Source: Nitrososphaerota archaeon
GTDB lineage: Archaea > Thermoproteota > Nitrososphaeria > Conexivisphaerales > UBA164
DNA length: 64,000 bases
Direction of reading: 5' to 3'
Assembly (NCBI GenBank): GCA_029786595.1
Contig: JAFLXO010000003.1
Span: 4,990 to 68,989, forward strand
Made by a program: the position numbers and the translations under genes. This document shows positions 1 through 64,000 of this stretch, in pieces; positions within the stretch are counted from its first letter, which is position 1, and each line of letters starts with the position of its first letter. The notes below the pieces were generated by a model. The model did not search any database, was not told the origin of the DNA, and saw only the letters and a list, made by a program, of their open reading frames with translations.

Positions 1-379
1 GACCGCTGAACCTGACTGAGCCAGAGTTCTTTATTTCTATGTTGATATCACCTCCTGCGGCAGCCCGGAGTATCTTGTGTACTAACACTATCCTGTCAGC
101 CCGGGTTTCTAATCCTTTGTTTCTGGCCGCCGGCTGTTTTGCGTATTCGGTCAGCCGTCTTACCACCCCAACGGTGTGAAAATGGTACCCTACTTCCAGC
201 AGCCTTAATATCTTCGGGTTTACGTCCCAGACTTCAGTATCCTGGGTCTCGTGGTCTAACTTTGCGTTAGACCAGACAAACCTCATAAAGTTATGCAATC
301 TCGGCCTGGTTATCGACATCTTACACCCGGTCTCTTGGACCGTCAGCTCACCAGATTCTTTGTTTACGGTCAAAATCAT
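1..379 (-). CDS. hypothetical protein, C-terminal part runs off the left edge
   Basis: Hand translation of the minus strand from ATG at 379-377 (MILTVNKESGELTVQETGC...) stays open to position 1. A GGTGA ribosome-binding-like motif lies just upstream. It is absent from the ORF track because no stop falls inside the window. Confidence 0.5.
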   Translation of the reverse strand, partial: MILTVNKESGELTVQETGCKMSITRPRLHNFMRFVWSNAKLDHETQDTEVWDVNPKILRLLEVGYHFHTVGVVRRLTEYAKQPAARNKGLETRADRIVLVHKILRAAAGGDINIEIKNSGSVRFSG

Positions 380-725
380 GTAAGTCACCTCGTTCGAAGT
401 TACGTTAAAGTAGATATGGGATTTATATTATGCTGGGTTAAATCTACTTTTTGTTGCTTTTCAATGTTGCCATTGAAGTATCCCTAGGACTAGATGGCAA
501 GACGCCATCTAATTCCTTTCGGCCTTTTCCTCCAGAACGAGACTGGAGTTATCCAACCAAGTGGTAAGGCCTACCTCTAGGCATGAAGCCTAGAAGCACC
601 AAGGACCGTAGGCCCTCGGTTCATCAGGGGACATCTCGCCTCATAAGGCAAGGGAAACACACCATGTGTGTAAGACCTGCCCAGAGCATGGGCAGATCAC
701 CGTCTGGACGCTGGGATATCCAGCA

Positions 726-1508
726 CTATTTCAGCGCGCTGATAACGTTTAACGGCATCTTCCTTACGATTGCTTCTTTTATACGGTCTATGACTTCAGA
801 GGACGTCTCCCAGACATCACGTCTCTTTGGCGGTCTTAGGATTGTCCCGTCTATTTTCATCGTCCCTTTTTGATGTACGTTAAAGAGGTACTGATAGACG
901 ATGTCGCCTACGGTTTCTTCTAGCACAGACTCCATACCAAATATAGATTTATATGTGATGGTTACCTCGGAGAAATCCAGGTTAAGGTGGCCGCTTTCCA
1001 TCTTCAAGTCTCCAGTGAAAGATGTTTTGTTCTTGGTGTCTGTTGGAGTAATGGTCAGGGAGTATCCGTTTATCTGCTTGTTGAGCACATTATGGTTCCT
1101 CAGGTGCTGAATGTTTCTCAACGCCGTGGTATACACCGTTATGACCCTGTCTATTGCGTTAGGCTTCTGCTCTAGTATTATTTCTTGTCCTGCCAGTATG
1201 AGGAATTCTGACCGCGTCTCATCCGGCTCAGCATGGTTGCCATTGAAGTCTTCTCTTGGACCGTGTCTTAGGAACCTATCGATGCCTTTCAACAAGGCCA
1301 CCTTCTTTATCAGGAGGTCAGAGTCCGGTACAGAGACCCTGTAACGGTAATTAATGTCTGGTATCCTTTTGACATGGTACTTCCTGATGAGGTACCACCC
1401 CAGGGGGGTGTTAAGCAAGTATGGTATGTCTTTTAATGTTTTTACCGCCTTGTCGTCTGGTAAGACCATCATATCGGTTCTTGAAGCGTCTACGAGGAGG
1501 TGTATCAT
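726..1508 (-). CDS. AL-tail paralog family member (subtype A)
   Basis: 260-aa ORF. The core LIRKYHVKRIPD..YRVSVPDSDLLIKKV is shared with neighbour 1767..2540. It ends in the family tail KMPLNVISALK. Confidence 0.7.
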   Translation of the reverse strand: MIHLLVDASRTDMMVLPDDKAVKTLKDIPYLLNTPLGWYLIRKYHVKRIPDINYRYRVSVPDSDLLIKKVALLKGIDRFLRHGPREDFNGNHAEPDETRSEFLILAGQEIILEQKPNAIDRVITVYTTALRNIQHLRNHNVLNKQINGYSLTITPTDTKNKTSFTGDLKMESGHLNLDFSEVTITYKSIFGMESVLEETVGDIVYQYLFNVHQKGTMKIDGTILRPPKRRDVWETSSEVIDRIKEAIVRKMPLNVISALK

Positions 1509-1512
1509 GACA

Positions 1513-1770
1513 CTATTCGTCTCTATCTAACGTCTTTGCCTCAGCTATCAAATTCTCTGGGTTAGTATACTCTTCAACCCGGACATGGCGACCGAGCACT
1601 TCGTCGACCACTGCCCGTACTGTCTTGAACGTCAGCATTTCATTTGAATTAAGCACTGCTGATAGGAGAATCTCTCGGTTTTTATACCACTGCACGACTA
1701 TCACCCTCCATATATTAACTTCGTCAGGAACTGTCAGTGGACGCGGCTTATTAGCCTGCCACCATGTCAT
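1513..1770 (-). CDS. small hypothetical protein (85 aa)
   Basis: Only the distal part (MTWWQANKPRPL...) of track ORF 1513..1995 is free of overlap. The ATG at 1770 forms an ATGA start/stop overlap with the stop of 1767..2540. Confidence 0.5.
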   Translation of the reverse strand: MTWWQANKPRPLTVPDEVNIWRVIVVQWYKNREILLSAVLNSNEMLTFKTVRAVVDEVLGRHVRVEEYTNPENLIAEAKTLDRDE

Positions 1771-2540
1771 TCTAACGCATGCATAACAGCAATAGGCACT
1801 TCTTTGACTATCGCGTCTCTTATCATATCGGCCATATCGAATATCATGCGAATACGGTTGATTGTGGATTTCAATGTTATAAAAGCCCCATCTATCTTTA
1901 TGGTCTGGGGGCGTTCGTCTGAAGGAGTGTTGCTGAAGTTGACATTGTTTATGAACATTTCTCGTACAGCCTCTCCTAACTCTTCTTTCATACAAAATAG
2001 AAACCTGTAGTAGATTTCTGCTTTTGGGAACTCAATGCTGAGATGTCTGCTCTTTACGGCGACGTCTGCTATAAGAGCGAGTTGTCTTTCGGTATTGATC
2101 GGTTTGATGGTAACCGTATATGGGGGTATTCTTCTTATGAGGGTCTTATAGGCTTTCAGCCGTCTGATGTCATCCATCATGGTCTTATAAGCAACAAAAA
2201 CCATGTTTAGCTTTCGTGACCGGTTCGTCATGAACAACTCGTTCGCTATGGAAGTTAGGAATGCCGGGCTTGAGACTTTAAGTTCACCGCCCGTTACGTC
2301 GTTCCTGAGGTATTTGTGAAGGTCTTTCATACAGATTATCTTCTTTGTTAACCGGTCTGATTCAGGTACTGATATTTTAAAGATGCCCTTAGACCCCATA
2401 CCCCTCAGGCGGTATTTCCTTATCAGATAATATATGAATGGGGTGGCAAGTTCTGGTGTTGTAGCCTGTTCTGGTTTCGGGGTGTTATCTGGGTCGGAAA
2501 GGTACACAGCGCCTAAAGACGGATACAGATATAAGTCCAT
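1767..2540 (-). CDS. AL-tail paralog family member (subtype A)
   Basis: 257-aa ORF. The core LIRKYRLRGMG..FKISVPESDRLTKKI is paralogous to 726..1508. Tail is KEVPIAVMHALE. Confidence 0.7.
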   Translation of the reverse strand: MDLYLYPSLGAVYLSDPDNTPKPEQATTPELATPFIYYLIRKYRLRGMGSKGIFKISVPESDRLTKKIICMKDLHKYLRNDVTGGELKVSSPAFLTSIANELFMTNRSRKLNMVFVAYKTMMDDIRRLKAYKTLIRRIPPYTVTIKPINTERQLALIADVAVKSRHLSIEFPKAEIYYRFLFCMKEELGEAVREMFINNVNFSNTPSDERPQTIKIDGAFITLKSTINRIRMIFDMADMIRDAIVKEVPIAVMHALE

Positions 2541-2612
2541 GAGTTGTTCACCTCTTCGTTCAGATAGTTTTTGAAACAGGTTATGCTGCTGTCATGTCAT
2601 GTTTTGAGCGTC

Positions 2613-3515
2613 TTAGGTGGCAGGGTCAGGCGATACTAACCCTGCCAGTTCTAGTGATTTGAACCTGTTCCTGATGGTCACTTCTGTTATTTCAGCCGCT
2701 ACCGCTATGTCCTTCTGAGTGCGCCCGGCCGCGAATTTCAGACATGCGACATATAAGGCGGCCCCCGCTAGGCCCATCGGCGCCTTTCCAGGCTGGATGC
2801 CCGCGTCAGCAGCCCGTTTCAATATGCTGTATGCTTCACGTTTTATAGGTTCTGATAGGTCTGCCTTTGACGCTATCCTCGGAATGTATTCCTGGGGCGG
2901 GGGCACAGGCATCGTTAGGTCCAGGTCTCTTAAGAGCAGCCTGTAGCACCTGCCGATGTCTTTCTTCTTCATCGTGGATACGGCTGCCAGATCCTTCAAT
3001 GTCTTTGGGACTCCCAGACCTCTACAGGCCGCATAAAGGGAAGCTAGGACCATACCGGTTATAGACCGGCCGCGGACCATGTTCTTCTCGAGCGCCTTCC
3101 TGTAGATGTATGCAGCACGCTCCCTGACTGCCTGGGGCACCGTTATTTTTTCAGCATACATCTTCAGCTCTTCCATGGCCTGCTTGAGGTTCCTGTCTTC
3201 TGGCTCCAGCGCCTGGCTCCGTGCGTCCCACATCCTTAGCCGTCTCATTGCCGCCCTGTCCAGGACGCTAGCTCCACCAGCGTCTTTGTCCCGGCTGTCA
3301 ACGGTCGTAGGGAGCCCCATGCCCGGTTTTGTTATTGATATTTCAGGCCCATTCTGAGTCGAAGCTGAGAATTCTTTGACATCATACACTATATGCTCGG
3401 TGGCGCACATACCGCAATTGGAGCAAACTCGTTCGCCTGTTTCACTATCTGTGATTATCGGGCCACCATTGCATTTGGGACATTTTCCACTGTTTAGCTG
3501 ATATTGCCTATTCAT
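2613..3515 (-). CDS. tfb: transcription initiation factor B (TFB/TFIIB homolog)
   Basis: 300-aa ORF with the canonical archaeal TFB layout. It has an N-terminal zinc ribbon (CPKCNGGPIITDSETGERVCSNCG), two cyclin-like repeats and a C-terminal HTH (TQKDIAVAAEITEVTIRNRFKSL). Confidence 0.9.
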   Translation of the reverse strand: MNRQYQLNSGKCPKCNGGPIITDSETGERVCSNCGMCATEHIVYDVKEFSASTQNGPEISITKPGMGLPTTVDSRDKDAGGASVLDRAAMRRLRMWDARSQALEPEDRNLKQAMEELKMYAEKITVPQAVRERAAYIYRKALEKNMVRGRSITGMVLASLYAACRGLGVPKTLKDLAAVSTMKKKDIGRCYRLLLRDLDLTMPVPPPQEYIPRIASKADLSEPIKREAYSILKRAADAGIQPGKAPMGLAGAALYVACLKFAAGRTQKDIAVAAEITEVTIRNRFKSLELAGLVSPDPAT

Positions 3516-3730
3516 TTATGGTCATCTCCTAAACTTCACAATGCTCAACCGTGCATCTTATCAACAGTCTTTTCAAACTTAATCTGCAACAGGAAATGGC
3601 TTCTGATTTATTTAAACGTTTTTGAGTATACCTGGGAAGATGCACCACTATCTCGGTTCTAATAGCTGGATACCGTCTATGGGTGGCTTGGACTGAAGCA
3701 ACGGCCATTTTGAATCGCATACCATAGTCC

Positions 3731-4561
3731 TCAATTTTTGAGGCTTAGTATTGGTGTCAGGGGCATGTCGTGTGCCACAGCCGTGGCTACTGCAGTTCTT
3801 AGGTCGCCGTCATATTTTCTTCGTTGTTTTGGTGTCACCACGACACCCTCAGATTCAAACTTGGCGCCGTGGTTAATCATCATCTTGAAATAATCCTTCC
3901 TGACCACATAATTATCCCAGAAGGGGTCTAGCAGACAGGCCAAGGTCGTATGAGGTGGTGTAAGGAGCTGCCATAGATCTGATGGTGATTTAAGCCTAGC
4001 GTATGTGAACGAACATTTGAACCGTTCTCCTACCACGTTCAAGTCTATGAACCCAAGTTTCATACTCCTGAACCTATGGGGGGTGATGGTGAAGACGATA
4101 GTGTTGACTTTCACTGTGGCTGGCTTGTTCCTGAGTAAAGTTTCTAAGACCATATCATATGTTGTTTTTATATCTAAGATGTGGGTTGTGTCCATTGCCA
4201 GCCCTTCTGGGGTGTTTATGTTTTTGAAGACGATGTTTTTAAGGGTGTCTTGCGTTATCGTCTTGTTCTCTGTTTCACTAACTGGGTCTGTGACCTTTGT
4301 TTCCCAGTCATATTGGGCCAAAGACGAAACCTCGTCCAACTTCCTGACGATTTGATATGTTTTCTCGTCTACCGTGGCCTGGATAAAGATTTCTTCACTA
4401 TTGTACTGGGATGTAGGCTGTTTTCTTACCAGGGTAGTAGGATAGTTTTTCATTAGAAAGGCGGCGATTCCGGTTTTAAGTGATAAATTGTTAGAAAATG
4501 CCCGCCCATCATTGGACAGAGCATACGTTATGTCGCCATCTTCATGTATATAGATATACAT
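3731..4561 (-). CDS. AL-tail paralog family member
   Basis: 276-aa ORF with a GGAGGG motif upstream. Tail is VATAVAHDMPLTPILSLKN. Confidence 0.65.
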   Translation of the reverse strand: MYIYIHEDGDITYALSNDGRAFSNNLSLKTGIAAFLMKNYPTTLVRKQPTSQYNSEEIFIQATVDEKTYQIVRKLDEVSSLAQYDWETKVTDPVSETENKTITQDTLKNIVFKNINTPEGLAMDTTHILDIKTTYDMVLETLLRNKPATVKVNTIVFTITPHRFRSMKLGFIDLNVVGERFKCSFTYARLKSPSDLWQLLTPPHTTLACLLDPFWDNYVVRKDYFKMMINHGAKFESEGVVVTPKQRRKYDGDLRTAVATAVAHDMPLTPILSLKN

Positions 4562-4828
4562 TTTTATCCCTCCAGATATTTAAATACTGGGTTATAGTGA
4601 CATGTGTTTTGACTGGAAAGGTGCTCATCCTACGTAACAATGGGCCGTATGCACCGAAGGCCTATTTGTTATCATGTTGTCCTGGGAGCGGTTGTGGTAT
4701 CATGGTCATAACCCACACCTTGTCATGGTGGAATTACCAAACCATACCGAGAAAGCCTGTGGCTTCAACCACAGGATGGTCCGGCTTGAAGGCTTATGAA
4801 ACCCCGCGTCTTTAAGGGTGGGAGGACG

Positions 4829-5515
4829 TCAGCCCATAGCAACAAATACGGGCAACGGGATCCCGCTTATTATGCATTTTCTTATCGCAGTCCGTGTTTC
4901 GTTTGATATTAGCCCCAGGTATGGTTTCTTGAGTTTTATAGGCATACGGTATTTTATAACTTCACGATAGCCAAAAACCCCTTCTGATGTCTCTATAGCA
5001 ACCGCCTTCAAAAGGTTTGCGCTTATACTTGCAAGGGGGTATTTGACAAACATGATCATATCCATCGGGGTGATGTCTGCCCAACACGTGAAGACTGCGT
5101 TGTTTGTCATCGTTATAGCAGCAATCGTGTGCCCGTTTTCATCATCATAGGGGACGATTTTCACATGGATTTTTTTGACGTCGAACTCCACGGCCTTGTT
5201 TGCCTCAAGCATTTTGAAGTATCCTAGCCCCCTTTCTACAGCAGCCTGTTCCTCAGCTACCTCTTTTTTACTAAGCAGCCCTGCTAGTATACGTTCCATT
5301 TTAACACTCGAGATATATGGTCCAAGTTTCATAATTTCAACAATTTCGTCTGGGACCATCCAAACTTCAGTCTTTGGTTTCAATGTTGTTTTTCTGACGC
5401 ATGTGCCTTCTTTTCCTATCCTGAGAAGGAAGAGGGTGGCACAAGCAGCCTTAGCTGAATAATTCACGTCTTCTGTTTTAAAAGAGATCATCCCATAACT
5501 GAAGTCTATTTCCAT
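4829..5515 (-). CDS. AL-tail paralog family member
   Basis: 228-aa ORF. It has the N-terminal family core (ACATLFLLRIGKEGTCVRK..EVWMVPDEIVEIMKLGPY) and the tail RKCIISGIPLPVFVAMG. Confidence 0.65.
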   Translation of the reverse strand: MEIDFSYGMISFKTEDVNYSAKAACATLFLLRIGKEGTCVRKTTLKPKTEVWMVPDEIVEIMKLGPYISSVKMERILAGLLSKKEVAEEQAAVERGLGYFKMLEANKAVEFDVKKIHVKIVPYDDENGHTIAAITMTNNAVFTCWADITPMDMIMFVKYPLASISANLLKAVAIETSEGVFGYREVIKYRMPIKLKKPYLGLISNETRTAIRKCIISGIPLPVFVAMG

Positions 5516-5593
5516 TCTTTTAATGATCCCACCTCCAAGATTGTCAGTGTCCTACTGTCCGCATGTTTAACATTGACTATACTTCCCTTTAAC

Positions 5594-6349
5594 TTATTTG
5601 AGCGCCATGACCACTTCTATCGAGACGCCAGTGTCTATAGCCTTTAACACAAGAGGGCTGGTTTCATTTGTAAGCGCAATACTACGTGTTTTCATAGGCA
5701 CTTCTAAGGCCACCATGGCTTGCTGCTTGTTATTTGAGGATGTTCCAATAGCGAATAGCATGGTGTCGTTCATAAGGAGAGCGGTGTATAGTGAATTTCT
5801 TATATGAGAACGGACGTTTCTTTTAGGGTCGCTGACGGTTTTGATGACATCGTTGGTGTTTAACTGAATTAAGTATTTGACTGGTGTGGTTAAGTTGGCT
5901 GTTATTGTATAGAGCCTGAACCAACCTAACGGTCGTGGCTGGTTCTCTGTGAGGCGTATCGTGATTTCTGGGTTTTTTGACACCGATACTGTTTTCCCAT
6001 GTGATAATTGGGTTTTAGCTTTTAGCCCACGGTCAATCATTTCTTGTTTTGAAGCGATTTCTGCTAAATCTAAGTTTCCTGACAGCGCCCGTTCAATGGT
6101 TCGGTTATTGACACCATATGACACCATGTTAATTAAGTCTACCACCGGTTTTGGCACCGACCACACCTGGTATCCATGCGTTTTTGTAGATGCCGGCTCG
6201 TTTTTTATAAGTGTTCCATTTTTTGCGATGGCCAGGATTATGCGCGCGGTGAGAGCGCTTCCTGGGGCTACAGTGTTGTTTTTAGTCCTAAATATTGTTT
6301 CATAATCAAGACTTATTGTGACCTTCTCGTTCATTAACCACCACCTCAT
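5594..6349 (-). CDS. AL-tail paralog family member (subtype B)
   Basis: 251-aa ORF. It is clearly alignable with 9232..10038 (ARIILAIAKNGTLIKNEPAS..GYQVWSVP..LINMVSYG..PEITIRL). Tail is KAIDTGVSIEVVMALK. Confidence 0.75.
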   Translation of the reverse strand: MRWWLMNEKVTISLDYETIFRTKNNTVAPGSALTARIILAIAKNGTLIKNEPASTKTHGYQVWSVPKPVVDLINMVSYGVNNRTIERALSGNLDLAEIASKQEMIDRGLKAKTQLSHGKTVSVSKNPEITIRLTENQPRPLGWFRLYTITANLTTPVKYLIQLNTNDVIKTVSDPKRNVRSHIRNSLYTALLMNDTMLFAIGTSSNNKQQAMVALEVPMKTRSIALTNETSPLVLKAIDTGVSIEVVMALK

Positions 6350-6436
6350 TCATGTTAACCCACCGATGTCATCTCTTAACCATAGGATGTTGAGAAAGTC
6401 TGATAGAGCGGATCTGTATTGCTGTTTGGCATCCCT

Positions 6437-7456
6437 TCACTTAAGCGATAACATCACAGTCAGTGGGATATTGTTTGTTATCGCTGTAGCCACGTCGTCC
6501 CAGGTAAGGTCGCCTAGCCGTTCTGTCGAAACGGCGGTTGTCGGGTTTTTGACTTTATAAACCCCTCTCATTAAGGTTGGTAAATCCCGACTGGCCAAAA
6601 AACCTGACTTGAGCAGGCGAGTTATGAAAAACCTAGGATAATGGTTTTTCGATATCTTGATGACCTTTATCGTTGTCCCTTCAAGGGTCAAATAAATGTC
6701 ATAGATGGGGCGGTGTCTGCGCCACTGTCTTGATTTTTTGACCGTTATTGTGATACTTCCAAATCGAGTCTGTGTTGTCATAGTCTTTCCAGAGATGAGC
6801 GCCCGCTCCTTTGCTTTGATTAAACGTTCACGCTCCTTTGCCTTTTCAACCCCTTTAACGCCCAACTCGTATCCATTTGGGGTATCTGGGTCGAACGCTC
6901 TGCATATGCTCCTGGTCTGGAATTTTGTTGCTACCAAGAGTTTAGTCATCGCAGCAGGATTTACGTTTAATTTTAGTGTATTATCTAGGCCTGGAGTAAT
7001 TCCACACAACGTTGATTCCTTTCCAAGAAATGTAAGGAGGTTCATCAACCCTTGGCCCCTTCTCAGCATTACGCCTCCCAGGACGCGGTTGTTATCAACC
7101 AAATCTATGTTTATCCCTATGGGACGACCAACATACAGCGTCGCATTGACAGGTCCTGGCGAGTTCTCCCTCTTTATAACCTGCCTTATAGATTCAAATA
7201 TAATCCTGTTTTTTGCATGTCGCGTCGCTGTAACTAGTTTCTTGCCAATCTCGATGAGCTCTGGATCGGTGGTTTCGAAGACGTTCTTCTTGACCCGTGT
7301 TCCGAGTTTCGCTACTAAATATAACAGGGCCAACCCGCTCTTGGTGCCAACGGCTACCCAGCCACCAGTGTCAGGGAATACGATTTTCATTGAGTTAAAC
7401 CATCCTGGCTTTAGATATATCTCGATTGTGGTCTTTAGCATTGTCTCACCTATCAA
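6437..7456 (-). CDS. AL-tail paralog family member (subtype C)
   Basis: 339-aa ORF alignable along its length with 11178..12191 (GWVAVG..GTRVKKNVFETTDPELIEIGKKLVTA..ICRAFDPD..KAKERERLI). Tail is ATAITNNIPLTVMLSLK. Confidence 0.75.
   Translation of the reverse strand: MIGETMLKTTIEIYLKPGWFNSMKIVFPDTGGWVAVGTKSGLALLYLVAKLGTRVKKNVFETTDPELIEIGKKLVTATRHAKNRIIFESIRQVIKRENSPGPVNATLYVGRPIGINIDLVDNNRVLGGVMLRRGQGLMNLLTFLGKESTLCGITPGLDNTLKLNVNPAAMTKLLVATKFQTRSICRAFDPDTPNGYELGVKGVEKAKERERLIKAKERALISGKTMTTQTRFGSITITVKKSRQWRRHRPIYDIYLTLEGTTIKVIKISKNHYPRFFITRLLKSGFLASRDLPTLMRGVYKVKNPTTAVSTERLGDLTWDDVATAITNNIPLTVMLSLK
7226..7305. repeat. 80-nt tract about 90 percent identical to 11970..12049
   Basis: Hand alignment gives 72/80 identical bases, including exact runs cgctgtaactagtttcttgcca and tcgaagacgttcttcttgacccg. 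It lies in the N-terminal coding part of the subtype C paralogs. Confidence 0.8.
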
Positions 7457-7590
7457 CTGAATGCGCGTTCATCGTCTAACGGGAATCATTGTTGGCCCAT
7501 TTATATCATTGGTGCTCTCGTCTGCACATTAGTGGTTGCATAACTGAGAGAGAAGAATCTTAGCAGGTTCCTTTATCGTATAACGCCCGT

Positions 7591-8373
7591 CTACCGTTGC
7601 AGACTTTCGACGACACCAATGTCGACATCATATTTGATGGCCGTGTAGACCGTTTTCCCAAACTCCGGGGTCCATAGAGGGAGGGCGTTGAACGACTTGC
7701 TACTGATTTTGACCACCTTTGCCCCATCGAATACCGAGTTTGGGGTGAAGGTGCTTCTCATCCTCTGAGGACAGGTCGTATAGTATTTTCCATCGAACCT
7801 GATGACGCCGTATTCAAAAATTTTCTTCCTCAACGCCCTGCCGACCCATACCAGGGGGTTGCGCAATATCGTTATGAAAGTCCTCTCAGATGCGTAATCT
7901 GTTTTGAAGGCTACGAAATGCTTGGCGGTCTTGTATGTGACAGTATTGGCCCATTCGTTATCGATTTTTCGGTGCAGCACAAGGACGGCGCCGTTGGGTT
8001 GAGTGACGATAAACGGTTTGGTTTCAGGCTCAGAATGCGCTTCGACGGCTCGTGCAATGATCTCGAGCTCTGCATCGGCGCCTTTCAGGTCTGAAAAGTT
8101 TCCCGAATACAGCGCCGTTTCTATCTTTCTCGGGAAACGGGTGCTATGGCACGCCAGATTTATCATTTTCAAGAGGCTTGTTGGTATTTTCCAGGTCTGC
8201 ATCCGGTGTTTGGAGGTGTTGGTCTCATACGTTCTAACGCACTTCCCCATCGAACCTATCCAGAGGAGTATCTGGGCGTTTAACACCGATGTTACCGGAT
8301 ACCACCGCCTGCCTTTGACCACAAAACTTGGCGACCCATTAAAATCGATGCTTATGATTGCGGTATCTGTCAT
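7591..8373 (-). CDS. AL-tail paralog family member (subtype D)
   Basis: 260-aa ORF and tandem paralog of 8376..9149 (NAQILLWIGSMGKCVRT..MQTWKIPTSLLKMINL). Tail is TAIKYDVDIGVVESLQR. Confidence 0.7.
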   Translation of the reverse strand: MTDTAIISIDFNGSPSFVVKGRRWYPVTSVLNAQILLWIGSMGKCVRTYETNTSKHRMQTWKIPTSLLKMINLACHSTRFPRKIETALYSGNFSDLKGADAELEIIARAVEAHSEPETKPFIVTQPNGAVLVLHRKIDNEWANTVTYKTAKHFVAFKTDYASERTFITILRNPLVWVGRALRKKIFEYGVIRFDGKYYTTCPQRMRSTFTPNSVFDGAKVVKISSKSFNALPLWTPEFGKTVYTAIKYDVDIGVVESLQR

Positions 8374-8375
8374 TT

Positions 8376-9149
8376 TTAATCACCTCTGGTTTGGAGGGCT
8401 AACGCCGCAGTAAGGGGCAGATCGTCTTCAATAGCCCTGATTAGCCCGTTGATCGCGTCTATATCGAAATTTCTGGCCGTTATTTTGCCGTATTTAACGG
8501 CCCCGTCCAGGTAGTACACGCCTGTTTCATCAATCGTGTTTTGGCAGTATCGTATCCCGTCAAGGTCGAAACATGAAGGATGGAACGGGTTGTAATACAA
8601 TACGTCCTTGATAAAACCGAGTGGGGTGTTGACCATTTTTAAGAAAACGGTCTCGTCAAATATAGATGTAAGGAGGTCTAGTTTGACATGCCTCGTCTGA
8701 CACGTCAAGACGTCTATTGGCCTTTTTTGCGGTCTGAAGTTGAAATCTCGGTGCACTGTTATCATGCCGTGTGGAAAGGGTATGAGCACCTGCGCTGCCC
8801 CGGAACATAACTTTGCATATTCGTCGAGGTTGCCCTTCAGTGCCGCTATTTCTTGCTCAAGATAAGGATTCAGGATCAATTCTGCCCCAACAACGCTCTT
8901 TTTGATGGAATTTTGGTAGTCGAACGTTTTGGGGCCGTACCCTGCCAGAAGTATGAAGTCTGCCACCTCGGGAGGGACCTTCCATCGCTGGTGTGCGTTC
9001 TCATGTTCAGCGCTGACGAAGACCCCATGACGGCCAATGAGCAACATCACCAATGCTTTTAGGACCGGGGCCAGATACAACTCATGCTGCCTGACATTGA
9101 ACGAGTAGTGCTGGCTTGGTTTGACCATTATTTCTTCCATTTGTTTCAC
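8376..9149 (-). CDS. AL-tail paralog family member (subtype D)
   Basis: 257-aa ORF (LKALVMLLIGRHGVFVS..QRWKVPPEVADFILLAGYG). Tail is IRAIEDDLPLTAALALQTRGD. Confidence 0.7.
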   Translation of the reverse strand: MKQMEEIMVKPSQHYSFNVRQHELYLAPVLKALVMLLIGRHGVFVSAEHENAHQRWKVPPEVADFILLAGYGPKTFDYQNSIKKSVVGAELILNPYLEQEIAALKGNLDEYAKLCSGAAQVLIPFPHGMITVHRDFNFRPQKRPIDVLTCQTRHVKLDLLTSIFDETVFLKMVNTPLGFIKDVLYYNPFHPSCFDLDGIRYCQNTIDETGVYYLDGAVKYGKITARNFDIDAINGLIRAIEDDLPLTAALALQTRGD

Positions 9150-9231
9150 CTACAATATCTTAGGAGGCCTTTTTGACCTGCAATTGTGAATTTGTCAGTT
9201 CACACTGCGTTGTAGCCGTCAAAGGGCACGG

Positions 9232-10038
9232 TTACTGCTCTTTTAGCGCCAACACCGCTGATACTGGGATGCCTTTATTGGTAGCCTTGGATATTGCGTC
9301 ATATATTTCAGGTGTAAGATGACTCCTTGGCGTCCCTTTAGGTATCTCAAGTATTTTCAACATCTGTTTAGTTTGGAACAAACCCCATGTGTCTGACCGG
9401 GTGTAGACAACCCCATCTACGAATACCGCTTCAAGATCTTTCGTATTTATATCAAAACGTACAGCTGATAATGGGGTTTCGATGAACCTGACGACGTCCG
9501 CCTTGGTCATTAAAACTAGATATTTGATGGGAAGTTTCAACGCTGCCGTTATGACATATGGGTTGTAGCTGAAATTATTCCCCGGTGCAGTACCCCAGTC
9601 TGCTAGTCTGATTGTGATTTCTGGACGTTGTAAGGCCAAGACAGTGTTCTTCCGCTTCAGACGGCGTAGAACAGCCAAAGCCCGGTCAATAGCATCTTGC
9701 GTTGGACGAAGGCTGACTTCATCAAGAGTTCCTGATAACACTTGTGCTATGGTTTGTTCCGGGGTACCGTAGTTTACCATGTTGATGAGGGTCGCCAATG
9801 AGGAAGGAACCGACCAAACTTGATATCCACAAGTTCTAGCAGAAGCGGGCCTATCCTTTACAAACATGCCTTTCTTTGTGATAGCCAGGAGTATACGTCC
9901 AGAGAGCGATGCCCCAGGCTTGATACACTCAGTCCGAGTTTCAAATCCGATACCATCCCAGAAGCTTATTTTGATGTTTTCAAAATTATCCGTATTTTTA
10001 ACTATCAATGTTATCTCACTCCTTTCATGCAAGCACAA
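9232..10038 (-). CDS. AL-tail paralog family member (subtype B)
   Basis: 268-aa ORF paralogous to 5594..6349 (GRILLAITKKGMFVKDRPAS..GYQVWSVP..LINMVNYG..PEITIRL). Tail is ISKATNKGIPVSAVLALKEQ. Confidence 0.75.
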   Translation of the reverse strand: MCLHERSEITLIVKNTDNFENIKISFWDGIGFETRTECIKPGASLSGRILLAITKKGMFVKDRPASARTCGYQVWSVPSSLATLINMVNYGTPEQTIAQVLSGTLDEVSLRPTQDAIDRALAVLRRLKRKNTVLALQRPEITIRLADWGTAPGNNFSYNPYVITAALKLPIKYLVLMTKADVVRFIETPLSAVRFDINTKDLEAVFVDGVVYTRSDTWGLFQTKQMLKILEIPKGTPRSHLTPEIYDAISKATNKGIPVSAVLALKEQ

Positions 10039-10113
10039 GCGTATTACAATATACGCAGTTTGTGTTTTCAGCCTATGCTTGTGACTGATTCCTGGGTTAC
10101 TTGCTTTCTTTTA

Positions 10114-10338
10114 TCAACTACGTCCTTTATGATTTGCAGCCGCGCTATCTTCGAGTAGCTGGACGATTCTTCCTATACCCACCAATATAATCCCACTGAC
10201 CATAACTACCACCATTTCTATCTCTTGGCCGGACCCAAACGTATTCCAATTAAACAAATTAAAATAGATTCCGGTCGCGATTGAAATAATTATAAATGCC
10301 ATTCCTATGAAATAGAAGGAAGGGAATGACTCTGTCAT
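10114..10338 (-). CDS. small membrane protein (74 aa, two hydrophobic segments)
   Basis: The ORF is hydrophobic (FYFIGMAFIIISIATGIYF.., VVVMVSGIILVGIG). Its start overlaps the end of 10335..10685 by 4 nt. Confidence 0.5.
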   Translation of the reverse strand: MTESFPSFYFIGMAFIIISIATGIYFNLFNWNTFGSGQEIEMVVVMVSGIILVGIGRIVQLLEDSAAANHKGRS

Positions 10339-10685
10339 CTCTCTGTCGTCTCCAGTCTCCGTTTTGTGCGGACCTCGCCCTTCACACTCATTTCTTTTAT
10401 CATTTCGTCTTTGTGCTGGGCGTAATATACCTCTTCTGCTTCACCACGGAGAATGCGCCAGGCAAAAGGGGCGCCGACCCAGACCTCTTCATCGGGAAGG
10501 CCCCAGTCCTTTGTTCCGACTCTATCCGAATAGATACTTGTAATCCTAAGACCGTATATCTCTAATTTCTCAGAAAAGAGCCCGGTCTTGACCCGTTCCT
10601 TTTCAATCTCCATTGTATAGTCTCGGAGATTATATATCGTTTCCTTTCCATTAATGTAAACGACCAAGGTAGCTTCTTCGCTCAC
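10335..10685 (-). CDS. hypothetical protein
   Basis: 116-aa ORF on the dominant coding strand, with a 4-nt overlap with the downstream gene. Confidence 0.55.
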   Translation of the reverse strand: MSEEATLVVYINGKETIYNLRDYTMEIEKERVKTGLFSEKLEIYGLRITSIYSDRVGTKDWGLPDEEVWVGAPFAWRILRGEAEEVYYAQHKDEMIKEMSVKGEVRTKRRLETTER

Positions 10686-10812
10686 TCAACAAACACCGCC
10701 TGCCTATTTGGCTATGTAGTAACCGTATCATACAACACTTTGCGCCGTGTCCTCAACGGTTTGACCCAGACACAATCGAACCTTTGTTCTGACCAGCCCG
10801 GCACCAGTTTTT

Positions 10813-11181
10813 CTAAAAGAAGGGGTCCAGGCCGTCGTTCGGTATCAGTCCCCAGGACTTCATGTAATGTGAAGACCTGTCCGGGGTCTCAAGACGGCCG
10901 TTCTCATAGAATAGGACCCTGACCGACTGCGCCTTTATGGACTCTAGGGCCGCCTTGAATCTCCCAGGGTTGGTGCTTTTTAGTTTTTTGTTGATGTCAT
11001 CGACAGCCTTTGCTGGGAGGTCCACGATATATACGACGGCATGACGTTGCCTGTTGGCCATGGCCCTCAAGTCTAATGTAAACAGAAGCCCGGCAGTCTC
11101 AGCCCCATTGACATATGGTATAAAGCTTTCGACCCCATGGCAATCTGCGATGCCGAACATCTTTGTTTCCAATCTCATCAC
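10813..11181 (-). CDS. hypothetical protein
   Basis: 122-aa ORF with a 4-nt overlap with the stop of 11178..12191. Confidence 0.55.
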   Translation of the reverse strand: MMRLETKMFGIADCHGVESFIPYVNGAETAGLLFTLDLRAMANRQRHAVVYIVDLPAKAVDDINKKLKSTNPGRFKAALESIKAQSVRVLFYENGRLETPDRSSHYMKSWGLIPNDGLDPFF

Positions 11182-12191
11182 CTCTCTTCGTTATTTGGCG
11201 GGTTTAACGCTATCACAGAAAGTATTGGAAGTTTCTGAGCAACGGCTGTCAGAATGTCTGACCATTCGACATCTCCGTCTTCATTAAAGGAAGCCGAGAT
11301 TACCGAATTGGGTGTTTTCATTATATACGATCCTTCCATTATGGCGAGTGGCCGATCCCTGAACGCGATCTTGATTGCATCGTCTTTATTGAGCTTTTTT
11401 ATGACTTTGGTGATGGTGATAGTATTCCCCTGCAAGATCATGGTCATATCATATGCAGGTGTAAACCAGGACCGTGCCCTTGATTTGACCAGCTTTATTG
11501 CGACGTTCCCGAGCGGGGTCCTACGCGTCAGCTGGCTCCCAGAAACAAGGGCTCTGAACTTCGCTTCAATGACACGTTTCCGTTCTTTTGCCCTTTCTAT
11601 GCTTTTGACCATTTCATCATACCCACCTGGGTTGTCAGGGTCGAACGCCCGGCAGATACCGCCTAATGGGGATTTGCTGGCTGTCAGAATCTTGGCCATG
11701 GCCCCCTGGTCTATCTTCAGTTCAAACATGTCATCAGTGGTGACACCGCATAACGTCGATGCCTTGCCAATGAAGGTAAGGAGGTTCACCAGGCCCTGAC
11801 TTCTGGTCAATGTAATCTTGCCGATGTCGCTAGACCCGGCCTTCAAAGTCACCCTGGTCGCCCGGATGAGCCCAAAATCCAACACTGCGTTTGGCTGGTC
11901 TGTGCTCGGTTCCCTATCAACTATCTTTCTGGCAGCCTTGAACACGACCTTATGTTTCTCCTGATGGTTCGCTGTAACTAGTTTCTTGCCAAGATCGATG
12001 ATCTCTGGGTCAGTGGTCTCGAAGACGTTCTTCTTGACCCGGGTCCCGAACCTGCTTATCAAATATTGTAGAGCCATCCCGCTTGCCCCATCTACAGCTA
12101 CCCAGCCCTTGAATTCTGTGAACACTACCCTCATTGAATTTTTGTTGCCAGGTTCTGAAAGATGTATCTCCACAGTTGCCGTATTGGTCAT
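11178..12191 (-). CDS. AL-tail paralog family member (subtype C)
   Basis: 337-aa ORF paralogous to 6437..7456. Tail is TAVAQKLPILSVIALNPPNNEER. Confidence 0.75.
   Translation of the reverse strand: MTNTATVEIHLSEPGNKNSMRVVFTEFKGWVAVDGASGMALQYLISRFGTRVKKNVFETTDPEIIDLGKKLVTANHQEKHKVVFKAARKIVDREPSTDQPNAVLDFGLIRATRVTLKAGSSDIGKITLTRSQGLVNLLTFIGKASTLCGVTTDDMFELKIDQGAMAKILTASKSPLGGICRAFDPDNPGGYDEMVKSIERAKERKRVIEAKFRALVSGSQLTRRTPLGNVAIKLVKSRARSWFTPAYDMTMILQGNTITITKVIKKLNKDDAIKIAFRDRPLAIMEGSYIMKTPNSVISASFNEDGDVEWSDILTAVAQKLPILSVIALNPPNNEER
11970..12049. repeat. 80-nt tract about 90 percent identical to 7226..7305
   Basis: See 7226..7305; same hand alignment. Confidence 0.8.
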
Positions 12192-12273
12192 TTATATCAC
12201 CTATTCTCTATATCGTTCTTACACTGCTCAGCATCACGACTGCTGGCCGGCTCACCGTTATTTCTTGACAATA

Positions 12274-12891
12274 TCATGTCAACGCCATCGCCGTTTCTAA
12301 TGAAACGTTTTTTGTTATAGCCCGTTCCAGGATGTCGTTGAACGTTGCCTCGTCGAACCCTGCTTTTAGGATGGCCTTATCAGTGATGGCGTCGAGGTGC
12401 AAGGTTTTATCAACCAGTTGGGGTATTATCCAATCCACCCAACTGACATCGACAGCTGGTCCGGAATACATCGCATGGATTTTGGCCGATCCGATAGTCA
12501 ACACCACAGTAATCTTGCCAACATCATACGTACCAGGGTGCACAGGGGAGGTAGACGAGAGGCCATGCTTTATTGTTTCTTTGAATCTGAGTGTAAAGGA
12601 CGCCCCGCTTTCAAACATGTAATTACAACTACCGGTCTCTCTGAGCGTCTTTGTGAGCCTGAGAATTACCTCTTCTTTTGCGAGCTTATAACGTATAGTT
12701 TTGACGATTTCCTTAGGGTCTGAAACGTTGTATGTCCAGCCGTCAAGGCGGTCAGGAGTGACAAATTTCTGTAATGTGTCTGGCAGTGAGTTGAATATGC
12801 CGACCAGCTCATTTTGCTCCTTTTCTGGCAGGGTTATGAACCTGCGCATTTCTGGACTTGCTAGTACGTCTATGAGATTTTTCGCTTGCAT
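12274..12891 (-). CDS. AL-tail family member (tail only, different N-terminal body)
   Basis: 205-aa ORF. Tail is ILERAITKNVSLETAMALT. The start overlaps the 3' end of the phosphatase gene, so it may begin at a downstream Met. Confidence 0.55.
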   Translation of the reverse strand: MQAKNLIDVLASPEMRRFITLPEKEQNELVGIFNSLPDTLQKFVTPDRLDGWTYNVSDPKEIVKTIRYKLAKEEVILRLTKTLRETGSCNYMFESGASFTLRFKETIKHGLSSTSPVHPGTYDVGKITVVLTIGSAKIHAMYSGPAVDVSWVDWIIPQLVDKTLHLDAITDKAILKAGFDEATFNDILERAITKNVSLETAMALT

Positions 12892-13321
12892 GATATAATC
12901 TCCCCCCTTCTGCCGTCTCGATGTCTGCTATGTCCTGTTCTATACTCGACAAGATAGCCCGTCTTGTCCTGTAAAACTGGTATGCCTCCCGGAGAGGCAG
13001 TGCGTTAGTCTTATACAAATAATATATCACAGCCAACGGCGACCGTTCTACACCAGCTGCACAGAAGACGACGACGCTGGACCCTTCTTTATGGTATTTC
13101 TTGATGGTGTCAACCACCCGGTCCAGGGCTGCTACGTCGATGCGGGTATTATTCTCTCTGGTCCTGATCGGGATTATGGTGTCATAAGATAGCCCAGGGA
13201 CGATTTCTGTGGCCCCGAGGACCCCGAGATACCGTACCTGTTCGTTAACGTGCGTCTTCTGGAACTCGATGACGTCCGCAATGCCGCCCTGGGATAAAGA
13301 ATTCGTCACTTTGGTGAGCAA
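12809..13321 (-). CDS. cysteine-dependent (CX5R) protein/polynucleotide phosphatase, dual-specificity-like
   Basis: P-loop signature VVVFCAAGVERSP (C-x5-R-S) sits in a small alpha/beta-sized protein. The track ORF extends to 13465 but overlaps 13324..13548. I placed the start at the TTG at 13321; the start is uncertain. Confidence 0.6.
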   Translation of the reverse strand: MLTKVTNSLSQGGIADVIEFQKTHVNEQVRYLGVLGATEIVPGLSYDTIIPIRTRENNTRIDVAALDRVVDTIKKYHKEGSSVVVFCAAGVERSPLAVIYYLYKTNALPLREAYQFYRTRRAILSSIEQDIADIETAEGGRLYHASEKSHRRTSKSRNAQVHNPARKGAK

Positions 13322-13323
13322 CC

Positions 13324-13548
13324 TCAACCACACCCGAGGGCCTCGATGACGCCTATGATTACCAGAACGACCAGGCCTAGTATCGCTAGGATGACTAAGC
13401 CGAATATAAGGAACTGCCAGAAAATGATTTTGCCGAGAGGTTCCAGTAATATCCCAAACGCCCATCCGCCTAAAAGATAAATCAGCCCTAACCCGCCGGC
13501 AACCAGTAGTAGTAAGATTACTTTGCTTCCTCTTATCACTTTCAACAA
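13324..13548 (-). CDS. small membrane protein (74 aa)
   Basis: Almost entirely hydrophobic (ILLLLVAGGLGLIYLLGGWAFGILL.., FGLVILAILGLVVLVIIGVI). Confidence 0.5.
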   Translation of the reverse strand: MLKVIRGSKVILLLLVAGGLGLIYLLGGWAFGILLEPLGKIIFWQFLIFGLVILAILGLVVLVIIGVIEALGCG

Positions 13549-13747
13549 CCTCCTATATTATCACAAATGCGACGGCTATGTTCCCGTATTTCTTTATCCT
13601 AAGATTCCCAAGTTCAGGACCAAGCCGACCACCCGATAGGCGGTGCGCGTCATGACGATCTTTCTTGCTCCTTTTTGACCTTGGCGAGCTGCCAGCCGCT
13701 ATACGATCATACTGGGTTTGACAGCGTCTAATATGTCCCTGACTCCA

Positions 13748-14011
13748 TTAGTCCACTTCCCCAATTTCTTTATACTGGCCGTTTCTTAATTCGTATATTT
13801 CATGATGAATCCCACATTCATAGATAGGGAAGTCGTCATAAGTTTGGCCGACTAAGATTAGGGCGCTTTCACACGATATAAAGTGCAATCCCGTGAAGAT
13901 TCTTCTGTTTGGATCCATTTCAGTTCCCCCTAAACAATCTTGTTTTCTGCGCGCCAATTCCCTCTTGAACATCAAATTTTTACGAAAGCCTTGCCAGTTT
14001 GCCGCCAGCAC
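13748..14011 (-). CDS. hypothetical protein
   Basis: 87-aa ORF on the coding strand. Confidence 0.45.
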   Translation of the reverse strand: MLAANWQGFRKNLMFKRELARRKQDCLGGTEMDPNRRIFTGLHFISCESALILVGQTYDDFPIYECGIHHEIYELRNGQYKEIGEVD

Positions 14012-14023
14012 CAGCTGCTTATG

Positions 14024-14368
14024 TCATTCAGCATCAGGCCTTTCTATTTCGAATGTAAACCCGCCCTTTAACAACCCCCGCCATTCTTCAAGTAAGTTTG
14101 CCAGGCCGTTCCCAAAAAACACGCTGTCGTACCTCGGGTTCTGGGGGTTAAACGACACCTTGAAGGTTATGGTTTCATGCGGGGTCAAGACCTCGTACTC
14201 ATCTTCCCCTTCTATTATTGGGACCATCCCGGCAGCTTCCCATTTCACCAGGATTCTAGTTCCGTCGACAAGTATAACCATCCCAATGTCTCCGATCTTG
14301 ACCTCAGAATATTCGTTTGTCGTTTTTGTAAGTTTTATCCTGTCACCTATGGACACCACGTGCATCAC
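14024..14368 (-). CDS. hypothetical protein
   Basis: 114-aa ORF closely spaced with its neighbours. Confidence 0.55.
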   Translation of the reverse strand: MMHVVSIGDRIKLTKTTNEYSEVKIGDIGMVILVDGTRILVKWEAAGMVPIIEGEDEYEVLTPHETITFKVSFNPQNPRYDSVFFGNGLANLLEEWRGLLKGGFTFEIERPDAE

Positions 14369-14371
14369 CTC

Positions 14372-14779
14372 TTATACGATGATAAACACCACTGTAATTG
14401 CCCCGTATTGTTTTTTGTAGGATTGAAAATTAAGCTTGTACAGCAGGAGGCTCGGGTTAAAATCAAACTCTTGATAGGCGAAACGGTGGAGCACCGCAAT
14501 AGCCTCTTCTTTTGCCTTTGCACTGGTTCTTGTTAATAACAAGACAGTTTGTATTGGGTTTATATTTGACGGTATTTTGACCAGAGGGGATATTATTATG
14601 GTATATGACGGTATTTCGTCAGATAGCGCTGCCCGTGCCTCTGGAGGCAGTATGTATTCTGGGGCGTTGCGTTTTAAGAACTGCGCAAAGTCTGCTCTGA
14701 CAAAATCAGTCGCCGTGTTATGTTTGAGTTCTTTCACGATGTCCTCGACTTCGTTGAGTATACGTTTCTTTGTTAGCAC
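14372..14779 (-). CDS. hypothetical protein, small paralog set 2
   Basis: 135 aa. The N-terminus ILNEVEDIVKELKHNT..FAQFLKRNAP..AALSDEIPSYTIIISP resembles 19707..20135 and 14805..15218. Confidence 0.55.
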   Translation of the reverse strand: MLTKKRILNEVEDIVKELKHNTATDFVRADFAQFLKRNAPEYILPPEARAALSDEIPSYTIIISPLVKIPSNINPIQTVLLLTRTSAKAKEEAIAVLHRFAYQEFDFNPSLLLYKLNFQSYKKQYGAITVVFIIV

Positions 14780-14804
14780 CCAATCTTCACCCCATTGCTG
14801 GTTT

Positions 14805-15218
14805 TTAAGGCTTTCCTATCATTAAGAAGAAATATCCTGTGTTGTAGACGGGTCCGTAAAGAAGGTAAAAAGTTGGGGTATCCATCAGTTTGAATCCTAA
14901 TTTTTTACAGGCGAGATTGATGATTGGGTTAATCCGGCCGGGTTTCACAGTTGGATGAGCCCATGTTGAGAAGCTAGTCGGGTTGCAATCCATGGCGATG
15001 AAGGCCTCAAACGAGATTTCTGCCGCTAATCTATGTTTGTTTACATATGAGCTGAACGCTTCATGGTTATAATCAATGACGAACCCGGCCTTCTCTAATC
15101 TTCTTATTATGGTCTCGACTCGGGCTACCAGAGGATCCTTTTTCATGTTGGTTGACATTTTATCTCCCATGATCCTAATATAACCCCGACCGCCCGTGAC
15201 CATGATACCCCTTTTCAT
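14805..15218 (-). CDS. hypothetical protein, small paralog set 2
   Basis: 137-aa ORF. LVARVETIIRRLEKAGFVIDYNHEAFSSYVNKHRL resembles the N-termini of 14372..14779 and 19707..20135. The true start may be an internal Met. Confidence 0.5.
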   Translation of the reverse strand: MKRGIMVTGGRGYIRIMGDKMSTNMKKDPLVARVETIIRRLEKAGFVIDYNHEAFSSYVNKHRLAAEISFEAFIAMDCNPTSFSTWAHPTVKPGRINPIINLACKKLGFKLMDTPTFYLLYGPVYNTGYFFLMIGKP

Positions 15219-15289
15219 TAGTAGCTAGCAAAAAAGAACGCCAGTATTCTAGCAGGTGCGGCTGTACCCTCGCCTCCAATGTCGATTAC

Positions 15290-15508
15290 CTAGACAGCCC
15301 TATGTTTAGTCTTCATGATATGCTCCGTCGCGAGATTCATCTTGCCGAGCAGCCAATTTGACCCACATTGGAGGGTCCTAGCACCATGTTTTGGCCGTAT
15401 CAACAACACCAAGCCTAACATCCCAAACAACACCAGCAACAGGACGGCCGCGTTTGTCCAGACCATGATCCAGAACAGCCTATCTATATATCTTCTCATC
15501 CCTGACAC
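15290..15508 (-). CDS. small membrane protein (72 aa)
   Basis: Has a hydrophobic segment (LFWIMVWTNAAVLLLVLFGMLGLVLLI). Confidence 0.45.
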   Translation of the reverse strand: MSGMRRYIDRLFWIMVWTNAAVLLLVLFGMLGLVLLIRPKHGARTLQCGSNWLLGKMNLATEHIMKTKHRAV

Positions 15509-16283
15509 CTCCTAAAAGAGACTTTATTAACCTGTCATACAGCGCTGGGTCTATATCTGGATCTGACTTGCTGGACGAGAATACGGTGTCGGCCCCGAGG
15601 TATTCCACAATGCTAGCTGGGGCAAATACACCATCTGTGAAGTCGAGGACCTTAAACCTATATCTCCCGGTTTCTAACCACGAATCGTAGTCTTCCAGTA
15701 CCTCTTCTTCGTTTAAGTATGTTTTCGGTGTCACGAGCCCATAGAAATGGTATGGTTCGTCTGTGGCCCCACCAAGACCGGGATAGACGGTTTTTTCATT
15801 CAACCCGACTTTGCCTTTGACGATTTTGACGCGTTCTGGGTCAATCAGCCCCCAGTCCCAGATGAATTTGATGACAGTGCTGGTTATCTTCAGATCGTCC
15901 TCTATTTTTGGCCTTGGGAAGGTGGTATTAACAACCGTCTGTATGGTCGCCACCGTCTTTGACGATAGCCGGACCTTTCTAGTGTTACCGGCCGCCATCT
16001 GCCTCAACCGTTCTGTTGTATATATGGCCTTAGACGACACCCAGAAGTCATCGGCTGCCTTGCCAGGTAAGGCCGCCTGGGCAGTGGCTGTCAGGCTCCT
16101 GACTATGAAACGTGTTGGAGACTCCTTTCCGACCACGCGCATGATATTATCTAGGTTGTATGCCCCAGTCGAACCGAATGTGTCGTGACCATATCCAGTG
16201 CCACGGACGAGCACAATTTGGCCCACTTTAACGTCGTTTACCGCGGCCAGGTTAATCATCTTCATCATTGAAAAACTCCACAC
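15480..16283 (-). CDS. hypothetical protein
   Basis: 267-aa ORF with no motif I recognise. Confidence 0.6.
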   Translation of the reverse strand: MWSFSMMKMINLAAVNDVKVGQIVLVRGTGYGHDTFGSTGAYNLDNIMRVVGKESPTRFIVRSLTATAQAALPGKAADDFWVSSKAIYTTERLRQMAAGNTRKVRLSSKTVATIQTVVNTTFPRPKIEDDLKITSTVIKFIWDWGLIDPERVKIVKGKVGLNEKTVYPGLGGATDEPYHFYGLVTPKTYLNEEEVLEDYDSWLETGRYRFKVLDFTDGVFAPASIVEYLGADTVFSSSKSDPDIDPALYDRLIKSLLGGVRDEKIYR

Positions 16284-16560
16284 TCTTGATGAAACTGAGT
16301 CTTATATCCTTAAACCAGACGCTACGCGTTTCCCACCCACCGTCAGAATTTAAGACGGCCCATTTTGCGGTGTCCTCGTTTCGATAACCGACGAGGCATG
16401 CCTCACCATCTTCTGTCGTGTTGACTAAGACATAGGCCGTATCGGGCTGAAAAACTCCTAGGTCCATATCTCTTATGTCATCCTTGAACTCGCGTTCAAC
16501 GTATTTGACAAGGTTCGGCCAGTCGGCCTCCAACTTAGTGTATATTGATTCTTTATTCAT
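16252..16560 (-). CDS. hypothetical protein, small paralog set 3
   Basis: 102 aa. YTKLEADWPNLVKYVEREF..DIRDMDLGVFQPD..GEACLVGYRNEDTAKWAVL aligns with 39463..39765. Confidence 0.6.
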   Translation of the reverse strand: MNKESIYTKLEADWPNLVKYVEREFKDDIRDMDLGVFQPDTAYVLVNTTEDGEACLVGYRNEDTAKWAVLNSDGGWETRSVWFKDIRLSFIKSVEFFNDEDD

Positions 16561-16615
16561 GAATGTTACCCCCTGTAATAAACACGTACATAACCCCGAT
16601 ACCGAGGCTGCTATG

Positions 16616-17296
16616 TTATATCATTTGAGCCGTATCAGATAGGCTTAACCGGTTCATCTTTCGCCCCTTACGTTTGGACCAGTGGCCGGCCAGCTCTATA
16701 CCGGCGATAAACTCATGCCTCACGATCTTGCCACGCACCCCGTTGCCAAAGTTCTTGATGACCACTCCCTCAGCAGGTTCAGACCCGAACGTACTTATCC
16801 GCCTAGAGTCGATGAACCGCTTTATGACTTCGTCTAGTTGTGTAACCCCCCTGAACAACACTGGGGTATGCGGTATACCGAACTGTCGGCATATCTGAAG
16901 CTGTTCGTCTATGCCCAGGAAAACGTTGTTTGACAGGTCAAATAAGTCCCAGGCGACATACCAGGCCGGAAGTTTCGTATATGTGATGGAATGGACATAT
17001 TTCATATATTCTCCGCCCACTACGAGCTTGCGCCCGTCGATGGTTAATATCCGGCAATCTTGGCCCCCGTCTATCTTCTCTTCAATAACGACTTCTCCTT
17101 CGAACAGTTTGGCGGTCTCTGATTCTGTCAGATATCGTTTGGTGGTTATCTGTGTGCCTACCGGGACACGTTTGATTTTAAACCTGTTTGGATACGCTGG
17201 GTAGTTCAGCATAAAACTCATGTCTTTCACCTCTTTAACTTTGTGCTGTGCTGGTTCGTCTATGACCCGGGTGTTGCTGGAAGCCTCTTTAAGCAT
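16616..17296 (-). CDS. ATP-dependent RNA ligase-like nucleotidyltransferase
   Basis: Ordered ligase motifs are present: I EEKIDGGQ, III GGEY, IIIa LFDL, IV EGVVIKN, V GKIVRHEF. Confidence 0.6.
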   Translation of the reverse strand: MLKEASSNTRVIDEPAQHKVKEVKDMSFMLNYPAYPNRFKIKRVPVGTQITTKRYLTESETAKLFEGEVVIEEKIDGGQDCRILTIDGRKLVVGGEYMKYVHSITYTKLPAWYVAWDLFDLSNNVFLGIDEQLQICRQFGIPHTPVLFRGVTQLDEVIKRFIDSRRISTFGSEPAEGVVIKNFGNGVRGKIVRHEFIAGIELAGHWSKRKGRKMNRLSLSDTAQMI

Positions 17297-17482
17297 CTAC
17301 CTGATTGGCTTTATTCTGAACGGGGCGTCCTCAAAATAACACCCGTCGTCAAAAGCCCCAGAAGTCGCGGCTTCTAGTGCATAAGTCTTCCCATTTAGTG
17401 CCTCTATGGTCAATGTATTACGTGCCGCATCTACACCGATTATCTTCCCACCGTTCAAGTCATCTAGCCTTGTGATTTTCAT
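17297..17482 (-). CDS. small hypothetical protein, paralog set 4
   Basis: 61 aa. MKITRLDDLNGGKIIGVD..NTLTIEALNGKTY resembles the N-terminus of 24634..24954. Confidence 0.45.
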   Translation of the reverse strand: MKITRLDDLNGGKIIGVDAARNTLTIEALNGKTYALEAATSGAFDDGCYFEDAPFRIKPIR

Positions 17483-17600
17483 ATATTTCCCTCCTCAAAG
17501 TAAACAAATTCCAGGTTTATGGGGTCATCCCATAGATATGGTGTTATCTGCCACCTGAGGTTACAGATCAGTATGACGTTCGATACTTGGTTCTTTTGGA

Positions 17601-17813
17601 TTAGTTGATTACCCCAGCATCCCATAATATCCCGTCTATGATGCGTATGGCCTTGTAATTCACTTCTCTTAAAAACGCGGTTGTCTCCTTGTCAAGGTTA
17701 TATCGAGATGCTAGGTCTTTCAACCCGTCATTGACCGCCTTAAGTGACCGTTGGATATCACGATACATTGCTATGTCATCTTCTATGTCCATCGGCTCAT
17801 CTTCTATGTCCAT
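17601..17813 (-). CDS. small acidic hypothetical protein
   Basis: 70 aa. The N-terminus MDIEDEPMDIEDD is encoded by a tandem duplication. Confidence 0.45.
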   Translation of the reverse strand: MDIEDEPMDIEDDIAMYRDIQRSLKAVNDGLKDLASRYNLDKETTAFLREVNYKAIRIIDGILWDAGVIN

Positions 17814-17814
17814 C
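17776..17814. repeat. tandem direct repeat, exact 18-mer tcatcttctatgtccatc twice with 21-nt period
   Basis: Copies lie at 17776..17793 and 17797..17814, separated by ggc. The repeat encodes MDIED(E/D) twice and provides two in-frame ATGs. Confidence 0.9.
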
Positions 17815-17825
17815 TTCTCACCATC

Positions 17826-18518
17826 CTAATGATACATTAAGACAAGGTCAACCAAGGCGGATATATCTGATACGATTGATTCGCCTCTTTTAATCTCCTT
17901 TCCGAGCTCAGTAGAAAGCATTTTGCAAAGGCTTTCATCAAAATCATTAAGAAACCCCTTCAACTCGATGAGGCAGGGGATAGGTTGGGTCGTATCTGAT
18001 TTGAACTGGGCCTCCAGGCCCCTCAGTCGGTCGGCAAACTGACCCTCAAACGGTAGATTCCATTGTTTTATGATGTTCAATTCGTCAGCACAGAGATTTA
18101 GCAAAGTTTTGACGGAGTTACCTAGGATTATCTGACGTTCTTCATCTTGGAGGTATCCGGCTTTTAGTTTTTCTATGTCTTTAGTTACCGCCTTATAATG
18201 GGTCACATAGTTCTTTTCAATAGCCTTGGCCTCTTTCGATGCTTTTTTGGAGGGCGCTTTGTTTGGTAGTGTTAACCGGTCTGATGACGCTTGTGATGAA
18301 ATAAGCCCTGATGAAATGGCCTCTTTTGATGTTAGCCTGCGTGATACGACGTCTGCGATTATATATGCGCCCATGGTAATCCCTATGGTGAAGATGGTAT
18401 TGAAAAGATTGGGAAAGATTATAGATAACGGTATGATTACTGAGAATTCGATGATGATGTATATTTTAATTCTGAGCAGGCTTTGTTTACTGAATTTTGA
18501 TTTTAACCATCCTATCAA
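17826..18518 (-). CDS. membrane-anchored hypothetical protein
   Basis: 230 aa. Two N-terminal hydrophobic segments are followed by a Ser/Lys-rich linker and a helical body. Confidence 0.55.
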   Translation of the reverse strand: MIGWLKSKFSKQSLLRIKIYIIIEFSVIIPLSIIFPNLFNTIFTIGITMGAYIIADVVSRRLTSKEAISSGLISSQASSDRLTLPNKAPSKKASKEAKAIEKNYVTHYKAVTKDIEKLKAGYLQDEERQIILGNSVKTLLNLCADELNIIKQWNLPFEGQFADRLRGLEAQFKSDTTQPIPCLIELKGFLNDFDESLCKMLSTELGKEIKRGESIVSDISALVDLVLMYH

Positions 18519-18531
18519 ATGAGTTGCACCT

Positions 18532-18789
18532 CTATGCTCTCGGGACGCCGTCGTCGGCCATAAGTTTTTTGACTCGTCTTGGTTCGCGTGTCCAACCTAT
18601 CTCGGGGTGCCAATATCCTCTGCATTTTCTGCACATCAAATACCCTTCCTGTGCACCTCTGAGGCCTGAGATACTATCCACGACGTCACCAGGAGCCGGC
18701 TCCCAGACATGCTCACATCTGAATGTCGTCACACGAGGGGCCCTAAGTCCGCTATTTTGTTCCTTCCATCCAGCAAATCCAGGTTTCAT
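18532..18789 (-). CDS. small zinc-ribbon-like protein (CEH[VI]W set)
   Basis: 85 aa. CEHVWEP...CRKCRGYW has the same Cys/His pattern as 39984..40175. Confidence 0.45.
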   Translation of the reverse strand: MKPGFAGWKEQNSGLRAPRVTTFRCEHVWEPAPGDVVDSISGLRGAQEGYLMCRKCRGYWHPEIGWTREPRRVKKLMADDGVPRA

Positions 18790-18959
18790 ATTTTCACCTG
18801 TTTGTTTCTAAAGGTAGTATTATCCTATGGGGTTTTAAGGTAAGATTCATCATTTGGAACCAGTTAAACCCCAGGGCATTTCTACCCGTAATCTGGCGTT
18901 ATTTTTCAGTTTCTCTGGATATATCTTTGCCGCCACCATGGCTGAAACGAAGTTCCTGT

Positions 18960-19343
18960 TCACATGTGATAATTTATTACGACTTCGTGTTTTTCAATCC
19001 CTGCATGAACGACCACAACTGATTCTATTGGCCATTTTGTCTTGCAGGACTGGCATAACCACATGTCTTCGTCTGTCGCGATACCGGGCTTCTTACAGGA
19101 CGGGCATTCGTCGTTTAACTGGTCGCTATCTTCAACGCTTAGAGTAGGCGGCATTTCGTCCCCAGATTTGATTGCCAGGATTTTGAAACTTGTCCTGACC
19201 GGTGGCTTGAACCCTTTATGTTTCATCACGTATTGGACGGCGTCATCTAATGACAATGCTACGGCACTTGGGTCATACCACTCTGACGCGCGGTTGTTAG
19301 TATATCTGTATATTACAAAAACTTTATTTTCCATACTGGTCAC
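18960..19343 (-). CDS. hypothetical protein with CxxC...CxxC zinc ribbon
   Basis: 127 aa, with CPSCKKPG...LCQSCKTKW. Confidence 0.5.
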   Translation of the reverse strand: MTSMENKVFVIYRYTNNRASEWYDPSAVALSLDDAVQYVMKHKGFKPPVRTSFKILAIKSGDEMPPTLSVEDSDQLNDECPSCKKPGIATDEDMWLCQSCKTKWPIESVVVVHAGIEKHEVVINYHM

Positions 19344-19647
19344 CTCTGGCTAACTGGGTGTATTCAGCCAATACACTGACGTGGGTTATCCCATATCGCT
19401 TTAATATGGATATGTATTCTAATTCCACCCACTCCTTTGTCGACGGCAATGGAGCGTCTTGGTCGCTTATCATTTGGGTAGATATGATTTCAGGCTTGAT
19501 GACGAGGTTCGGGGCCCCTTCATTATTGCCAAACTCTGACCTCGCTACATCATAAGCGTGTTGTATTGTCTTTGTCACTAAAGCCCATTCCTCGTCAGCA
19601 CATTCTGGGAGCCGTTTGATGTTGACCGTCATGACGCCTAATCCCAA
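19324..19647 (-). CDS. hypothetical protein
   Basis: 107-aa ORF. Confidence 0.5.
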   Translation of the reverse strand: MGLGVMTVNIKRLPECADEEWALVTKTIQHAYDVARSEFGNNEGAPNLVIKPEIISTQMISDQDAPLPSTKEWVELEYISILKRYGITHVSVLAEYTQLARGDQYGK

Positions 19648-19706
19648 TCTCTCACCTCATTTACCTAGAGCTGCCATTGTATTCAAAGGGACGTCACTTC
19701 CAATGA

Positions 19707-20135
19707 TTATGAATGGTACGGGTTTCCCCAGAATGCAAACGTCACAATTATGTCTTTAGTATACTCTTTGAAATAGTCGAAGTTCGGCGGATGGCCTCCA
19801 ACACTGCCCAATTCATATCCATAGGGCAAGATGGTTTCTTCAACTCTTTCTCCTTTTAACACAGATGTGTCGGTCCAGTCACTTCTTGTATGCTCAACAA
19901 ACCACGCCCAGCGCCGCATCGGCCGTACTTCAATTGTGTACCAGTCTGGATCTTTGTCATCTGAAAGGGCCTCTACCACAGCTGGGTCTACCCCGTCAGT
20001 AAAACTGTGGCGGTTCACATACTTTGGGAAGTCTGCTATAGACGTGCAGTATATACCCTCAGCCTTCAAAGTTTTCACGATTGTGCGGACTTCGTCTATT
20101 ATTTCAGCGTGTGTTAAGGTCTTGGCTTTTTTCAT
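19707..20135 (-). CDS. hypothetical protein, small paralog set 2
   Basis: 142 aa. EIIDEVRTIVKTLKAEGIY..FPKYVNRHSF..VEALSDDKDPDWYTIEVRP resembles 14372..14779. Confidence 0.55.
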   Translation of the reverse strand: MKKAKTLTHAEIIDEVRTIVKTLKAEGIYCTSIADFPKYVNRHSFTDGVDPAVVEALSDDKDPDWYTIEVRPMRRWAWFVEHTRSDWTDTSVLKGERVEETILPYGYELGSVGGHPPNFDYFKEYTKDIIVTFAFWGNPYHS

Positions 20136-20154
20136 TTTTGGTCAGCCTCCTGGT

Positions 20155-20868
20155 TTAACTCATCGCTACTCTGACGCTTATGACAGTCTTAATGCGCTCT
20201 GGAAACTCGTTGATATCTACTTCTTCTAAGGCCTTCATAAAGGTACCGTCCCAGGCGTTCCATGCTACCGGCAGTCTGATGCTCCTGGTTCGTATCTCAT
20301 GCAATAGCCTTTGCCGTGGCATTGTGGATATGCTCCAGGCTATGTCATCGGTAGTTTCTTTGATGAGCAGGATCTGTTGATAAAGGCCCTCGGGGTTCTT
20401 TAGAACGCATGTTACCTCACCGCTGTCCAGGGTGTTAAATCTGACTATCTTATTACACCTCAACTCTGTTGCTATGACATCCCAGCGCTCTTTTGCGGCT
20501 ATCTGGGCCCGTGTCGTCTTTTTGGCTACCCCGCCGACCACCTTCTCACCCATGAGCCGGTTCTCATCTTGCCAGATGAAAGAGGCGTCTGAGAGGACAT
20601 GGCGTATCAGCCATCTGCCCCTGGACGCATAAACGACCCATGGGGTCCTGTCCAAGATGCGGTTAAGGATAAATTTAGTGGTCTGGGTCTTATGCCCGCA
20701 GTCTCTAAGGGTGAGTGTCTGGGTTTTTCGGTCCAGTGTGGCTATATTGCTGTTGTACAAGAAGTAGTTTACTATCTCCGGCCTTACCTCTATTCTTACT
20801 ACACTAGTGCTGGCCGTTGTGGCGCCCCAGAACTCGTCGGTGAGCGTCTTAATGATGCCATATACCAT
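20155..20868 (-). CDS. hypothetical protein
   Basis: 237-aa ORF. Confidence 0.6.
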   Translation of the reverse strand: MVYGIIKTLTDEFWGATTASTSVVRIEVRPEIVNYFLYNSNIATLDRKTQTLTLRDCGHKTQTTKFILNRILDRTPWVVYASRGRWLIRHVLSDASFIWQDENRLMGEKVVGGVAKKTTRAQIAAKERWDVIATELRCNKIVRFNTLDSGEVTCVLKNPEGLYQQILLIKETTDDIAWSISTMPRQRLLHEIRTRSIRLPVAWNAWDGTFMKALEEVDINEFPERIKTVISVRVAMS

Positions 20869-21136
20869 AATAAACTCACCTCTTTTAATCTAGGAATAAA
20901 CTGTCAACATACCAACAAACCTGGGTTTTGGTGTGCGTTTTAAGCCCCTCTAGTCAATCTATCTGGGTTTAAATATCATTGAGCGTTGTTTGGGGCGTTG
21001 TGTGAGTATTGTTGGGTTGCAGGACGAAACTGTAGATGCCCAATATGTGTGGCTTAACTAACCCACCAGTGGCGTTTCTTTACTGTTACAATTGCCGTCA
21101 TCACCTATCATCATCTGAAACGGGGCTATAGATGCG

Positions 21137-21841
21137 TTATGGGTTAAGTTTAGTCCCAATCAGCCCATTAAGCGCTGCATCTATCGACTTCGCCCCAGAT
21201 GATCCATTGAAATAACGCGTTGATATACGCGATCTTTCAAGGATCTTTGCCGCTGTTATGTCAAACACGTCGTATGTGCCTGCTTTGTTGTCTTGGTGCT
21301 GGTTGATTAGTAGGCTTATCAGATCTGAATACCGCATTTCTCTGATCAAGACAGCCGTTTTGTCTTGTTTAGGATCGGCATTGTATACGCCGTCTACGTC
21401 TGACACCTTCAATACGATGTCTGCCCCAACTGCTTCTGCTAATAAGGCAGCGACAGTAGTTGTCGAATGCCCAGGTTCGGTCCCGCCCATGACTACGATC
21501 TTACCAATATCTCTTGCAGCGACCGCTTCTTCAATAGAAATGGGGATGTGTTGGGCCGCCAGGCTGCCCAGCGCCCCAGCGAGTATTTTTGCATACATCC
21601 TGGTTATCATGATACCAACCGTGTCGATGGCGCCTTCGTTCAGTCTCAGCTCCCTTCCAAATCTACTGAACCGTTCCTTTAACTCTCCACCGCCGATGAC
21701 CACATGAATTTCAGCCCCGTCTAAACATAGCTGGCGTATTTTTGCTATATAATCAGATACTATTGTCGGATTGAGTCCGTTTCCAACTACAGAGCCTCCT
21801 AAGGCAAGCACTATCCGCACGTTTCCACCTCCACCTTTCAT
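21137..21841 (-). CDS. pyrH: UMP kinase, archaeal type (amino-acid-kinase fold)
   Basis: IVLALGGSVV, VVIGGGELKERF and VVMGGTEPGHSTTTVAALLAEAVGADIVLKVSDVDGVYNADPKQD match the archaeal PyrH pattern along the whole 234 aa. Confidence 0.8.
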   Translation of the reverse strand: MKGGGGNVRIVLALGGSVVGNGLNPTIVSDYIAKIRQLCLDGAEIHVVIGGGELKERFSRFGRELRLNEGAIDTVGIMITRMYAKILAGALGSLAAQHIPISIEEAVAARDIGKIVVMGGTEPGHSTTTVAALLAEAVGADIVLKVSDVDGVYNADPKQDKTAVLIREMRYSDLISLLINQHQDNKAGTYDVFDITAAKILERSRISTRYFNGSSGAKSIDAALNGLIGTKLNP

Positions 21842-22419
21842 AAGATGCCTAACGTAACGATGAAATATATGATACTAAGCAGCCCGAATGTAATCCAAAT
21901 CGCGTCGTTTATCCCATAGTATCCGACGATCATTGGTTGTTTTGATCTACTGGCCCGCAAAAAATCGCCGCCGAAGAGACTCATTGTCGTTATTGGTATC
22001 AGGTTCAGCAAGAGGCTGTGTTTTTGGGTCAAGACAGCCATCATGAACGCCAAGAAAAACAAGATCACCGCCACGGCTACCGGTGAAATGGTCAAAGATC
22101 CGACAGGGCTAGGTGTAAACGCCACATAGAAGAGCCCGATACCAATCAACGTTGTTATCAGTGCTGGGCCTATCACCCCGGCTTTATACTGGAACACCAA
22201 TAGGGACGCTACAACTGGGACCACGGCACCCCCGAGGTTTATACCAAGACTGGGTGATATGCCGAATGTATACCTGCTCAAGAATAGCGTGATTACGACT
22301 ATCACTAAGAACCCCCATGACGGTATGAGGCCAAGTCTGGCGTCAAAGAATTTGAACGTTAGGACTGTTATTATTCCTGCAAGCAGGTATCCAACGTATC
22401 CAGGGTTGTCTTTATTCAT
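21838..22419 (-). CDS. polytopic membrane protein
   Basis: 193 aa with about 6 hydrophobic segments. It overlaps pyrH by 4 nt and is probably co-transcribed with it. Confidence 0.6.
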   Translation of the reverse strand: MNKDNPGYVGYLLAGIITVLTFKFFDARLGLIPSWGFLVIVVITLFLSRYTFGISPSLGINLGGAVVPVVASLLVFQYKAGVIGPALITTLIGIGLFYVAFTPSPVGSLTISPVAVAVILFFLAFMMAVLTQKHSLLLNLIPITTMSLFGGDFLRASRSKQPMIVGYYGINDAIWITFGLLSIIYFIVTLGIL

Positions 22420-22485
22420 CTTCTATCACCTCATAAGGCCATGTGAGCTAGAGACCCAGCGGCTTCAGAAGCTGGAGGATGCTAG

Positions 22486-22809
22486 TTATACTAGGTTGAA
22501 CACGTCTGTATAATAGAAATCAGCGTCAGTGACGGTCAGCCCCAGAGGAACCCCTTCTGTCGATATGCCTATCTTGGTGCCGTCAGTCAACAACACCTCA
22601 ACCGTTTTAATGACGGCGGGATCTCCAGGAGATAACGCCGCCGCAGCAGAATCAAATTTGTTAAGGTTGGCGGCTTTAATTGCTGCACAGAGATCTCTGA
22701 CGGCTTCTTCTGTCAACGGTGAAACACTCTTCTTGATCAATTTTGCGTTAAATGAGTCATCATCGACAGGCTTGACCATAAACATGACTGTCTTGCCAAA
22801 GAGTTTCAT
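22486..22809 (-). CDS. hypothetical protein
   Basis: 107-aa ORF with a 4-nt overlap with 22806..23141. Confidence 0.55.
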   Translation of the reverse strand: MKLFGKTVMFMVKPVDDDSFNAKLIKKSVSPLTEEAVRDLCAAIKAANLNKFDSAAAALSPGDPAVIKTVEVLLTDGTKIGISTEGVPLGLTVTDADFYYTDVFNLV

Positions 22810-23141
22810 ATCTTGTCATCACCTAACGCTACTGCTTCGGCTACGCTGATATTATATTCTAACGCTGTTTTGATCCTTCCAAATGTTATGTCTTTTTCGT
22901 TAAACGGGGAAGGCTCGCCGTCGACTTCTCCGAGCATGAACCCAACGTTCACCAACATAGGTATTATCTCCCTGACGTGCTGCGGGAAGGTTTTTATCTG
23001 GACGCGGCTTAGGCCGTTAAACCTGATGGTTGGGGTCTCTACACTGATCAGTGAAATCGCTTCTTTTGGAAAGAAGCAGCACTCTATTTTGATTTTCTCT
23101 GGCTTGTACCGCTTCTTTGTGATGGTCGGCATGCTAAACAT
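22806..23141 (-). CDS. AL-tail family member (short form)
   Basis: 111 aa. Tail is RIKTALEYNISVAEAVALGDDKI. Confidence 0.5.
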   Translation of the reverse strand: MFSMPTITKKRYKPEKIKIECCFFPKEAISLISVETPTIRFNGLSRVQIKTFPQHVREIIPMLVNVGFMLGEVDGEPSPFNEKDITFGRIKTALEYNISVAEAVALGDDKI

Positions 23142-23152
23142 GTGTATTACCT

Positions 23153-23902
23153 CTATTCGATTATACGCACGTGATTGTTGATATCCTCAGTCGACGCGTA
23201 TCTTGTCCCAGGGACCGGTTCCTGCGCATCTCTCTGGATATCGACCTTGAGGTGCAATTTCAACTTTGAAAGGATACCCTGGTGTTCTTTGTCGCTTCTG
23301 TAAAACGCCATAGCGTCCTCTCCTCTGGTCAGATTGAGGATTATATGGTATCCACGGCTGGTTTTTGTGGTCATATACCTGGGCAACACCGAGACTTCGT
23401 CCCTTACCTGCGGGTATATTGATGCGTCGTCTACGTCTACTGTTGTGACATGGAACCCGCCAGTCTTGTGTTTATGCAGGAGCCCAAAGTACCTAGATGT
23501 CTGCTTGCTGAGCTCGTACATGGCCTCGTCGTTGTGCTGGAACGCCAGGGCCACGTTTTCTTTTACCAGCTCAGAGACCGCGTTCGTAACGCTGCGGGGA
23601 GCTACCGTCCCGAAGATGCCAGTGACCCCAGGGGTGACCATGATGTCTCTGAATTCATATCTGCCATATTCCTTAAGGACGGCCATGTTGTATACAGCGT
23701 TGAAATACCGATCTCTCCATCCAGCCACCGCCCTGATGATATCACGCTCAATGACCAAGTCTTTCATCTTTTGACCTAATTGCTCCTTGGCCTTCCTAGA
23801 ACGTATTGCCAGCATCAACAAATGTGTTGTGGGTGGGTTGACCGTCAAATCTGGCAGCCGCCGGACCCATTCCTTTACATCACTTTCTATTAGGTTGTCC
23901 AA
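23153..23902 (-). CDS. archaeo-eukaryotic primase (AEP) / primase-polymerase-like protein
   Basis: Three ordered AEP motifs are present: VTTVDVDD (DxD), TKTSRGYHIILNL (sGxGxH-like) and VDIQRDAQEPVPGT (D...PGT). Confidence 0.5.
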   Translation of the reverse strand: MDNLIESDVKEWVRRLPDLTVNPPTTHLLMLAIRSRKAKEQLGQKMKDLVIERDIIRAVAGWRDRYFNAVYNMAVLKEYGRYEFRDIMVTPGVTGIFGTVAPRSVTNAVSELVKENVALAFQHNDEAMYELSKQTSRYFGLLHKHKTGGFHVTTVDVDDASIYPQVRDEVSVLPRYMTTKTSRGYHIILNLTRGEDAMAFYRSDKEHQGILSKLKLHLKVDIQRDAQEPVPGTRYASTEDINNHVRIIE

Positions 23903-24004
23903 CTTCTCTCCCCCATTCGCATTAGTAGTGGTATCCTCTTATGAAGACGGGCCCTTGGTCATACCGGATAGACCGCCTAAGGGTAGCTGATTGGTATCCT
24001 AGTG

Positions 24005-24571
24005 TCAAAACTCGTGTGCTTCAATATCCGAGCCGTCGCTGATTTTATCGGTTTCTGGGTTGAATGGCAAGACTACTTGGGCGTCTACGATTTTTGTCTG
24101 GCCGCCGTCTTCTACGCACATGAGCCCGTCAAACATGCGGGTATTCCTAGAGATTGTCAGACTCACTGACGGTATCTTTAGCATCTCGCCGTTGGCCTTC
24201 GTAGTATTGATGTCGACGCTGGAGTGGAACGCTCCGAAGCTGCAATGGCTATGACCCCAGCCTACCTGAGCGACACCTGGGGTGTTTTTAAAATGAAGGT
24301 ATACGTCGTCTAACCCGTCTGGATATGTCTGTTCCCAATATGCGCTAGACCCGACCTGGTGCGGCACGAATATCCCATCCACATATACCGTATGCCCCAG
24401 TCTGCGGCCTTCCATCGCGAACCCAAACTCTGACTTTACCATCGAAAGGTAGAACATCATCTGGGCCAAGGCACGGTCAGAAAGGACGATTTTTGGGTCG
24501 CCGTCCGGAGCCTGGGTGGCCTTAACAGGGGCTGGCCTTCCAAATCTAAAAAGTTTCCTGAAGTTGATCAA
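24005..24571 (-). CDS. JAB/MPN (JAMM) metallopeptidase, copy 1
   Basis: JAMM signature GWGHSHCSFGAFHSSVD (H-x-H-x7-S-x2-D) with upstream EFGFAMEG. It is clearly alignable over most of its length with 60545..61306. Confidence 0.75.
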   Translation of the reverse strand: MINFRKLFRFGRPAPVKATQAPDGDPKIVLSDRALAQMMFYLSMVKSEFGFAMEGRRLGHTVYVDGIFVPHQVGSSAYWEQTYPDGLDDVYLHFKNTPGVAQVGWGHSHCSFGAFHSSVDINTTKANGEMLKIPSVSLTISRNTRMFDGLMCVEDGGQTKIVDAQVVLPFNPETDKISDGSDIEAHEF

Positions 24572-24633
24572 TCACATCACCTTTTTTGTTTATCAGAAGA
24601 CAGATGTTATTCTTGTTATGATTGTTATTTTCA

Positions 24634-24954
24634 TCAAGGCCGGCTAGTTTGGGCCGTCTGACCGGTGCCGTCTACCAGCTTTTTTAATTCTTTCACCCTG
24701 GCCTTTATGTTGTTTATTTGTGTTTCTGAAAGGAAGGGGTCTGACCTGAGTTTGTTCTCAAGGTCGTAAATGAGCTGGTCGACGTCGGTTATCTCACATG
24801 TAATTGTAAAGTCGTCGTAATACCCGCGCTCAAGGTCAAAGAAGACCTTATACGCTCTTCCGTCCTTTCGGATGACGAGCTCGTTATAGCCGGTGTTTAT
24901 GACCTGCCCGCCTATCAAATCGTCTAATTCGATTACCCTTCTGTCAAACCGCAT
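24634..24954 (-). CDS. hypothetical protein, paralog set 4
   Basis: 106 aa. The N-terminus VIELDDLIGGQVINTGYNELVIRKDGRAY resembles 17297..17482. Confidence 0.5.
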   Translation of the reverse strand: MRFDRRVIELDDLIGGQVINTGYNELVIRKDGRAYKVFFDLERGYYDDFTITCEITDVDQLIYDLENKLRSDPFLSETQINNIKARVKELKKLVDGTGQTAQTSRP

Positions 24955-25030
24955 TCTATGTCCCTCCTATACTATGTCGGCTATCGCACCAAATGCTGGT
25001 GCCTTAGTGTCTTATATCCTATGAGTCTAT

Positions 25031-25441
25031 TCAAGAGGTTGAGGTTGTTTTACCCCTGGCGGTGGGCTTAGTCATGAGCTTATATTTATTGGCCAGCGCG
25101 TTCTTTAAGTTGTTAGTGACGAAGCGATACGTCTCGTTTGCCCCGTTGATCTTTGAGTCACGTATGGTTTTGGCAATCTCCTTCTGGTAGACGAAGTCTT
25201 TAACAGCCAGTCTTGTCTCTGGGTCTGTTATGTCCCAAACCCTATGGCAGTCAGCACATGCATGGTTGTCATCAAGTTGCCGGAGCTCGTCTATGGGGCA
25301 ATTTACCAATTCATTAACCGCCTTTTCCATACGGTCACTGTAATATTCAGGGAAATCCTTTTTAAGTTCTTCTGCTGTTACTGGTGATCCTCTTAACGTC
25401 TTTATCCTCATTATTCTACCTCCAAATTTTATATGAAACAA
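25031..25441 (-). CDS. hypothetical protein
   Basis: 136-aa ORF. The start may be the internal MRIKTL preceded by GGAGG. Confidence 0.5.
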   Translation of the reverse strand: MFHIKFGGRIMRIKTLRGSPVTAEELKKDFPEYYSDRMEKAVNELVNCPIDELRQLDDNHACADCHRVWDITDPETRLAVKDFVYQKEIAKTIRDSKINGANETYRFVTNNLKNALANKYKLMTKPTARGKTTSTS

Positions 25442-25492
25442 ACGGAACGTGTTTTACGGCTAACAGGCGGATTTGGCCGGCTACCTAGAGGT

Positions 25493-25615
25493 TCACGGCC
25501 AGACCGCTTCTCTTAACCATTCTCTGTGTTCGTCGTCTCTGATGTTAGGACATATTTTGTTTCGTCTGATTTGGTGGCCGCATAGCCGGCAAACATAGTA
25601 AAGTGGTTCAATCAT
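25493..25615 (-). CDS. possible 40-aa zinc-binding miniprotein
   Basis: Hand-translated: MIEPLYYVCRLCGHQIRRNKICPNIRDDEHREWLREAVWP. It has CxxC plus a downstream Cys/His. It is below the track cutoff and lies in an otherwise empty 300-bp spacer. Confidence 0.3.
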   Translation of the reverse strand: MIEPLYYVCRLCGHQIRRNKICPNIRDDEHREWLREAVWP

Positions 25616-25743
25616 GCCCTTTACACCAATTCGAGCTGCACACCGGTGAATTTACTCTTCTCTCCAACGTCACTCCCTTCGTTTGACTTATCAGTCGCGG
25701 CCGGGAGGCCAGTGGCTTTACTATAGGAGAATGTCACATGACT

Positions 25744-25980
25744 TTAGACGTCGATTTCGTCATATCTACCAAGTTTCTTGCCAAGTTCTGTGAACGCCTT
25801 TACAAGATCCTCATACTCTTTAACCGTGTATGCGTCCAGTTCGTCTGAAGCAAACACTTTTTTAAGGGTCTCAAAAATGACCTTGGCAGAATCTTTGCTG
25901 ATAGCGATTTCGTTGTATCTCAAAAGCTTTCCGGACGAAGTACTCCAATTGATAGGTTTTTCATAAGGCGCGCTCATCAT
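25744..25980 (-). CDS. small hypothetical protein
   Basis: 78-aa ORF. Confidence 0.45.
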   Translation of the reverse strand: MMSAPYEKPINWSTSSGKLLRYNEIAISKDSAKVIFETLKKVFASDELDAYTVKEYEDLVKAFTELGKKLGRYDEIDV

Positions 25981-26053
25981 CTCATCTCCTTTGTTGTCTA
26001 AATCGCCGACGGTGGTGGCCTGGGCATCATAGCCCGGCCATATTAAGAGTAAG

Positions 26054-26138
26054 TGCCGAAGGTGGGATTCGAACCCACGAACCCCTAAGGGACGGGATCT
26101 TAAGTCCCGCGCCGTTGACCAGGCTTGGCTACTTCGGC
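26054..26138 (-). tRNA. tRNA-Leu (anticodon UAA), class II with long variable arm
   Basis: Folded by hand. It has a 7-bp acceptor stem (GCCGAAG/CTTCGGC), anticodon stem CGGGA/TCCCG with loop CT-TAA-GA, a 13-nt variable arm (CCC/GGG stem), T arm GTGGG-TTCGAAT-CCCAC and discriminator A. No CCA is encoded. Confidence 0.9.
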
Positions 26139-26185
26139 AAATGGGCCGTATCTATGGTATTTAATTACCAAGTACGGCAGTTGTT

Positions 26186-27145
26186 CTACTTCAGTTTTAA
26201 GGAAAGTTCTGTTATGACAGTCTGGACGGCCTTTACAGGTATCTTCGCTCCTGCTGCCAGCCTATGACCGCCGCCCCTTCCCCCTACCCGCCGTGCCACT
26301 TCACCGATGAAGTCACCCAGATGGACAGGGCATGAACTGACCCCCCTTAGGCTCATCGCGGTGTTGCCGCGGCGCTTCTGTTCATAGGCGATGCCTACTA
26401 TGACGCCTGGACGCCCCAGGGTCATCTTTGCACCCGCTGGGATGTTATTGCCTCTAGGCATGTTTACGCTCGCGATGTTCCCCGTTATTCTGGCATGTTG
26501 CTCTACATATCTGCTCAGCTTTATGTCTTTCCTGAGGGTGGCGGTAGCGTTGCGGACGACTGATTTTATCTCATGCGGATACTTTCCTCTGGCAAGTTCA
26601 CGGACCATGTACTTGCGATATCGCATAGTACGGCCTTGTGCTACTGCAGAAGATAACAGGGTAGACTCTAACAGGGCAAAATGTCTGTGGACCCTGTCAA
26701 TGAGATAAGATGCCTTGGGGCCGCTGTCCATATAATCTGTTACTGCACCATAAATGGGCAGGTAATAACACGGAGCCCCAGCTGGTTCGAGGGTAAAATA
26801 TGTCAATACGCTGGCCGATTCGACTGGGTCGTGTATAACTTTCACCCCGATATGTTTCAAGAGGGCGATTTGGTCAGGGTTTAACGGGTGGTGGTCGATA
26901 TATGTTATCGACATCTGTTTCTTGAGGTCCCTTAGCTTCATGATGAGCTCTTGAAAGACGCTCGACGCTCCAAGATCGCAGATTATGAGGCTGGTTGTGT
27001 CTGACGGGACCTTTGATAGTGACCTGATGAACGTGTTATAATCGACCAGCTTAAACGTAGCTCCCGGGTTTGCTGCGAGCGCTATCGCTGCTGAGGATAT
27101 GCCGTCCACATCTTCAGCGTGAGAAATAATGTATGTTCTTGACAA
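26186..27145 (-). CDS. DHH/DHHA1 family phosphoesterase (NrnA/RecJ-like)
   Basis: Motifs are ISHAEDVDGISS, ICDLG and YIDHHP (DHH), with C-terminal GGRGGGHRLAAGAKI (DHHA1 GGGH). Confidence 0.75.
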   Translation of the reverse strand: MSRTYIISHAEDVDGISSAAIALAANPGATFKLVDYNTFIRSLSKVPSDTTSLIICDLGASSVFQELIMKLRDLKKQMSITYIDHHPLNPDQIALLKHIGVKVIHDPVESASVLTYFTLEPAGAPCYYLPIYGAVTDYMDSGPKASYLIDRVHRHFALLESTLLSSAVAQGRTMRYRKYMVRELARGKYPHEIKSVVRNATATLRKDIKLSRYVEQHARITGNIASVNMPRGNNIPAGAKMTLGRPGVIVGIAYEQKRRGNTAMSLRGVSSCPVHLGDFIGEVARRVGGRGGGHRLAAGAKIPVKAVQTVITELSLKLK

Positions 27146-27188
27146 ATAAGGTTCCTCCTTGTATATCTAGGACCGTGACTTATGCGCA

Positions 27189-27920
27189 TTACCAGGCAGT
27201 CGGGTTGTTTTTAGCGCTTCCGCCCCAATAATTTCGATCCTGGTTAAGACTGTCTCCGAGTGCCTCGAGTTTTGGTTCTTCATCTTCAATAAACTGGGCG
27301 ATATCTTCAAGAATCGCGACCATCATATCGCCCAGTTTGTTGTACTCTATTTCGTCGCCCTCTGATTCTGCTGCAGACATCTTGCTCTTTACAGCACTAA
27401 ACTGAGATTCTAATTCTTGGGCCTTTATTGGATCATACTCCTTGAGTGCTGCTATTGCATCTTCAGCGAGTTCGAACATTTTCTGCCCCGCGGCCATAAG
27501 ATCAGCGTCTGTAGTGATCGATTCGTCGAAGTTTTCGAACCAGGTTGCCAGTGCTTCAGCTTTATTACAGAGGGTCATGTATGCGTTAAACTTCTTTGTT
27601 ATATTGAGAACATTGCCTAAATCTCCCTGCGTTTGTTCAAGAAGAGATCCTTCTAGGGCAGTTATTCCGGGTTCTCGTCTCACCTTCTCAAGGACTGCCG
27701 CTTCCAGCTTATCAGGAGGAAGCTGCGCCATCGCCTCGTCGAAAGCAGCGGTTAGTTTGTCTATGTCGAGCGCCTTGCCCTCAATAGCGCTGTCCAGCTT
27801 CGAGTATTCAACCGCCAGGTCCTTAATGCCAGTTAAAGCGGAAGTCAGTTTAGCCGCTCGTTCCTTAGCTTCTTTCTCAACAGCATCATTTGAAGTATCA
27901 GACATCTTTTCAACCTCCAA
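27189..27920 (-). CDS. acidic, predicted helical/coiled-coil protein
   Basis: 243 aa, rich in Glu/Asp/Ala/Lys, with heptad-like stretches. Confidence 0.55.
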   Translation of the reverse strand: MEVEKMSDTSNDAVEKEAKERAAKLTSALTGIKDLAVEYSKLDSAIEGKALDIDKLTAAFDEAMAQLPPDKLEAAVLEKVRREPGITALEGSLLEQTQGDLGNVLNITKKFNAYMTLCNKAEALATWFENFDESITTDADLMAAGQKMFELAEDAIAALKEYDPIKAQELESQFSAVKSKMSAAESEGDEIEYNKLGDMMVAILEDIAQFIEDEEPKLEALGDSLNQDRNYWGGSAKNNPTAW

Positions 27921-27941
27921 TTAACAACCACTTTATAAACT

Positions 27942-28361
27942 TTATGCATGATACCTTGTCGTCATTCTAGACCGATTCATGGTTTTATTTCCTCTCGCAG
28001 GCCAATCAGTAAACAAGGCCTTCATTGCTTCGCTTACGCGCCTCGCCGGCCTCTCTGTCCGCCAGACAAAAATGCCAGCTGCCACCCATAGGATGACCTG
28101 CCCTGCTATGAGCGAAGGCACCAGGCTTATCCGCAGCTGGCTGTACGTTAGTAACATCGAAATTACAAGCCCAACGCCGATAAACCAGAAAAAGGAGCTC
28201 TCTTTGCGGTTAAACCGCCCAGTCAGGAATTGGAGGAATCCTACAACTCCAAAGGCGGCTAACAGGAAGTATCCAGCGTACGCCGATATCGCTGTGAATA
28301 TTAGAAATCCGATTATGCCTATTTCTGACGGTATCCCGCTTTCTGTTTTTGTCCACTTCAT
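27942..28361 (-). CDS. membrane protein (about 4 hydrophobic segments)
   Basis: 139-aa hydrophobic ORF. Confidence 0.55.
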   Translation of the reverse strand: MKWTKTESGIPSEIGIIGFLIFTAISAYAGYFLLAAFGVVGFLQFLTGRFNRKESSFFWFIGVGLVISMLLTYSQLRISLVPSLIAGQVILWVAAGIFVWRTERPARRVSEAMKALFTDWPARGNKTMNRSRMTTRYHA

Positions 28362-28496
28362 TTAAGTTCACCCCGTTTCTACGAAACGCTTGTTCGTTTT
28401 ATAGCAGTTAAAGCAACCCATCATCTACTTGTCCCTTCTGGTATATTTAAAATGAGTCCTTATCGTGGGCAACTATATTTGGTATCTGGGCTACTT

Positions 28497-28991
28497 TCAA
28501 TCTAGGGCCATATGGGCCAACAATTCATGGTAGATAGCCTCTGCTTCAACTGCTTCTTCTACGAGGCCTTTTTTGCGGAGCCTTCCAATGAAGTCGTTTG
28601 CGTGTTCAAGCCGGGTGTCGTATTTGTCAATGTCCACTGTGGTTATTTCGCTTATTGGGGCTCCGTTTTTATACCTGAATGACGCGGTGTCTTCCACGTC
28701 TTCACCAGAATAGTCAAACGTTATCGTGCAGTTTTCTTCCTGTGAAAACTTTCTGATATCCAGCCAGGTTTTTGATTTGGTCCCCAGGTATGGTTCCCAG
28801 TCATAAATATCATTCCCATAGATGTCAAAGGTTATTGTTATGTCGTTGCCACATTTTATATCTGGCTTTTCTGCCTGGCCTCCAACCGCCCTTTCAACCC
28901 CCCGTGTAACATGGTTAAGGAATGATTTGTAGGCTTTTGGCGACTCGTATGGCTTTTCAAATGTTATTATGACAGCTTGGTAATATCCCAT
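28497..28991 (-). CDS. hypothetical protein
   Basis: 164-aa ORF. Confidence 0.55.
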   Translation of the reverse strand: MGYYQAVIITFEKPYESPKAYKSFLNHVTRGVERAVGGQAEKPDIKCGNDITITFDIYGNDIYDWEPYLGTKSKTWLDIRKFSQEENCTITFDYSGEDVEDTASFRYKNGAPISEITTVDIDKYDTRLEHANDFIGRLRKKGLVEEAVEAEAIYHELLAHMALD

Positions 28992-29001
28992 GTCTAAATC
29001 A

Positions 29002-29163
29002 CTAAGTGACAGCGATCATAAACATGAATCCAACGAACATGGTCGACAGGACCCCAAAAACCGGCTGGGACGACATGCTCCCAACAGCCCCTAAGAAAGC
29101 TCCAAGGCCGGTAGTCGTGACGACTGCGACCTTCTCATTACGGGTGAATGGGTTCATTATCAT
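29002..29163 (-). CDS. small membrane protein (53 aa)
   Basis: Hand-translated: MIMNPFTRNEKVAVVTTTGLGAFLGAVGSMSSQPVFGVLSTMFVGFMFMIAVT, with GGAGG upstream. I prefer it over the plus-strand track ORF 29006..29197 because of strand context and hydrophobicity. Confidence 0.4.
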   Translation of the reverse strand: MIMNPFTRNEKVAVVTTTGLGAFLGAVGSMSSQPVFGVLSTMFVGFMFMIAVT

Positions 29164-29193
29164 AACCTCCTCTTGTCGTTATTTAAACGTGTA

Positions 29194-29586
29194 CTAAGGC
29201 GTCCTTCTTATTACTTGCGTCACTTCGATATCTTGGCTGGTATACGATATTTTGCTATTGGTGGCTTCTGCTTCAATATACCAGTCTCGCTCTTCTTTAG
29301 TGAGGAAAGACACCACGTTCATCGCTTCACAGGCGCCGCATTCATGAACTGCTTGATAGATCCTCTGGTCTGTATACTGTATCCACGCGCTGCCTGGTCC
29401 GACCCCGACGTGCCGGTACTTGAAATTACTTGTCCTATTTAACTCGTTTTGTATTTTTACCAACTCGTCGCGGTCTTTAATATACTGCGCCGCCTGTTCA
29501 TTCGTAAGCTTGTATATATCGATGAACACCTTTGGCTCTAACTGCTCGATTTGTTCCATCAGTTTACGTTCTTCTTCAGTAATCAT
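29194..29586 (-). CDS. hypothetical protein
   Basis: 130-aa ORF. Confidence 0.55.
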   Translation of the reverse strand: MITEEERKLMEQIEQLEPKVFIDIYKLTNEQAAQYIKDRDELVKIQNELNRTSNFKYRHVGVGPGSAWIQYTDQRIYQAVHECGACEAMNVVSFLTKEERDWYIEAEATNSKISYTSQDIEVTQVIRRTP

Positions 29587-29680
29587 AATTTAAACCTCCT
29601 GAGGTCAACCAACAGTGCCAGCATGATGTCTTCGCTGGCCGGTTTAAGCGGTGTTATATCTGCGCGGGTTTACCGGCTTG

Positions 29681-30076
29681 CTATAACAGCGTAATGTTCC
29701 CTTGGTAGACTACGCGCCCGCCTTCGGAAACAACTGCCTTGAGTGTTGAAGGGACAGGTGACAGTGTGAGCAGCGTGAACGGGAGGGCGTGCGCCACAGA
29801 GACTTCACCTGATGCCAAGACGATAGATTCATTAGTTATACTGTATGTATAGTTTCTAATCCCGGGGCCCGTATAGTTGATGCTAAGGTAGACATTGGGC
29901 GGAGTGTAGTTTGGTAAATACGCGCTAGGAGCAGGCCAGTATATTCCGAATGAAACCTCTTGGTTCGGGCCCTGAAGCGACATGTTATATGTGGCCACGA
30001 TGAGTACGATGACCCCGGCTACAGCGGCCATAGGAAGAAGCTTCCTTCTTATTACAGCCTTACCTGATAGCGTCAA
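29681..30076 (-). CDS. secreted/membrane-anchored protein (N-terminal signal-anchor)
   Basis: 131 aa. An N-terminal hydrophobic segment (LLPMAAVAGVIVLIVATY) is followed by an Asn/Tyr/Pro-rich beta-type body. It overlaps 30073..30582 by 4 nt. Confidence 0.55.
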   Translation of the reverse strand: MTLSGKAVIRRKLLPMAAVAGVIVLIVATYNMSLQGPNQEVSFGIYWPAPSAYLPNYTPPNVYLSINYTGPGIRNYTYSITNESIVLASGEVSVAHALPFTLLTLSPVPSTLKAVVSEGGRVVYQGNITLL

Positions 30077-30582
30077 ACAGACCCCCTCCTCCTTAGCGCA
30101 ATGTAGATGAAAACCATTGGGATGATGAAGATCATTGCTCCGGACGGGAGGTCTGGGACTGCCGCGGTTACAGTAAAGGTTGAGGTGCTAAGAACTGTCG
30201 AGCACGATGTGTCTGAACATATTTTCAAGGTCCAGGTGCCCGTCGGGTCTGAATTGGTAATCGTGTAACCAGTAGAGTCGCAAACCGACTTCGCGTCCCC
30301 TGTCGCCTTGACCCCATTACTTATCAGGGCAGGTGTCCCGGCGGGATAGTAGTAACCCAGGTAGTAAGTGTGTCCGTTGCTTAACCCCGCACCATAGCCA
30401 TAGACGGTTTGCCCCTGTGTAAAGGACGTAGTTGACGGGGAAGCGCAGGAGCTGTTGTTGTATGCGCCGGGTGTCTGAGCGAACACTGCTGGTGAGCCGA
30501 GTAGCGAGAGAATTATTGTCCCAAACACTATAATAATGACTCGGCGGTTGATAGAGCCTATCGTTTTTGTCTTTCTGTCCAA
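30073..30582 (-). CDS. secreted Ser/Thr/Gly-rich protein with C-terminal transmembrane anchor
   Basis: 169 aa with a TTG start after GAGGTG. It has an N-terminal signal-like segment and a C-terminal AVPDLPSGAMIFIIPMVFIYIALRRRGSV (hydrophobic helix plus basic tail). Confidence 0.55.
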   Translation of the reverse strand: MDRKTKTIGSINRRVIIIVFGTIILSLLGSPAVFAQTPGAYNNSSCASPSTTSFTQGQTVYGYGAGLSNGHTYYLGYYYPAGTPALISNGVKATGDAKSVCDSTGYTITNSDPTGTWTLKICSDTSCSTVLSTSTFTVTAAVPDLPSGAMIFIIPMVFIYIALRRRGSV

Positions 30583-30677
30583 TGTGTTACTTCACCTCTT
30601 TTGCCTAAATTACTAATCCAGCGCAGAAAGTCTACTGCTTAATCGTTGGTAACCCACCTATGATAGCCTCAATTGTC

Positions 30678-30962
30678 TCAGTTAAGCTTGTCTGCTAATA
30701 CCGGGACCAACAGGACAATCGTGGCATATGCATGCGCTGTCGTCGGGGCGTAATCAATTTTATGAAGCAGCTCGTTATATGTCTTTTCTGCATCGAATTC
30801 CTTATATGCGTCCAAAAACTCAGCTTTATGGGTCTTCCATAGCCGGCTCTTCTTGCACGTTTCGGCTAATTCCATAATTTCAGGTTTCGCTTCAAACAGA
30901 GATTTTGTTTCAAGTATCTCGAACAGTTTTGCAGCCTGTCGTCCGATTTGGTCTTTTGTCAT
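30678..30962 (-). CDS. hypothetical protein
   Basis: 94-aa ORF. Confidence 0.5.
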   Translation of the reverse strand: MTKDQIGRQAAKLFEILETKSLFEAKPEIMELAETCKKSRLWKTHKAEFLDAYKEFDAEKTYNELLHKIDYAPTTAHAYATIVLLVPVLADKLN

Positions 30963-30973
30963 TTAATCACCCT

Positions 30974-31222
30974 CTAAACGAGATCTGACTGGGCCAGACT
31001 GTCGACTATGTTAGGGCCTCTGAGTTCTGGGATTGTGGTGCCAATGCCAGATGAAACCCCTGGGTACTTCGTGTAATACGCGGTTATATGGCCCATGGAA
31101 GCTCCCCATGTCATTTCAATTGTAAACTCGCCGCATCTTATTATAGTATACAGGATAACAATGTTTCCATGCGGCGCGCTGATATCGACCATGAACCCGC
31201 CGGCCCATATGTTCTTCTTCAT
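30974..31222 (-). CDS. hypothetical protein
   Basis: 82-aa ORF. Confidence 0.45.
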   Translation of the reverse strand: MKKNIWAGGFMVDISAPHGNIVILYTIIRCGEFTIEMTWGASMGHITAYYTKYPGVSSGIGTTIPELRGPNIVDSLAQSDLV

Positions 31223-31599
31223 ATCCCTTTACCTGGCGGTGTGTTGTCAGAACGGCCGTTGGTTGTAAGGTCTGCCCCTCTCCTTAACGACAGCCAAGAA
31301 GGCAGCGCTTCGATGTCATGTCTGATCCTATCTGGGAATGGGATTTTCCTGCAACTCTGGCTTTGGCATACCGAACCGACCAGGTAGAAACGGGAGCATC
31401 TTGAGCATGTCACGTAATAGCTAAGGGTCTCGGGATTGAATTTTAATATACGGACCCGGCCGTATGATTCTATCCCCCTGTTCCTCTTTGCTGCACTGCA
31501 GGCAGGGCACGTCAGCTCTCCCCCGGGTCCAGCAAACACGGTAGAATCTGGATAAAACTCCCCACGCCAACCGCAGCCTAAACATACTTCTTGAAGCAT
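31219..31599 (-). CDS. zinc-ribbon protein
   Basis: 126 aa with CLGCGW...CPACS and CSRCS...CQSQSC. Confidence 0.5.
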   Translation of the reverse strand: MLQEVCLGCGWRGEFYPDSTVFAGPGGELTCPACSAAKRNRGIESYGRVRILKFNPETLSYYVTCSRCSRFYLVGSVCQSQSCRKIPFPDRIRHDIEALPSWLSLRRGADLTTNGRSDNTPPGKGI

Positions 31600-31659
31600 C
31601 TGACCACCTACTTGTCATATTTTAATGTCTCTACTTAGGATACTCAAATACCCCTGACA

Positions 31660-32544
31660 CTACTTGCTGTCTCGCGCTCCGACAACTTTAGTGTTGAGAA
31701 GGGTGCCTGGTCTGAGGGTATCGTTATACAGCCGGAACATGTCACGGGGAATCGCGACCCTGTGTTCTGCGGCTTCAAGATGGAGGTGCTTCGCAATGAC
31801 CGGCATGGCTATCTTTGTATCTAACCAGCCTGACTTACCGTGCGCGGCGATTACTTCGTCGTAGGCATGCTGGAGAGACCGGGTTATACGTTCCATGTCC
31901 ATCATAGGCAACGCCGGACCAGCCGGTTTGTCCTTTATAGGGACTTTCGAGACGTCAATTACAACCCGCTGCTTGAACATCACCGTCTTGGGGTCGCCGT
32001 ATGTCTTGCAGACCACCCCCTCATAATGGTTTTCATTGCACCAGGTCATCATCTCAGAGAGCATGGTCCCTATCTCATCTATGGAGTTCGGCGTAAACCT
32101 TCTGAGGCACTGGACAAGACGTATCTTGTATGCACTTGACAGGGACGTTAGTTTGTCATAGTCGAACCAACGGTATGTATTGCCGTCTATTATGTCAAAG
32201 AGGTGCCATTCTGGGACCGTTTTGACTTCTAGCTCTATCTTTGTAGGCCCACGGCCAGAAAGGAGCTCCCCGAACGCGTTTACACCTGGGTAGTCTTTAA
32301 GCAACCCAACGATCCCGGCGTAATCCTGGCTGGCCTTCATCCGCTTTTCGATGTCTTCTGGAGCGCGGGCCTGATGGTGGCTGCCTATGCATGGGACCCC
32401 GTTGTCCGTGTAATTAGAAACGTTCGAGCCGTCTCTTTTAACGGTCACTACCATTTCTCTGCCTATCAGCAACTCTTTATATTCTACCCGTCTCAAGCTC
32501 TCTAAGTCCGGATACTTTATGAACGGCATGTCATCCACCTCCAT
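31660..32544 (-). CDS. ATP-dependent RNA ligase-like nucleotidyltransferase
   Basis: Ordered motifs are present: I VKRDGSN, III AFGELL, IIIa HLFDII, IV EGVVCKT, V VMFKQRV. Confidence 0.6.
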   Translation of the reverse strand: MEVDDMPFIKYPDLESLRRVEYKELLIGREMVVTVKRDGSNVSNYTDNGVPCIGSHHQARAPEDIEKRMKASQDYAGIVGLLKDYPGVNAFGELLSGRGPTKIELEVKTVPEWHLFDIIDGNTYRWFDYDKLTSLSSAYKIRLVQCLRRFTPNSIDEIGTMLSEMMTWCNENHYEGVVCKTYGDPKTVMFKQRVVIDVSKVPIKDKPAGPALPMMDMERITRSLQHAYDEVIAAHGKSGWLDTKIAMPVIAKHLHLEAAEHRVAIPRDMFRLYNDTLRPGTLLNTKVVGARDSK

Positions 32545-32594
32545 TGAATGTATTTAACCCTGTCTGTCAGGCGTCTCTTCAGCCAGCCCGCCCT

Positions 32595-32846
32595 CTATCG
32601 GTCTTTGACCTCATATGTGGCTTGCTTTACCACAGGCAGTGAAAGCATGTCTTGTTTTGAGGTGACAAATGTCAGGACACCGTTCTGGATCACCCTGGCT
32701 ATCCTACCTTCTGGGATGATATCTGCGACAGCCCAGAAGGCATCGAACGGCACCTCGACAAGATGGTCTCTGTCCCGGAATTGCACCACAGTACCCCCAC
32801 CAGTCCAGTGGGCCTTTTCTATGGCGGTCCGGAGTGCACCTTTCAT
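32595..32846 (-). CDS. hypothetical protein
   Basis: 83-aa ORF. Confidence 0.5.
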   Translation of the reverse strand: MKGALRTAIEKAHWTGGGTVVQFRDRDHLVEVPFDAFWAVADIIPEGRIARVIQNGVLTFVTSKQDMLSLPVVKQATYEVKDR

Positions 32847-33004
32847 AGCGGTAGCGCCTTGGCGGCCATGATTATCGCTTTCGCCTGGGATTTCATAGCC
32901 CCGTGTATTGTTATATCAAACGTCGTCCCGTCCTCTGAGCTTACGTCGATCCAGCCGATACCTTGCCGAATTTCTTCACAAGCACGCTGTATTTCTTGGT
33001 TCAA
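32843..33004 (-). CDS. possible 53-aa protein
   Basis: Hand-translated from a TTG at 33004 preceded by GGAGGAGG: (M)NQEIQRACEEIRQGIGWIDVSSEDGTTFDITIHGAMKSQAKAIIMAAKALPL. Its stop forms an ATGA overlap with the start of 32595..32846. Confidence 0.35.
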   Translation of the reverse strand: MNQEIQRACEEIRQGIGWIDVSSEDGTTFDITIHGAMKSQAKAIIMAAKALPL

Positions 33005-33045
33005 TAATTCCTCCTCCTATGTCTTGCCAATCAACCCCACTGAGA

Positions 33046-33825
33046 TTACGACAGGGCCTGAATTGCTTCTATTGGTATGTCCTTTTTAATCGCCGTTATG
33101 ACACCAGTTTTGTACTGGGGTGTTATCAGTTGGATGGATTTCTGTACTATTACCGGGTTATTCCGTCTTATGACAACGGCGTGACCGTCAGCATAACTCA
33201 AGTCCATGGTCTTAAAGTCCTTGCCGTTTATCTTGACGTAGTCTTCAATGATGTCGTATTTGTTGTTTAAATCCGACACAACGCTGGCGACTGGATTGCT
33301 TTTTATCTTAAGGAGCGTATAAGGAGACAGAATATTGATTAAATACTGGATGTTGATAGCCTTGGTTTTTATGCTTAAAAGATACGCTATCTGGTTGAAT
33401 GGCGGGACTCTCGTTGGGTTTATGGTCAGCGTCCCTGAGTTGAACGGGATTGATATGGCGTAGCCAGATGTCCCGGTCGTGGTAGCATGTAAGCCTAACT
33501 GGTCGAGCTCCTTCTTGGCCTTGATATATGTGTCAACCATCTCATTAATACCCTGTTCATCGTCTAACCCTAACTTTACCTCAAGTTCATGATAACTACG
33601 GGCGGTCAGACTTTCATCTAACATATACAGCAGCAGGTTGGCAGTAAATTCAGAAACTTCATATGTCTGGATGGCGTGCTTAGTGTTGACGGTGTTGACC
33701 AACGTGCCATTTTGCGCGAGGATCATCAAAGCCCGCATGTCCAAAGGAGACAATGACAACGTGATAAGAGGCTCTTTACCGATCTTCAATGATGGGCGGT
33801 TGTTAAAATTTAATACTACTTTCAT
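33046..33825 (-). CDS. AL-tail paralog family member (subtype F)
   Basis: 259 aa, clearly paralogous to 40614..41390 (VVLNFNNRPSLKIG..MRALMILAQNGTLVNT..IQTYEVSEFTANLLLYMLD). Tail is ITAIKKDIPIEAIQALS. Confidence 0.75.
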   Translation of the reverse strand: MKVVLNFNNRPSLKIGKEPLITLSLSPLDMRALMILAQNGTLVNTVNTKHAIQTYEVSEFTANLLLYMLDESLTARSYHELEVKLGLDDEQGINEMVDTYIKAKKELDQLGLHATTTGTSGYAISIPFNSGTLTINPTRVPPFNQIAYLLSIKTKAINIQYLINILSPYTLLKIKSNPVASVVSDLNNKYDIIEDYVKINGKDFKTMDLSYADGHAVVIRRNNPVIVQKSIQLITPQYKTGVITAIKKDIPIEAIQALS

Positions 33826-34367
33826 CCTTCCACCTTACTAGGGTCCGATAAAGCGCTAGCAACCTCAAACGGAATGTTATGTCTCAATGACGTCCTTACC
33901 ACCTCTGCTGTTGATTCGCAAACAACCGTCGGAGTCGTGTTATCTAGTATAATGGTGTCGTTTATGATACGTTTAGCGTGCTGCTGGGGCGTGATACTAT
34001 ATAGAGCTTTCGGATCACAGACCAAGTCAACGAGCCCTTCATGCGGCGGATACAATACTCTAAATAGGTGCATGTAAGAGTGCAACATCATCTGAGTAAC
34101 CTCGATTTTCAGGACGCCATTGAACGTGATATCGAACCGGTTTGAGGGCAGGGGGTGTATACTCTTGGAGTGTTTATACTCATTAATGTTAAGAAACGTA
34201 AAAGTGCCGTCAGATGTTGTAACCGTCACATTTTTCCTTGCAAATATATCACCAATCGCTGTTTTGATCACTTTGATTTCATCGGTGATAGGGCCTAATA
34301 TGGATTGAATCTTCTCCGGGATGTCGAAATTGTCATATAATACCTTCGATATTTTTGCCGTGACCAC
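33822..34367 (-). pseudogene. C-terminal fragment of a disrupted AL-tail family gene (subtype G, homolog of 41402..42196)
   Basis: VVTAKISKVLYDNFDIPEKIQ..FTFLNINEYKH..LKIEVTQ..LYPPHEGLVDL.. aligns with residues from about 95 to the end of 41402..42196. Tail is LRHNIPFEVASALSDPSKVEG. Only a GTG start is available, so it may still be expressed as a truncated protein. Confidence 0.6.
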
Positions 34368-34614
34368 AGGGTCCTGTGGTGGCGGGCTCTGCTCATGCGA
34401 GAATCAAAAACGGGGGCGGCCATCAGTCCCACTTCATCTCGTGCCTTGCTTCTTGGTAGGCCTGATGCTCCGCGAACTCTTCCGCGTCCATCTCGAACCG
34501 CATCTGTTCGGTGGTCATGCATCCATAGCCATCCATGGCGGGTTATATACGCCTTCCCTCTATCGCCATCCATAGACGTATGGTTAAATACTGGGGCTGT
34601 CGGTAGGATGTCCG

Positions 34615-34758
34615 ATGATGAAGAAATACACGGTCGCGATAACGGAGGAGTTGGAGTGGAGGCTCGAAGCGGAGCGGAAGAGGAGAGCGTTGGACTCCAT
34701 ACCTGAAGTGATGCGAACAATCGTAAGCGAGGCGCTCTCAAAATCTCAGCCCCAGTAG
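34615..34758 (+). CDS. ribbon-helix-helix (CopG/Arc-like) protein, 47 aa
   Basis: Hand-translated: MMKKYTVAITEELEWRLEAERKRRALDSIPEVMRTIVSEALSKSQPQ. It shows a beta strand followed by two helices, typical of RHH regulators and antitoxins. It lies inside the insertion and is below the track cutoff. Confidence 0.5.
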   Translation: MMKKYTVAITEELEWRLEAERKRRALDSIPEVMRTIVSEALSKSQPQ

Positions 34759-34818
34759 TCTCAAAAGGGTTCCAATAGGGATGGCAACCGCAGAAACGGT
34801 AAACAGCATGAAGATAAG

Positions 34819-35199
34819 ATGGGTGTAGTGGTCTTGCAACAGATACCACGCCCGTTTGATTCGGATGAACTGGAAGAGGAAGAAACCAAAGCCATCCTCG
34901 TCCTCGGTATTCTCGCCTCCATCGCCGTCGGTTTTCAGTTGGACTCGGCGCACTCCTTCCCTTTCATTGACCACCTCGGAGCGCCGCCCGTCTGGGTGAG
35001 GGTCTTCGAAATTCTCGGGCTGGTGACGATTGTCTATTTCTTCGTGCTTTACCTTGGTTTCTTGACGTTGACCCTCGCATTCAGGCCAAAAGGGAAGTGG
35101 CTTCGCCGAATGAAGTTTTGGAGCGGGTTCTGTTTCAAAGTGGGTGCGATTGGCCTCGCCCTTGGACTTTGCGCCTACGCTCTCCGAGTCTTTCTCTAA
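34819..35199 (+). CDS. membrane protein (about 3 hydrophobic segments) inside the insertion
   Basis: 126-aa track ORF directly downstream of the RHH ORF, with segments AILVLGILASIAVGF, ILGLVTIVYFFVLYLGFLTLTLAF and VGAIGLALGLCAYAL. Long spurious ORFs are likely in G+C-rich DNA, so this call is uncertain. Confidence 0.4.
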   Translation: MGVVVLQQIPRPFDSDELEEEETKAILVLGILASIAVGFQLDSAHSFPFIDHLGAPPVWVRVFEILGLVTIVYFFVLYLGFLTLTLAFRPKGKWLRRMKFWSGFCFKVGAIGLALGLCAYALRVFL

Positions 35200-35666
35200 G
35201 AGGACTGCCCGGCCTTCGGTTTGGGAGGCAACATGCGAACATAGCGCCACAACTGCAAGAAGAACCCGATGCCCATCACGACGGTGAGAGGAGGAATCGT
35301 ATAGACGTAGACTACCGTTGGTATGGGAAGGTAATGATGAACGGTTATGAACCCTGGTGTGAACTCGTAGTTGTAGACCCAGTTGAGCCCATTCACGAAT
35401 GTCGCGAGGGTGACTATCACAGACCACCAGACTTGACTCTGAACCCCACGGGCGTATCTCCTCCCCTTGTATGGCCAAAGTTCGCCCTTTCGCTCCGGCC
35501 AGATTACCATTACTGTGAGCAAGATGGCCAGGGGTAGAAAGAAGAGGGCGATAATGCGGAGAGGTGTGCTGGGAAAGGTCACGCTGAAGGCCAAGTCCAT
35601 GAATACAAGGAATATGGCGGCGGGGACAATCCTGTTTGCGACCGACCTGTCCAACGCTACCTGCAC
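35196..35666 (-). CDS. membrane protein (about 4 hydrophobic segments) inside the insertion
   Basis: 156-aa track ORF convergent with 34819..35199. Its hydrophobic segments look protein-like. Confidence 0.4.
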   Translation of the reverse strand: MQVALDRSVANRIVPAAIFLVFMDLAFSVTFPSTPLRIIALFFLPLAILLTVMVIWPERKGELWPYKGRRYARGVQSQVWWSVIVTLATFVNGLNWVYNYEFTPGFITVHHYLPIPTVVYVYTIPPLTVVMGIGFFLQLWRYVRMLPPKPKAGQSS

Positions 35667-35763
35667 CCTCCTGTGTCAAATGATTTAGCCATTCGGCATC
35701 GTCCGGATGTTGCGGGTCTGGTGCTGACCCTCCCCGGCCCAAGCCAACGCAACAGAACCCCCA

Positions 35764-35955
35764 TACGAACCCGGCAAGCCTGTCTGGGATTTCTATCCTG
35801 AGACGTCCATTATCCGTTAGTGACACCTTACCGTTTGAACAGAGTATGGCCCAGACCCCATCCCGTATTTTTCCGTTTTCAGTGTAAAACGCGGCGGTTT
35901 CTACCCTGCTGCCAAATACGATCGAGTTATGGGATACATACACGGTTGCTGTCAT
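35764..35955 (-). pseudogene. N-terminal fragment of the disrupted subtype G family gene
   Basis: MTATVYVSHNSIVFGSRVETAAFYTENGKIRDGVWAILCSNGKVSLTDNGRLRIEIPDRL aligns with the N-terminus of 41402..42196 (..LVLAILCSNGKISSPTPENIRIEIPDRF). The 405-aa track ORF continues as read-through into the insertion. Confidence 0.6.
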
Positions 35956-35981
35956 GGCAAATCACCCCTGTGCACTTAAGG

Positions 35982-36740
35982 TTATTTGGTGTTTGAACTA
36001 AGCGCTTCTGCTACCTTTATCGATACCCCGTTCTTCATGGCTGTTAACACTGTCCCGATAATGTTTTTGTTGATATTTTGTATCATCGTTGGCTTAGAAC
36101 TAAGGTACTGGGTGACGAATACCAGCCCATCTGCGATAAGAATCTGACCGTCATGGAGCAAATACCCACCCAACAACATTGATAGCGTGTTTATGGGGTT
36201 TCGTATGAGATCCGGGACCATTATTCTTGGTATCGACACGTCAGTCAGCAACACTTGTGCTTTTTTGTTGATCATTAAAACCCGCCAGAGCTTGGCGTTT
36301 GGGGCCCTTGACAAAAAGGTCTCAACCGTCTTGTTGGTAAGGGTGATTTCTACGGCGTCTTCTAACTTCATCACACAATAGATTATCTCATCAGCGTCCT
36401 TTGGCGTCATTTTGATTAATGAAGCGTCGTCGGCTTTTAAATCGGAGTCGCTGAGACCTATATGGAGGTCCGCAGGGTTGACATGTGTTATATCAGCCAT
36501 CATCATATACCTGAGCAGGGTGTCAGAGACGTATATCTCGCCTGATATGCTGGCCTGGTGCCCGTTTACTGAAAATACCTTCTCGATAAATGCTCGCGGG
36601 ATCGTTGAAAACTCAAACTCATTTTTGGGTATAAAATACGGAGATGCCACGCCGCTTTTTGAAATGTCGATCCTGGTTGTTTTCTGGGATGCGTCCTCTG
36701 GGAATGCTGTTAGTATTTTTACAATCGCCAAGGAGGTCAC
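35982..36740 (-). CDS. AL-tail family member (distinct body)
   Basis: 252 aa. Tail is VLTAMKNGVSIKVAEALSSNTK. Confidence 0.6.
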   Translation of the reverse strand: MTSLAIVKILTAFPEDASQKTTRIDISKSGVASPYFIPKNEFEFSTIPRAFIEKVFSVNGHQASISGEIYVSDTLLRYMMMADITHVNPADLHIGLSDSDLKADDASLIKMTPKDADEIIYCVMKLEDAVEITLTNKTVETFLSRAPNAKLWRVLMINKKAQVLLTDVSIPRIMVPDLIRNPINTLSMLLGGYLLHDGQILIADGLVFVTQYLSSKPTMIQNINKNIIGTVLTAMKNGVSIKVAEALSSNTK

Positions 36741-37168
36741 CTCTTCCTTCTGACTTTTTCATGCTCAGCAGCATACTTGTTAGACTCTAGGGTTATCTTT
36801 GTCAGACGCCTGCAGAACATACCGAGCTCTGCTTTATGACGTTTATCTATAGGACGTCCTTTGGTCTTAGCATACGCAATCATCAAGACTTCATCTTCAG
36901 CCCGCTCAACCAAAATCATGGACGTGTTTAGGTATTTGGTTAAAAAGACGCGTTCCTCCTGAGGAAGGCGCATGTCACTGGTAACAGTCTTGATGAGATT
37001 TGTTATCTCATCGTAAACCGGGGCTATATTGATTATATCATTGGTGCGTATCCGTTCTACGCTAGATCCGACAAGTCTTGATACGAGACTGGCGTAATAC
37101 TGGATTACACTATTGATATGGGCGGTCGTAGACGGCATGACAACTTCAGAACCTACTATATGATCCAT
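36737..37168 (-). CDS. hypothetical protein
   Basis: 143-aa ORF with a 4-nt overlap with 35982..36740. Confidence 0.55.
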   Translation of the reverse strand: MDHIVGSEVVMPSTTAHINSVIQYYASLVSRLVGSSVERIRTNDIINIAPVYDEITNLIKTVTSDMRLPQEERVFLTKYLNTSMILVERAEDEVLMIAYAKTKGRPIDKRHKAELGMFCRRLTKITLESNKYAAEHEKVRRKR

Positions 37169-37274
37169 ATGATGAAGAGGCGCACGGTATTTAAAAACGT
37201 TTCTGTCCTGGTAATATCAGCTGCCCGCGAAGGCACGACCGGCGCCCTTTAAGACTAGATGACGTTGTCTAAGT

Positions 37275-37934
37275 TTAAGGACTGAGCGCTTCGAGGGCGT
37301 CGATTGGAACTCCAGTCAGGATTGAAGACACCACAGTTTTAGGTATCTTTCCGATTTTACTGTATAATGTTTTGTAGCCATCATTGTATTCTGTTATCCA
37401 TTCTGTATTATCTGGTAACGACATTGAAAGACCCGAAATGACCCCGTTCAAGTTCTCTACTAGATTGAAGATGAGTCTCCTGGTTATCTTGACGTTCATT
37501 AACCGCAAACTAACCTCGTGGTTTTTAAGAATGATTACGCCAACATCATTTTGTGTGAATATGACTGAGCAAGTTATCCCGTCATTTGAGATTTCCACTG
37601 GAGTTTCTGTCGATAAAGTCCATATATCGCGCATTTTTATGATGTTATCTAGGTTCACTGAAAATGGGTTGCCGGCTAAAAGGCAGTCCCTTACAACATT
37701 CCAAGTTGAGGTCATCAGAGGGGTTGTTTCTAATAGATAAACGCATATCTTGGCTGTTTCTTTTGATACATGCGCCTCAAAAATGAGGGCATCGCGTCTT
37801 CGCCAGCGATTTTTAAGCGCCATGACGATTATTGGGCCGGCGACGTCATTAAACTTTGTTATATAACAGCTTAGAGGTAGTTTGTCCAGTCCGGTAAACG
37901 TAAACCAGTTCAACGAGGAAGCGACATACTGCAC
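37275..37934 (-). CDS. AL-tail family member (distinct body)
   Basis: 219 aa. Tail is VVSSILTGVPIDALEALSP. Confidence 0.6.
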   Translation of the reverse strand: MQYVASSLNWFTFTGLDKLPLSCYITKFNDVAGPIIVMALKNRWRRRDALIFEAHVSKETAKICVYLLETTPLMTSTWNVVRDCLLAGNPFSVNLDNIIKMRDIWTLSTETPVEISNDGITCSVIFTQNDVGVIILKNHEVSLRLMNVKITRRLIFNLVENLNGVISGLSMSLPDNTEWITEYNDGYKTLYSKIGKIPKTVVSSILTGVPIDALEALSP

Positions 37935-37951
37935 TGTTACGCCAATTTTAT

Positions 37952-38320
37952 TTACACCAGATCGCCGTTGAAACGCTCAGCCAGGACATCCTTTAATGGC
38001 CTCCATTTTTCAACGCCATCAATGTCGTCAGCGACCTTGACTTCATATTGGTATCTGAGCGAAAGCCCAGTATCCCCCTGGGTTATCATCAGGGCGACAC
38101 GCATAGGCTTATGAGTTTCACTGAGTGGCTCTACGATGTTTTTGATGATCCCTTCTATTGTTTCAGGGTGCAAGTTGCTAAAGGTCCCAGTATGGGTCAC
38201 CAGGCCGTACTCTTCTAACGCAGCCATTTCAGTGAGCAACTGGTTATATACCGCAGGGTGCGTGTTTTTGAGAGTGTCAAGAGACAGGTTACAGTTAATC
38301 TTGTCATTGTCCATATGCAA
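37952..38320 (-). CDS. hypothetical protein
   Basis: 122-aa ORF. Confidence 0.55.
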   Translation of the reverse strand: MHMDNDKINCNLSLDTLKNTHPAVYNQLLTEMAALEEYGLVTHTGTFSNLHPETIEGIIKNIVEPLSETHKPMRVALMITQGDTGLSLRYQYEVKVADDIDGVEKWRPLKDVLAERFNGDLV

Positions 38321-38333
38321 CTTCCTCCATATT

Positions 38334-38699
38334 CTAATATAGCGCTATCGCGGTTTGGATTGATATGCCGTTAAGGATGGCCATTATAACGGATTTTAAC
38401 AATTTGGCTGATTTTACTTCCTTGGCCCCGTCAATGTCGATGATATCAGAGTTGCCGTCTCCGTTCAAAAGCCAAATGACGCCGAGCACATGCTCTAGCT
38501 TTCCATTGACTCTAAAGGCGTCACACGAACAAACAAAATCACTCCTTACGGTGATGGTGTTGAACCCAGTCCTTATTTTGGTTGTCCAGAAATCCTGGTC
38601 CGGGCGTTTTTTAGAGACTATGGTGGTTTTGTTGAATTCAAACCGGCGTTTCTCATATCCATGCTTCACATTTAACACCCAAACTGGGCGGGGACGCAA
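38334..38699 (-). CDS. AL-tail family member (short subtype E)
   Basis: 121 aa, paralogous to 42286..42648 (FNKTTIVS..WTTKIRT..ITVRSDFVCSCDAF). Tail is VIMAILNGISIQTAIALY. The start is uncertain because it overlaps the small ORF 38672..38833. Confidence 0.6.
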   Translation of the reverse strand: MRPRPVWVLNVKHGYEKRRFEFNKTTIVSKKRPDQDFWTTKIRTGFNTITVRSDFVCSCDAFRVNGKLEHVLGVIWLLNGDGNSDIIDIDGAKEVKSAKLLKSVIMAILNGISIQTAIALY

Positions 38700-38833
38700 G
38701 TTGACGAATACGTCGTGCTGGCCCCTGCTGTGGCTGCAGACGTGTATGTGAACCCGCCATATTTCATCACGGCCACGGCCAGCACTATCATGACGGTCAC
38801 GATAACGATTGAGATCAGCGTGGTTTTTTGCAT
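38672..38833 (-). CDS. possible small membrane-anchored protein (53 aa)
   Basis: Hand-translated: MQKTTLISIVIVTVMIVLAVAVMKYGGFTYTSAATAGASTTYSSTCVPAQFGC. Its ATG directly abuts the TAA stop of 38834..39328. Confidence 0.35.
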   Translation of the reverse strand: MQKTTLISIVIVTVMIVLAVAVMKYGGFTYTSAATAGASTTYSSTCVPAQFGC

Positions 38834-39328
38834 TTATATCACGCTCCTGCTCAGCCAGATTAACACCACACCTATCATTATGAACAGCCCGTTCCCGAGG
38901 AAGCTGTTATACTTCCAGTGGGCTATGGCTATTCTTTTCTTGAAACTATAGACACCTGCCATCGTGAAGGAGTCTAGCAGCAAATGACCGGCCGCTATAA
39001 TGACACCGAGCTCGACGGCCCAGATGATTGCTGGTTGCGACCCGTTAAGGAGCACCCCGAGGAGGCCCCACCCCATGACTGCACCCCATATAGGTGCGGT
39101 GAATATTGAATGGGTAAGCCGCGTCCTTGCTGGCACGTTCCTGTACCCCTGGGGTGTGTCAACGACCTTCCTTCTATGACCGAGCACGTCGATCACAAAG
39201 TTTACTATAATGGCCAGCCCCAGACCGATTAAAGTAGCTATCGACAGGCCTATGGGACTTGGTAGAAACCTGGCCACAACGAACGCGACCAGGCCAATAC
39301 TAAAAATATAGTGCGTTATAAGCTTCAT
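38834..39328 (-). CDS. DUF457/YdjM-like membrane-bound metal-dependent hydrolase
   Basis: 164 aa and polytopic, with a conserved His pattern (ITHYIF, DVLGHR, THSIFT, AGHLLLDSFTMAGV). Confidence 0.55.
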   Translation of the reverse strand: MKLITHYIFSIGLVAFVVARFLPSPIGLSIATLIGLGLAIIVNFVIDVLGHRRKVVDTPQGYRNVPARTRLTHSIFTAPIWGAVMGWGLLGVLLNGSQPAIIWAVELGVIIAAGHLLLDSFTMAGVYSFKKRIAIAHWKYNSFLGNGLFIMIGVVLIWLSRSVI

Positions 39329-39462
39329 AACAAACGCCCCCTAATGTTGGTGTATGGTTTATCACGCGCTCTTGGAGCATAGAACCATAGTGTTGCCCAG
39401 GCGCCAGCGTTGCCGTCTGGCCTATTGCGATACCGCCTGTCCAGCCATAAGGCCGGCCTGGG

Positions 39463-39765
39463 CTACGGCGTAAACTGCACTGTAGTAGTGACTCCGATTT
39501 TTTTGTCATTACGCCAGACGCTGTCTACCTCATGGTTACGACCTGGAGCCAAAACCGCCTCTTTCGCGGTTGCTTCGTCTTCATACCCAGAGAGCCACAT
39601 CTCCCCGTCGTTGTTTAGATCGAGAATGACGTAATTTAAGTTCTCAGGGAAGATTCCCAACTCAATTTCGCGGATATCTTCTACGTAACATGTTTCTTTG
39701 ACGTATTTAACAAGGTTCGGCCAGTATTTCTCTAGTTTTCCGTAGATTCTACCATCATCTATCAT
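39463..39765 (-). CDS. hypothetical protein, small paralog set 3
   Basis: 100 aa. YGKLEKYWPNLVKYVKETC..DIREIELGIFPEN..GEMWLSGYEDEATAKEAVL aligns with 16252..16560. Confidence 0.6.
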   Translation of the reverse strand: MIDDGRIYGKLEKYWPNLVKYVKETCYVEDIREIELGIFPENLNYVILDLNNDGEMWLSGYEDEATAKEAVLAPGRNHEVDSVWRNDKKIGVTTTVQFTP

Positions 39766-39983
39766 ACCAATTACCTCCTTTACAATGTTAACACGATTTA
39801 TGAGGCCTTATTTGGACTGCAGGCCCGAGCTAGCGAGACTTCATCTCGGCTCTTAACGACTTTTGGAGTCAGGACCATGATGGGTGATTAAACAGCGCAC
39901 GTGCTTTGACAAAGTAGGGGCAAATCTCTCCTGGAAACCAAAACTGTGATTTTCAGGCGTAACCGTGGTTCCGGGACGACATG

Positions 39984-40175
39984 TTAAAACCACCGGAGCA
40001 GCGCGAGATTGAACGTCTTACCGCAGGATTTGCAGAATACGCCGATTTTGGCCGGTGGCATATCTCCGTCTTCGTCGCTCAAATGGAGCCCGCCAAGCCA
40101 GATATGCTCGCATAACTGCAGCCCTAGTTTAGGAGTGTTCCGATAATCGACCTTTATTCTGTTCACAGTTCTCAC
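39984..40175 (-). CDS. small zinc-ribbon-like protein (CEH[VI]W set)
   Basis: 63 aa with CEHIWLG...FCKSCGKTF. It overlaps 40172..40606 by 4 nt. Confidence 0.45.
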   Translation of the reverse strand: MRTVNRIKVDYRNTPKLGLQLCEHIWLGGLHLSDEDGDMPPAKIGVFCKSCGKTFNLALLRWF

Positions 40176-40606
40176 CTTGTTTTACTAGGGGTTTCTTCTG
40201 TTATCACTTTATACCCGTCTATAGAGATCACGATTTTGCCCAGCTTCTTTTCGGCCAACGCTGTCAATTCTGACACTTCGACCGGATCAGGTTCGTTTGA
40301 ATTAAACCTGAACGGCTCTTCAGGCGCCAATACGATGGAGCATTGCTCTTCTAACCGGGCATACGGGGTCGAATCGTTTTCAGCAGCGTGACGTATGAGC
40401 GCCTCTTTGGTCCAGTTGGTGTATGTGACCCTGACCAAAACATATCTCTTAACAATTCTCCGAGGTCCGTCTACATGTACAGAATGCGTTACAGTTGCAG
40501 TTGGCATTATCATCATCCTCCTATTGTCAGTCTTAATGTCCCTTTCATCATGTCTATATTTTATACTACCGTGTCTGTTCAGTTCATAGCGCATATTTTT
40601 GTTCAA
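40172..40606 (-). CDS. hypothetical protein
   Basis: 144-aa ORF. Confidence 0.55.
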   Translation of the reverse strand: MNKNMRYELNRHGSIKYRHDERDIKTDNRRMMIMPTATVTHSVHVDGPRRIVKRYVLVRVTYTNWTKEALIRHAAENDSTPYARLEEQCSIVLAPEEPFRFNSNEPDPVEVSELTALAEKKLGKIVISIDGYKVITEETPSKTR

Positions 40607-40613
40607 ACAATGG

Positions 40614-41390
40614 TTACTTCAGTGCTGTCAGCGCCTCTAATGGAATGTCTTTCATGATTGCTGTTATGATGTCGGATTTGTATTGTCTCGAGAGTTTTTG
40701 GACTTTCATGACCTTTTTTACTGGGATGCCTCGCCTTATCACCGTGGTCAGGATCTGGTCAGACGGCGGCCAGACCTTGATGGTATAATCTTTGCCGTTT
40801 ATTTTAATATAACCGTCAGTGATCATAAACGGGCTGTTCAGATCAGACACGACCTTCTTTATAGGGTCATTCTTCAAATATAGCAGACTGCTAGCGGAAA
40901 AAAGGACCGTAAGATATTGAATGTGGAGGTCCAAAGTCTTTATATCGAAGAGAAACACGTTGGGATTATTGTGATAAGTGGTAGAGAACGTCACAGGACG
41001 TATCCTTAATGCCCCTGAGTTGAACGGGATTGATATGCTCCCACCACCCTTCCCATGTGCAGGCGTGATTAACGCCTCAAATTCTTTCCTGGCCTCGACA
41101 TGCTTGTCGACCATGGCGCCGAGCTCTTTCACGCTCCTGACCCCACCAATCTTCCTTTCAAGTTCTATGGAATCTGGGGAGTCCAGGATATACCGCAGCA
41201 GATTAGCGGTGTCTTCTGGGACTTCGTAGGTGTGGATGAGGTGGGGTGATAAGATGGTGCTGATCTTTGTGCCGCTCTCTCCAAGGATTATCATCGCCTG
41301 TAGATGCAGCCCCCATGGTGCTAGCTTATACGGGCCGTCGTCCCCGATCTGTATTGTGGGATGGTTGTTGAAATTTATTATCACGCGCAT
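40614..41390 (-). CDS. AL-tail paralog family member (subtype F)
   Basis: 258 aa, paralogous to 33046..33825. Tail is ITAIMKDIPLEALTALK. Confidence 0.75.
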   Translation of the reverse strand: MRVIINFNNHPTIQIGDDGPYKLAPWGLHLQAMIILGESGTKISTILSPHLIHTYEVPEDTANLLRYILDSPDSIELERKIGGVRSVKELGAMVDKHVEARKEFEALITPAHGKGGGSISIPFNSGALRIRPVTFSTTYHNNPNVFLFDIKTLDLHIQYLTVLFSASSLLYLKNDPIKKVVSDLNSPFMITDGYIKINGKDYTIKVWPPSDQILTTVIRRGIPVKKVMKVQKLSRQYKSDIITAIMKDIPLEALTALK

Positions 41391-41401
41391 TTTTCCACCA
41401 C

Positions 41402-42196
41402 CTAGTTCGTTTCTGATATCAAAGCCTTAGCCGCATTGAACGATATCTGGCGCTTTAAAGCCACAGACAAGACCTCGGATGTCATATAACGATCCGCCCA
41501 TGGGGTCGTGCCGTCTATGACAATATTGCCATCTATGGCACAGCGCGCATTTCGGAGTGCCATGCAGGTCGCGGAACTTCCAAGTTTGCTAGCCAGCTCA
41601 ATAAGACCTAAATGTGGCGGAAGTACCATCTCATAGAAGGTGGTTTCATGCCTTACTCGTATGCGCCAAAGTTCGATTTTAACAGTTCCTTCGAACTTTA
41701 TATCAAGATAACCTAAAAACGTGCGTAGACTTTTGGTCTTTGGACGCACCGAATGCCATTTATGAGGTATGAACGTAAAGACGCCACCGTCGAATGCTGT
41801 GACTACGGTCGGCTTCTCCCGTTCTAGACTGTCTATTATTGTGTCGAATGACGCTGCCTGCTTTATAATCTGGTTAAGGGCTCCAGGAATCCTTTCAGGG
41901 GTGTCAAAATTGTCATGCAATATCTGGGGCAATATATTGTCCACGACGTCAGAAGTGAACCGCCAATGGCCTACCTTGTATGTATCCAGAATGGCGTTCA
42001 CTACTTCAATAAAGCGGTCTGGGATTTCGATTCTTATATTTTCTGGGGTGGGTGATGATATTTTCCCATTAGAGCAAAGTATCGCCAAGACGAGGTTCCT
42101 TACTTTAACCCCATTATTGAGGAACGACATTTGCTCGTTCCTGTCGCCCATCGTGATCACATTGTTTGTTATAAAAACAACCGCCATGCGCCTCAC
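41402..42196 (-). CDS. AL-tail paralog family member (subtype G, intact copy)
   Basis: 264 aa. It is the intact counterpart of the split gene at 33822..35955. Tail is SVALKRQISFNAAKALISETN. Confidence 0.7.
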   Translation of the reverse strand: MRRMAVVFITNNVITMGDRNEQMSFLNNGVKVRNLVLAILCSNGKISSPTPENIRIEIPDRFIEVVNAILDTYKVGHWRFTSDVVDNILPQILHDNFDTPERIPGALNQIIKQAASFDTIIDSLEREKPTVVTAFDGGVFTFIPHKWHSVRPKTKSLRTFLGYLDIKFEGTVKIELWRIRVRHETTFYEMVLPPHLGLIELASKLGSSATCMALRNARCAIDGNIVIDGTTPWADRYMTSEVLSVALKRQISFNAAKALISETN

Positions 42197-42285
42197 CTCG
42201 TGTGTTGTTCACTGAAATCCCTCTGGTCCCTTTTGGTTCAACTGGCGATGGGATCTGGCCTTTATCTGCAGGTCTTCCTCTGCAA

Positions 42286-42648
42286 TCAGCCCAGCGCCGC
42301 TACCGCCTGGATCGGTATACCTTTTTGGATGGCCGTGAAGACCGCTTCTCTCATTTCAGTTGTCTTCGCCACCGGCTTTCCGTCAATCCACATGTCGAAC
42401 TGTTCTTTAAAAAGCTCCTCCCAGATGTTATTCAATATGTGCCGTAGCTGGTCCTCTTCACAGCCAAATAACTTATCGCAGGAGCAAAACAGAGCGCTTT
42501 GTATAACGATTTTGTTGGAGGGGGTCTTTATCACAGTTGTCCAGCCCGATACCTTCTCAAAGTTAGAGGTGACGATGGTGCTATTGAACACAAACTTACG
42601 GTGGGCGTGCTTATCTGGGGCTTCGTGGGGGTTACTCGTTGGACTCAC
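42286..42648 (-). CDS. AL-tail family member (short subtype E)
   Basis: 120 aa, paralogous to 38334..38699. Tail is VFTAIQKGIPIQAVAALG. Confidence 0.6.
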   Translation of the reverse strand: MSPTSNPHEAPDKHAHRKFVFNSTIVTSNFEKVSGWTTVIKTPSNKIVIQSALFCSCDKLFGCEEDQLRHILNNIWEELFKEQFDMWIDGKPVAKTTEMREAVFTAIQKGIPIQAVAALG

Positions 42649-42783
42649 TCCTCCTGGTTAAGTTAACTCAGCTGACAGCCGAATGAGACGGGTCCAGCGG
42701 GCCATAAAATCCTGATGACAGACTAAGGCTAGAGATGGAGCATGCTATGGGGGTCATTTAGCCGTCGTCCTATAAGATCAAGA

Positions 42784-43794
42784 TTAGGCAGTTTCTCGTT
42801 TAGCCCGCTTTTGGACGAAGTAGTCTTTATATTCGTTCTCTATCTTGTCTGCGACCTCGTCTGACTTGTCGAACATCTTCAGCCGGCGATACCATTCTGC
42901 TATGAGCACCCGACCCCACTGCACCAGCAACGGCTGCTTGATCAGGTCCAGCATGCGGATCGCACTTGTTACCCGCTCAGCCTGATCAGCTCCTGGCTTC
43001 ACACAATGGAGGTTTATGTTGTTGACTGTTTTCAGATCGCTCTGGAGGCGGTAATACGAGTCTGGTCCTAAAGGTATGGGTTTGTAATGGTCATAGACGT
43101 TATCTGACGGCAACTGATCCAAGATTGCCCGGACCATCTTTACATCAGATTCATACAGATGTAACGAGTTGGTGATATGGGTGTATGACCCGAGCCCGAC
43201 TCCAAGGTCTGCCGCGAACACTTGCTGATAGAACTGGAAGGTGAAGGTGTCAAGACATAACCCTATCCTGGCGTCATTAGAGCGCATATTGGTTATGGCG
43301 TGCAGTTTGTCGTCTCGTATCAGGTATGACAGGCTTATCGTGCACGCGATGTCTGGTGACTCATATACTTCCTGGATCGGGTTGTGTATTATGGCGACGG
43401 CGCGCCTGGTGTCCTTCTGGTCACGCAGGGTGTCATATATCCTGTGAAACTGGTGCAGCCCTGTTATTTTCAGGCGGTCGTAATAATACCCATAATAGGT
43501 CCCGGTCACCGGGTTTATGAAACGTTCTACTTGTTTGTTATACGCGATCCCTGTAGGCTTCGAGTTAAACAGGAAATCAAGCGTCTCTGCCATGCCGAAG
43601 GGGAGCGGGAGATCTCTGCCCGGGGGGTTAATATAATTCTCCCTTGGGTTCCTGAACGTAAGCACGGCCGGATAAAATTCCTTAGTGTTCATTTCACGGG
43701 GCGATGCCGGCAACCCGAATTCAAGCAGGTCCCTGACTATATTGGGCCATTCACGCGCCGAGCTTTCTCCTTCTTTTTGGTACATGCACACCAC
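42784..43794 (-). CDS. thymidylate synthase (ThyA)-fold pyrimidine C5 methylase/hydroxymethylase, possibly dCMP-specific
   Basis: ThyA landmarks are in order: DTRRAVAIIHN (RR phosphate clamp), IACTISL (catalytic Cys), NMRSNDARIGLCLDTF (QRSxDxxLGxPFN equivalent) and SLHLY. The Asn of PFN aligns with Asp. Confidence 0.7.
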   Translation of the reverse strand: MVCMYQKEGESSAREWPNIVRDLLEFGLPASPREMNTKEFYPAVLTFRNPRENYINPPGRDLPLPFGMAETLDFLFNSKPTGIAYNKQVERFINPVTGTYYGYYYDRLKITGLHQFHRIYDTLRDQKDTRRAVAIIHNPIQEVYESPDIACTISLSYLIRDDKLHAITNMRSNDARIGLCLDTFTFQFYQQVFAADLGVGLGSYTHITNSLHLYESDVKMVRAILDQLPSDNVYDHYKPIPLGPDSYYRLQSDLKTVNNINLHCVKPGADQAERVTSAIRMLDLIKQPLLVQWGRVLIAEWYRRLKMFDKSDEVADKIENEYKDYFVQKRAKRETA

Positions 43795-43951
43795 CTCTTA
43801 TTCAGATTCAGAGCCTGGGTTCACATCAGACTCTGTTTTAACCGGTAGATTGATTATGCCAGTCTGTCCATAGATATGCTGTTTCACTGAAGATGACCTG
43901 ATACCACCCTATTTAAACTGGTTTCTATGAAGCCTGGGCCTGGAGAGGGTG

Positions 43952-44341
43952 TCACTCCTCAACAGCATTACGCCCTGTTTTGTTGACGATTGTTATCACT
44001 TCGTTTACTGCTCCGACAGCCGCCTTAGCTGCCGCCTTGCTCTGCGACGCCCCGACGGTTGTTTCTGATTTAGCCTCTGGGTGTTCAAGGTTGTTCCTCA
44101 GATGCCTGAGGGCATTGACGTTATCACTGAACGTTATTCCTTTGGCCGCCAGCCTTGAAGTCAAAACCATCCGTTCTTGCGACCTTTCGTCTTCACTGAT
44201 TTCCACACTGCAGCCGAACCGTTCACAGAGACGTATTATCAGCAATTGGACGAGCAAATCAGCCTCTAAGACCACAGCATCGTAGAACCCTTGTTTATAT
44301 AGGGCTCTTATTTCGTCAATCTTGTCATTAATCTCTGGCAT
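43952..44341 (-). CDS. HEPN-like (DUF4145-type) helical protein
   Basis: 129 aa and all-helical in appearance. It carries an R-x4-H motif in LRHLRNNLEHPE, preceded by AAKGITFSDNVNAL. Confidence 0.45.
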   Translation of the reverse strand: MPEINDKIDEIRALYKQGFYDAVVLEADLLVQLLIIRLCERFGCSVEISEDERSQERMVLTSRLAAKGITFSDNVNALRHLRNNLEHPEAKSETTVGASQSKAAAKAAVGAVNEVITIVNKTGRNAVEE

Positions 44342-44549
44342 TCATATGCCCCTCCTTTTTACCAATCCAACGCAGAAGGCCCAGGTGTCTTAGCCCTGGG
44401 ATGAATGTGCCGCACCCGATAAATAAGCCTTAAATACGTCGGTCGGAGAAAGATGGAAGCCCGCGGCTTCGGCCGTGAGAGGATGTCATTTTCAATGCGT
44501 TATGCGAGGTACGAAACCAATAGGAAGCCGTTCCAAATTCCTATACGGT

Positions 44550-45128
44550 CTAATTTAATGCCAACCCGACCAGTATTATCTTTTTAGCGGCATCTGGGAA
44601 CGTCATTATTTTCTTATCGGTGGTAAACGAGCTAAAATCTGACCATGAGCTAAAAGTCCGGTTTGCCGTACTGCTCCCTCCCATGGACAGTTCAGACGGG
44701 GTCATGAACCGGATACCGTCATGCGGCTCCCACCATGGCGACAGCAATGTAAGGCCTAAGCTCTTTATATCGCTCACTATTTTTGGAGGATAGAACCTTA
44801 GGTTAAGCATGAACATGTCAACTGTGCCTTCCTTTGAGATGAAATGGTTTCCTCCGCCGAACCAGAACTTGCAGAACTTGTTGAAACGGGCTGTATCAGA
44901 TTTATCTGGGACTAACACTTCTCCAAACGTATCTCCAGAACTAATCTCGGACTGCCGGTTTGTGGTGCTTAGGGTCACAAACAGCCCGTTTTCAACGTTG
45001 CACATGATGTAGAACAGCTCGTTGCCGTCAAACGCCTCTTCATACACTTTGACGAACTTGTGCTTCTTAAGGTCTCGTATGTATTCTAGCGCGTCCCCTC
45101 TAAGGTTAAGGCCAAGGTTGGTCACCAT
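44550..45128 (-). CDS. hypothetical protein
   Basis: 192-aa ORF. Confidence 0.55.
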   Translation of the reverse strand: MVTNLGLNLRGDALEYIRDLKKHKFVKVYEEAFDGNELFYIMCNVENGLFVTLSTTNRQSEISSGDTFGEVLVPDKSDTARFNKFCKFWFGGGNHFISKEGTVDMFMLNLRFYPPKIVSDIKSLGLTLLSPWWEPHDGIRFMTPSELSMGGSSTANRTFSSWSDFSSFTTDKKIMTFPDAAKKIILVGLALN

Positions 45129-45345
45129 AGGCAGCGTCCCATGATGGATAGATAAGCGGCAAAAGGGTCAGACCTCTGATCTTGGGATTCTTTCATATTT
45201 CCACCTCTTATACACCGGGTAAACGGCATGCCTTGAAGTGCGACTTGACCGTCGAATAACCTGAAATCTAGATAAAGGTGGAAAGCCGGTCTGGTGATTT
45301 ATCTGGTAGGGTTCTGACCCGTCAATCTGGTTGTGCTTATTGGTT

Positions 45346-46980
45346 TCATACCAGCCCGGCTTGCTGCTGTTGCTTCTTAAGTAGATCTTGGAGAACGAGT
45401 TTGCCCGCTTCTTCTGGCCTGATGGCGAACATATAGACCCCTTTGTTATTGAACTTCATAATCTGCTCTTTCAAAGAACTCCTGCTGGGGTCTTCGGTGA
45501 CCAGACTTATGACCACCCGGTTTTGTTTTGCCAGGCTGAATATCTGGGTACTCGCTTGTTCTGCTTCACTCACGGACCCGTCAGTGATTATGAGGATGAA
45601 AGATTCTGCCGGGGTTAGTTTTTCGACCTCATTTAACGCAGAAGTGATGACCGTGTTACCGCCGGTCTTGCTCCTGAGCTCAGAGATGTGTGCAAGCGTT
45701 GAGATAGCCCGGGACCCGACCCCCACCCAGTCCTTCGAATTCTTTTCAGTGGTCGCCGCGCGGCTCCCGAAGTAAATCAAAGACGCTGGGATTCTGTTCT
45801 TTTTGGCGTATGCGAGGCTCCTTACCGCCGTTATCGTCTCCCAGTAAAGGATCGACCTGTCTTTGAAGAAGGTGTCTGTAGAAGTCGACACGTCGATGAC
45901 CGCTATGAACGATTTGAACCCGAACGACTGGTTCTCCTGTTTGATATACCTGAAGACGCTTGTGTACTTCTTCTTCCACTTGGTGGGCTCGTACCTGTTT
46001 TGCGCGACACTGATTGGGTTTAGCCTGGAGACGTCTCCGCCGAGCCACCGTTTGTTAAGCTTCTGGTATATCGGCATCTGTGAACTGGAGCCTTCCAGGA
46101 TGTTGAACGGGAGTATCGAGTCCCATATGAGCTGCCTGGTCATATCCTTGGATATGTCTGCGATGGCGTCGTCTGCGTTGATATCGTTGTTATTGAGCAA
46201 GTCTTTGATCTGGTCGGCGCTAAGGCCTGCCTGTATCCCGATCCCTGCCACGGCGCTACCCTGAGATGTGGGAGTTGCCTGGCCTCTGCCGCTTCCACAC
46301 GCCCCTTCCTGAGACCCTGACTGTATTAAGGAATTGAGGTTCTTAGCAGCATCGACGATCAAATCGATGTTTTTTTCGACCTTGCAGGCTTCTTGCTCCT
46401 TTATGAGCCTGTAGACGTCACTGACAAGGGTCCTAAATGCTGGAGAGGACCTGATACTGCCATCCATATACGTCTTAGGTACCTTTACCCCCATTGTTTC
46501 GGAATAGACCATCTGCAATATATGGAACCCTGAACCTGGCGTGATTTTGCCGTTCTTGACGATCCAGTCTTCCTGTGCGCTACGCATGGCGAACCCTTTG
46601 CTGTCGAGGACACTGTCAATGACGGCGTCTGCGATGATGTTCTCCAGTTCATGGGCTTTGCCGTTCGGCACCCTCAGCTCTGCCATGATCCTGGCCTCGA
46701 TGCGCTTGCCTTCTAAGAAAGAGCTAGGCAGCCCATCTATCGACATGTGCTCGTGCTCATGGCCCATATGTGCCCGTAGGTGCTCGGGTTTGAAGCTGTT
46801 CCAGGTCGGTGGGATGTAGATGGTCATATCAGCATACGACGATGAGAACGTGGTCGCCGTCCTGTCTAATTTTACTGTGACGCCCTGAGGTGGAGGAGGG
46901 AATAAATTCCTCCTTACCTCTAGAGCTACATCAATCAATTCCTTAGGCGCTGGTTCTGGTTTTTGAGCCTGTGTGCGCAT
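45346..46980 (-). CDS. VWA-domain protein with N-terminal zincin-like (HExxH) domain, MoxR partner
   Basis: 544 aa. The N-terminus has HMGHEHEHMS (HExxH). The C-terminal VWA-like region has IAVIDVSTSTD (a degenerate DxSxS MIDAS). It lies immediately downstream of the MoxR-like ATPase. Confidence 0.6.
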   Translation of the reverse strand: MRTQAQKPEPAPKELIDVALEVRRNLFPPPPQGVTVKLDRTATTFSSSYADMTIYIPPTWNSFKPEHLRAHMGHEHEHMSIDGLPSSFLEGKRIEARIMAELRVPNGKAHELENIIADAVIDSVLDSKGFAMRSAQEDWIVKNGKITPGSGFHILQMVYSETMGVKVPKTYMDGSIRSSPAFRTLVSDVYRLIKEQEACKVEKNIDLIVDAAKNLNSLIQSGSQEGACGSGRGQATPTSQGSAVAGIGIQAGLSADQIKDLLNNNDINADDAIADISKDMTRQLIWDSILPFNILEGSSSQMPIYQKLNKRWLGGDVSRLNPISVAQNRYEPTKWKKKYTSVFRYIKQENQSFGFKSFIAVIDVSTSTDTFFKDRSILYWETITAVRSLAYAKKNRIPASLIYFGSRAATTEKNSKDWVGVGSRAISTLAHISELRSKTGGNTVITSALNEVEKLTPAESFILIITDGSVSEAEQASTQIFSLAKQNRVVISLVTEDPSRSSLKEQIMKFNNKGVYMFAIRPEEAGKLVLQDLLKKQQQQAGLV

Positions 46981-46986
46981 TATTTG

Positions 46987-48594
46987 CTACCTCCCTGCGG
47001 TCTTGTCGGTTAACGCTGATATGGCACCTGAAAAGTCAATCTGTGGGTTGATCTGGTCCAGGACCGTCATGTCGCCTTTCTTCCTGGCCGTCTCTTTTAT
47101 CATGTCGATGGCCTCGTCCAGAATAGACCTGATTATGAGCTGGTCGATATATTGGTTCCGGAGTTTCATGGCCTCGCCGATGTCTTTGGTGACCCAGACG
47201 TTTCTGATCGTCTTGAAGTCCTTGGTGAGCAATTTCGCCTGCTCCACGTATTCCTTAACAAGCGCAGCGGTTGCCTTATATTGGTCACCGTATTTTATGA
47301 GGAAATCGGTGCTGTTCCAGAGCACCCTGTGGCTCAGAGACATGATTAGAGCTGGCTCTAGTTCGGGTGTCGACGCGACCTGCCGCTTGTTGATTAGCGC
47401 CAAGATCTTCAGAGCCTCAGTGGCGACTATTATAGGCCTTACCTTTGTGATGTTGCCCTTTGAGCATGGGAACGACTTATACGCGCATAAGTCGCAGTCC
47501 TTTGTCACCATGAACGGGTCGAACGACTCCATGATCCGGTTCTGCTTGGTGGGGGTATAATAGCATCGCGACAGATGTGACACCAGCCCTATAAGGAACG
47601 TCTCGAGGCCGTCGTCGATTTTGACCGTCTTGACAGCCTGCCTTGCCTTGTAGATGATTTCGATCGGCACTGGTTTGATGTTCCCCTTGAGCCGCTCTAA
47701 CTTTTGTATGATTTCCTTAATCTCTTGCACTGAAGGCGCGGCTGCCATGGTCGAAAACGCGTATCTGTCGAACGTGGCGGCGTCTGTCAGCGCGACGTTG
47801 CTCTGGAAGTGTTCGTTTAATGGGTTCGTCGCAAGTATGATGGTGAGCGGCTTGTACTCGACGCGCCCGATGGCGGTATCGTAATACCCCTCATTGAGTA
47901 TCCTGTGGATTTGCGCCAGGAGCATTGGGCCCTTGAACGCTTCGTCCAGGATTGCCAGATCAGCGCCTAGCATCCTGCCCTTCTTCTCTACATGAGGTGG
48001 TTTGCGGCCTAACATTATCGGATGGTCTATTACGGTCCCGAGTATGTCCTGTGGCTCATCCAGGTTGGTCAGGGTCTTGATATAGACAGTTATGGGGACG
48101 TCCTTTACAGGCCCCAGGCTGGCCGATTTGGGGTGTTTTAGAACATCTATTTCTACTTTGACCCCGAGTATGGTCCCAAATTCGGTGTAGTTGACATCCA
48201 CCCCGTCGACCAGGTTCTTGCTCAGCGCGTCAGCGTCCACACCGATCTTAGCTGCGATTTCACCGACGTATTTCAGCAGCTCCCTCTCTGGTATGTAACC
48301 GGACGCTTCAGCCTTTGTGGTGAAATCCTTTTCCAGAGTAACCACAGGCTTGTTGAATAAAGAGCCTATGAACTCTGCTATCGAGGTCTTGAAAACCCCT
48401 GGCGGGCCCTGAATAAGGACCGGTTTCCCGGCCAGGGTCCCCACCAAGATTGTGTTGGCCATCTGCCATTGCGAATACCCCCGATACACGTTGGTGATGA
48501 TACTGAATATCTGGTTCAGCATCACAGAAGTTTGTTCGAACTCCGTGATCTGCTGTGTCGCTTCTGTAGTAGTTACCATTTTCTTACCTCCCAA
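46987..48594 (-). CDS. MoxR-like AAA+ ATPase
   Basis: Walker A is LIQGPPGVFKTSIAE, Walker B is LAILDEAFKG and sensor-1-like is IILATNPLNE, followed by a long helical C-terminal extension. Confidence 0.7.
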   Translation of the reverse strand: MGGKKMVTTTEATQQITEFEQTSVMLNQIFSIITNVYRGYSQWQMANTILVGTLAGKPVLIQGPPGVFKTSIAEFIGSLFNKPVVTLEKDFTTKAEASGYIPERELLKYVGEIAAKIGVDADALSKNLVDGVDVNYTEFGTILGVKVEIDVLKHPKSASLGPVKDVPITVYIKTLTNLDEPQDILGTVIDHPIMLGRKPPHVEKKGRMLGADLAILDEAFKGPMLLAQIHRILNEGYYDTAIGRVEYKPLTIILATNPLNEHFQSNVALTDAATFDRYAFSTMAAAPSVQEIKEIIQKLERLKGNIKPVPIEIIYKARQAVKTVKIDDGLETFLIGLVSHLSRCYYTPTKQNRIMESFDPFMVTKDCDLCAYKSFPCSKGNITKVRPIIVATEALKILALINKRQVASTPELEPALIMSLSHRVLWNSTDFLIKYGDQYKATAALVKEYVEQAKLLTKDFKTIRNVWVTKDIGEAMKLRNQYIDQLIIRSILDEAIDMIKETARKKGDMTVLDQINPQIDFSGAISALTDKTAGR

Positions 48595-49135
48595 ATCCCC
48601 ATGACAATCGTCTGACTAACGGCACTGTGTCACTGAGCGTATTTATCAGCGTGATGTTAGACGATTCTGCGGTCTGATTCCATGGCTGTTTCCTTAGTAG
48701 CAAAGGCACTCCGAGGCTGCCTACTCTAGGATCTGCGTCTATGACGACGGTTGTGTTGTGTGGCAGGGCGACCCGGTCTCCGGAACCAATGACAACCGGT
48801 TCAAATTTGTCATAAGGTAACTTCATAAACCTTAGCCACTTCTCTATCCGCTCTACCGTCTGCGTGTCGCCTGACGCCTTGACGGACACCTGACCTAGAT
48901 TACCGAGGTCGTTGAGCGCCTGAATCGTACCACGCAGGCCGTCGACCGTCTTTATTGCGGTGTAATCGACCCAGACCTTTGAAGCGACCGATGGCGTTAT
49001 GGGGTATTTCGTGTTTAGTTCATATGGATCGAACGACTCGAGAGTTTTGTTCTGGTTATAAGTCGTGTTATAAGCCTCTAGAAGCCTGTCAGCTGTCCTG
49101 GCTATCACGTTCTCTGCTTCAATTGTTACCTTCAT
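48584..49135 (-). CDS. hypothetical protein
   Basis: 183-aa ORF that overlaps both neighbours. Confidence 0.55.
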   Translation of the reverse strand: MKVTIEAENVIARTADRLLEAYNTTYNQNKTLESFDPYELNTKYPITPSVASKVWVDYTAIKTVDGLRGTIQALNDLGNLGQVSVKASGDTQTVERIEKWLRFMKLPYDKFEPVVIGSGDRVALPHNTTVVIDADPRVGSLGVPLLLRKQPWNQTAESSNITLINTLSDTVPLVRRLSWGFGR

Positions 49136-49884
49136 TGTGCCTCACTCTCGATCTTCTTAGTTAGCGCGCTGACCTCTGCTGGATCTGTGTAGAACCCATA
49201 TGACAGCCCGGCCTGGGCGACTACGTTCTTTAGGTAGTAATAATACCACACCCCGAGAGCCTCGGTCGAGTGGTTTGCGCATTTATCATAGCTGGTTTCC
49301 CAGTCTGGGCCAAAAGCTCCTGCAAGGTAGTAAATGTCTTTCCTGTAATATCCTAGCGCTGAAATGACGTGTTTGCAGAGTCCGAACCTGCGCTTGGCGT
49401 TGTCGTCCTTTCCGTTATATTCTGGGCAGTTGGTGGCGTAGATTTTGTTTTTAAGGTCGAGCGTGACGAGATATGTCGTGGCGCCTTTGACGATGAAATA
49501 TGCGGCCATGTCCTGGGCCGCCACATATGACGGCTCTCGGTCGAGGGCCCTGAGGATGCGCTGCCAGTTAGATACCGTGTTAGTCCGGCTCCTCATAACG
49601 CCAGCAGGCAGCATCGCTGACATTTTTGACCCAGTCAACGAGGTAGACACCCATTTGTCTGTGGCAAAGACGTAGACCATCTCAGCCTCGTCCATGGCTC
49701 TGTAGAGTTTGATGTTCGGTTTTGTAAACCTTCCAGTCTGGATTGCATGCGCAAGTTCGGCTATCGTCTTTGGTGCCGTATAGTCAGCGATTGGGAGGGT
49801 GAAGGTACTTCTGCTTCCAACCTCAACCGTCTCATCGGTGGTGAGTTTTAGGAGCTCACTAAGCCTGTCAGCTATTGAATCCAT
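49132..49884 (-). CDS. hypothetical protein with degenerate SWIM-like Cys/His motif
   Basis: 250 aa. TNCPEYNGKDDNAKRRFGLCKHVISAL resembles CxCxnCxH but lacks the first Cys. Confidence 0.5.
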   Translation of the reverse strand: MDSIADRLSELLKLTTDETVEVGSRSTFTLPIADYTAPKTIAELAHAIQTGRFTKPNIKLYRAMDEAEMVYVFATDKWVSTSLTGSKMSAMLPAGVMRSRTNTVSNWQRILRALDREPSYVAAQDMAAYFIVKGATTYLVTLDLKNKIYATNCPEYNGKDDNAKRRFGLCKHVISALGYYRKDIYYLAGAFGPDWETSYDKCANHSTEALGVWYYYYLKNVVAQAGLSYGFYTDPAEVSALTKKIESEAQ

Positions 49885-49902
49885 CCTCCCATACCGCCTC
49901 CT

Positions 49903-51048
49903 CTACTCTATTATCGTGGTGAACAACGTCCCCTTAAGCTCTGCTACGGCCACCTGGATGTTCTGCGAAGAGTCTTCAGTGGGTGTGAGCCCGCAAGACG
50001 CCGCCAGCCTCTTGGTGGCTGCCAGCAGTTGTGTGTTGTCCTTACTCAACATGGCCTGGAGGGTCGAATCCACCATCTCAGCCGTCGAGTAAACCCTCTC
50101 TAGGCCCAATGCCCTGGAGAGATCCTTGAGCTGGGCTACCTTCCGTGCGGTGGTCTTAGTGGCCATCGTCGTCCCACCGCTCTGGAGGAGCTCGGCCAGT
50201 CTTAGGACCAGGGGCTCGAGCCGGTTCCTTAGGTTGTTCTCAATCTGTGATACCATCTTGTCGCGCCGGGTGTTTATGTCGTTCTCCATCTTTGTAAGTA
50301 ACTCTTGCTTCCTGACGTCGATGTCAGTCATCATTTTTTGTTTCTTCTCGTCTACAAACTTGAGAAGAGACTCGTCAAAGACGCCGGGGCGCATCAGGCT
50401 GAACCTGATGTCTGGATAGGTCATATGCCTCTTTATCTTGGTGGGATCTGCGATCTTGTTCGTTGTGAGGAAGTCGACGATGCTGGCGAAATCAGAGCTG
50501 TCCTCAAACGCCTTTATTTCAGACCTGATGACGCCTTCTACTATGTCTTTATTGATCTTGTCGATTGCCCCATACGCGTCAAGCAGCATGTCCTTATGGA
50601 TGAGCCTCACAGACGTCTTGACGTCCTTTTTGTTGATGTTCTTGATGGTGGTGATGGACGTTGTATATGGCTCCAAGGCTGCCCAGGCCTTGGTGCGGAG
50701 GCTCACGATGTGATTGATTGTGGACCCGGGATATGGGACGAACCGCATCACCCGCTTCCGGTCCTCGACCACCCCTTCTTTGGTCTGGTAGACCATCTTC
50801 GTCATCTCTATGGTGATCCTCTTCCCTCCGCCCCTGCGTGCATGCAATGCGTACTTGTCGTCTATCGTCGCCAGGAGGTCTTCCAGCCGTGCTAGCACCT
50901 CGGGCTGCGACTCTAGATGGGATACGTCGAATATGTAATTGAGTGTTGTGATGTCAGTTATATCCAGGTCAGGTATATACAGTTCCAGTGGGATCAGTTT
51001 GGACTTAAGCGCCAACTGTTGTGTCAATGGTCTTTGCCTCCGTTTCAC
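49903..51048 (-). CDS. hypothetical helical protein
   Basis: 381-aa ORF. Confidence 0.6.
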   Translation of the reverse strand: MKRRQRPLTQQLALKSKLIPLELYIPDLDITDITTLNYIFDVSHLESQPEVLARLEDLLATIDDKYALHARRGGGKRITIEMTKMVYQTKEGVVEDRKRVMRFVPYPGSTINHIVSLRTKAWAALEPYTTSITTIKNINKKDVKTSVRLIHKDMLLDAYGAIDKINKDIVEGVIRSEIKAFEDSSDFASIVDFLTTNKIADPTKIKRHMTYPDIRFSLMRPGVFDESLLKFVDEKKQKMMTDIDVRKQELLTKMENDINTRRDKMVSQIENNLRNRLEPLVLRLAELLQSGGTTMATKTTARKVAQLKDLSRALGLERVYSTAEMVDSTLQAMLSKDNTQLLAATKRLAASCGLTPTEDSSQNIQVAVAELKGTLFTTIIE

Positions 51049-52606
51049 CCTTCTCAGCTACAGGCCCTGTTGGGACCTGGGGGGATGAAGCATCTCTGGG
51101 GTCCGTATCCTTTGATGCTGTCATCCTTTCAGTTATGCTCTTCTTTATAGACGCGGCCTTTTCAGGGACCACCTCTTCGAGCATCTTGAAGAGCGGGGTA
51201 TCGAACACCGGGTATTCGACAGTCCCAGCGAACATGCGTGGCTGGTCCTTCTTCCTGACTTCAAGCCTGGCCCCCTTATCAGTGTACTGGCTTATACCGA
51301 TGGTAAACCCGTCGGTCTCAACCATCGTCTTGAGCTCGTCTACTGAAAGATATGGGTCTATTCTTGCTGTCACTCTCCCGGCAGATGACGCCGAATAAAG
51401 CGCTTCAGCTACCCGGAGGACTGAGCATATGTCGCTGAAGCTTGAGACCGGACTAGTGGTATCAGAATGCGACGACACATTAGAGGTATCCTTTGAAGTT
51501 ACCACAGTAAGTGGAGCTTCAGTGGCTGGAGTAGGCAGGGTTGGTGCAGCTGCCATCTCAACCGGCTGGGGTGTTGGTGCTACGTCCTTTATCATCGGCA
51601 CATATTTTGGTATGTTGTAATCCCACTTGGTGATTGTCATGCTGTCGTCGTCTGATATCTTGGTGTGGTAGAGTTCCTCAAGCCTTTGGCGGAGGGTTTC
51701 TTTATTCCCATCTGGGACTTCCATCTTTGCCTCTTCATCCGTGATTTCACTGAATTTCTTTGTTGTTACTTCAGTTATGATGGCCCTGTCCATCAGTTTC
51801 ATATAATGCCGTCTGTCCCAGCTGCAGGTCAGAGTGACGATATCGTTTGGCAGGTACTCTTTCTGGCCGAACCTGATGGTCGCTGTCTTGGTTTTATTGG
51901 CTATAGCGTTCTCAATAGCCGTTGATGGGAACGAATTGAGTATCTTGTCGTCTGGGAGGTTCCCAACGACCTTCTTAGGGTTGTCAAGCAGCGCCTTGGT
52001 CTGGGTATACATTGCAGGCCATAGAGCGTCCTCATAGTTCTTGGTGAATTCCAGGATCATGGACTCAATGCCTGCGTCATTGCCATAAATGATGATTGCC
52101 GGGGCATTTTTGATGACGCCTGCTTGCGCCTTCCAGTAAGCAAACACCTGAGTGATCCAGGTCCATTCAAACTTACCATTGGTTCTGAACTTGCTCTCAA
52201 GGAGGATTGCTGTCCCGTCAAACGTCAGGTTGCCCTCTATGTCATATGAAATGTTGAACGGCGCTGGCACTGATTGTATCTTTGCATACCCTCGCTGATC
52301 CCAATACCCAATCTTCATCCCTGGGACCAGAAAGTCGATATACCCCTTTATCGTCTCATATTTGCTGTGGACTTCTCTAAGTGGGATTGAATATTCCAGA
52401 AGCGCCTCATAGACGGCGTTTTCTAGCTTCTTGCCCTTCTCTTCACTTGAAAAGTTAGGAGGATGGCGCAACTCATATTCAGCCCGGCCCTTCGCCAGCA
52501 CAGAAGCCCCGACCCGGCCCTGCGAAAGAGCCAGATGGGACTGCAAACGGGCATAAACGTCGTCAACAAATTCCTTTATAGACTTGTCATAGGTCATATT
52601 ACTCAA
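51005..52606 (-). CDS. hypothetical protein, possible PD-(D/E)xK nuclease N-domain plus low-complexity linker
   Basis: 533 aa. GYIDFLVPG ... AILLESKF fits D..(D/E)xK spacing. The central segment is Pro/Thr/Ser-rich (APTPQPVEMAAAPTLPTPATEAP). The nuclease call is weak. Confidence 0.55.
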   Translation of the reverse strand: MSNMTYDKSIKEFVDDVYARLQSHLALSQGRVGASVLAKGRAEYELRHPPNFSSEEKGKKLENAVYEALLEYSIPLREVHSKYETIKGYIDFLVPGMKIGYWDQRGYAKIQSVPAPFNISYDIEGNLTFDGTAILLESKFRTNGKFEWTWITQVFAYWKAQAGVIKNAPAIIIYGNDAGIESMILEFTKNYEDALWPAMYTQTKALLDNPKKVVGNLPDDKILNSFPSTAIENAIANKTKTATIRFGQKEYLPNDIVTLTCSWDRRHYMKLMDRAIITEVTTKKFSEITDEEAKMEVPDGNKETLRQRLEELYHTKISDDDSMTITKWDYNIPKYVPMIKDVAPTPQPVEMAAAPTLPTPATEAPLTVVTSKDTSNVSSHSDTTSPVSSFSDICSVLRVAEALYSASSAGRVTARIDPYLSVDELKTMVETDGFTIGISQYTDKGARLEVRKKDQPRMFAGTVEYPVFDTPLFKMLEEVVPEKAASIKKSITERMTASKDTDPRDASSPQVPTGPVAEKGETEAKTIDTTVGA

Positions 52607-52609
52607 TAT

Positions 52610-52993
52610 TTACTCCTCCTGGTTGGTATACGTCGGGACATTGTCCAATTCTTTCGGCAACAGGCCTCTTTTTACCATTTCCTTGGTATGTATGAAGGCC
52701 ATCAAGTTCCACGCGGCAGCCACATCATGTGGCTCCGATCTATCACCCTCCCGGTATTGGTTGATGTGCCGTAGAGCAGCATCTAGATACCTGGAGAGAT
52801 CGATACCCGCTTCCCAGTTTCGTCCGTTACCATATTTTATAGCACCGCGTTCGCAGTGCATCGCCAGTTCCTTCAAAAATATCGGGCTTATGAGGTCATA
52901 CCGGCCCTTCCCGACCGGAGGTTCCCGGACCGCGCCGGAGTTATATGACACCCTTTTACCAGAGTCTGCAAGTTTTTCACCCATAGAGATCAC
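52610..52993 (-). CDS. dATP/dGTP diphosphohydrolase N-terminal-domain-like (DUF5664-type) protein
   Basis: 127 aa. GKGRYDLISPIFLKELAMHCERGAIKYGNGRNWEAG..YLDAALRHINQY..EPHDVAAAWNLMAFIH matches my recollection of this phage-associated family. Confidence 0.45.
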   Translation of the reverse strand: MISMGEKLADSGKRVSYNSGAVREPPVGKGRYDLISPIFLKELAMHCERGAIKYGNGRNWEAGIDLSRYLDAALRHINQYREGDRSEPHDVAAAWNLMAFIHTKEMVKRGLLPKELDNVPTYTNQEE

Positions 52994-53289
52994 CTCTGTT
53001 CAATGGCACGGAACACCACATACTGCACAAAGTCCTTGAACGGTAATGGGACATTGTTGGCAGCTTTGATTGCCGCCACAGGGTATTCTTTTGCCAGTGC
53101 CCGGATGCGCTTTATCGCCGGTTCTGGCTCGGTGTCGAGCGTGTTCACCAATGTTATAAACTCTTTGATCATTTGGTGGACGCTCGGCTTCTCTATCTCT
53201 TTGTTACACAAAGAGCAGATGTATGTTATGGCGACGTTGCTTTTGTTGTCCTTTGCCCTACACATCTTTCCGCCGCACTCACAAATCAA
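52990..53289 (-). CDS. small zinc-ribbon protein
   Basis: 99 aa with CECGGKMC...CSLCNKE. It has 4-nt overlaps on both sides. Confidence 0.5.
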   Translation of the reverse strand: MICECGGKMCRAKDNKSNVAITYICSLCNKEIEKPSVHQMIKEFITLVNTLDTEPEPAIKRIRALAKEYPVAAIKAANNVPLPFKDFVQYVVFRAIEQR

Positions 53290-54662
53290 TTCTCGTCACT
53301 CCTGTCTTTCTGGGTATGGGAAACGCTCCCACGGCCGCCGTATACTATGGATGAAATCAGGTGGCCATAGCCTTTCTCAGGGACCATCTTGCCCCTGTGT
53401 TCGTTGTAGTATACAGGGGGTGCTTCAAAGTACAGATACTTTGGTACTTCAAGATATATGGTCTTTGGATCAATTTTGCGCTCCAGAAGCTGGGCAGCTA
53501 TAACCGCCATTATGCGTTCGCGTATCTGTTTGTTGAGGGTCCTTGTTATGTCTCTCTCAGCGTCTTCTGGAGATATCTTGAACTTTGAAATGTAGTATGT
53601 CTTTAACGTGTCGATTGGCACCCCGTTGAGCCCCATCTCGTCTATCACATTGGCCCTTATCATCTCTGTTTGCTCCTTGTCAAGGAACGTCGCCTTGTCC
53701 AGAACGTCTTCTGGCGAGAACGACGTCTGTTCAAATACATGCTTTACAGCGTAGTCTATGATGAACTGGAGGTTCCCGACCATCCTTTCAAAACTAAGGA
53801 CATCAGCCCGTTTTATCTTGATATACTGATCTGGCCCTTTATAGACGAGCCCCTCTTCTGTCCACCCTGACATCGCATCTTCTGGGGCGGTGGTGCTGAC
53901 CTTCCATCCTCTTACAGGTTCTACCAGCCCGTTGACCGGGACCATTCTTTTCATGGTCTCATAATCGAGGAATTCATAACCTCTGTCTGTCTCGACCAGG
54001 ATGTCGAAGACTTTGAATTTGGCGTCAAACGGGTAGAGCATCCCGTATTTCATCTCTTTGTCGACGGCGATGGGGTTGTATTTTGTCAGGAATTCTGAAG
54101 AGACGAGTTTCACATCCCTGGCGTCAAAGACCGGGCCGAGCGCCGCCTTTAGCCCTGGTATCACGGAAGACACCACGACGTTGCCCATCTCGTCTATCAT
54201 CCCGTTAGACCTGCCTTCATTGAATACTGGGAGATACCGCTGTTTGAAAGACGCGAACGTGGTTACTGGTATCCCTGGGACCGTTTGGTTTCCAAGGACA
54301 AGGTTGTAATTGATGTCATTGTAGAACCTTGCAGGCTCTATAGTCCCTCTGGTCCTATGTATGAGGCCGCGCTGGAGGGCCAACATCATTATCTGGGTCC
54401 CGTTGACCTTTTCTGTCAAGAACCCTCCAGGTGACAGCGCTTCAGAACGCAGGTTGTCTATATGTGGGTAGTTCAGGAGCCACTCAGATGTCGTGACGTC
54501 CATAGCGAGGCCAAGATATTTGTTTGTTTTGACACGCTGCATCAAGTACTTCCCACCATCTGAGTTGCTGAAGACCAGCTTGTGGCCTCCGTACTCGAGC
54601 TTATGCGACGACTTTAACAGTTCCTTTATATCGTCGAGCTCTTTATGTGTATAAAATAACAT
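53286..54662 (-). CDS. large RNA ligase-like nucleotidyltransferase (Rnl2-type motif I)
   Basis: Ordered motifs are present: I TEKVNGTQ (EKxxGxN-like), III SSEF, IIIa VFDIL, IV EEGLVYKG, V YIKIKR. Confidence 0.45.
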   Translation of the reverse strand: MLFYTHKELDDIKELLKSSHKLEYGGHKLVFSNSDGGKYLMQRVKTNKYLGLAMDVTTSEWLLNYPHIDNLRSEALSPGGFLTEKVNGTQIMMLALQRGLIHRTRGTIEPARFYNDINYNLVLGNQTVPGIPVTTFASFKQRYLPVFNEGRSNGMIDEMGNVVVSSVIPGLKAALGPVFDARDVKLVSSEFLTKYNPIAVDKEMKYGMLYPFDAKFKVFDILVETDRGYEFLDYETMKRMVPVNGLVEPVRGWKVSTTAPEDAMSGWTEEGLVYKGPDQYIKIKRADVLSFERMVGNLQFIIDYAVKHVFEQTSFSPEDVLDKATFLDKEQTEMIRANVIDEMGLNGVPIDTLKTYYISKFKISPEDAERDITRTLNKQIRERIMAVIAAQLLERKIDPKTIYLEVPKYLYFEAPPVYYNEHRGKMVPEKGYGHLISSIVYGGRGSVSHTQKDRSDEN

Positions 54663-54673
54663 GTTCTTGCCTC

Positions 54674-55405
54674 CTATACTTCAAATGCCGTGGCGACGTT
54701 GATGGGGACGCCCATCTCCAGGGCCAGCACCAATGATTTCTTTATTGAATTAACCATCTTGACGGGCTGTGAGTTTATGACAAATGTGGTATGTTGCTTG
54801 GTGGCGTTAATGACGTTGGATTTGAAGGCCTGTCTAGTATGTTGGAGCAAAGAAAAGAGCGCCGAAGGGTAGCTTATCCTCACATACGGCATCTCTATGG
54901 TATCTATATTTGCCAGTGTCTTCAACCCGAATATAACGGTATAGTTATGGAAAGGGAATGGCTGAACTGTCCGCACCCTGATGTCTACCGTTATATCCTT
55001 ACCAACATGGACAATATTCTTACCGGCCTCCAACTTATGAAACATATCAATGGTTTTATCGCTTAGTTCTAAGTACGCCTTTAACCTGTCGCGCCTGGCT
55101 GGGTTTCCGCATAACCTTTCAAGCACCGATATGTCTACAGTTGTTATCGCTTTCAGTATGGAAGTGTGGGCCATAGGATAGGGGGTATACCGTGAGAACC
55201 TGCCATAGACGGCGCATACTAGGCTTTCTATGATTGTTTTACGGTAATCTGACGTCACAAAGAGTTCTTCTTTGTCTGAAGACTTGATTAAGATGCCACT
55301 ATGTTCGATGCTTATTGTACCTTCTTCTGTCTTTGGCATTTTTAGTATACCGGCAGCGATGCGGCGGCCTGCCAGATATGCAGTGCTTACGACGTCGTTT
55401 CTCAT
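54674..55405 (-). CDS. AL-tail family member (distinct body)
   Basis: 243 aa. Tail is SLVLALEMGVPINVATAFEV. Confidence 0.55.
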   Translation of the reverse strand: MRNDVVSTAYLAGRRIAAGILKMPKTEEGTISIEHSGILIKSSDKEELFVTSDYRKTIIESLVCAVYGRFSRYTPYPMAHTSILKAITTVDISVLERLCGNPARRDRLKAYLELSDKTIDMFHKLEAGKNIVHVGKDITVDIRVRTVQPFPFHNYTVIFGLKTLANIDTIEMPYVRISYPSALFSLLQHTRQAFKSNVINATKQHTTFVINSQPVKMVNSIKKSLVLALEMGVPINVATAFEV

Positions 55406-55425
55406 GGTATACCACCCCCTGGGCC

Positions 55426-56679
55426 TTAAACCGAACCGCCTGGTGTGAGTTTCATGTCTAGGAAGAAGCTCTGGAACCCTGGTAACTTTGCCGGGGTCCT
55501 TGTGTAGCCTATAGCCGCAAATCCTGCCCTCTTTGCTATGCTCATGGCGGTTTCTTTTGTCGTTATGCTGTCGAGATCGAAGACGTCGCCGTCTGTTAGG
55601 ATGACGACACCGTCTCCTGGCCGCATCTGCTTGTCGATGACCTCCAAGGCTGGACCGACTTCAGTGCCTCCGCCACCCTTCATCCTCTTAGCGATTCTTG
55701 AGGCCACCTCAGAGGGGCTGTCTGCCGTCATCAACTCGTACGCTTTCGCGTCGAAGGCCAGGACTATCACGGTCCCGTTTCTTGCATGGTTCTTGACCAG
55801 CCCGATTTCGTATTTCAAGGTCGTTTCATCGATGCTGCCAGACGTGTCGACGAGGTTGAACAGGTCATACCTGTATCCATAGTCGCCGGCAAGCTCGTCG
55901 TTCCTTCTGTTGATGTATGCAAAACTGCTGTCGTGGTGCTCATGTAGGTCTATAGTGGATTTGAGGAAGAAGGTCCATGGTGGTTTGACTTCGATGACCT
56001 CTGATATAGCCCGGTCCATCTCAGCAGGCATGTTCCCAGCTTGCTGCCCCAACGTCCTCATCCTTGAAAGGATGCGCTTGGTCTCTTCAGCGTCTCGTTT
56101 GCTGAAGATGTCTCCACCGTCTTCGCCATCCTCAATCTCTTGGTAGTTGTCGAGTGCCGCGATCAAGTCGTCTTCTGTCATATTCTCGAGGACCTTGTCT
56201 GACACATCCTCTAAAAGACGGGCGATTTCTTCTACTGACATCTGCTCGAGGTCCCCTATATCGGTCTTGGTCACTTCTGCGATGGCATCCATCGTAATCT
56301 CGTTTTTACCAAGGTCGATTTTGCCAGCGTTGACTTCCCTATCCAGGGAACCACGGATGATGCTATTGACCTTCGCACAGGCGGCTATGTTCCAGGCGTT
56401 CTTGGTAAACCCCCGGCCTCTGTAATAATGCCCGAAAGCAAGGTGGAGGCAGGCGTGGAATACGCGGCCTCTTTTGATGTTGAAGTCGGCCCTATTCCAT
56501 GCTGACCCGTTGACTACCATGCGGCCGTTGTTGTCTACTGAAACCAGCCCAGCCGTTTCCTTGCTTTCGATTATCTTTGCATATTTCAACGGGATGAGCA
56601 GGTATGGTGCTTTCTTGTTGAAATAGACCCTGATGTCGATGAAATCTGCCCGTATTGTTTCTTCAGTCATAATGCGCAC
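55426..56679 (-). CDS. VWA-domain protein with N-terminal putative metallopeptidase-like domain (DUF2201-like), MoxR partner
   Basis: 417 aa. The N-terminus has FHACLHLAFGHYYRG. The VWA MIDAS is LFNLVDTSGSIDE. It ends ..KLTPGGSV. Confidence 0.6.
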   Translation of the reverse strand: MRIMTEETIRADFIDIRVYFNKKAPYLLIPLKYAKIIESKETAGLVSVDNNGRMVVNGSAWNRADFNIKRGRVFHACLHLAFGHYYRGRGFTKNAWNIAACAKVNSIIRGSLDREVNAGKIDLGKNEITMDAIAEVTKTDIGDLEQMSVEEIARLLEDVSDKVLENMTEDDLIAALDNYQEIEDGEDGGDIFSKRDAEETKRILSRMRTLGQQAGNMPAEMDRAISEVIEVKPPWTFFLKSTIDLHEHHDSSFAYINRRNDELAGDYGYRYDLFNLVDTSGSIDETTLKYEIGLVKNHARNGTVIVLAFDAKAYELMTADSPSEVASRIAKRMKGGGGTEVGPALEVIDKQMRPGDGVVILTDGDVFDLDSITTKETAMSIAKRAGFAAIGYTRTPAKLPGFQSFFLDMKLTPGGSV

Positions 56680-56736
56680 CTCCTGTTAAAAAAACATGTA
56701 GGGCAAGACACTGAGCTTGTCTTGCCCCTCATCGGC

Positions 56737-58080
56737 TTACTTCACCCGTATCAGACTGGCACCTATTGAGGTGATTAGCTCAGTCACCCTCCTGGCGCTT
56801 ACAGACTTTTCGGGGTCAAATTTTGGAGACGACTTAGAGATGAATCCGTCTACATACTTGTAGAACCGGAACGTCATTTCTTGCTTAGTAGATGGCAGCA
56901 TGGAAAGTATCACGGCCATATATTCCTTGCCGCCAATCTGACCCTTACCGTCGTTCATGGTAGCTACGGCAGCCAGGATTTTGAACACGTCAGGCCATGC
57001 CTTCTCGACTACCACCTTGTTGGCGATTGACAACGCTGCGAGGCACTTCTGTTCTAGGTCGAAACTGGCGATCTTTGTCGGATCTGCTGCTATCTCTTCA
57101 AAGGTCGGTGGGGTGTGTTCTGAAAACTGGACCAGCTCAGATCCGGTCTGACCGAGCTTGCCTTCTGCGAGCTCGACCTTAAAGACCTCATCTGCCGGGC
57201 TGCTCCCGAGGGCGTTCCAGGCTACAGCGATGTACTCCATGCCTCTGAGAGTCGCAAACATGCGCATCTCATAGTCTTCGTTCTCTTTCACAGCGTCGGC
57301 AAAAATCTTGTCCTCCTTCCAGACGTAGAAGGCGAAGACGCGCTTGTCCCAGTTGTCGCCATGCATCCTGTCCATGTATGTGGCCCAGGACCTAGGGTTC
57401 GGCCGGTCGACCTGAATCTTGACACATCTGTCAAGCATCGGCCTCGGAAGTGGCCTTGCGATAGCCGAGAACCTTGGAGGGTTGCACGCGGCTATGACGA
57501 AGCTGTCAGGGTGCAACGGAGTGCTCCCTATCTTATGCTCGTCTAGTGTACGCATGATCGCTGCGAACATGTTGTCTCTGCGTTCGTTGGTGATTTCATC
57601 TATGAAGAGGATGGTCGGGATGGTGCTTGCCAGTTTGGCTAGCGCCAGGGGCACGAGCCTAGTGAAGTCCGCCTCTTCGTTGACCCGTGGGTAGCCGTTG
57701 AGCTCTACAGGGTCGTGCAGGGCAGGGCGGAGGTGCGCGAAGATGAAGTTCTCATCTGGCTTCTCAAGGAGGTTCTTCATCACGTCCGGGTCGTCCTTGA
57801 TCTTTTCCCAGTCTCTGAATATCCTAGAGGTCTTTAGCGGGGCATGGCATTTCGGACACTCCTGAGGATCGTTTGAATAGACATGCTCCGGCTTTGTCCC
57901 ACAATTTGCGCATGGGGCTGGGAATTTCTTCACAATGTCGGTAGCCCAAAGCCAGATCGTGGTGGTTTTGCCTACACCTGTGTCGCTTTCTAGCAGCGGG
58001 GTTATATAGAAGTGCGTCTTACTTCTAAGTTCAAACAACCTAGTCAGATAGGTAGGTACAGTGTTTATATCCATATTCAT
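56737..58080 (-). CDS. MoxR/AAA_5-like AAA+ ATPase with inserted zinc ribbon
   Basis: Walker A is ESDTGVGKTTTI, Walker B is ILFIDEITNE and sensor-1-like is FVIAACNPP. There is an inserted CANCG...CPKCH. Its start forms an ATGA overlap with the upstream gene. Confidence 0.7.
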   Translation of the reverse strand: MNMDINTVPTYLTRLFELRSKTHFYITPLLESDTGVGKTTTIWLWATDIVKKFPAPCANCGTKPEHVYSNDPQECPKCHAPLKTSRIFRDWEKIKDDPDVMKNLLEKPDENFIFAHLRPALHDPVELNGYPRVNEEADFTRLVPLALAKLASTIPTILFIDEITNERRDNMFAAIMRTLDEHKIGSTPLHPDSFVIAACNPPRFSAIARPLPRPMLDRCVKIQVDRPNPRSWATYMDRMHGDNWDKRVFAFYVWKEDKIFADAVKENEDYEMRMFATLRGMEYIAVAWNALGSSPADEVFKVELAEGKLGQTGSELVQFSEHTPPTFEEIAADPTKIASFDLEQKCLAALSIANKVVVEKAWPDVFKILAAVATMNDGKGQIGGKEYMAVILSMLPSTKQEMTFRFYKYVDGFISKSSPKFDPEKSVSARRVTELITSIGASLIRVK

Positions 58081-58550
58081 ATTCCTCCTGTTTTGTCGTC
58101 ATTCGGCAACAGACGGTAAAATTCTTCTTTTATGAGTCGCTTCAGCAACCTGGCGTTATAGACGAGATGCATCGATATCTCAGCAAACTCGTCTTCAAGG
58201 CTTATAGGCCGCACCTTAAAGGCAACCACGGGGGTAGGTGGTAGCGAGAACTCATAGAACTCGGCACTGCCTTCTACAACATTGGGGTCCTTCTCTAGCA
58301 GTTTCGAATACTCCCCCATCTCAGCCAACGAAATGAACCCATCGAGAGGAGACAGCCCCATGAGGTTCCTGTTGACCTTAATGAACGGTTTTGCTGCTAT
58401 CTCCATGGGTTCATATCTGTTCCATGACAGCCCGATCTCCTTTGCAGCTATTAACCGTTCCAGTAACTGACCAAGCATCCGCATCTCCAGCGTCGTCTGA
58501 GACTTTCGTATCGCGTTTTTGGTCATATCAATATACTCTTGATATTGCAT
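58077..58550 (-). CDS. hypothetical protein with C-terminal ..KTGGI tail (candidate modifier or substrate)
   Basis: 157 aa. It ends in LLPNDDKTGG-I, verified codon by codon. It sits between the E2-like genes and the AAA+ gene. Confidence 0.55.
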   Translation of the reverse strand: MQYQEYIDMTKNAIRKSQTTLEMRMLGQLLERLIAAKEIGLSWNRYEPMEIAAKPFIKVNRNLMGLSPLDGFISLAEMGEYSKLLEKDPNVVEGSAEFYEFSLPPTPVVAFKVRPISLEDEFAEISMHLVYNARLLKRLIKEEFYRLLPNDDKTGGI

Positions 58551-58562
58551 TTTACCCCCTTC

Positions 58563-59387
58563 TTAATTCTTTACCTCTATAAAAAGGTCATTATCCTTGA
58601 GGGTGTTAAGTGTTATCCGGACTTTGGGTTGGGTCTTGTTCACTACTGACTCTGGTGATACAGTCTGCGGTTTGAGAGGTGTTATAGTCAAATTGTGTCT
58701 GGTCACGACATGTTTGAACAGCCAGTCTGGGAGGCCCCTGATGTCCATTCCAGGATACTGAGGTGCCAGAGCCGCCACGATGACGTCTTTGGCGCTATTG
58801 ACGGTCAGCTTTTTGTTGGCCGTTGCCTGAACTATGGCGTTTTCAAGTTCTTGCAGTTCTGGCTTCTTAAGATGATACCATGGGGTGCCTTTCCATTTGA
58901 ACGGCCCAATGTTTTGACCTGGGATCTGTAAGGAACTTAACTGGTGATACCTCTGACTGTTAAATCTATCATTGCTGTCAGTGTTAGCTAGCACGGCCTC
59001 GACAGGCTCAAAATTATTAGCTAACCTTTTTGCCGCATTGTTTAGGTTAGATAGGCTGATCATCTTGCGAATCATGCCATAACCAGCCCCGACGCACAAC
59101 TCCCCACCTGAAATATGTCTATGGTTGAAGGTAGGTGCTACTCTGATGGATGATGAATATGAATGTGGAGCCCCATGAAATACCAAAGTTTCCTCATCAC
59201 GTTTTTCATAAACCATGGTGACAGTTATACGGGGTACCACAGCAGCCTTAGCCGATGAAGTTACGATAAAGTTTCTGATTTCTTTGCGTATATTTACGTT
59301 TCCACTGCCATACAGGGAAGCCGTGATGTTCGGGACGGTGTTTTTGAAGATGCCATTGAGGCCTGTTATCAAGTCGGCATATGTCAT
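58563..59387 (-). CDS. E2 (UBC)-like protein, long paralog
   Basis: 274 aa. FNHRHISGGELCVGAGYG resembles the E2 H-x-N...G-x-x-C active-site flap. The downstream FEPVEAVLANTDSNDR is shared with 59400..59951. Confidence 0.45.
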   Translation of the reverse strand: MTYADLITGLNGIFKNTVPNITASLYGSGNVNIRKEIRNFIVTSSAKAAVVPRITVTMVYEKRDEETLVFHGAPHSYSSSIRVAPTFNHRHISGGELCVGAGYGMIRKMISLSNLNNAAKRLANNFEPVEAVLANTDSNDRFNSQRYHQLSSLQIPGQNIGPFKWKGTPWYHLKKPELQELENAIVQATANKKLTVNSAKDVIVAALAPQYPGMDIRGLPDWLFKHVVTRHNLTITPLKPQTVSPESVVNKTQPKVRITLNTLKDNDLFIEVKN

Positions 59388-59399
59388 CTATAGCACCTC

Positions 59400-59951
59400 C
59401 TAATGTCTAACAGCTATATCAACGCCCGGGGCGACCTTCTTGAGGTTCATCTGGTTGCTGACGCGGGGCCTTCTTGTCTTACCAAGACGTATCCCAGCCC
59501 CGGCTACGATCGAGTCTGGTTTTTCTGTGTTTGACAGTATCGCTTCAACGACTTCGAAGTTACTGATTATTATGTCCGGGGCGCCGGCGTCTATAGGTAT
59601 GCGCCTTTTCAATAAATCAGCGCTTTGACCTAGGCAGATGCCTTCAGTGAAGACGTCGGCGTGCCAGATCCTAGAAGTCGGTGACACTTTGATTCCTCTG
59701 CTAACACTTTTGTTTTTATCAAGTCTCAGTATTAAGACATTACCAGCCGTCAGATGGTGCTGCATCGTTATCGTGAACGGATTCAGCCTATATGCGTACT
59801 TTGTCCCGATTGTGATGAAATCTGACTCTTTTTTTGTGATTGTAAGATATGATGTTTGATTTGAGACAGTGACCGAGAACGGCCTGTCTTTATATCGTGC
59901 ATTTAAACCGCTTTCTAAAGGATGCTCCGTTCCGATCACCTCCAATACCAC
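59400..59951 (-). CDS. E2 (UBC)-like protein, short paralog
   Basis: 183 aa. RIWHADVFTEGICLGQSADLL closely mimics the E2 HPN-x4-G-x-ICL-x-x-L signature. FEVVEAILSNTEKPDS is shared with 58563..59387. Confidence 0.5.
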   Translation of the reverse strand: MVLEVIGTEHPLESGLNARYKDRPFSVTVSNQTSYLTITKKESDFITIGTKYAYRLNPFTITMQHHLTAGNVLILRLDKNKSVSRGIKVSPTSRIWHADVFTEGICLGQSADLLKRRIPIDAGAPDIIISNFEVVEAILSNTEKPDSIVAGAGIRLGKTRRPRVSNQMNLKKVAPGVDIAVRH

Positions 59952-59952
59952 G

Positions 59953-60579
59953 CTATAACGAGTTGTTAATCATCTTTGGGTGCTTCTCATTGCGTAACAT
60001 CGCCAGGATAATCTGTGTTGTCATCGAGGCGCAGACCATATGTGTCGCCTCTAGCCGCACCTTGGGTGCAACAAAACAGCTGCCTCTCCTGGCTGGGTCG
60101 TTACCTTCATTGAACGCGCTGTACCCGTCGATATCACTGGTAAGGATTGTATACTGGTTTTCTTCAACACGTGCGTCCACAAAATTGGTGAACGATTTGC
60201 TTATGACGTCTCTTGTTGTAAGGTTGTCAACCGTGAGGACACCAATGGCGCTGTTTTTCGACCCAATCCCGAGGTTTGTTATATCCCCGAGCTCAACTAT
60301 CTCAGCGTCATGTGGTATCACCTTCACGGCACTGTCAGCATACCGTTTGGCGAGCGCTTCGATCTTCAGTTTGCCTACATCAGTTTTGTCATAATCAGCG
60401 TAAAGAAGGTTTTTGGGTTCGACCATGTCAAAGTCTACAATGTGTATCTCTTTGACTTTCGCGCGAACCAGCTCGCTGTCAAGCTTGGTCAAGAACCACA
60501 GTATCCAGCTCCCGACCCCACCGACACCGAAAACAGCTATTTTTTTAGACAAAGTCAAACACCTCTTTCTCTGATCCAA
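59953..60579 (-). CDS. minimal E1-like adenylating enzyme (ThiF/MoeB/HesA family)
   Basis: 208 aa. It has Rossmann IAVFGVGGVGSW, VDFDMVEPKNLLY (D-x-D-x-V-x3-NL), TVDNLTTRDVI (DN..tR) and a downstream Cys in RRGSCFVAP. Confidence 0.7.
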   Translation of the reverse strand: MDQRKRCLTLSKKIAVFGVGGVGSWILWFLTKLDSELVRAKVKEIHIVDFDMVEPKNLLYADYDKTDVGKLKIEALAKRYADSAVKVIPHDAEIVELGDITNLGIGSKNSAIGVLTVDNLTTRDVISKSFTNFVDARVEENQYTILTSDIDGYSAFNEGNDPARRGSCFVAPKVRLEATHMVCASMTTQIILAMLRNEKHPKMINNSL

Positions 60580-61306
60580 ACGTTATATCGGGTTGTGATT
60601 CCTGGTCGAGTTTGTCCTCGATAACCGATAGAAGATCTTTGATTTGATACAAAATGCCCCTCACTGATTTGTTCTCAGCGTCAAGAGTATTTCCATCACC
60701 AGGGAGGAATTCAGAAACGTCATTATGCCCGTCTGAACTAACAACGTTGACAGCCGATGGATTGAATGGGAGGACTACCTTCGCCTCTGTCAATGTTATA
60801 CCCCCAGATCGGTCCTTGATTGCTACTTTGCCGTCGAATCGTTTGGGGTTATGTCTTGATATGGTCAGACTCGCCACTGGGAGCTTGAGAATGTTTGCTA
60901 TATCCATTGTGGTGTCAGTGTCGGTGCCAGAATGAAAGGCCCCGAAGTCGCAGTGGCTGTGGCCCCAGCCTACCTGGGTTTTTTGGGTGTTTTTATAGTA
61001 GAGGAACACGTCATCTACACCATCCAGTGGCACCTGTTCCCAGTGAGCCCCAGATACGCGTTGCGAGGGGAGGTAAATGTCGGTGACATGCACCTGCCGG
61101 GTCCCATGACGGTAGCCAGACATCGCGAACCCAAACTCTGTTTTGAACGTTGAGAGGTAATACATCATCTTACTCAACGCCTTGGCTGAGATGATGATTT
61201 TAGACTTACCGTCCTGAGGAACCTCTCCGTACAGGTCATTTATCTGAAAGTTGTCAGGTGTGTCAAAGTATTTCTCTTTTTTACCCAATAATAACCCCTC
61301 CATCAT
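60545..61306 (-). CDS. JAB/MPN (JAMM) metallopeptidase, copy 2
   Basis: JAMM signature GWGHSHCDFGAFHSGTD. It is a paralog of 24005..24571 with an extra C-terminal region of about 60 aa. Confidence 0.75.
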   Translation of the reverse strand: MMEGLLLGKKEKYFDTPDNFQINDLYGEVPQDGKSKIIISAKALSKMMYYLSTFKTEFGFAMSGYRHGTRQVHVTDIYLPSQRVSGAHWEQVPLDGVDDVFLYYKNTQKTQVGWGHSHCDFGAFHSGTDTDTTMDIANILKLPVASLTISRHNPKRFDGKVAIKDRSGGITLTEAKVVLPFNPSAVNVVSSDGHNDVSEFLPGDGNTLDAENKSVRGILYQIKDLLSVIEDKLDQESQPDITFGSEKEVFDFV

Positions 61307-61706
61307 TACAAATCTTACATATCATCATAATGTCATCAGTGCTCGCAAGTGTTACATGCTGCTCCTGGAGCATACGTTTAGCAGCCGCTATATGGGGACA
61401 TATGTTTAGTCCGTATTCTTCTTGTTCTGGATAATCCTGGCCTTGGGCCTGGTCGTCTATGGTGATTTCAATCTTATCATGCGCTCGTAGATCAATTTCA
61501 TGGTCTTTACACCAGGCGATTATTACGGGCGTGGCGTCGTTAGTTGACCTCCCTTCCCGGCTCCATCTATACCCTATCGCAGTATTGGGACATGGGACCA
61601 TAGCGTGACCAAGATCAGTTTTAGCCCTGGCTACCCCTGAGCACATCAGTTTTTGCTCATGGATCAAATTCAATATCAGTTTGTCTAGTTGCTCCATCTT
61701 AATCAC
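61281..61706 (-). CDS. Cys-containing hypothetical protein, first gene of the cassette
   Basis: 141 aa. It ends ..CKICNDGGVIIG. Its 3' end overlaps the JAB start. Confidence 0.5.
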   Translation of the reverse strand: MIKMEQLDKLILNLIHEQKLMCSGVARAKTDLGHAMVPCPNTAIGYRWSREGRSTNDATPVIIAWCKDHEIDLRAHDKIEITIDDQAQGQDYPEQEEYGLNICPHIAAAKRMLQEQHVTLASTDDIMMICKICNDGGVIIG

Positions 61707-61777
61707 CTCATCTAGGGGTTAAAGACTGACAGACGCCTGGCAGAGACGTTTGGTTTACAGATTTGGGCAGAGAGGCC

Positions 61778-62383
61778 CTAGGTTAACCTTATCTCATCTA
61801 AAGTGAGGACTGGGTACTCTCTGAACTCTGGGAGCAGGTTCTTGCCATATATCAGTCGGGAAAACGCTTCTGCTTCGATACGGACCCCGTTGAGCGCCTT
61901 ATGGGGCTTTGCTTCTGCCGGCAACCCAAGAATGCCCATGATCTTGTCAGAGTTTAACGGGAGTTTCCGATCTTCGGTAGGAGGCAGGAGGCCTTTCCTC
62001 ATGAGCGCTGCGACCATCATGCTGTGGAGATCAACGAGGCGGTAGCCGAAGGGGTAGGCGATGCCTGCCCGCTTGAAGCTCGCCCTGAGCATATCGTCAT
62101 CGAAATGGGGGTTCTCTCCAGCGACTACCAAGACCTTCACGCTGCCAAGCCACCTGTCTAGCTTGCTAATGCCCTCTTTGAAACTGATTGGTCTGAGATA
62201 AAGGGTTTCTTTGTCGGCGCCGTTGAACGTAAGAGAATACTCATTGATTACGGCACCCTCGAAGGGCTGGAATTCGCATACGAACTGGTTCTCCGGATTG
62301 GTGAAGTCCATTCCGGCAATTTCTATTGGGGAGTTGACCGTCGCGTCTACCCCTGTCGTTTCAACATCTATCACTGTGAACAT
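61778..62383 (-). CDS. DEDD-family 3'-5' exonuclease (DnaQ-like)
   Basis: ExoI is FTVIDVETTG, ExoII is GENPHFDDDML and ExoIII is HKALNGVRIEAEAF. Confidence 0.7.
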   Translation of the reverse strand: MFTVIDVETTGVDATVNSPIEIAGMDFTNPENQFVCEFQPFEGAVINEYSLTFNGADKETLYLRPISFKEGISKLDRWLGSVKVLVVAGENPHFDDDMLRASFKRAGIAYPFGYRLVDLHSMMVAALMRKGLLPPTEDRKLPLNSDKIMGILGLPAEAKPHKALNGVRIEAEAFSRLIYGKNLLPEFREYPVLTLDEIRLT

Positions 62384-63048
62384 GGTGTAAAACCTCCTTT
62401 GTTAACAACCGGTCCAGAATGAGCTTGACTCGACGCTCCGGTCTTGGATTCGACCAACGTCAACATGTATTCCTCTGTGAGCCTTGAAAGGTCACCAAAG
62501 GCTGATATCTCTCCATCAGTATATCCCGCATAACCCAAGAAAAGACGGTTCATCTTCTGGAGCACGGGATCTGGATGGTTAGACACCAACCTATCAACGC
62601 CGTCTTCTGTCAGTGAAGACAGATCTATGTCCGCTATTTCGGTTTCCGAATACCCACCGACCCTCAGTCGATACCTGCTGATCTCTTGGGTTGTCCGGTT
62701 GGCATTACTATCTAAATATTTTGAATATTTCTTGGGTTCGACCTGGCCTTCAAATACCGGGAGGTTCCGGTTGTTGCAGGGTGAACAGAGGAACCCCCTT
62801 ACCACCCCCGTCTTGTGATCGTGGTCGACATGGAACCTCCCAAGAGGGACGCGGCAGATCGCACATTTCCAATTTTGGTATTCGAGACGTTCGAATACGT
62901 CATCAACCTCCAACCCGTATTTGTGGAGGTATCTTTGGAGAGAAGAGCAGGGGCTGCAGAAAAACATGTAAATCTTTTTCTGTGATTCATACCAGTTTTG
63001 GCCCGGGATTAACGGGCTCCTACAGCTCTTGCAGAATCTGCTTGCCAT
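62371..63048 (-). CDS. endonuclease VII-type HNH nuclease with N-terminal zinc ribbons
   Basis: CAICRVPLGRFHVDHDHKTGVVRGFLCSPCNN matches the recombination endonuclease VII signature. Confidence 0.75.
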   Translation of the reverse strand: MASRFCKSCRSPLIPGQNWYESQKKIYMFFCSPCSSLQRYLHKYGLEVDDVFERLEYQNWKCAICRVPLGRFHVDHDHKTGVVRGFLCSPCNNRNLPVFEGQVEPKKYSKYLDSNANRTTQEISRYRLRVGGYSETEIADIDLSSLTEDGVDRLVSNHPDPVLQKMNRLFLGYAGYTDGEISAFGDLSRLTEEYMLTLVESKTGASSQAHSGPVVNKGGFTPCSQ

Positions 63049-63152
63049 TGACTTATCACCTGGTTTGACTATATTTTCACAAACTGCCTCTCAATCTCAG
63101 GACTCGTCCTGGGCCCTGCCCTGGTGCCTCTCTGCAGCCAGTCTAAATGATC

Positions 63153-64000
63153 CTATTTTGACATCTTCTTGGTCTGTAGCTTGTACATTTCGATGATTTC
63201 ATTGACCGTCGTTGCGTCCTGGGCAGTCTTGTCCTGGCGTATCCGCATGAAGCGGGGGAACCTTAGCGCCAGCCCCGTGTTTTGCCTGATTATGTTGAAC
63301 GCTGCAGTGTACGTCGGCGATAGCGTTATCTCAGAAGCTACCACCTCCATCACGACGGTTGGTTCTACCCAGACATCGGGGGTCATACCAGACTCGACAT
63401 CATTGGGTTTTGACTGGACGGGGTGTAGAAGTTTAGGAGTTTCCTCAAGATCCTGGTCTGTGAAACCGGTGCCGATCTTGGTAACACCAATATACTGATT
63501 CTTCTCTAGGTCGATGGCCCCCAGGAGATACGCCCCAAACGTCCCTGCCCGCTTCCCCTTCCCATGGAACCCACCGAGCACGACCAGATCCATTGAATCT
63601 ACCTGGGACGTGTTATATTCACGCTTCAACTTTATCCAGCCGAACCCCCTGGCTCCTGGTGTGTATGCGGCGCCGAGTTGCTTTATCATTAGCCCTTCAC
63701 CACCAGCTGCCAATGATTTGAGCATGAACCCTTCAACCTCAGCCGGGTCGTCAGTGATCAGTTGTGGCATCAACATGGTGCCCCTGCTGGCTGTAATGAT
63801 ATATTCCAGTATCTCCCTTCGCTCAAAGTAGGGCTTGGTCATCACGACAGCGCCGTTTACCAACAGCACGTCGAAAAAGTTCAGGGTCACTGGGTATTTT
63901 GCTGCCGCCTCTTTGATGTTATATTTGCGCCTGCGGTGCATCAGCTCCTGGAAGGGGAGGTACTTCCCATCATTGTCGACAGCAACACATTCAGCTTCGA
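63153..64000 (-). CDS. lig: ATP-dependent DNA ligase (Lig1-like), N-terminal part beyond the right edge
   Basis: Motifs are IV EGLMIK, V GWIKLKREY and VI LRFPRFMRIRQDK. The frame stays open upstream of the track Met to position 64000 (..EAECVAVDNDGKYLPFQELMHRR, the motif III/IIIa region). Confidence 0.85.
   Translation of the reverse strand, partial: EAECVAVDNDGKYLPFQELMHRRRKYNIKEAAAKYPVTLNFFDVLLVNGAVVMTKPYFERREILEYIITASRGTMLMPQLITDDPAEVEGFMLKSLAAGGEGLMIKQLGAAYTPGARGFGWIKLKREYNTSQVDSMDLVVLGGFHGKGKRAGTFGAYLLGAIDLEKNQYIGVTKIGTGFTDQDLEETPKLLHPVQSKPNDVESGMTPDVWVEPTVVMEVVASEITLSPTYTAAFNIIRQNTGLALRFPRFMRIRQDKTAQDATTVNEIIEMYKLQTKKMSK

Follow-up and report, generated by a model that had tools for sequence, protein, structure and literature searches.

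The synthesis of most known hypermodified phage DNAs, which resist restriction enzymes and some CRISPR nucleases, starts with pyrimidine hydroxymethylases of the ThyA family, and enzymes of the dCMP hydroxymethylase type are well known in phages. The described systems closest to the gene studied here are MilA, a CMP 5-hydroxymethylase from an antibiotic gene cluster of Streptomyces rimofaciens (PDB 5jnh, 5b6d, 5b6e, 5jp9), and gp42 of phage T4, a dCMP hydroxymethylase (T4 dCH; PDB 1b49, 6a9a). The residue rules applied below derive from experiments. In terms of ThyA residues, N177D leads to cytosine specificity, L143D/E to hydroxymethylation and D169N to 5-hydroxylation, where the L143 rule is termed a correlation by its authors (PMC13326640). 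For T4 dCH, Asp179 serves cytosine recognition and protonation, the substrate water is activated by D145 and the D145N mutant lacks activity (PMC6400193). The MilA exchanges A176S/K133R shift its preference from CMP to dCMP (PMC5175136). For archaeal viruses, 7-deazaguanine modification and ThyX-type nucleotide genes are known (PMC8651126), and we found no archaeal element with a dCMP hydroxymethylase in the searchable literature.

Our gene is located on a giant element that consists almost entirely of ORFans (represented by a 185-kb and a 431-kb contig) and is placed by GenBank in a Nitrososphaerota MAG. We analysed a stretch of 64,000 nt (the 64-kb window), to which all coordinates refer. 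The element encodes its own TFB, which is closest to Nitrososphaeria. It possibly coexists with its host and is not obviously a lytic virus. We considered and rejected a Borg-like identity, given a single weak tandem repeat, a GC content of 46-52% and a TFB that is nearest to Nitrososphaeria and not to Methanoperedens. The literature on giant Nitrososphaerota elements yielded nothing relevant. The gene and its direct surroundings are as follows.

42784..43785, minus strand: ThyA-family gene (333 aa plus stop), a predicted deoxycytidylate 5-hydroxymethylase of MilA-like architecture
43791..43797, minus strand: Shine-Dalgarno-like GAGGTGG, 5 nt 5' of the ATG at 43785
43952..44341, minus strand: gene of 129 aa immediately 5' of the ThyA-like gene, with conserved synteny and an RNNLEH motif (Rx4H, HEPN-like)

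The list_orfs frame 42784-43794(-) starts with GTG and comprises 336 aa. Judged from the sequence, translation probably begins with the ATG at 43785, which yields 333 aa. This is supported by the GTG at 43794 being part of the GAGGTGG motif. Both the orthologue P0001 and the GenBank protein MDG7036049.1, labelled "hypothetical protein" in a Nitrososphaerota MAG, show the same start. When looking up contigs, the 333-aa ATG-start query was matched (seven contigs, drawn from at least 5 samples, carry the identical protein), while the 336-aa GTG-start query had no match. In the following, positions of the 336-aa frame minus 3 give the ATG-start numbering, e.g., Asp182 equals Asp179.

The ORF represents a genuine gene, on which purifying selection acts strongly. 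Compared to the 431-kb relative, we observe pN = 0.065 and a saturated pS = 0.855; because of this saturation of synonymous sites, we give no numerical dN/dS. With 89% amino acid identity to that relative, the protein is, together with the MazG-like one discussed below, among the best conserved of the syntenic block. For the 129-aa neighbour, the HEPN profile match is not significant (E = 0.076).

The protein is a member of the ThyA superfamily. Pfam Thymidylat_synt (PF00303) is matched with 6.5e-13 (48.9 bits vs. a gathering cutoff of 24.3) and PHROG 5131 'thymidylate synthase' with 1.5e-31. MilA is the best solved homologue both by sequence (E = 3e-28, about 26% identity) and by structure (Foldseek E 1e-19, TM 0.68-0.74 over about 320 columns, 5jnh/5b6e), i.e., the match is far beyond chance, and the top Foldseek matches of the model are TS-family structures throughout. 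The AF2 model has a core pLDDT above 90, while its C-terminal part reaches only about 55. Over the roughly 320 Foldseek columns, the MilA-type layout of TS core and C-terminal helical domain is present, the latter at this low pLDDT.

The original prediction was based on an ungapped alignment that placed an Asp where ThyA has Asn177, and the same placement is obtained by HMMER, MAFFT and structure comparison. Within the HMMER alignment, NMRSNDARIGLCLD pairs with NMRSNDVVFGFRND of T4 dCH (Asp179) and with MRANDAFRGAVSD of MilA (Asp186). Using MAFFT L-INS-i, Asp182 falls on Asn177 of E. coli ThyA; the E. coli ThyA and T4 dCH sequences of that set are 100% identical to PDB 1aob and 1b49. The decisive codons are listed below.

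43249..43251, minus strand: Asp182 (Asp179 from ATG), corresponding to ThyA Asn177, T4 dCH Asp179 and MilA Asp186; cytosine-specificity determinant
43273..43281, minus strand: Ser172-Asn173-Asp174, corresponding to ThyA S167-C168-D169
43342..43344, minus strand: catalytic Cys151 (Cys148 from ATG), corresponding to ThyA C146 and T4 dCH C148
43351..43353, minus strand: Asp148 (Asp145 from ATG), three residues before the Cys, corresponding to ThyA Leu143 and T4 dCH Asp145; water-activating residue and hydroxymethylase signature
43402..43407, minus strand: Arg130-Arg131, corresponding to ThyA R126/R127, the phosphate clamp that the other subunit provides; in MilA, the first of the two is Lys

The catalytic Cys (IACT) and the Arg residues (TRR, MRS) had likewise been described as retained, and this holds: Cys151 corresponds to C146, with Asp148 preceding it in PDIAC, Arg130/Arg131 to R126/R127 and Arg171-Ser172 to R166/S167. 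Furthermore, Arg33 matches ThyA R21, Glu70 matches E58, Tyr104 matches Y94 and His212/Tyr214 match H207/Y209 (all in 336-aa numbering). The idea of an Asn-to-Asp 'specificity switch' of this particular gene, on the other hand, has to be given up, since Asp is the norm of the MilA-like clade: it is found at position 177 in 56/57 homologues and in all 13 closest full-length relatives.

In common with MilA, the protein has the Cys, Glu, Tyr and His/Tyr residues, the Asp at both the N177 and L143 positions and the C-terminal helical domain. In contrast to MilA, the ribo-preference residues of MilA/BcmA (Lys133'/Ala176) are replaced by Arg130 and Ser172, i.e., by the very residues with which MilA becomes a dCMP enzyme, and the genomic context is a mobile element instead of an antibiotic gene cluster. 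The proposed parallel to T4 gp42 stands for the Asp at the base-reading position, which both have, while among characterised relatives the nearest one is MilA, which hydroxymethylates CMP. The chemistry and substrate predicted here are those of T4 gp42. Besides Asp179 and Asp145, which both have their equivalents here, this also holds for its Cys148, Arg123/124, Ser169, Asp171, Glu60 and Tyr96; that the ATG-start numbering coincides with T4 gp42 for Cys148, Asp145, Asp179, Ser169 and Asp171 is due to chance. The sequence similarity is low (E = 5e-7 over 83 residues), and T4 gp42 comprises only 246 aa without a C-terminal domain.

A further difference concerns the Ser/Thr-x-Tyr motif of T4 dCH (Ser94-x-Tyr96), for which the gap-free alignment with the closest relatives shows Gly102-Tyr103-Tyr104. 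The Gly at the T4 Ser94 position is invariant in the closest subfamily, and we count it against the hydroxymethylase reading. The HMMER alignment with MilA shows another register of this Tyr-rich loop (Thr99-Tyr100-Tyr101), such that the call of the motif is somewhat ambiguous.

Given the Asp at the base-reading position of the ThyA fold, a cytosine nucleotide is the expected substrate. The Asp at the Leu143 position, the retained Asp169 and the retained Arg126/Ser167 together favour the conversion of dCMP to 5-hydroxymethyl-dCMP; the same positions disfavour methylation, 5-hydroxylation and CMP as substrate, respectively. More specifically, Ser172 at the S167 position favours a deoxyribo substrate, and with Asp kept at D169 (Asp174), the protein lacks the D169N signature by which 5-hydroxy-dCMP synthases are marked. 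Of the initially suggested dCMP methylase or hydroxymethylase, we thus keep the cytosine-nucleotide hydroxymethylase, while methylation is disfavoured by the Asp at the Leu143 position. An internal control of this residue code is provided by the annotated dUMP hydroxymethylase of Bacillus phage SP-10 from the same clade, which combines Asn 177 with Asp 143.

Based on the homologues T4 dCH and MilA, the reaction would proceed as follows (ATG numbering). Cys148 would attack C6 of dCMP, while Asp179 would read and protonate N3/N4 of the cytosine. Glu67 is expected to open the methylene cofactor and Tyr101 to take off the C5 proton. Water activated by Asp145 would then add to the exocyclic methylene, which implies 5-hydroxymethyl-dCMP and the tetrahydro cofactor as products rather than 5-methyl-dCMP and the dihydro cofactor. 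Arg127/Arg128 and Ser169 would accommodate the 2'-deoxyribonucleotide.

The best phage relatives, gp319 of Bacillus phage G and the 'thymidylate synthase' of Enterococcus phage VPE25 (27-29% identity over 82-89% of the length), show the same Asp/Asp/Asp/Ser signature. Their genes adjoin glucosyltransferases and a dCMP deaminase or dUTPase, whereas no such neighbours are present here, and their hosts are bacterial. A gene resembling a 5-hmdU-DNA kinase overlaps the Parvarchaeota homologue, and dUTPase/DCD-like and UDG-family genes adjoin the homologue P0201. In our reading, these contexts all point to hydroxymethyl-pyrimidine DNA. Scanning GTDB contigs with the subfamily alignment revealed only one Parvarchaeota MAG contig and actinomycete MilA-like genes; the next cellular relatives are from Streptomyces and Actinoallomurus. 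No match was obtained when scanning GTDB genome contigs or IMG/VR viral contigs with the single ThyA-like protein, nor by megablast of 24 kb against a phage collection.

Considering residues and relatives together, we lean towards a homodimeric, MilA-like dCMP 5-hydroxymethylase that depends on a folate-type cofactor and whose product would end up in the DNA of the element, a reading we hold with modest confidence. The following genes of the window could contribute to such a pathway.

21137..21841, minus strand: archaeal-type UMP kinase PyrH (TIGR02076, 190.4 bits vs. a cutoff of 158)
51005..52606, minus strand: ASCH-domain protein of 533 aa, directly downstream of the MazG-like gene
52610..52993, minus strand: MazG-like all-alpha NTP pyrophosphohydrolase (PF18909, 127 aa; Pfam 1.1e-19, phrog_801), a candidate dCTPase

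The MazG-like protein shows 90% amino acid identity in the syntenic relative and has no PDB homologue by sequence. As a dCTPase it could both supply dCMP and deplete dCTP, i.e., it would convert dCTP to dCMP as gp56 does in T4. PyrH may serve as the pyrimidine NMP kinase of the modified nucleotide, such that 5-hydroxymethyl-dCMP may be phosphorylated by the PyrH-type kinase of the element and a host NDK. The modified nucleotide would subsequently become part of the element's DNA. Together, the MazG-like pyrophosphohydrolase and the archaeal UMP kinase could make up the remainder of a T4-like pathway. Of the T4 partners gp56, gp1 and alpha/beta-gt, no clear orthologues are present here, only these two enzymes. 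The N-terminus of the ASCH protein shows D91...E137-x-K139, resembling PD-(D/E)xK nucleases. The structure model of four orthologues has a pLDDT of 38, and the nuclease idea therefore derives only from this motif seen by eye. Linking the ASCH protein to the recognition of modified or unmodified cytosine is speculative.

We infer that the element may replace C in its DNA. In its far-reaching form, the giant elements (185 kb to at least 431 kb) would exchange C wholly or largely for 5hmC, or for a derivative made by ORFan enzymes, via a pre-replicative non-T4 pathway of MazG-like dCTPase, MilA-like hydroxymethylase and PyrH-type kinase. We put this forward tentatively, as possible rather than probable. 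Under such a replacement, the PD-(D/E)xK-like/ASCH protein might tell modified from unmodified DNA. About 80 ORFs of the window were compared with Pfam and PHROGs. Neither a glycosyltransferase nor a DNA polymerase, T4-type (gp1) dNMP kinase or dCMP deaminase was seen in the 64 kb, where most ORFs have no match at all and a novel tailoring enzyme is possible. At the DNA level, the window strongly avoids GATC (O/E 0.66, z -7.4) and GTAC (O/E 0.58, z -6.4), and the divergent relative avoids GATC (0.57), AGCT (0.73) and GTAC (0.69). The avoidance of GATC and GTAC suggests that C-containing palindromes are still under restriction pressure, which argues mildly against complete protection of the DNA.

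This persisting palindrome avoidance also bears on the possibility that a cytosine-nucleotide hydroxymethylase delivers its product outside the element's DNA, i.e., for manipulating the nucleotide pool, for a small-molecule pathway (on CMP, as MilA/BcmA) or for a partial or conditional modification. This possibility would also fit an antibiotic-pathway enzyme as closest solved relative, the actinomycete genes as next cellular ones, a window without recognised downstream DNA-modification genes and a giant element possibly coexisting with its host. We still consider it unlikely, since the residues of MilA's ribo-specificity are exchanged for Arg/Ser, no MilB-like glycosidase or other biosynthetic genes are found nearby and the viral and mobile-element relatives adjoin genes for DNA glucosyltransferases or DNA kinases.

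A dCMP methyltransferase similar to that of Xanthomonas phage XP12 would instead yield 5-methyl-dCMP and thus element DNA with 5-methylcytosine introduced before replication. Complete m5C replacement has reportedly been observed for the halovirus PhiN, an archaeal precedent that we count for this alternative. The Asp at N177 alone is compatible with it, given that N177D mutants of ThyA methylate dCMP (cited in PMC13326640). Nevertheless, XP12-type enzymes combine Asp 177 with a hydrophobic residue 143, while the residue three before the Cys is here an Asp, i.e., no bulky hydrophobic one but the water-activating residue of T4 dCH; the rule on residue 143 is a correlation. In addition, the MilA-like C-terminal helical domain takes the place of the TS tail, which folds over the cofactor to allow hydride transfer, and no DHFR is found in the 64-kb window. 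Methylation therefore appears quite improbable to us.

For a flavin-dependent 5-hydroxy-dCMP synthase of the RB69 gp48 / DLP3 gp80 / RL38J1 gp216 type, we see very little chance. Such enzymes are homologous to ThyA and carry N177D as well as an acidic residue 143 (L143E), in agreement with the protein studied here, and RL38J1 gp216 also has MilA as its best structural match. However, they are flavin-bound and all tested ones carry Asn at D169, where Asp is found here and in the whole closest subfamily (RSND/RSED). Furthermore, PDB 9iqu/9iqc, which we take to be probable members of the class (N at D169, D at N177), match only with 1e-9.

A plain thymidylate synthase, or a dUMP hydroxymethylase with uracil nucleotides as substrates, is hardly credible, for although the family bears the name 'thymidylate synthase' in Pfam, PHROG and NCBIfam alike, the canonical Asn177 and hydrophobic Leu143 are replaced by Asp182 and Asp148, the NCBIfam equivalogs of canonical thymidylate synthases stay far below their cutoffs (best TIGR03283, 67.6 vs. 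174.55) and the dUMP hydroxymethylases of the SP-10 and SPO1 gp29 type, which share clade, architecture and the Asp at the L143 position, keep the Asn at 177 for uracil specificity.

Returning to the dCMP hydroxymethylase with its product in the element's DNA, a replacement of C would, if true, constitute the first genetically defined modified-pyrimidine DNA system of an archaeal mobile element, as far as we found. If the element's DNA carries 5hmC, the respective counter-defence strategy would also apply to archaea of the ammonia-oxidiser phylum, and metagenomic as well as methylation-based readouts that link such elements to hosts would be affected. It would also provide a divergent, compact enzyme set for the synthesis of hmC DNA.

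The ORF at 42784-43794 (-) matches the Pfam family Thymidylat_synt above its curated threshold as well as PHROG 'thymidylate synthase' families. Translation more likely begins at an ATG (43785) than at the GTG upstream of it (43794), since a GAGGTGG (43791-43797) precedes the ATG and encloses the GTG, the orthologue P0001 begins at the same ATG, and the identical 333-aa protein is recorded as GenBank MDG7036049.1 (annotated as hypothetical protein). The protein shares 89% aa identity with its counterpart in the divergent, syntenic 431-kb relative of the element. Non-synonymous divergence is low (0.065) with saturated synonymous sites (0.855), i.e., the gene is under strong purifying selection.

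The original prediction had placed Asp at ThyA Asn177 by ungapped alignment, which is borne out by HMMER and MAFFT L-INS-i. HMMER pairs NMRSNDARIGLCLD of the ThyA-like protein with NMRSNDVVFGFRND of T4 dCMP hydroxymethylase (gp42, dCH) and with MRANDAFRGAVSD of the CMP 5-hydroxymethylase MilA. The MAFFT alignment included E. coli ThyA and T4 gp42 (both sequences 100% to PDB 1aob and 1b49); the catalytic Cys and Arg clamp are kept, as had also been claimed.

Residue correspondence (E. coli ThyA, then 336-aa ORF; MAFFT)
E58: Glu70
Y94: Tyr104
R126/R127: Arg130/Arg131 (Arg clamp)
C146: Cys151 (catalytic)
R166/S167: Arg171/Ser172 (Arg clamp)
D169: Asp174
N177: Asp182
H207/Y209: His212/Tyr214

With numbering from the ATG, Cys148, Asp145 and Asp179 are the key residues, numbers that coincide with those of T4 dCH by chance.

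We applied four published residue rules with experimental grounding, covering base, product, hydroxylation and sugar. Asp at N177 confers cytosine specificity (T4 D179, MilA D186; PMC5175136, PMC6400193, PMC13326640), and the ThyA-like protein has Asp there. Three residues ahead of the catalytic Cys, methylating thymidylate synthases (TS) have Leu and hydroxymethylases have Asp/Glu (PMC13326640, PMC6400193); in the latter, Asp/Glu at this L143 position activates the substrate water, and T4 D145N is inactive (PMC6400193). The ThyA-like protein has Asp at this position (PDIAC). 5-hydroxy-dCMP synthases carry D169N (PMC13326640), and our protein keeps Asp (RSND). Finally, the CMP preference of MilA is due to Lys133' and Ala176, with the A176S/K133R double mutant turning to dCMP (PMC5175136); the ThyA-like protein differs from MilA in having Arg and Ser. 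The clade itself provides an internal control: in phage SP-10, the annotated dUMP hydroxymethylase combines Asn at 177 with Asp at 143. In phage G gp319 and the VPE25 homologue, both positions are Asp. One T4 dCH signature differs, i.e., the Ser/Thr two before the catalytic Tyr is Gly. This Gly is invariant across the closest subfamily, and the register is slightly ambiguous here due to a Tyr-rich loop (GTYYGYYYD).

The gene product is very probably an enzyme that modifies cytosine nucleotides at C5, with dCMP hydroxymethylase as the likeliest activity. The reaction would then most likely be dCMP + methylene-tetrahydrofolate + H2O -> 5-hydroxymethyl-dCMP + tetrahydrofolate. That is, of the 'dCMP methylase/hydroxymethylase' proposed originally, the hydroxymethylase is favored (Asp at 143, Asp169, Arg/Ser) and the methylase disfavored (no Leu at 143).

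Asp at N177 is a trait of the clade: among 57 homologues from a k-mer-indexed search, 56 carry it and 55 show Asp/Glu at L143. Searched exhaustively with HMMER, 1.84 billion representatives yield 2580 clusters at E <= 1e-10 and just 20 at E <= 1e-30. The 12 best relatives outside the element family are full-length (31-41% identity), share the C-terminal NEYxDYFxQK region, and have invariant Cys, Asp171, Asp179 (from ATG), Arg and Ser.

Among solved homologues, MilA from mildiomycin biosynthesis is closest in sequence (E = 3e-28), followed at a distance by 9iqu, a probable 5-hydroxy-dCMP synthase (1e-9), T4 dCH (5e-7) and ordinary thymidylate synthases (1e-5). An AlphaFold2 model built from 58 sequences has a mean pLDDT of 78.7 (most of the TS core >90, C-terminal helices ~55). 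Its best PDB matches are again MilA entries (~320 columns, E = 1e-19, TM 0.68-0.74), with thymidylate synthases next (1e-13), and many phage 'thymidylate synthase/dCMP hydroxymethylase' proteins of a viral structure library match similarly. Sequence and model thus place fold, dimer-type phosphate clamp and catalytic apparatus in the TS family, with a MilA-like architecture.

The gene neighborhoods of four relatives fit a supply of 5-hydroxymethyl-pyrimidine destined for DNA.

Phage G gp319: alpha-glucosyltransferase, CMP/dCMP deaminase
VPE25 homologue: dUTPase, beta-glucosyltransferase, nucleotide-sugar synthetase-like gene
Homologue P0201 (41% identity): dUTPase/DCD-like and UDG-family genes
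Parvarchaeota MAG contig L016: overlapping gene with a strong 5-hmdU DNA kinase domain (PF18723, 1e-61)

The last is the sole archaeal match in a GTDB scan. At L016:3418-5317 (Candidatus Parvarchaeota, JASHWD010000066.1), a ThyA-like gene of the subfamily has the Asp/Asp signature and overlaps the kinase-like gene. The surroundings are housekeeping, i.e., CMP-kinase-like (from Pfam) as well as Cbf5-like, threonine-synthase-like and possible ribosomal protein genes (from reading translations). The contig is a hint that a DPANN archaeal chromosome encodes hypermodification of DNA by way of hydroxymethyl-pyrimidines.

Within the element, the following genes are candidate partners or close neighbors.

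52610-52993: MazG-like pyrophosphohydrolase, candidate partner (PF18909, 1e-19; 90% conserved)
21137-21841 (-): complete archaeal-type UMP kinase PyrH, candidate partner (NCBIfam equivalog TIGR02076, 190 bits vs cutoff 158)
L006:1735-2307: NT5C-family 5'(3')-deoxyribonucleotidase, candidate partner (Pfam 30.4 bits vs cutoff 24.8)
51005-52606 (-): 533-aa ASCH-domain protein, directly downstream of the MazG-like gene
43952-44341 (-): small synteny-conserved gene upstream of the ThyA-like gene

The deoxyribonucleotidase is encoded on a contig of the same element with 99.98% identity (L006), ~7 kb past the end of the window, and, as a nucleotide-pool enzyme, could belong to the same pathway. A PyrH-type UMP kinase encoded by a mobile element is unusual. 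The 64-kb window shows no recognisable glycosyltransferase, 5-HMUDK, dCMP deaminase, DHFR or DNA polymerase. Homologues of the ASCH protein are confined to the element family; its N-terminus shows a D91...E137-S-K139 motif resembling PD-(D/E)xK nucleases, and its structure model is of low confidence (pLDDT 38). The small upstream gene has an RNNLEH (Rx4H) motif, as is typical for HEPN domains, with a non-significant Pfam HEPN match (E = 0.076).

The element to which the window belongs is giant, single-strand-coded and mostly composed of ORFans, and recurs in several metagenome assemblies (related loci L001, L003-L009). Nearly all of the ~96 ORFs in the window are on the minus strand, most without any match. 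Its proteins are deposited in GenBank under a 'Nitrososphaerota archaeon' MAG, on contigs reaching 185 kb (also 111 kb); the 431-kb relative has 44% GC vs 49% here. The conserved gene order is MazG-like, ASCH protein, 381-aa protein, MoxR, VWA, small HEPN-like protein, ThyA-like, variable insertions, DUF1286. Further features are:

2613-3515 (-): TFB, the element's own copy (Pfam TFIIB 7e-43)
L006:4577-4885: TFIIS-type zinc-ribbon protein, just outside the window
26053-26138 (-): tRNA-Leu(TAA), the sole Rfam or ARAGORN match in the window
726-12191, 33046-37934, 40614-42648: expanded paralogue families (~180-400 aa), many ending '...IP(L/I)..V.AL'
59953-61306 (-): ThiF-like E1 gene adjoining a JAB-like gene
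24005-24571 (-): second JAB paralogue
45346-48594 (-): MoxR-like ATPase and VWA protein pair
55426-56679 (-): DUF2201 metallopeptidase/VWA protein
16616-17296, 31660-32544, 53286-54662, 63153-64000 (all -): three RNA-ligase-like genes and an ATP-dependent DNA ligase

The window end truncates the DNA ligase, which has 573 aa in L006:8175-9896. BLASTP sorts the paralogues into a set of six, a set of four and several pairs; in comparison with the 431-kb relative, the element has copies inserted between the ThyA-like gene and DUF1286. The ThiF-like/JAB genes could act as a module for ubiquitin-like conjugation or deconjugation, or as one resembling Cap2/Cap3. The window also encodes endonuclease VII, an RNase T-like exonuclease and a RecJ/DHH-like protein. 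The nearest cellular relatives of the TFB are from Nitrososphaeria (~53% identity). The element may be a virus or a plasmid, with no capsid, terminase or conjugation genes recognised, and we found no publication describing it.

Of the original interpretation, which is partly supported, the further step that the element DNA may carry 5hmC is a reasonable inference, and the evidence that bears on the DNA itself is indirect. The most avoided 4-bp palindromes are GATC (O/E 0.66, z = -7.4) and GTAC (0.58, z = -6.4) in the window, and GATC (0.57), AGCT (0.73) and GTAC (0.69) in the 431-kb relative (L001+L004). Since all of them contain C, their avoidance suggests that the element lineage has stayed exposed to restriction at such sites, which is mild evidence against a complete, protective replacement of C; the avoidance could also merely mirror the oligonucleotide usage of the host. 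In the searchable literature, we found no archaeal element for which a dCMP hydroxymethylase is reported. Such enzymes are well known in phages; what is unusual about the predicted dCMP hydroxymethylase is its location in a giant, uncharacterised, apparently archaeal element.

Follow-up and report, generated by a model that had tools for sequence, protein, structure and literature searches.

A MoxR-like AAA+ ATPase gene and the gene of its VWA partner, a chaperone pair known from mobile elements, lie directly behind a gene set with an E1-like adenylyltransferase and a JAB metallopeptidase in the DNA stretch analyzed here (64,000 nucleotides, hereafter the window). The arrangement is unusual and a functional coupling of the two modules, unproven as it is, appears plausible, with a probability that we put at roughly 45%. 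The pair itself very probably belongs to the N4 gp24/gp25 type. The first-pass annotation of this DNA had known of no MoxR/VWA pairs fused to ubiquitin-like (Ubl) conjugation genes, but such systems were already described by the very authors whom it cites (Kaur, Burroughs, Iyer and Aravind 2020, eLife 9:e52696, subsystem 3), and the pair was known as well. Particular to the clade studied here is an N4-type pair beside E1 and JAB genes. The coordinates of all features are listed in Table 1.

Table 1. Genes and sequence elements of the conserved block in the window, in the order of transcription.
Feature	Position	Strand	Description
p141	61281..61706	-	Cys/His-rich, first gene of the conserved block
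JAB/MPN+ metallopeptidase	60545..61288	-	complete JAMM motif
Small ThiF-type E1-like adenylyltransferase	59953..60552	-	199 aa, stand-alone adenylation domain
p183	59400..59951	-	Cys-containing paralogue of p274, "E2-like" candidate
p274	58563..59387	-	Cys-containing paralogue of p183, "E2-like" candidate
p157	58077..58550	-	157 aa, C-terminus ...NDDKTGGI, putative Ubl
MoxR-like AAA+ ATPase	56737..58080	-	N4 gp24-like family; 447 aa, or 445 aa from ATG 58074
Zinc-ribbon insertion in AAA+	57826..57918	-	aa 55–85, CANCG...CPKCH, between Walker A and the remaining ATPase core
Conserved RNA hairpin	56700..56728	-	11 bp, 8–12 nt past the AAA+ stop, followed by U7 (56688–56694)
VWA protein	55426..56670	-	414 aa; zincin-like (DUF2201_N) + VWA (DUF2201) cofactor, N4 gp25-like family
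Degenerate zincin motif	56428..56457	-	HACLHLAFGH; three His kept, catalytic Glu of HExxH replaced by Ala
MIDAS motif of VWA domain	55834..55848	-	DTSGS; D275, S277, S279 invariant in six homologues
p243	54674..55405	-	always after the VWA gene in the clade, 20-nt gap

The AAA+ protein matched the "ATPase" family phrog_1297 over residues 27–400 in the PHROG search (E = 1e−32) and N4 gp24-like ATPases with tblastn, and an exhaustive search recovered 682 homologues at E ≤ 1e−3, with a top identity of 38% outside its own clade. Among 25 aligned family members, Pfam AAA_5 was matched by 18 and AAA_3 by two (E ≤ 0.01); the window protein lies below the thresholds of both models and has just sub-threshold AAA and AAA_16 matches, so it is MoxR-like in the broad sense rather than a curated member. 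Its Walker A motif reads SDTGVGKT, with the first Gly replaced by Ser and the GK[ST] residues (G35, G37, K38) invariant in the alignment, as is the sensor-1 residue N200, while the Asp of Walker B (ILFIDE) and the residues R168 and R218 are kept in at least 90% of the aligned sequences. When solved structures were searched with the family profile, midasin gave the top matches (E = 5e−12, mostly over the P-loop and sensor regions) and CbbQ a weak one. The zinc ribbon inserted in the AAA+ protein, noticed already in the first pass, has its cysteines in place (C57-x2-C60 ... C75-x2-C78) and was found in the window protein and in P0002, whereas it is gapped out in 23 of 23 aligned outgroup homologues. 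Its Pfam matches (DZR, Zn_ribbon_8) are weak; judged from the alignment, it is a clade-specific insertion.

In the VWA protein, a zincin-like N-terminal domain precedes a C-terminal VWA domain. Both Pfam models clear their gathering thresholds (DUF2201_N 1.8e−10, DUF2201 6e−8), phrog_1314 is matched at 3e−27, and the deposited protein MDG7036062.1 is identical to the 414-aa form. The initial description of the two genes as a MoxR-type AAA+ and VWA/peptidase-like pair thus agrees with these assignments, and the MIDAS site, then described as intact, is complete, as the distal residues T336 (GGGT) and D360 (LTDG) are likewise invariant in six homologues. The zincin motif HACLHLAFGH is common to the window, locus L001 and the near-identical L014. 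In the outgroup the catalytic Glu was retained in every homologue examined, as HE(L/I/C/M)xH...H in L018, L017, L005, and L006 and as HEMLH in L027. The zinc ribbon and the change of HExxH to HAxxH are derived features and are confined to the clade that has the E1/JAB linkage.

A MoxR protein paired with a metallopeptidase-vWA protein is known from jumbo phages, where a role in virion assembly was proposed (Iyer et al. 2021, Viruses 13:63, PMC7824862). The window has in common with this pair and with N4 gp24/gp25 both protein families and their order (AAA+, then zincin-like + VWA), the intact MIDAS, the carriage by viruses or mobile elements, and the proximity of replication and nucleotide-metabolism genes. 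It differs in the HACLH motif without catalytic Glu, the zinc ribbon, the Ser of Walker A, and the position directly behind an E1/JAB set in an archaeal element. The two-gene logic of an AAA+ protein and a VWA/MIDAS partner is found also in RavA-ViaA, CbbQ-CbbO, and NorQ-NorD, which belong to other subfamilies and have metabolic enzymes as clients. Acidianus two-tailed virus is an archaeal virus that likewise encodes a MoxR-type ATPase (p618) and a VWA protein (p892), and these reportedly act as assembly chaperones (Scheele et al. 2011, J Virol, cited also by Iyer et al.); its VWA protein has neither a zincin domain nor E1/JAB neighbours. As a more distant analogy for how a MIDAS might recognise a tag, midasin/Rea1 uses its MIDAS domain to bind Ubl domains, those of Ytm1 and Rsa4. 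Here an AAA_5-type ATPase works with a MIDAS that reads a ubiquitin-like domain, in a giant six-module eukaryotic protein unlike the window AAA+, whereas p157 is a putative Ubl.

Upstream of the pair, the E1 is a genuine ThiF-type protein (Pfam ThiF, 44.7 bits vs. a threshold of 28.1), 74–77% identical within the clade and with GVGGVGS, DFD, and Cys159 invariant. The JAB protein keeps E51 and the entire JAMM motif HSHCDFGAFHSGTD (HxHx7SxxD) unchanged across three lineages; it matched the PADLOC JAB model of CBASS at 1e−6, while its Pfam Prok-JAB score of 19.4 bits is under the threshold of 25. The first gene of the block, p141, has no family match in Pfam, PHROG, PADLOC, or NCBIfam and a series of invariant residues (C22, C39, C66, H69, H76, C103, H105, H117, C130, C133). 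The proteins p274 and p183 are paralogues (E 1e−7 to 1e−11) with invariant H97, C106 (H97-x8-C106), G108, and NFExVEAxL, and found no match in Pfam, PHROGs, PADLOC, NCBIfam, or PDB. The E1 and JAB parts of the originally annotated E1/E2/JAB cassette therefore stand, and the E2 part was not confirmed by HMM, hhalign, or AF2: profile, hhalign, and PDB tests all failed to support a UBC fold in p274/p183, hhalign against three canonical E2 sequences gave a probability of 0.15%, and the AF2 model of p183 was unusable (pLDDT 32).

The Ubl identity assigned to p157 for its GG tail could not be substantiated either. This protein is 72–83% identical in L001 and L007, and the TGG[IV] tail is kept in three lineages. 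It has no match in Pfam, PHROG, PADLOC, or NCBIfam, its best PDB sequence match is not significant (E = 0.23), and its AF2 model is mostly helical but unusable (pLDDT 37.6). In addition, the two Gly codons fall on the GGAGG that serves the AAA+ gene as Shine-Dalgarno sequence, and the GG may exist only because of that. In CBASS, the conjugated C-terminus sits on a non-Ubl protein, and by analogy this would be a model for p157. The E1 fits the Cap2 and BilD models and the JAB protein that of CBASS, a likeness to CBASS Cap2/Cap3 and the ISG15-like Bil systems, but the window E1 is a stand-alone protein, the E2 is a candidate, neither a CD-NTase nor any further effector is present, and the core components of CBASS and Bil include no AAA+/VWA partner.

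The same data bear on the alternative that the six upstream genes do not serve protein conjugation. The ThiF enzyme would then be a sulfur-carrier or adenylating enzyme for ThiS/SAMP-type proteins of the host, or would take part in peptide or nucleotide modification, with JAB as a processing peptidase and the AAA+/VWA pair maturing an enzyme complex as in CbbQ/CbbO or NorQ/NorD. Jumbo archaeal extrachromosomal elements are reported to carry ThiF-like proteins that were proposed to use host ThiS/SAMP (PMC13444090), the E1 is matched best in NCBIfam by ThiF sulfur-carrier adenylyltransferases (under their cut-offs), no search confirmed an E2 or a Ubl, and MoxR/VWA pairs classically mature metalloenzymes, as in the CoxD and RavA literature, with CbbQ among the PDB matches. 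On the other hand, the E1 matched PADLOC Cap2 E1-E2 models down to 8e−10 and also BilD, the JAB protein fits the CBASS model, and the paralogues with their invariant His-x8-Cys stand between E1 and p157, a layout expected of thioester carriers. No sulfurtransferase, rhodanese domain, or ThiS/MoaD gene was detected in the block with Pfam, which also speaks against it. We regard this alternative as quite unlikely.

The nine-gene order p141-JAB-E1-p183-p274-p157-AAA+-VWA-p243 recurs within a single clade, where three or four lineages keep it (loci L001, L007/L008, L014–L016, and L013, a partial contig that stops within the p274 homologue). The clade is binned as Nitrososphaerota, with contigs up to 430 kb, and consists of large archaeal virus-like elements. 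The best-conserved proteins of the block are p157, AAA+, and VWA, with E1 near p157, and the less constrained ones go down to 32–48% identity across the clade; p243, 32–45% identical, takes the position behind the VWA gene in each of the loci L001, L007, and L014. The surroundings consist of DNA/RNA-metabolism genes and vary on both sides: isochorismatase, EndoVII, and RNase T genes are gained or lost upstream, and an RNA-ligase-like gene downstream of p243 is absent from L001. The bacterial "FtsH ternary" systems described by Kaur et al. likewise encode a MoxR ATPase and a vWA protein with JAB and E1, within a full JAB/E1/E3/Ubl-E2 set. They differ from the window in a double FtsH-type AAA+, a RING E3, an EAD1-Ubl-E2 fusion, caspase-like effectors, and a vWA protein fused to a beta-propeller or ClpN, that of the window being of the DUF2201 zincin-fused type. 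FtsH/Peptidase_M41 had no Pfam match in ten block and flank proteins, and the caspase, propeller, EAD, and RING models of Pfam, PADLOC, and NCBIfam had none at the locus.

Outside this clade the survey of gene neighbourhoods, proposed at the outset as a check for recurrence, found no linked pair. The outgroup loci sampled comprised N4-like phages (L005, L006), IMG/VR contigs (L017–L023), and archaeal MAGs (L029–L035; Bathyarchaeia, Hadarchaeales), and E1 or JAB genes were absent within ~10 kb of the AAA+/VWA pair in all of them. Most outgroup loci have the two genes side by side (among them L005, L017, L018, L027, L029, L030, L031, and L033), a small ORF separates them in L006, the VWA gene lies upstream of the AAA+ gene with an opposite-strand gene between in L034, and the distance is ~0.8 kb in one Hadarchaeales locus. 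The pair therefore works without E1/JAB genes elsewhere, and the linkage, observed in one clade only, amounts to a single evolutionary event. Both points argue against coupling and for fortuitous adjacency, i.e., an autonomous assembly chaperone, in line with the virion-assembly role proposed by Iyer et al. and the one reported for the proteins of Acidianus two-tailed virus, placed beside an unrelated E1/JAB set in a packed one-strand genome, where any co-transcription would come from genome architecture and not from shared function. We consider this a distinct possibility. Against it, the block stays intact while genes change on both flanks, two abutting protein-handling modules inside a nucleic-acid-metabolism region are unlikely to result from random placement, and the zinc ribbon and the loss of the zincin Glu suggest that function has changed in just those elements that have the linkage. 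These three observations speak for a coupled function, together with the strong conservation of p157, AAA+, and VWA, the persistence of the gene order while less constrained proteins of the block diverged, and the precedent of MoxR-vWA and Ubl conjugation genes in other systems.

Gene spacing bears on both explanations. The p157/AAA+ junction reads ...ACA GGA GGA ATA TGA, and the ATG at 58080–58078 overlaps the TGA at 58079–58077, as described in the first pass. A second ATG at 58074 is better spaced from GGAGG (58088–58084; 9 nt vs. 3 nt), and public gene calls start the AAA+ there (445 aa; P0001, L014). Depending on the start, the two genes thus overlap by 4 nt or stand 2 nt apart, tight either way, and the Shine-Dalgarno sequence lies inside the last p157 codons in the window, L007, and L001, which also favours coupling. 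The VWA gene had been placed 57 nt further on, which holds for its first GTG (56679). This GTG falls within the Shine-Dalgarno sequence, and translation probably begins at ATG 56670, which has AGGAGGTG 8 nt before it and leaves a spacer of 66 nt. Tight junctions are common in the window: of 96 same-strand junctions, 27 overlap or abut, 14 overlap by exactly 4 nt, and 50 (52%) are ≤ 20 nt. The gene run from 61706 to 45346 contains ~20 genes, extends 10 kb beyond the VWA gene, and has its largest gap in the AAA+/VWA spacer. A second, unrelated MoxR/VWA pair without Ubl genes is located in the same run, 8–10 kb downstream.

The eight genes from 61706 to 55426 had been read as one operon; their spacing is compatible with this but non-specific, the run being much longer and a hairpin lying inside, and the limits of such an operon cannot be read from spacing. 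Co-transcription of the cassette with the AAA+ and VWA genes may nevertheless occur. The frequency of small gaps and 4-nt overlaps and the second pair both suit an accidental neighbourhood, as does the GC3, which is 0.64–0.65 in the AAA+ and VWA genes and 0.44–0.57 in the six upstream genes; this break at the p157/AAA+ junction hints at separate histories. The terminator-like hairpin within the unit, the negative Ubl searches with p157, whose GG may reflect the Shine-Dalgarno sequence alone, and the failure of the E2-like assignment in all tests run also weigh against coupling.

If the pair and the set are coupled, as we prefer to read the locus, we infer a physical or functional link of the pair to p157, E1, and JAB. 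By what is known from the family, the VWA/MIDAS domain would grip a client protein by one of its acidic residues or a carboxylate, and the AAA+ ring would remodel this client. Joined in the Nitrososphaerota-binned elements to E1, JAB, the two Cys proteins, and p157, the pair would have p157, or the proteins that E1 and JAB deal with, as its target in a recognition-and-remodelling step, in which the dead zincin domain would be a binding module and the peptidase activity would come from JAB. A more far-reaching version, speculative and unlikely, would be a self-contained tag-and-remodel machine in a large archaeal virus-like element: JAB would trim the last p157 residue, the small E1 would adenylate the exposed Gly-Gly, the Cys paralogues p183/p274 would carry the p157 thioester to target proteins, and the AAA+ ring with its VWA/MIDAS cofactor would recognise, remodel, or extract the tagged proteins, the zincin domain having turned into a non-catalytic reader. 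If true, an N4 gp24/gp25-type pair would here have given rise to a minimal viral counterpart of ubiquitin-Cdc48/proteasome or Pup-Mpa.

The hairpin with its U-tract resembles a terminator, attenuator, or 3′-end stabiliser, and most likely it would lower the expression of the VWA protein relative to the ATPase. An excess of ATPase is seen in RavA/ViaA, for which PMC3893208 gives ~350 and ~90 molecules per cell, and by analogy an attenuator placed between the AAA+ and VWA genes would fit such a ratio. On the minus strand of the 53–64 kb region the hairpin was the sole terminator-like match, and nothing comparable was found when 33–53 kb were scanned, which makes it the only strong coding-strand terminator-like element between 33 and 64 kb. 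It folds at about −20 kcal/mol in each of the window, L001, and L007 (z = −4.5 to −6.6; 0 of 200 shuffles equal), and the stem sequences differ among the three.

The MoxR-like AAA+ ATPase gene and the zincin-like/VWA gene directly behind it were found within a conserved block, in the order p141-JAB-E1-p183-p274-p157-AAA+-VWA-p243, in three diverged lineages binned as Nitrososphaerota, and we tentatively prefer the reading that this pair is functionally coupled to the upstream E1/JAB set (probability roughly 0.45). The lineages were represented by the window together with L014-L016, by L007/L008, and by L001 with L013, the last being a contig of 4.1 kb that breaks off in the p274 homologue and is nearly identical to L001 over the covered region. 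Identities to the window proteins were 85–89% for AAA+, 82% for VWA, 72–83% for p157, 74–77% for E1, 52–66% for JAB, 59% for p183, 44–48% for p274, 55–58% for p141, and 32–45% for p243. Directly next to p141, on the upstream flank, genes for isochorismatase, EndoVII and RNase T were gained or lost, and an RNA-ligase-like gene downstream of p243 is missing in L001. A block that stays intact while both of its flanks change is suggestive of coupling, yet it represents one evolutionary event, as exact or close homologues of E1 and AAA+ were retrieved solely from this tight clade.

The minus strand carries every gene between 45 and 64 kb, and the dense gene run spans 61706 to 45346. The eight-gene operon from 61706 to 55426 proposed in the first-pass annotation agrees with the tight spacing, but not in its limit, since the run continues to 45346 and 55426 is therefore no boundary. 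Among the 96 same-strand junctions in the window (greedy gene call), 27 overlap or abut, 14 of these through an overlap of exactly 4 nt, spacings of 20 nt or less account for 50, and an ATGA overlap is nothing special in this genome. The one described between the stop of the "GG-tailed" gene (p157) and the AAA+ start is present; a second ATG (58074), six bases downstream, is better spaced from the GGAGG (58088-58084) and is the start used in public gene calls (P0001, a clade AAA+ protein of 445 aa, and L014), so the two genes either overlap by 4 nt or lie 2 nt apart. The VWA gene most likely starts at ATG 56670 and not at GTG 56679, which lies within its own Shine-Dalgarno sequence; the 414-aa product from this ATG is identical to the deposited MDG7036062.1. 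The AAA+/VWA spacer is therefore 66 nt, the earlier figure of 57 nt presupposing the GTG.

Features of the conserved block and of related genes (window positions unless another locus is named)
Feature	Positions	Strand	Remarks
p141	61281-61706	-	Ten invariant Cys/His over 110 residues; first gene of the conserved block
p183	59400-59951	-	
p274	58563-59387	-	
p157 (157 aa)	58077-58550	-	TGA within the ATGA shared with the AAA+ start
AAA+ ATPase	56737-58080	-	First ATG overlaps the TGA of the 157-aa gene as ATGA
Stem-loop and U-rich tract	56688-56728; L001 11350-11395; L007 13848-13890		Fold ~-20 kcal/mol each
Zincin-like/VWA protein	55426-56670	-	
MIDAS motif DTSGS	55834-55848	-	MIDAS residues invariant across homologues
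RNA-ligase-like gene	53286-54662		Weak match; absent in L001
ATPase of second pair (535 aa)	46987-48594	-	bpMoxR/AAA_5-like
VWA protein of second pair (544 aa)	45346-46980	-	HEHEH motif; weak phrog_1314 match
RNA-ligase-like gene	31660-32544		Above the Pfam RNA_ligase threshold
TFIIB/TFB homologue	2613-3515	-	Pfam TFIIB, 7e-43
gp25-like gene, N4-like phage L005	NC_019485.1 12588-13808		phrog_1314; labelled "HNH endonuclease"
gp25-like gene, N4-like phage L006	NC_049345.1 7597-8829		phrog_1314; labelled "HNH endonuclease"

The pair itself is very probably a MoxR-like/VWA chaperone pair of the N4 gp24/gp25 type. The ATPase matched phrog_1297 (E = 1e-32) and, in tblastn searches, the gp24-like ATPases of N4-like phages, while the VWA protein matched phrog_1314 and exceeded the Pfam thresholds of both DUF2201_N (putative metallopeptidase) and DUF2201 (VWA). 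An exhaustive HMMER search yielded 682 ATPase homologues, the nearest of them outside the clade being 38% identical. In a 25-member alignment, the Walker A Gly and Lys and the sensor-1 Asn were invariant, and the Walker B Asp and two Arg were conserved in at least 90% of the sequences; the window clade has Ser instead of the first Walker A Gly. The inserted zinc ribbon that had been noticed in the ATPase was confirmed (CxxC...CxxC at aa 57-79) and belongs to a ~30-residue insertion restricted to this clade. Pfam AAA_5 was matched by 18 of the 25 family members and AAA_3 by two, while the window ATPase reached no AAA threshold in Pfam; compared with solved structures, the family profile gave midasin as the best match and CbbQ lower in the list. 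The name "MoxR-type" can thus be regarded, on these domain matches, as fair in a broad sense (an AAA_5-like protein with a VWA partner), though not by curated membership. In the VWA protein the MIDAS motif is intact, as first read, and the zincin motif is HACLH...H, as opposed to HExxH...H in all outgroup homologues examined.

Near-identical DNA was not found among GenBank phages, nor were close relatives of AAA+, E1 or JAB in IMG/VR (single proteins or clade alignments), and the clade AAA+ alignment retrieved nothing from GTDB genomes. Word-indexed searches (AAA+, E1, and the AAA+ family alignment) returned solely the clade, one P-loop fragment and, on a 1.6-kb contig, a sequence that was itself part of the query, with no intermediates.

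In the other contexts examined the pair occurs on its own, and its association with the E1/JAB set is limited to one clade. In EcP1 and Roseovarius Plymouth podovirus 1, both N4-like phages, the gene of the gp24-like ATPase neighbours that of the gp25-like protein beside helicase/DNA polymerase genes, with no Ubl genes nearby. For the MoxR/metallopeptidase-vWA pair of jumbo phages a role in virion assembly has been proposed, on the model of the Acidianus two-tailed virus MoxR/VWA system (Iyer et al. 2021, PMC7824862). The closest genome-placed outgroup pairs came from Bathyarchaeia, Hadarchaeales and unclassified archaeal MAGs (L029-L035), besides short metagenome contigs (L027, L028); in nearly all of these loci the VWA gene comes immediately after the AAA+ gene, the exception being Hadarchaeales L034, where it is located upstream of the AAA+ gene and a gene on the opposite strand separates the two. 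No homologues of ThiF, JAB, p183/p274, p157 or p141 were found within 10 kb of these archaeal and metagenome pairs (phmmer at E < 0.01 and, unfiltered, at E < 10; Pfam scans covering 124 neighbouring genes and the ten genes directly flanking the pairs), a JAMM-motif regular expression giving one match unsupported by any domain model; the seven IMG/VR loci likewise had none beside the pair. The neighbourhood survey called for in the first-pass annotation shows a linkage that recurs in three lineages of one clade and was found beside none of the outgroup pairs examined. In L029-L033 (Bathyarchaeia and uncultured archaeon MAGs) the neighbours include a TrwB-type coupling protein, NikA-like, archaeal integrase and radical-SAM genes; the outgroup neighbourhoods look like integrated mobile elements, and this suggests that the L029-L033 pairs sit in integrated conjugative or viral elements of Bathyarchaeia.

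Such autonomy in every other context examined agrees with a fortuitous adjacency of the pair and the E1/JAB set, which we regard as quite possible, although short of even odds, in a genome that is densely packed throughout and in which GC3 steps at the p157/AAA+ junction (0.44-0.57 in the six upstream genes, 0.64-0.65 in AAA+ and VWA). Against it, and in favour of functional coupling, stand the abutment of two protein-handling modules within a region of nucleic-acid metabolism, the block preserved amid changing flanks, the zinc ribbon and dead zincin motif as clade-specific changes exactly where the linkage exists, and a bacterial precedent, as MoxR-vWA coupled to Ubl conjugation, of which the first reading was not aware, was already described in another architecture (Kaur et al. 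2020, eLife 9:e52696). Those systems are bacterial and built differently, whereas here a phage-type zincin-VWA pair resides in an archaeal mobile element; assignment to their FtsH-ternary class was rejected, its defining components being absent. Compared with the N4 gp24/gp25 pair, which is of the same family, the clade adds the E1/JAB set, the zinc ribbon and HACLH. The pair itself is known already; what is new is that it is joined to an E1/JAB set, resides in an archaeal mobile element and has derived features.

If the coupling is functional, this would be the first viral/archaeal case in which protein tagging by an E1/JAB system is tied to a dedicated remodeller of the AAA+ type, and one built from a chaperone pair widespread in phages. 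The N4 gp24/gp25-type pair, which to our knowledge has no known function, would gain a testable role. The combination of a tag with an AAA+ machine recurs in the ubiquitin-proteasome, Pup-Mpa and bacterial vWA-MoxR-Ubl conflict systems, and archaeal mobile elements would then provide an independent case. If the adjacency is fortuitous, what remains is a new and divergent version of a chaperone pair already known from phages, distinguished by its zinc-ribbon insertion and its inactivated peptidase motif.

Of the "E1/E2/JAB" set named in the first-pass annotation, two members stood: E1 is a genuine small ThiF domain, which also matches the CBASS Cap2 and BilD E1 models, and JAB has a complete, invariant JAMM motif. 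The two "E2-like" proteins encoded between E1 and p157, p183 and p274, are paralogues of 25-31% identity with an invariant His-x8-Cys-x-Gly and NFExVEAxL in common, but a UBC fold was unsupported in all searches: they could be matched to no described family or structure, sequence searches of the PDB found nothing significant for either the E2-like or the p157 profile, and hhalign of the E2-like profile against canonical E2 sequences gave no support. AlphaFold2 models of p183 (aligned with the window paralogue; pLDDT 32) and of p157 (single sequence; pLDDT 37.6, mostly helical) were unusable. The p157 tail, TGG[IV], is kept, and its Gly-Gly codons (TGGI*, 58081-58090) form the GGAGG Shine-Dalgarno of the AAA+ gene, just as the near-terminal Gly-Gly of p141 (NDGGVIIG*, 61286-61300) forms that of the JAB gene; the "GG tails" of translationally coupled genes in this element may be a by-product of ribosome-binding sites. 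Given these codons and the low-confidence, mostly helical model, a "GG-tailed Ubl" is unproven, and the candidate status of the E2 and Ubl identities also agrees with a fortuitous adjacency. By analogy with CBASS, p157 could be a non-Ubl tag; alternatively, E1 could use host ThiS/SAMP proteins, as was proposed for other archaeal jumbo elements (PMC13444090). From its Cys/His pattern, the unclassified p141 may bind two zinc ions; its gene lies directly downstream of the site of gene gain/loss among the lineages.

No promoter or terminator was found within 58077-58550, and across 33-64 kb the sole strong coding-strand hairpin with a T-run is the one in the AAA+/VWA spacer. Its position is kept in L001 and L007, and in each case all of 200 shuffled sequences folded less well; the spacers were folded one by one, as RNAalifold on the three misaligned the hairpins owing to indels. 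Since the lineages differ in stem sequence, it is the structure itself that appears to be selected for. We read it as a probable attenuator or 3'-end stabiliser that would set the ATPase-to-cofactor ratio, a binding site being a further candidate function. A reading of the T-rich spacer as an archaeal TATA box of the VWA gene was rejected, because, with ~17-25 nt between it and the ATG, transcripts would begin at the start codon or within it and would lack the conserved Shine-Dalgarno sequence. A sigma-70 promoter scan is uninformative for an archaeal element; in the cassette region (53-64 kb) its match counts equalled the shuffled expectation.

The deposited proteins are labelled "MAG: Nitrososphaerota archaeon", the window encodes a TFIIB/TFB homologue, TFIIS-type zinc-ribbon genes occur in the relatives L007, L008 and L014, the nearest outgroups of the AAA+/VWA pair are archaeal, and one relative sits on a 430-kb contig. 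Virus-like content comprises ATP-dependent DNA ligase, EndoVII, RNase T, RNA ligases, thymidylate synthase and DHH phosphoesterase, and no capsid or terminase genes were identified among the ORFs tested. The archaeal markers together with virus-like content and no capsid genes point to a large archaeal virus-like or extrachromosomal element. It contains two RNA-ligase-like genes, as well as a second, distantly related MoxR/VWA pair, ~8-10 kb from the first, that closes the same dense run; the GC3 of AAA+ and VWA resembles that of the ligase, the exonuclease and this second pair.

RefSeq and PHROGs label the N4 gp25-like proteins "HNH endonuclease". Judged from their alignment to the window protein and from their common phrog_1314, they appear to be zincin-like and VWA proteins, and the label looks like a propagated mis-annotation.

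Follow-up and report, generated by a model that had tools for sequence, protein, structure and literature searches.

A candidate ubiquitin-type activation and deconjugation cassette on a large archaeal mobile element

Five genes on the minus strand make up the cassette described here (Table 1). A sequence-only reading of the window, that is, of the whole 64 kb stretch of DNA that was analysed, had described them as a ubiquitin-like conjugation cassette, and its five open reading frames were recovered at the coordinates it had given. The motifs it had quoted were all found: GVGGVGS, DFDMVEPKNLLY and VDNLTTRD lie within the ThiF reading frame, while WHADVFTEGICLGQ and NHRHISGGELCVGAG occur one each in the two reading frames downstream of it. 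Start codons were revised using orthologue alignment and ribosome-binding sites (GGAGG or GAGGTG) placed 7 to 9 nt upstream. Neighbouring genes of the cassette overlap by 8 nt, as do JAB1 and ThiF, or are separated by gaps of at most 12 nt, as for B and A, which come next. Since dense, co-directional gene packing is common to the entire 64 kb, adjacency alone is weak evidence. The eight-gene block p141-JAB-ThiF-B-A-p157-MoxR-VWA is also present in two other lineages, at 42 to 89% amino-acid identity; the lineages being closely related, this synteny does not count as independent evidence.

Table 1. Features of the cassette and of its surroundings, with revised gene starts
Feature	Position	Strand	Start	Length	Remarks
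p141, Cys/His-rich protein	61281..61697	-	ATG 61697	138 aa	ORF reaches 61706
JAB1, MPN+/JAMM metalloprotease	60545..61288	-	TTG 61288	247 aa	C-terminal extension of ~100 aa
Minimal ThiF/E1-family adenylyltransferase	59953..60552	-	TTG 60552	199 aa	Pfam ThiF
Paralogue B, orphan single-Cys protein, candidate E2-like carrier	59400..59951	-		181-183 aa	
Paralogue A	58563..59387	-		274 aa	B-like core and C-terminal extension of ~125 aa
p157	58077..58550	-			72-83% identity across lineages
MoxR-type AAA+ ATPase with zinc-ribbon insert	56737..58074	-	ATG 58074		phrog_1297 (E = 1e-32); weak AAA matches
DUF2201_N (putative zincin) and VWA protein, MoxR partner	55426..56670	-	ATG 56670		Pfam, phrog_1314
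JAB2, second JAMM paralogue	24005..24571	-		188 aa	52% identity to JAB1 core; without the C-terminal extension
p73, candidate ubiquitin-like protein	L003:2849-3070			73 aa	Ends LRGA

The minimal ThiF-type adenylating enzyme announced by the earlier reading is present, with a length of 199 aa instead of 208. It matched Pfam ThiF (PF00899) with 44.7 bits for a cut-off of 28.1 (E = 1.1e-11), and the motifs GxGxxG, DFD..E.KN and VDN..TR are kept in three lineages. Given the profile match above threshold, the GxGxxG loop and the predicted catalytic Asp in DN..R, its membership in the ThiF/MoeB/E1 superfamily can be regarded as secure. The protein is devoid of the extra domains typical of conjugating E1s, and no CxxC zinc site was found in its sequence. 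Two Cys are invariant (159 and 174); C159 lies about 50 residues past the DN..R motif, at a place that we take to be comparable to that of C184 of ThiF, and its role in a thioester is only putative. None of the NCBIfam subfamily models, those for ThiF, MoeB, UbaA, PRTRC and TcdA among them, was matched above its cut-off, the best partial matches being to the short ThiF families PRK08644 (E = 6e-14) and TIGR02354 (E = 3e-11). Its best PADLOC matches were Cap2 'E1-E2' models (8e-10), which span the first 70 to 80 Rossmann residues only, and the BilD model gave a weak match (4e-5), again restricted to the N-terminal Rossmann part. Against the PDB, its profile matched MccB, TcdA, the NEDD8 E1 and PaaA equally weakly (E = 0.02 to 0.07), so that no named ThiF subfamily can be assigned.

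The prediction of a JAMM peptidase was borne out as well. In JAB1 (a 253-aa reading frame), HSHCDFGAFHSGTD fits the pattern HxHx7Sx2D, and this motif and an upstream Glu are intact in three lineages. Single-sequence matches to Pfam Prok-JAB and JAB were under the cut-off, and the PADLOC JAB model matched with E = 1e-6. When the JAB1 profile was compared with the PDB, Rpn11 was found with E = 1.3e-7 over 140 aa; the top matches were all Rpn11/PSMD14, followed by the Rpn11-like protein of Caldiarchaeum, and SAMP-type JAMMs were absent from the matches. On sequence grounds, we regard as secure that JAB1 is a JAMM/MPN+ metalloprotease, active-looking, whose nearest solved relatives are eukaryotic Rpn11 proteins. 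An hmmsearch with the JAB1 profile also found JAB2 (E = 3.7e-57), in which the aligned motif HSHCSFGAFHSSVD is intact. JAMMs that group nearest Rpn11 sit in operons with homologues of Ub, E1 and E2, and a Ub precursor is trimmed by CsRpn11 (Fuchs et al. 2018, PMC6043591).

Genes A and B had been proposed to be duplicated E2-like genes. The duplication stands: BLASTP aligned the two proteins with 28% identity over 138 aa (E = 5e-9), and judged by this alignment, which is beyond chance, they are true paralogues. All eight known A/B sequences contain exactly one Cys, and this candidate catalytic residue proved invariant, within an invariant H-x8-C-x-G motif. It corresponds to C106 in B (H97-x8-C106-x-G108), which also has an invariant NFE.VEA.L helix, and to C98 in A, which always ends in Asn. 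That both proteins keep one single Cys, with an invariant His before it, suggests that this Cys acts in catalysis or as a ligand. Almost an orphan, the family is present in three lineages among 1.84 billion representatives, where its profile has just 5 matching proteins.

The E2 identity, on the other hand, found no model or fold match. At E <= 1, A and B gave no match with Pfam UQ_con or Prok-E2, PADLOC Cap2 or BilB, NCBIfam or PHROG, and the probabilities returned by hhalign were 0.2% against UBE2D2 and 0.6% against phage PRTRC protein A. The UBC signature [FYWLSP]-H-[PC]-[NHL]-[LIV]-x(3,4)-G-x-[LIVP]-C-[LIV] was matched by the control, UBE2D2, and by none of the eight A/B sequences; these have neither the Pro nor the Asn, and their spacing is shorter by one residue. 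The AF2 model of B (pLDDT 63, pTM 0.64, below 50 for the loop of residues 78-103) consists of an N-terminal helix, a beta-meander, the His/Cys loop and then helices, with a short helix after the Cys followed by a long conserved one. In this moderate-confidence model the secondary structures follow each other more or less as in a UBC fold, though there are 6 strands. A Foldseek search of the model against the PDB found no UBC match (best E = 0.37; TM 0.18 for UFC1), which is no refutation given the low confidence of the active-site loop; against BFVD, the best match was an unnamed 493-aa protein (E = 3e-3). An E2 role of A and B is thus put forward as a hypothesis.

The Cys-containing protein at the head of the cassette, p141, is real, although shorter than the 141 aa first counted owing to its revised start. 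Ten Cys/His are invariant over three lineages, including CxxH, CPH and CxxC knuckles, and p141 is probably zinc-binding. It had no match in Pfam. A marginal local PDB match was obtained with a C39 double-glycine peptidase (6mpz, E = 0.021); with a home-made C39 profile, hhalign gave 17% probability, a score reached by 1 of 300 shuffles, for an alignment that covers the His/Asp hairpin only and leaves the catalytic Cys region unaligned. As for p157, it is probably helical (its AF2 model has a pLDDT of 39), and its membership of the cassette system is uncertain. Bacterial E1/E2/JAB operons contain zinc-binding and helical accessory proteins (Iyer et al. 2006). Both the 141-aa and the 157-aa protein have a conserved C-terminal GG. 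The tail of p141 is a coding read of the JAB ribosome-binding site GGAGGGG. The p157 gene ends at or just inside the start of MoxR, and the p157 tail ('TGG-I/V') comes from ACAGGAGGA, which is the ribosome-binding site of MoxR and does not vary by a nucleotide among three lineages. Being encoded by the ribosome-binding site of the next gene, the two tails are no evidence for a modifier, and no candidate modifier is left inside the window.

The earlier observation that no beta-grasp gene is apparent holds inside the window, but a candidate ubiquitin-like protein, p73, is encoded just outside it, on the same contig, 4.6 kb upstream of the cassette and separated from it by six genes. It is collinear with ubiquitin from end to end (global alignment z = 3.5 to 5, a score reached by 0 to 3 of 2000 shuffles) and gave the best ubiquitin alignment among 29 small ORFs. 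Codon comparison revealed 25 to 29 synonymous for 8 to 11 non-synonymous differences, which points to strong purifying selection, and the LRGA tail is retained despite synonymous codon changes. A TATA-like box, a strong ribosome-binding site and a hairpin with a T-run, conserved in structure, suggest that p73 is a separate transcription unit. No match was found in Pfam or the PDB, and the hhalign result was weak (P = 0.028, a score reached by 10 of 300 shuffles), so that on database evidence p73 would be a weak candidate modifier.

The element that carries the cassette is a large, mostly uncharacterised archaeal mobile element. An archaeal mobile element or virus had been proposed. The archaeal nature is supported by the TFIIB/TFB that the element itself encodes (E = 7e-43); as to a virus, ten large ORFs had no match in PHROG, and no capsid or terminase gene was seen. 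The DNA repair genes and the MoxR/VWA pair reported beside the cassette were confirmed. Nucleic-acid enzymes of the neighbourhood include RNA ligases, ASCH, DHH, EndoVII, RNase T and DNA ligase, together with a tRNA. The MoxR protein resembles N4 gp24-like ATPases and is 84 to 89% identical across lineages, and its partner matched Pfam DUF2201_N (1.8e-10), DUF2201 (6e-8) and phrog_1314 (3e-27). MoxR adjoins the cassette, and any functional connection between them is conjectural.

The cassette was then compared with known systems. The ubiquitin operons of Caldiarchaeum subterraneum and Asgard archaea (Ub, E1, E2, RING E3 and Rpn11-like JAMM) share with it an archaeal origin, a JAMM nearest to the Rpn11 type and a Cys/His-rich accessory protein, and the small modifier may here too bear a C-terminal extension to be trimmed off, in the way that CsRpn11 cuts the CsUb precursor (PMC6043591). 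They differ in that the E1 found here consists of an adenylation domain alone (199 aa), neither UBC models nor fold searches gave a match for the putative E2s, the Cys/His residues of p141 are not spaced as in a RING, the end of the candidate modifier is RGA instead of GG and its gene is outside the cassette, and the cassette lies on a mobile element whereas theirs are in the host chromosome. Archaeal SAMP/UbaA/JAMM1 systems likewise combine an E1 and a JAMM protease, but have no E2-like partner, and neither the UbaA model, far below its cut-off, nor the PDB matches of JAB1 point to them.

Among bacterial systems, Bil (BilA Ubl, BilB E2, BilC JAB and BilD E1; operon type 6d of Iyer et al. 2006) has separate E1, E2-like and JAB genes and a helical accessory protein, and its BilD is the model weakly matched by ThiF. 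BilD is, however, a multi-domain IAD-AAD-CYS E1, in contrast to the single-domain protein found here; BilA and BilB had no match among the eight block proteins in PADLOC, and Bil is a bacterial defence system. Type II CBASS, with Cap2 (an E2-E1 fusion) and Cap3 (a JAB), is the closest in PADLOC score for ThiF, JAB1 matching the JAB model, and illustrates that conjugation is not confined to beta-grasp partners; but the Cap2 matches are partial, there is no E2-E1 fusion here, and the proteins that were scanned yielded neither a CD-NTase nor an effector. Overall, the eight block proteins gave partial E1 and JAB matches only in PADLOC, and the block architecture fits neither the Bil signature (BilA Ubl and multi-domain BilD) nor the Bub signature (DUF6527 serine protease). 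Members of the ThiF family are also encoded by mobile elements such as the Asgard virus Nidhogg, with three E1-like genes, crAss-like phages and jumbo phages (for example Acinetobacter ME3, with PRTRC protein A). Identity with these homologues is 27 to 36% over part of the protein only, and at none of the inspected viral loci was a JAMM next to ThiF, or a member of the A/B family, present.

Taken as a variant of these systems, the cassette is probably a divergent ubiquitin-type activation and deconjugation module; that it constitutes an element-encoded, divergent ubiquitin-type module is the reading we favour tentatively, at somewhat short of an even call. In archaea, SAMPs are known to be conjugated without an E2, by the E1 UbaA, in a system that also has a JAMM protease. 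The SAMP/JAMM pair is mentioned by Fuchs et al. 2018 (PMC6043591). A comparable arrangement, in the style of SAMP or Urm1, in which p73 or a host Ubl would be handled by ThiF and JAMM, and A, B, p141 and p157 would be either substrates or neighbours of no relevance, would accommodate both the want of sequence or fold support for A and B as E2s and the uninformative adjacency of genes in a uniformly packed genome. We consider it rather unlikely: among the JAMMs of the PDB, Rpn11 stands closer to JAB1 than any of SAMP type, and according to Fuchs et al. 2018 it is the Rpn11-nearest class that accompanies E2-containing operons; the sole Cys and upstream His of both paralogues ask for a role in catalysis or as a ligand, and the UbaA model scored 19.9 bits on ThiF for a cut-off of 450.

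Two further readings concern the substrate of ThiF. The enzyme could act on something other than a Ubl, either a peptide C-terminus, as MccB and PaaA do, or a modified nucleoside, as for TcdA, with a functionally separate JAB. The equally weak PDB matches leave the subfamily undecided in this respect, the neighbourhood is rich in nucleic-acid repair and modification enzymes, and the constant terminal Asn of A recalls the MccB substrate, which ends in Asn. This is nevertheless improbable, since ThiF overlaps the JAMM gene and E1-JAB pairing is a hallmark of Ubl systems, the MccB peptide-clamp domain cannot fit in 199 aa, and the TcdA model reached 16 bits for a cut-off of 304. Highly improbable, in our view, is sulfur-carrier or cofactor chemistry of the ThiS/MoaD/CysO-Mec+/QbsE type, where ThiF would thiocarboxylate a small carrier and JAB trim or release it. 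Sulfur operons with ThiF, JAB and Ubl were described by Iyer et al. 2006, and the best partial NCBIfam matches are short ThiF families, but both scores are far under the cut-offs (52 for 159 bits with PRK08644, 44 for 152 with TIGR02354). Moreover, no thiamine, molybdopterin, cysteine or sulfur-assimilation gene was detected among ~40 window proteins (Pfam, PHROG), no rhodanese domain was found, and JAB1 is nearest to Rpn11.

Under the favoured reading of a divergent ubiquitin-type module, we infer every biochemical step of the following scheme, as well as the choice of modifier and any involvement of p157 or MoxR/VWA. As expected from its family, the minimal ThiF/E1 would consume ATP in adenylating a small modifier at its C-terminal carboxylate; this modifier is most likely p73, or alternatively a host protein of SAMP, Urm1 or Ub type. 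The Rpn11-like JAMM, again by analogy with its family, would cut Ala73 off the modifier, exposing Gly72, and/or strip the modifier from targets. The invariant Cys of A and B might take the activated modifier and hand it to targets, making them functional E2 analogues; the extra domain of the longer paralogue A could give target recognition, and p141 might serve as an E3-like factor or as an accessory protein that binds zinc. It is unlikely, though worth stating, that A and B represent an unseen, non-UBC class of Cys-dependent carriers or ligases which, together with a bare E1, two Rpn11-like JAMMs and p73, form a self-contained conjugation system carried by a large mobile element or virus of archaea. 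If this is true, the conjugation system would serve to remodel proteins of the host or of the element, and might feed the MoxR/VWA machine next to it.

The sequence-only reading had placed five co-directional open reading frames (ORFs) on the minus strand at 58563-61706; these were borne out, and every peptide motif that it quoted was found in them. Start codons were refined from orthologue alignments and ribosome-binding sites. The genes encode p141, the JAMM protease JAB (JAB1), the E1-like protein ThiF, and the proteins B and A. Overlaps of 8 nt occur at both p141/JAB and JAB/ThiF, and the gaps at ThiF/B, B/A and A/p157 are 12 nt or less, the block being continued downstream by the genes for p157, a MoxR-type ATPase and a VWA protein. 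An identical order of all eight genes was observed in two more lineages from public assemblies, L001 (Logan SRR13205817) and L010 (JGI 3300039716). Synteny among the three lineages extends far past this block, and the entire 64-kb window shows one-strand, tight gene packing, so that adjacency is little independent evidence of a functional link. The lineage carrying the block is very rare: p157, A/B and MoxR patterns retrieved no related loci from IMG/VR, JGI metagenome contigs or GTDB genomes.

Positions of the features discussed, in window coordinates unless prefixed L003 (coordinates on the source contig); identities are amino-acid identities across the three lineages
Feature	Position	Strand	Remarks
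TFIIB/TFB homologue	2613-3515	-	Pfam TFIIB E = 7e-43, plus TFIIB zinc ribbon
JAB2, second JAMM paralogue	24005-24571	-	188 aa; 52% identity to JAB1 MPN core
tRNA-Leu(UAA)	26053-26138		
DHH/DHHA1 phosphoesterase	26186-27145		
RNA-ligase-like protein	31660-32544		
ThyA-like (thymidylate-synthase-like) protein	42784-43794		
Second VWA protein	45346-46980	-	Partner of second MoxR
Second MoxR-type ATPase	46987-48594	-	Weak C-terminal PIN_6 match
ASCH-domain protein	51005-52606		
RNA-ligase-like protein	53286-54662		
DUF2201_N+VWA protein	55426-56670	-	Identity 81-82%
MoxR-type ATPase	56737-58074	-	Identity 84-89%
p157	58077-58550	-	157 aa; identity 72-83%
Embedded Shine-Dalgarno motif	58083-58091		Within p157
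A	58563-59387	-	Identity 42-49%
B	59400-59951	-	Identity 55-61%
ThiF	start TTG 60552	-	199 aa; identity 74-79%
JAB (JAB1)	start TTG 61288	-	247 aa; identity 51-65%
Embedded Shine-Dalgarno motif	61297-61303		Within p141
p141	start ATG 61697	-	138 aa; identity 55-60%
p73	L003:2849-3070 (window-equivalent ~66.3 kb)	+ in L003	73 aa

JAB carries the full JAMM signature in all lineages (an upstream Glu and HSHCDFGAFHSGTD). Its single-sequence Pfam scores were under threshold. With a three-sequence profile searched against the PDB, all top matches were yeast or human Rpn11/PSMD14 (best E = 1.3e-7 over 140 residues), the next being a Caldiarchaeum Rpn11-like protein (E = 0.069); no Cap3, BilC or SAMP-type JAMM was retrieved at E < 0.1 in this search. 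It is in operons with ubiquitin, E1 and E2 homologues that the JAMMs clustering nearest Rpn11 are found, and CsRpn11 cuts a ubiquitin precursor behind Gly-Gly (Fuchs et al. 2018, PMC6043591). The second JAMM of the window, JAB2, is surrounded by uncharacterised genes at a distance of 36 kb from the cassette; its motif HSHCSFGAFHSSVD is intact and the C-terminal extension of JAB1 is missing.

In Pfam, ThiF matched the ThiF model at E = 1.1e-11, with a score of 44.7 bits that exceeds the 28.1-bit cut-off. Its conserved motifs are a GVGGVGS loop, DFD..E.KN and VDN..TR; two cysteines (C159 and C174) are invariant, and a CxxC zinc site was looked for and is absent. By NCBIfam it fits no named subfamily: the best matches were short ThiF families (52 and 44 bits, cut-offs 159 and 152), and the PRTRC-ThiF, UbaA, MoeB and TcdA models scored far under their cut-offs. 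Among PADLOC models the Cap2 'E1-E2' was best (8e-10) and BilD reached 4e-5, these matches covering mostly the N-terminal Rossmann part. Against the PDB, a three-sequence profile reached E = 0.02-0.07 with each of MccB, TcdA, NEDD8-E1 and PaaA. ThiF genes have already been noted in archaeal and bacterial viruses (Nidhogg; crAss-like and jumbo phages). When phages were searched with tblastn, JAB and A/B gave no match and ThiF only weak ones, in crAss-like and jumbo phages; at the phage loci inspected, no JAMM gene was present next to ThiF.

A and B are paralogous, as had been proposed (BLASTP E = 5e-9), and the conservation of their candidate cysteine held up: each of the eight known sequences (four A, four B) contains a single Cys, which is invariant. 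The motif around it, H-x8-C-x-G, is invariant too, as is a helix, NFE.VEA.L, some 25 residues further on. In the cassette proteins the Cys is C98 of A and C106 of B. The C-terminal residue is always Asn in A (VKN/ISN/ITN) and always His in B (VRH/IKH). When 1.84 billion representative proteins were searched exhaustively with HMMER, the family was confined to the three lineages; the sole other match of the profile, P0007 (3427 aa, E = 6e-6), is an RTX/DUF5801 repeat adhesin and was rejected as spurious because its score adds up over repeats.

The identification of A and B as E2 proteins could not be sustained by sequence, as no E2-type model in Pfam, PADLOC, NCBIfam or PHROG matched at E <= 1. 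In an hhalign comparison with UBE2D2 the His and Cys do align, at a probability of 0.2%. The PROSITE-type UBC signature is unmatched: its Pro and Asn are missing, and the spacing falls short by one residue. An AlphaFold2 (AF2) model of B, built from a five-sequence alignment, was of moderate confidence (pLDDT 63, pTM 0.64). It runs from an N-terminal helix through a meander of six strands and a long loop of low confidence, which holds the His, to the Cys and then a short and a long helix, a predicted order that is roughly E2-like. The Foldseek comparison that the sequence-only reading had recommended gave no significant match for this model in the PDB (best E = 0.37; UFC1 TM 0.18). Several unnamed viral proteins of 420-540 aa were matched in BFVD, the best being A0A516KZW4 (493 aa, E = 3e-3, TMq 0.41). 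The Cys/His pair probably acts in catalysis or as a ligand, and from context it is a reasonable hypothesis that A and B are E2-like carriers; these results do not place them in the UBC superfamily.

A ubiquitin-like protein (Ubl) that could be the modifier was looked for. Three coding-strand ORFs of the window have GG in their final seven residues, and among all 127 only p157 (...TGG-I/V) and p141 (...GG-x3/4-G) have a conserved GG tail; the C-terminal GG of VWA is not conserved and was discarded. The GG codons of p157 and p141 (ACAGGAGGA and GATGGAGGGG) are GGAGG Shine-Dalgarno motifs, located 8-9 nt ahead of the start codons of MoxR (ATG) and JAB (TTG). Their nucleotides are the same in the three lineages, adjacent codons differing synonymously. 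In the window, 27 of 70 GGAGG occurrences are followed by a start codon after a spacer of 4-12 nt (mostly 7-9), compared with 0 of 65 in the reverse-complement control; GGAGG/GAGGTG 7-9 nt before the start is thus the general initiation signal here (27 ORFs). Where a Shine-Dalgarno motif falls inside the 3' end of the preceding gene, it yields a conserved C-terminal Gly-Gly that resembles a ubiquitin-like tail, and the tails of p157 and p141, being ribosome-binding sites of MoxR and JAB, were rejected as evidence for a modifier. Any conserved C-terminal Gly-Gly should therefore be checked at the nucleotide level before it is called ubiquitin-like.

The earlier remark that no beta-grasp gene was obvious stands for the window itself, but a candidate lies beyond its end. 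This gene, p73 (MSQKVQVIVPMHGEETIDYAENVDTVGDIRRKLSVNAQQRYNLKLVDPSTGRVLNDNDPAPQVVRVVANLRGA), is on the same contig, about 2.3 kb past the window end, and is located upstream of p141 at a distance of 4.6 kb and six genes. Its orthologues are 85-89% identical in all three lineages and each ends in LRGA. In a global alignment with human ubiquitin, whose sequence was entered by hand, p73 is matched end to end, including the helix, QQR, GR.L.D and the LRG tail (z = 3.5-4.8; 0-3 of 2000 shuffles equal it), and it ranks first among 29 small coding-strand ORFs (z = 5.0 vs 3.5 for the runner-up). p73 had no match in Pfam or the PDB, hhalign support for a ubiquitin-like protein was weak (P = 0.028; 10 of 300 shuffles attain the score), and phmmer with ubiquitin found nothing significant among all ORFs of the window and loci. 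Codon differences between lineages are 25-29 synonymous vs 8-11 non-synonymous, and purifying selection is strong; the tail codons also differ synonymously, which places the constraint on the tail at the protein level. A TATA-like box and a strong ribosome-binding site accompany the gene, and its stop is followed by a terminator-like hairpin with a T-run; the stem of the hairpin varies in sequence between lineages with pairing kept. Of the candidates for a modifier on which the E1/JAMM pair would act, we regard p73 as the best, a lead and not a finding. Two genes further on, p176 (L003:3560-4090, + strand, 176 aa) has an invariant E...HTHP-x10-SPxD motif reminiscent of prokaryotic JAB domains; it was set aside as a JAB, having neither Pfam nor PDB support.

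With its ten invariant Cys/His residues, among them CxxH, CPH and CxxC knuckles, p141 probably binds zinc. Among the bacterial E1/E2/JAB operons, types 6c and 6e are listed as having accessory proteins that bind zinc (Iyer et al. 2006). A relation of p141 to C39 double-glycine peptidases was dismissed, the similarity being marginal, local and without the catalytic Cys. The AF2 model of p157 reached a pLDDT of only 39. MoxR and VWA resemble the gp24/gp25-type pair of phage N4, and with the genes at 45346-48594 the element carries two MoxR/VWA pairs; position is the sole tie of either pair to the E1/JAB genes.

The TFIIB/TFB homologue encoded in the window indicates that the element is archaeal. 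NCBI files the source as a Nitrososphaerota MAG. A TFIIS-type zinc-ribbon protein is present on the same contig (L003:916-1224). Other window genes encode an ATP-dependent DNA ligase, EndoVII, a DEDD exonuclease and further nucleic-acid functions (Table), and the majority of ORFs have no family. Of the proposed 'mobile element or virus', the first part is plausible and the second unproven: PHROG gave no match for ten large ORFs, and capsid and terminase genes were not observed. The contigs that bear the orthologues, one of them 185 kb long, reach up to 430 kb, which suggests an element that is either very large or integrated.

The reading best supported by these data, which we hold tentatively, is a divergent ubiquitin-type module. 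ThiF would adenylate a small modifier (p73 or a Ubl of the host), the Rpn11-like protease would trim and deconjugate it, and A and B might relay it as a thioester on their single cysteine. The E1 and JAMM could also form an E2-independent, SAMP-like pair to which A and B are unrelated. The failure of E2 models on A and B is compatible with this, SAMP-type JAMMs were not among the PDB matches of JAB, and we consider such a pair rather unlikely.

Adenylation of a non-Ubl substrate seems improbable, and sulfur-carrier chemistry is the least probable of these explanations. The cassette lacks the defining features of CBASS, Bil, Bub and SAMP and is not a member of any of them. A ubiquitin-type module would work most like the Caldiarchaeum and Asgard ubiquitin operons, from which the cassette differs by its minimal E1 and its unrecognisable E2 candidates.

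Even if A and B are not E2s, archaeal mobile elements carry genes for an Rpn11-like JAMM and a minimal E1. If a modifier is conjugated, this would be a very small, element-borne archaeal ubiquitin-type system, in which a 199-aa E1 and an Rpn11-like protease are perhaps joined by an E2 of a novel kind; its significance would be much greater if A and B proved to represent a Ubl carrier with a new fold. Conjugation, if true, would bear on the pre-eukaryotic assembly of ubiquitin signalling, and on the question whether host protein tagging is manipulated by archaeal viruses or plasmids, as it is by eukaryotic viruses.
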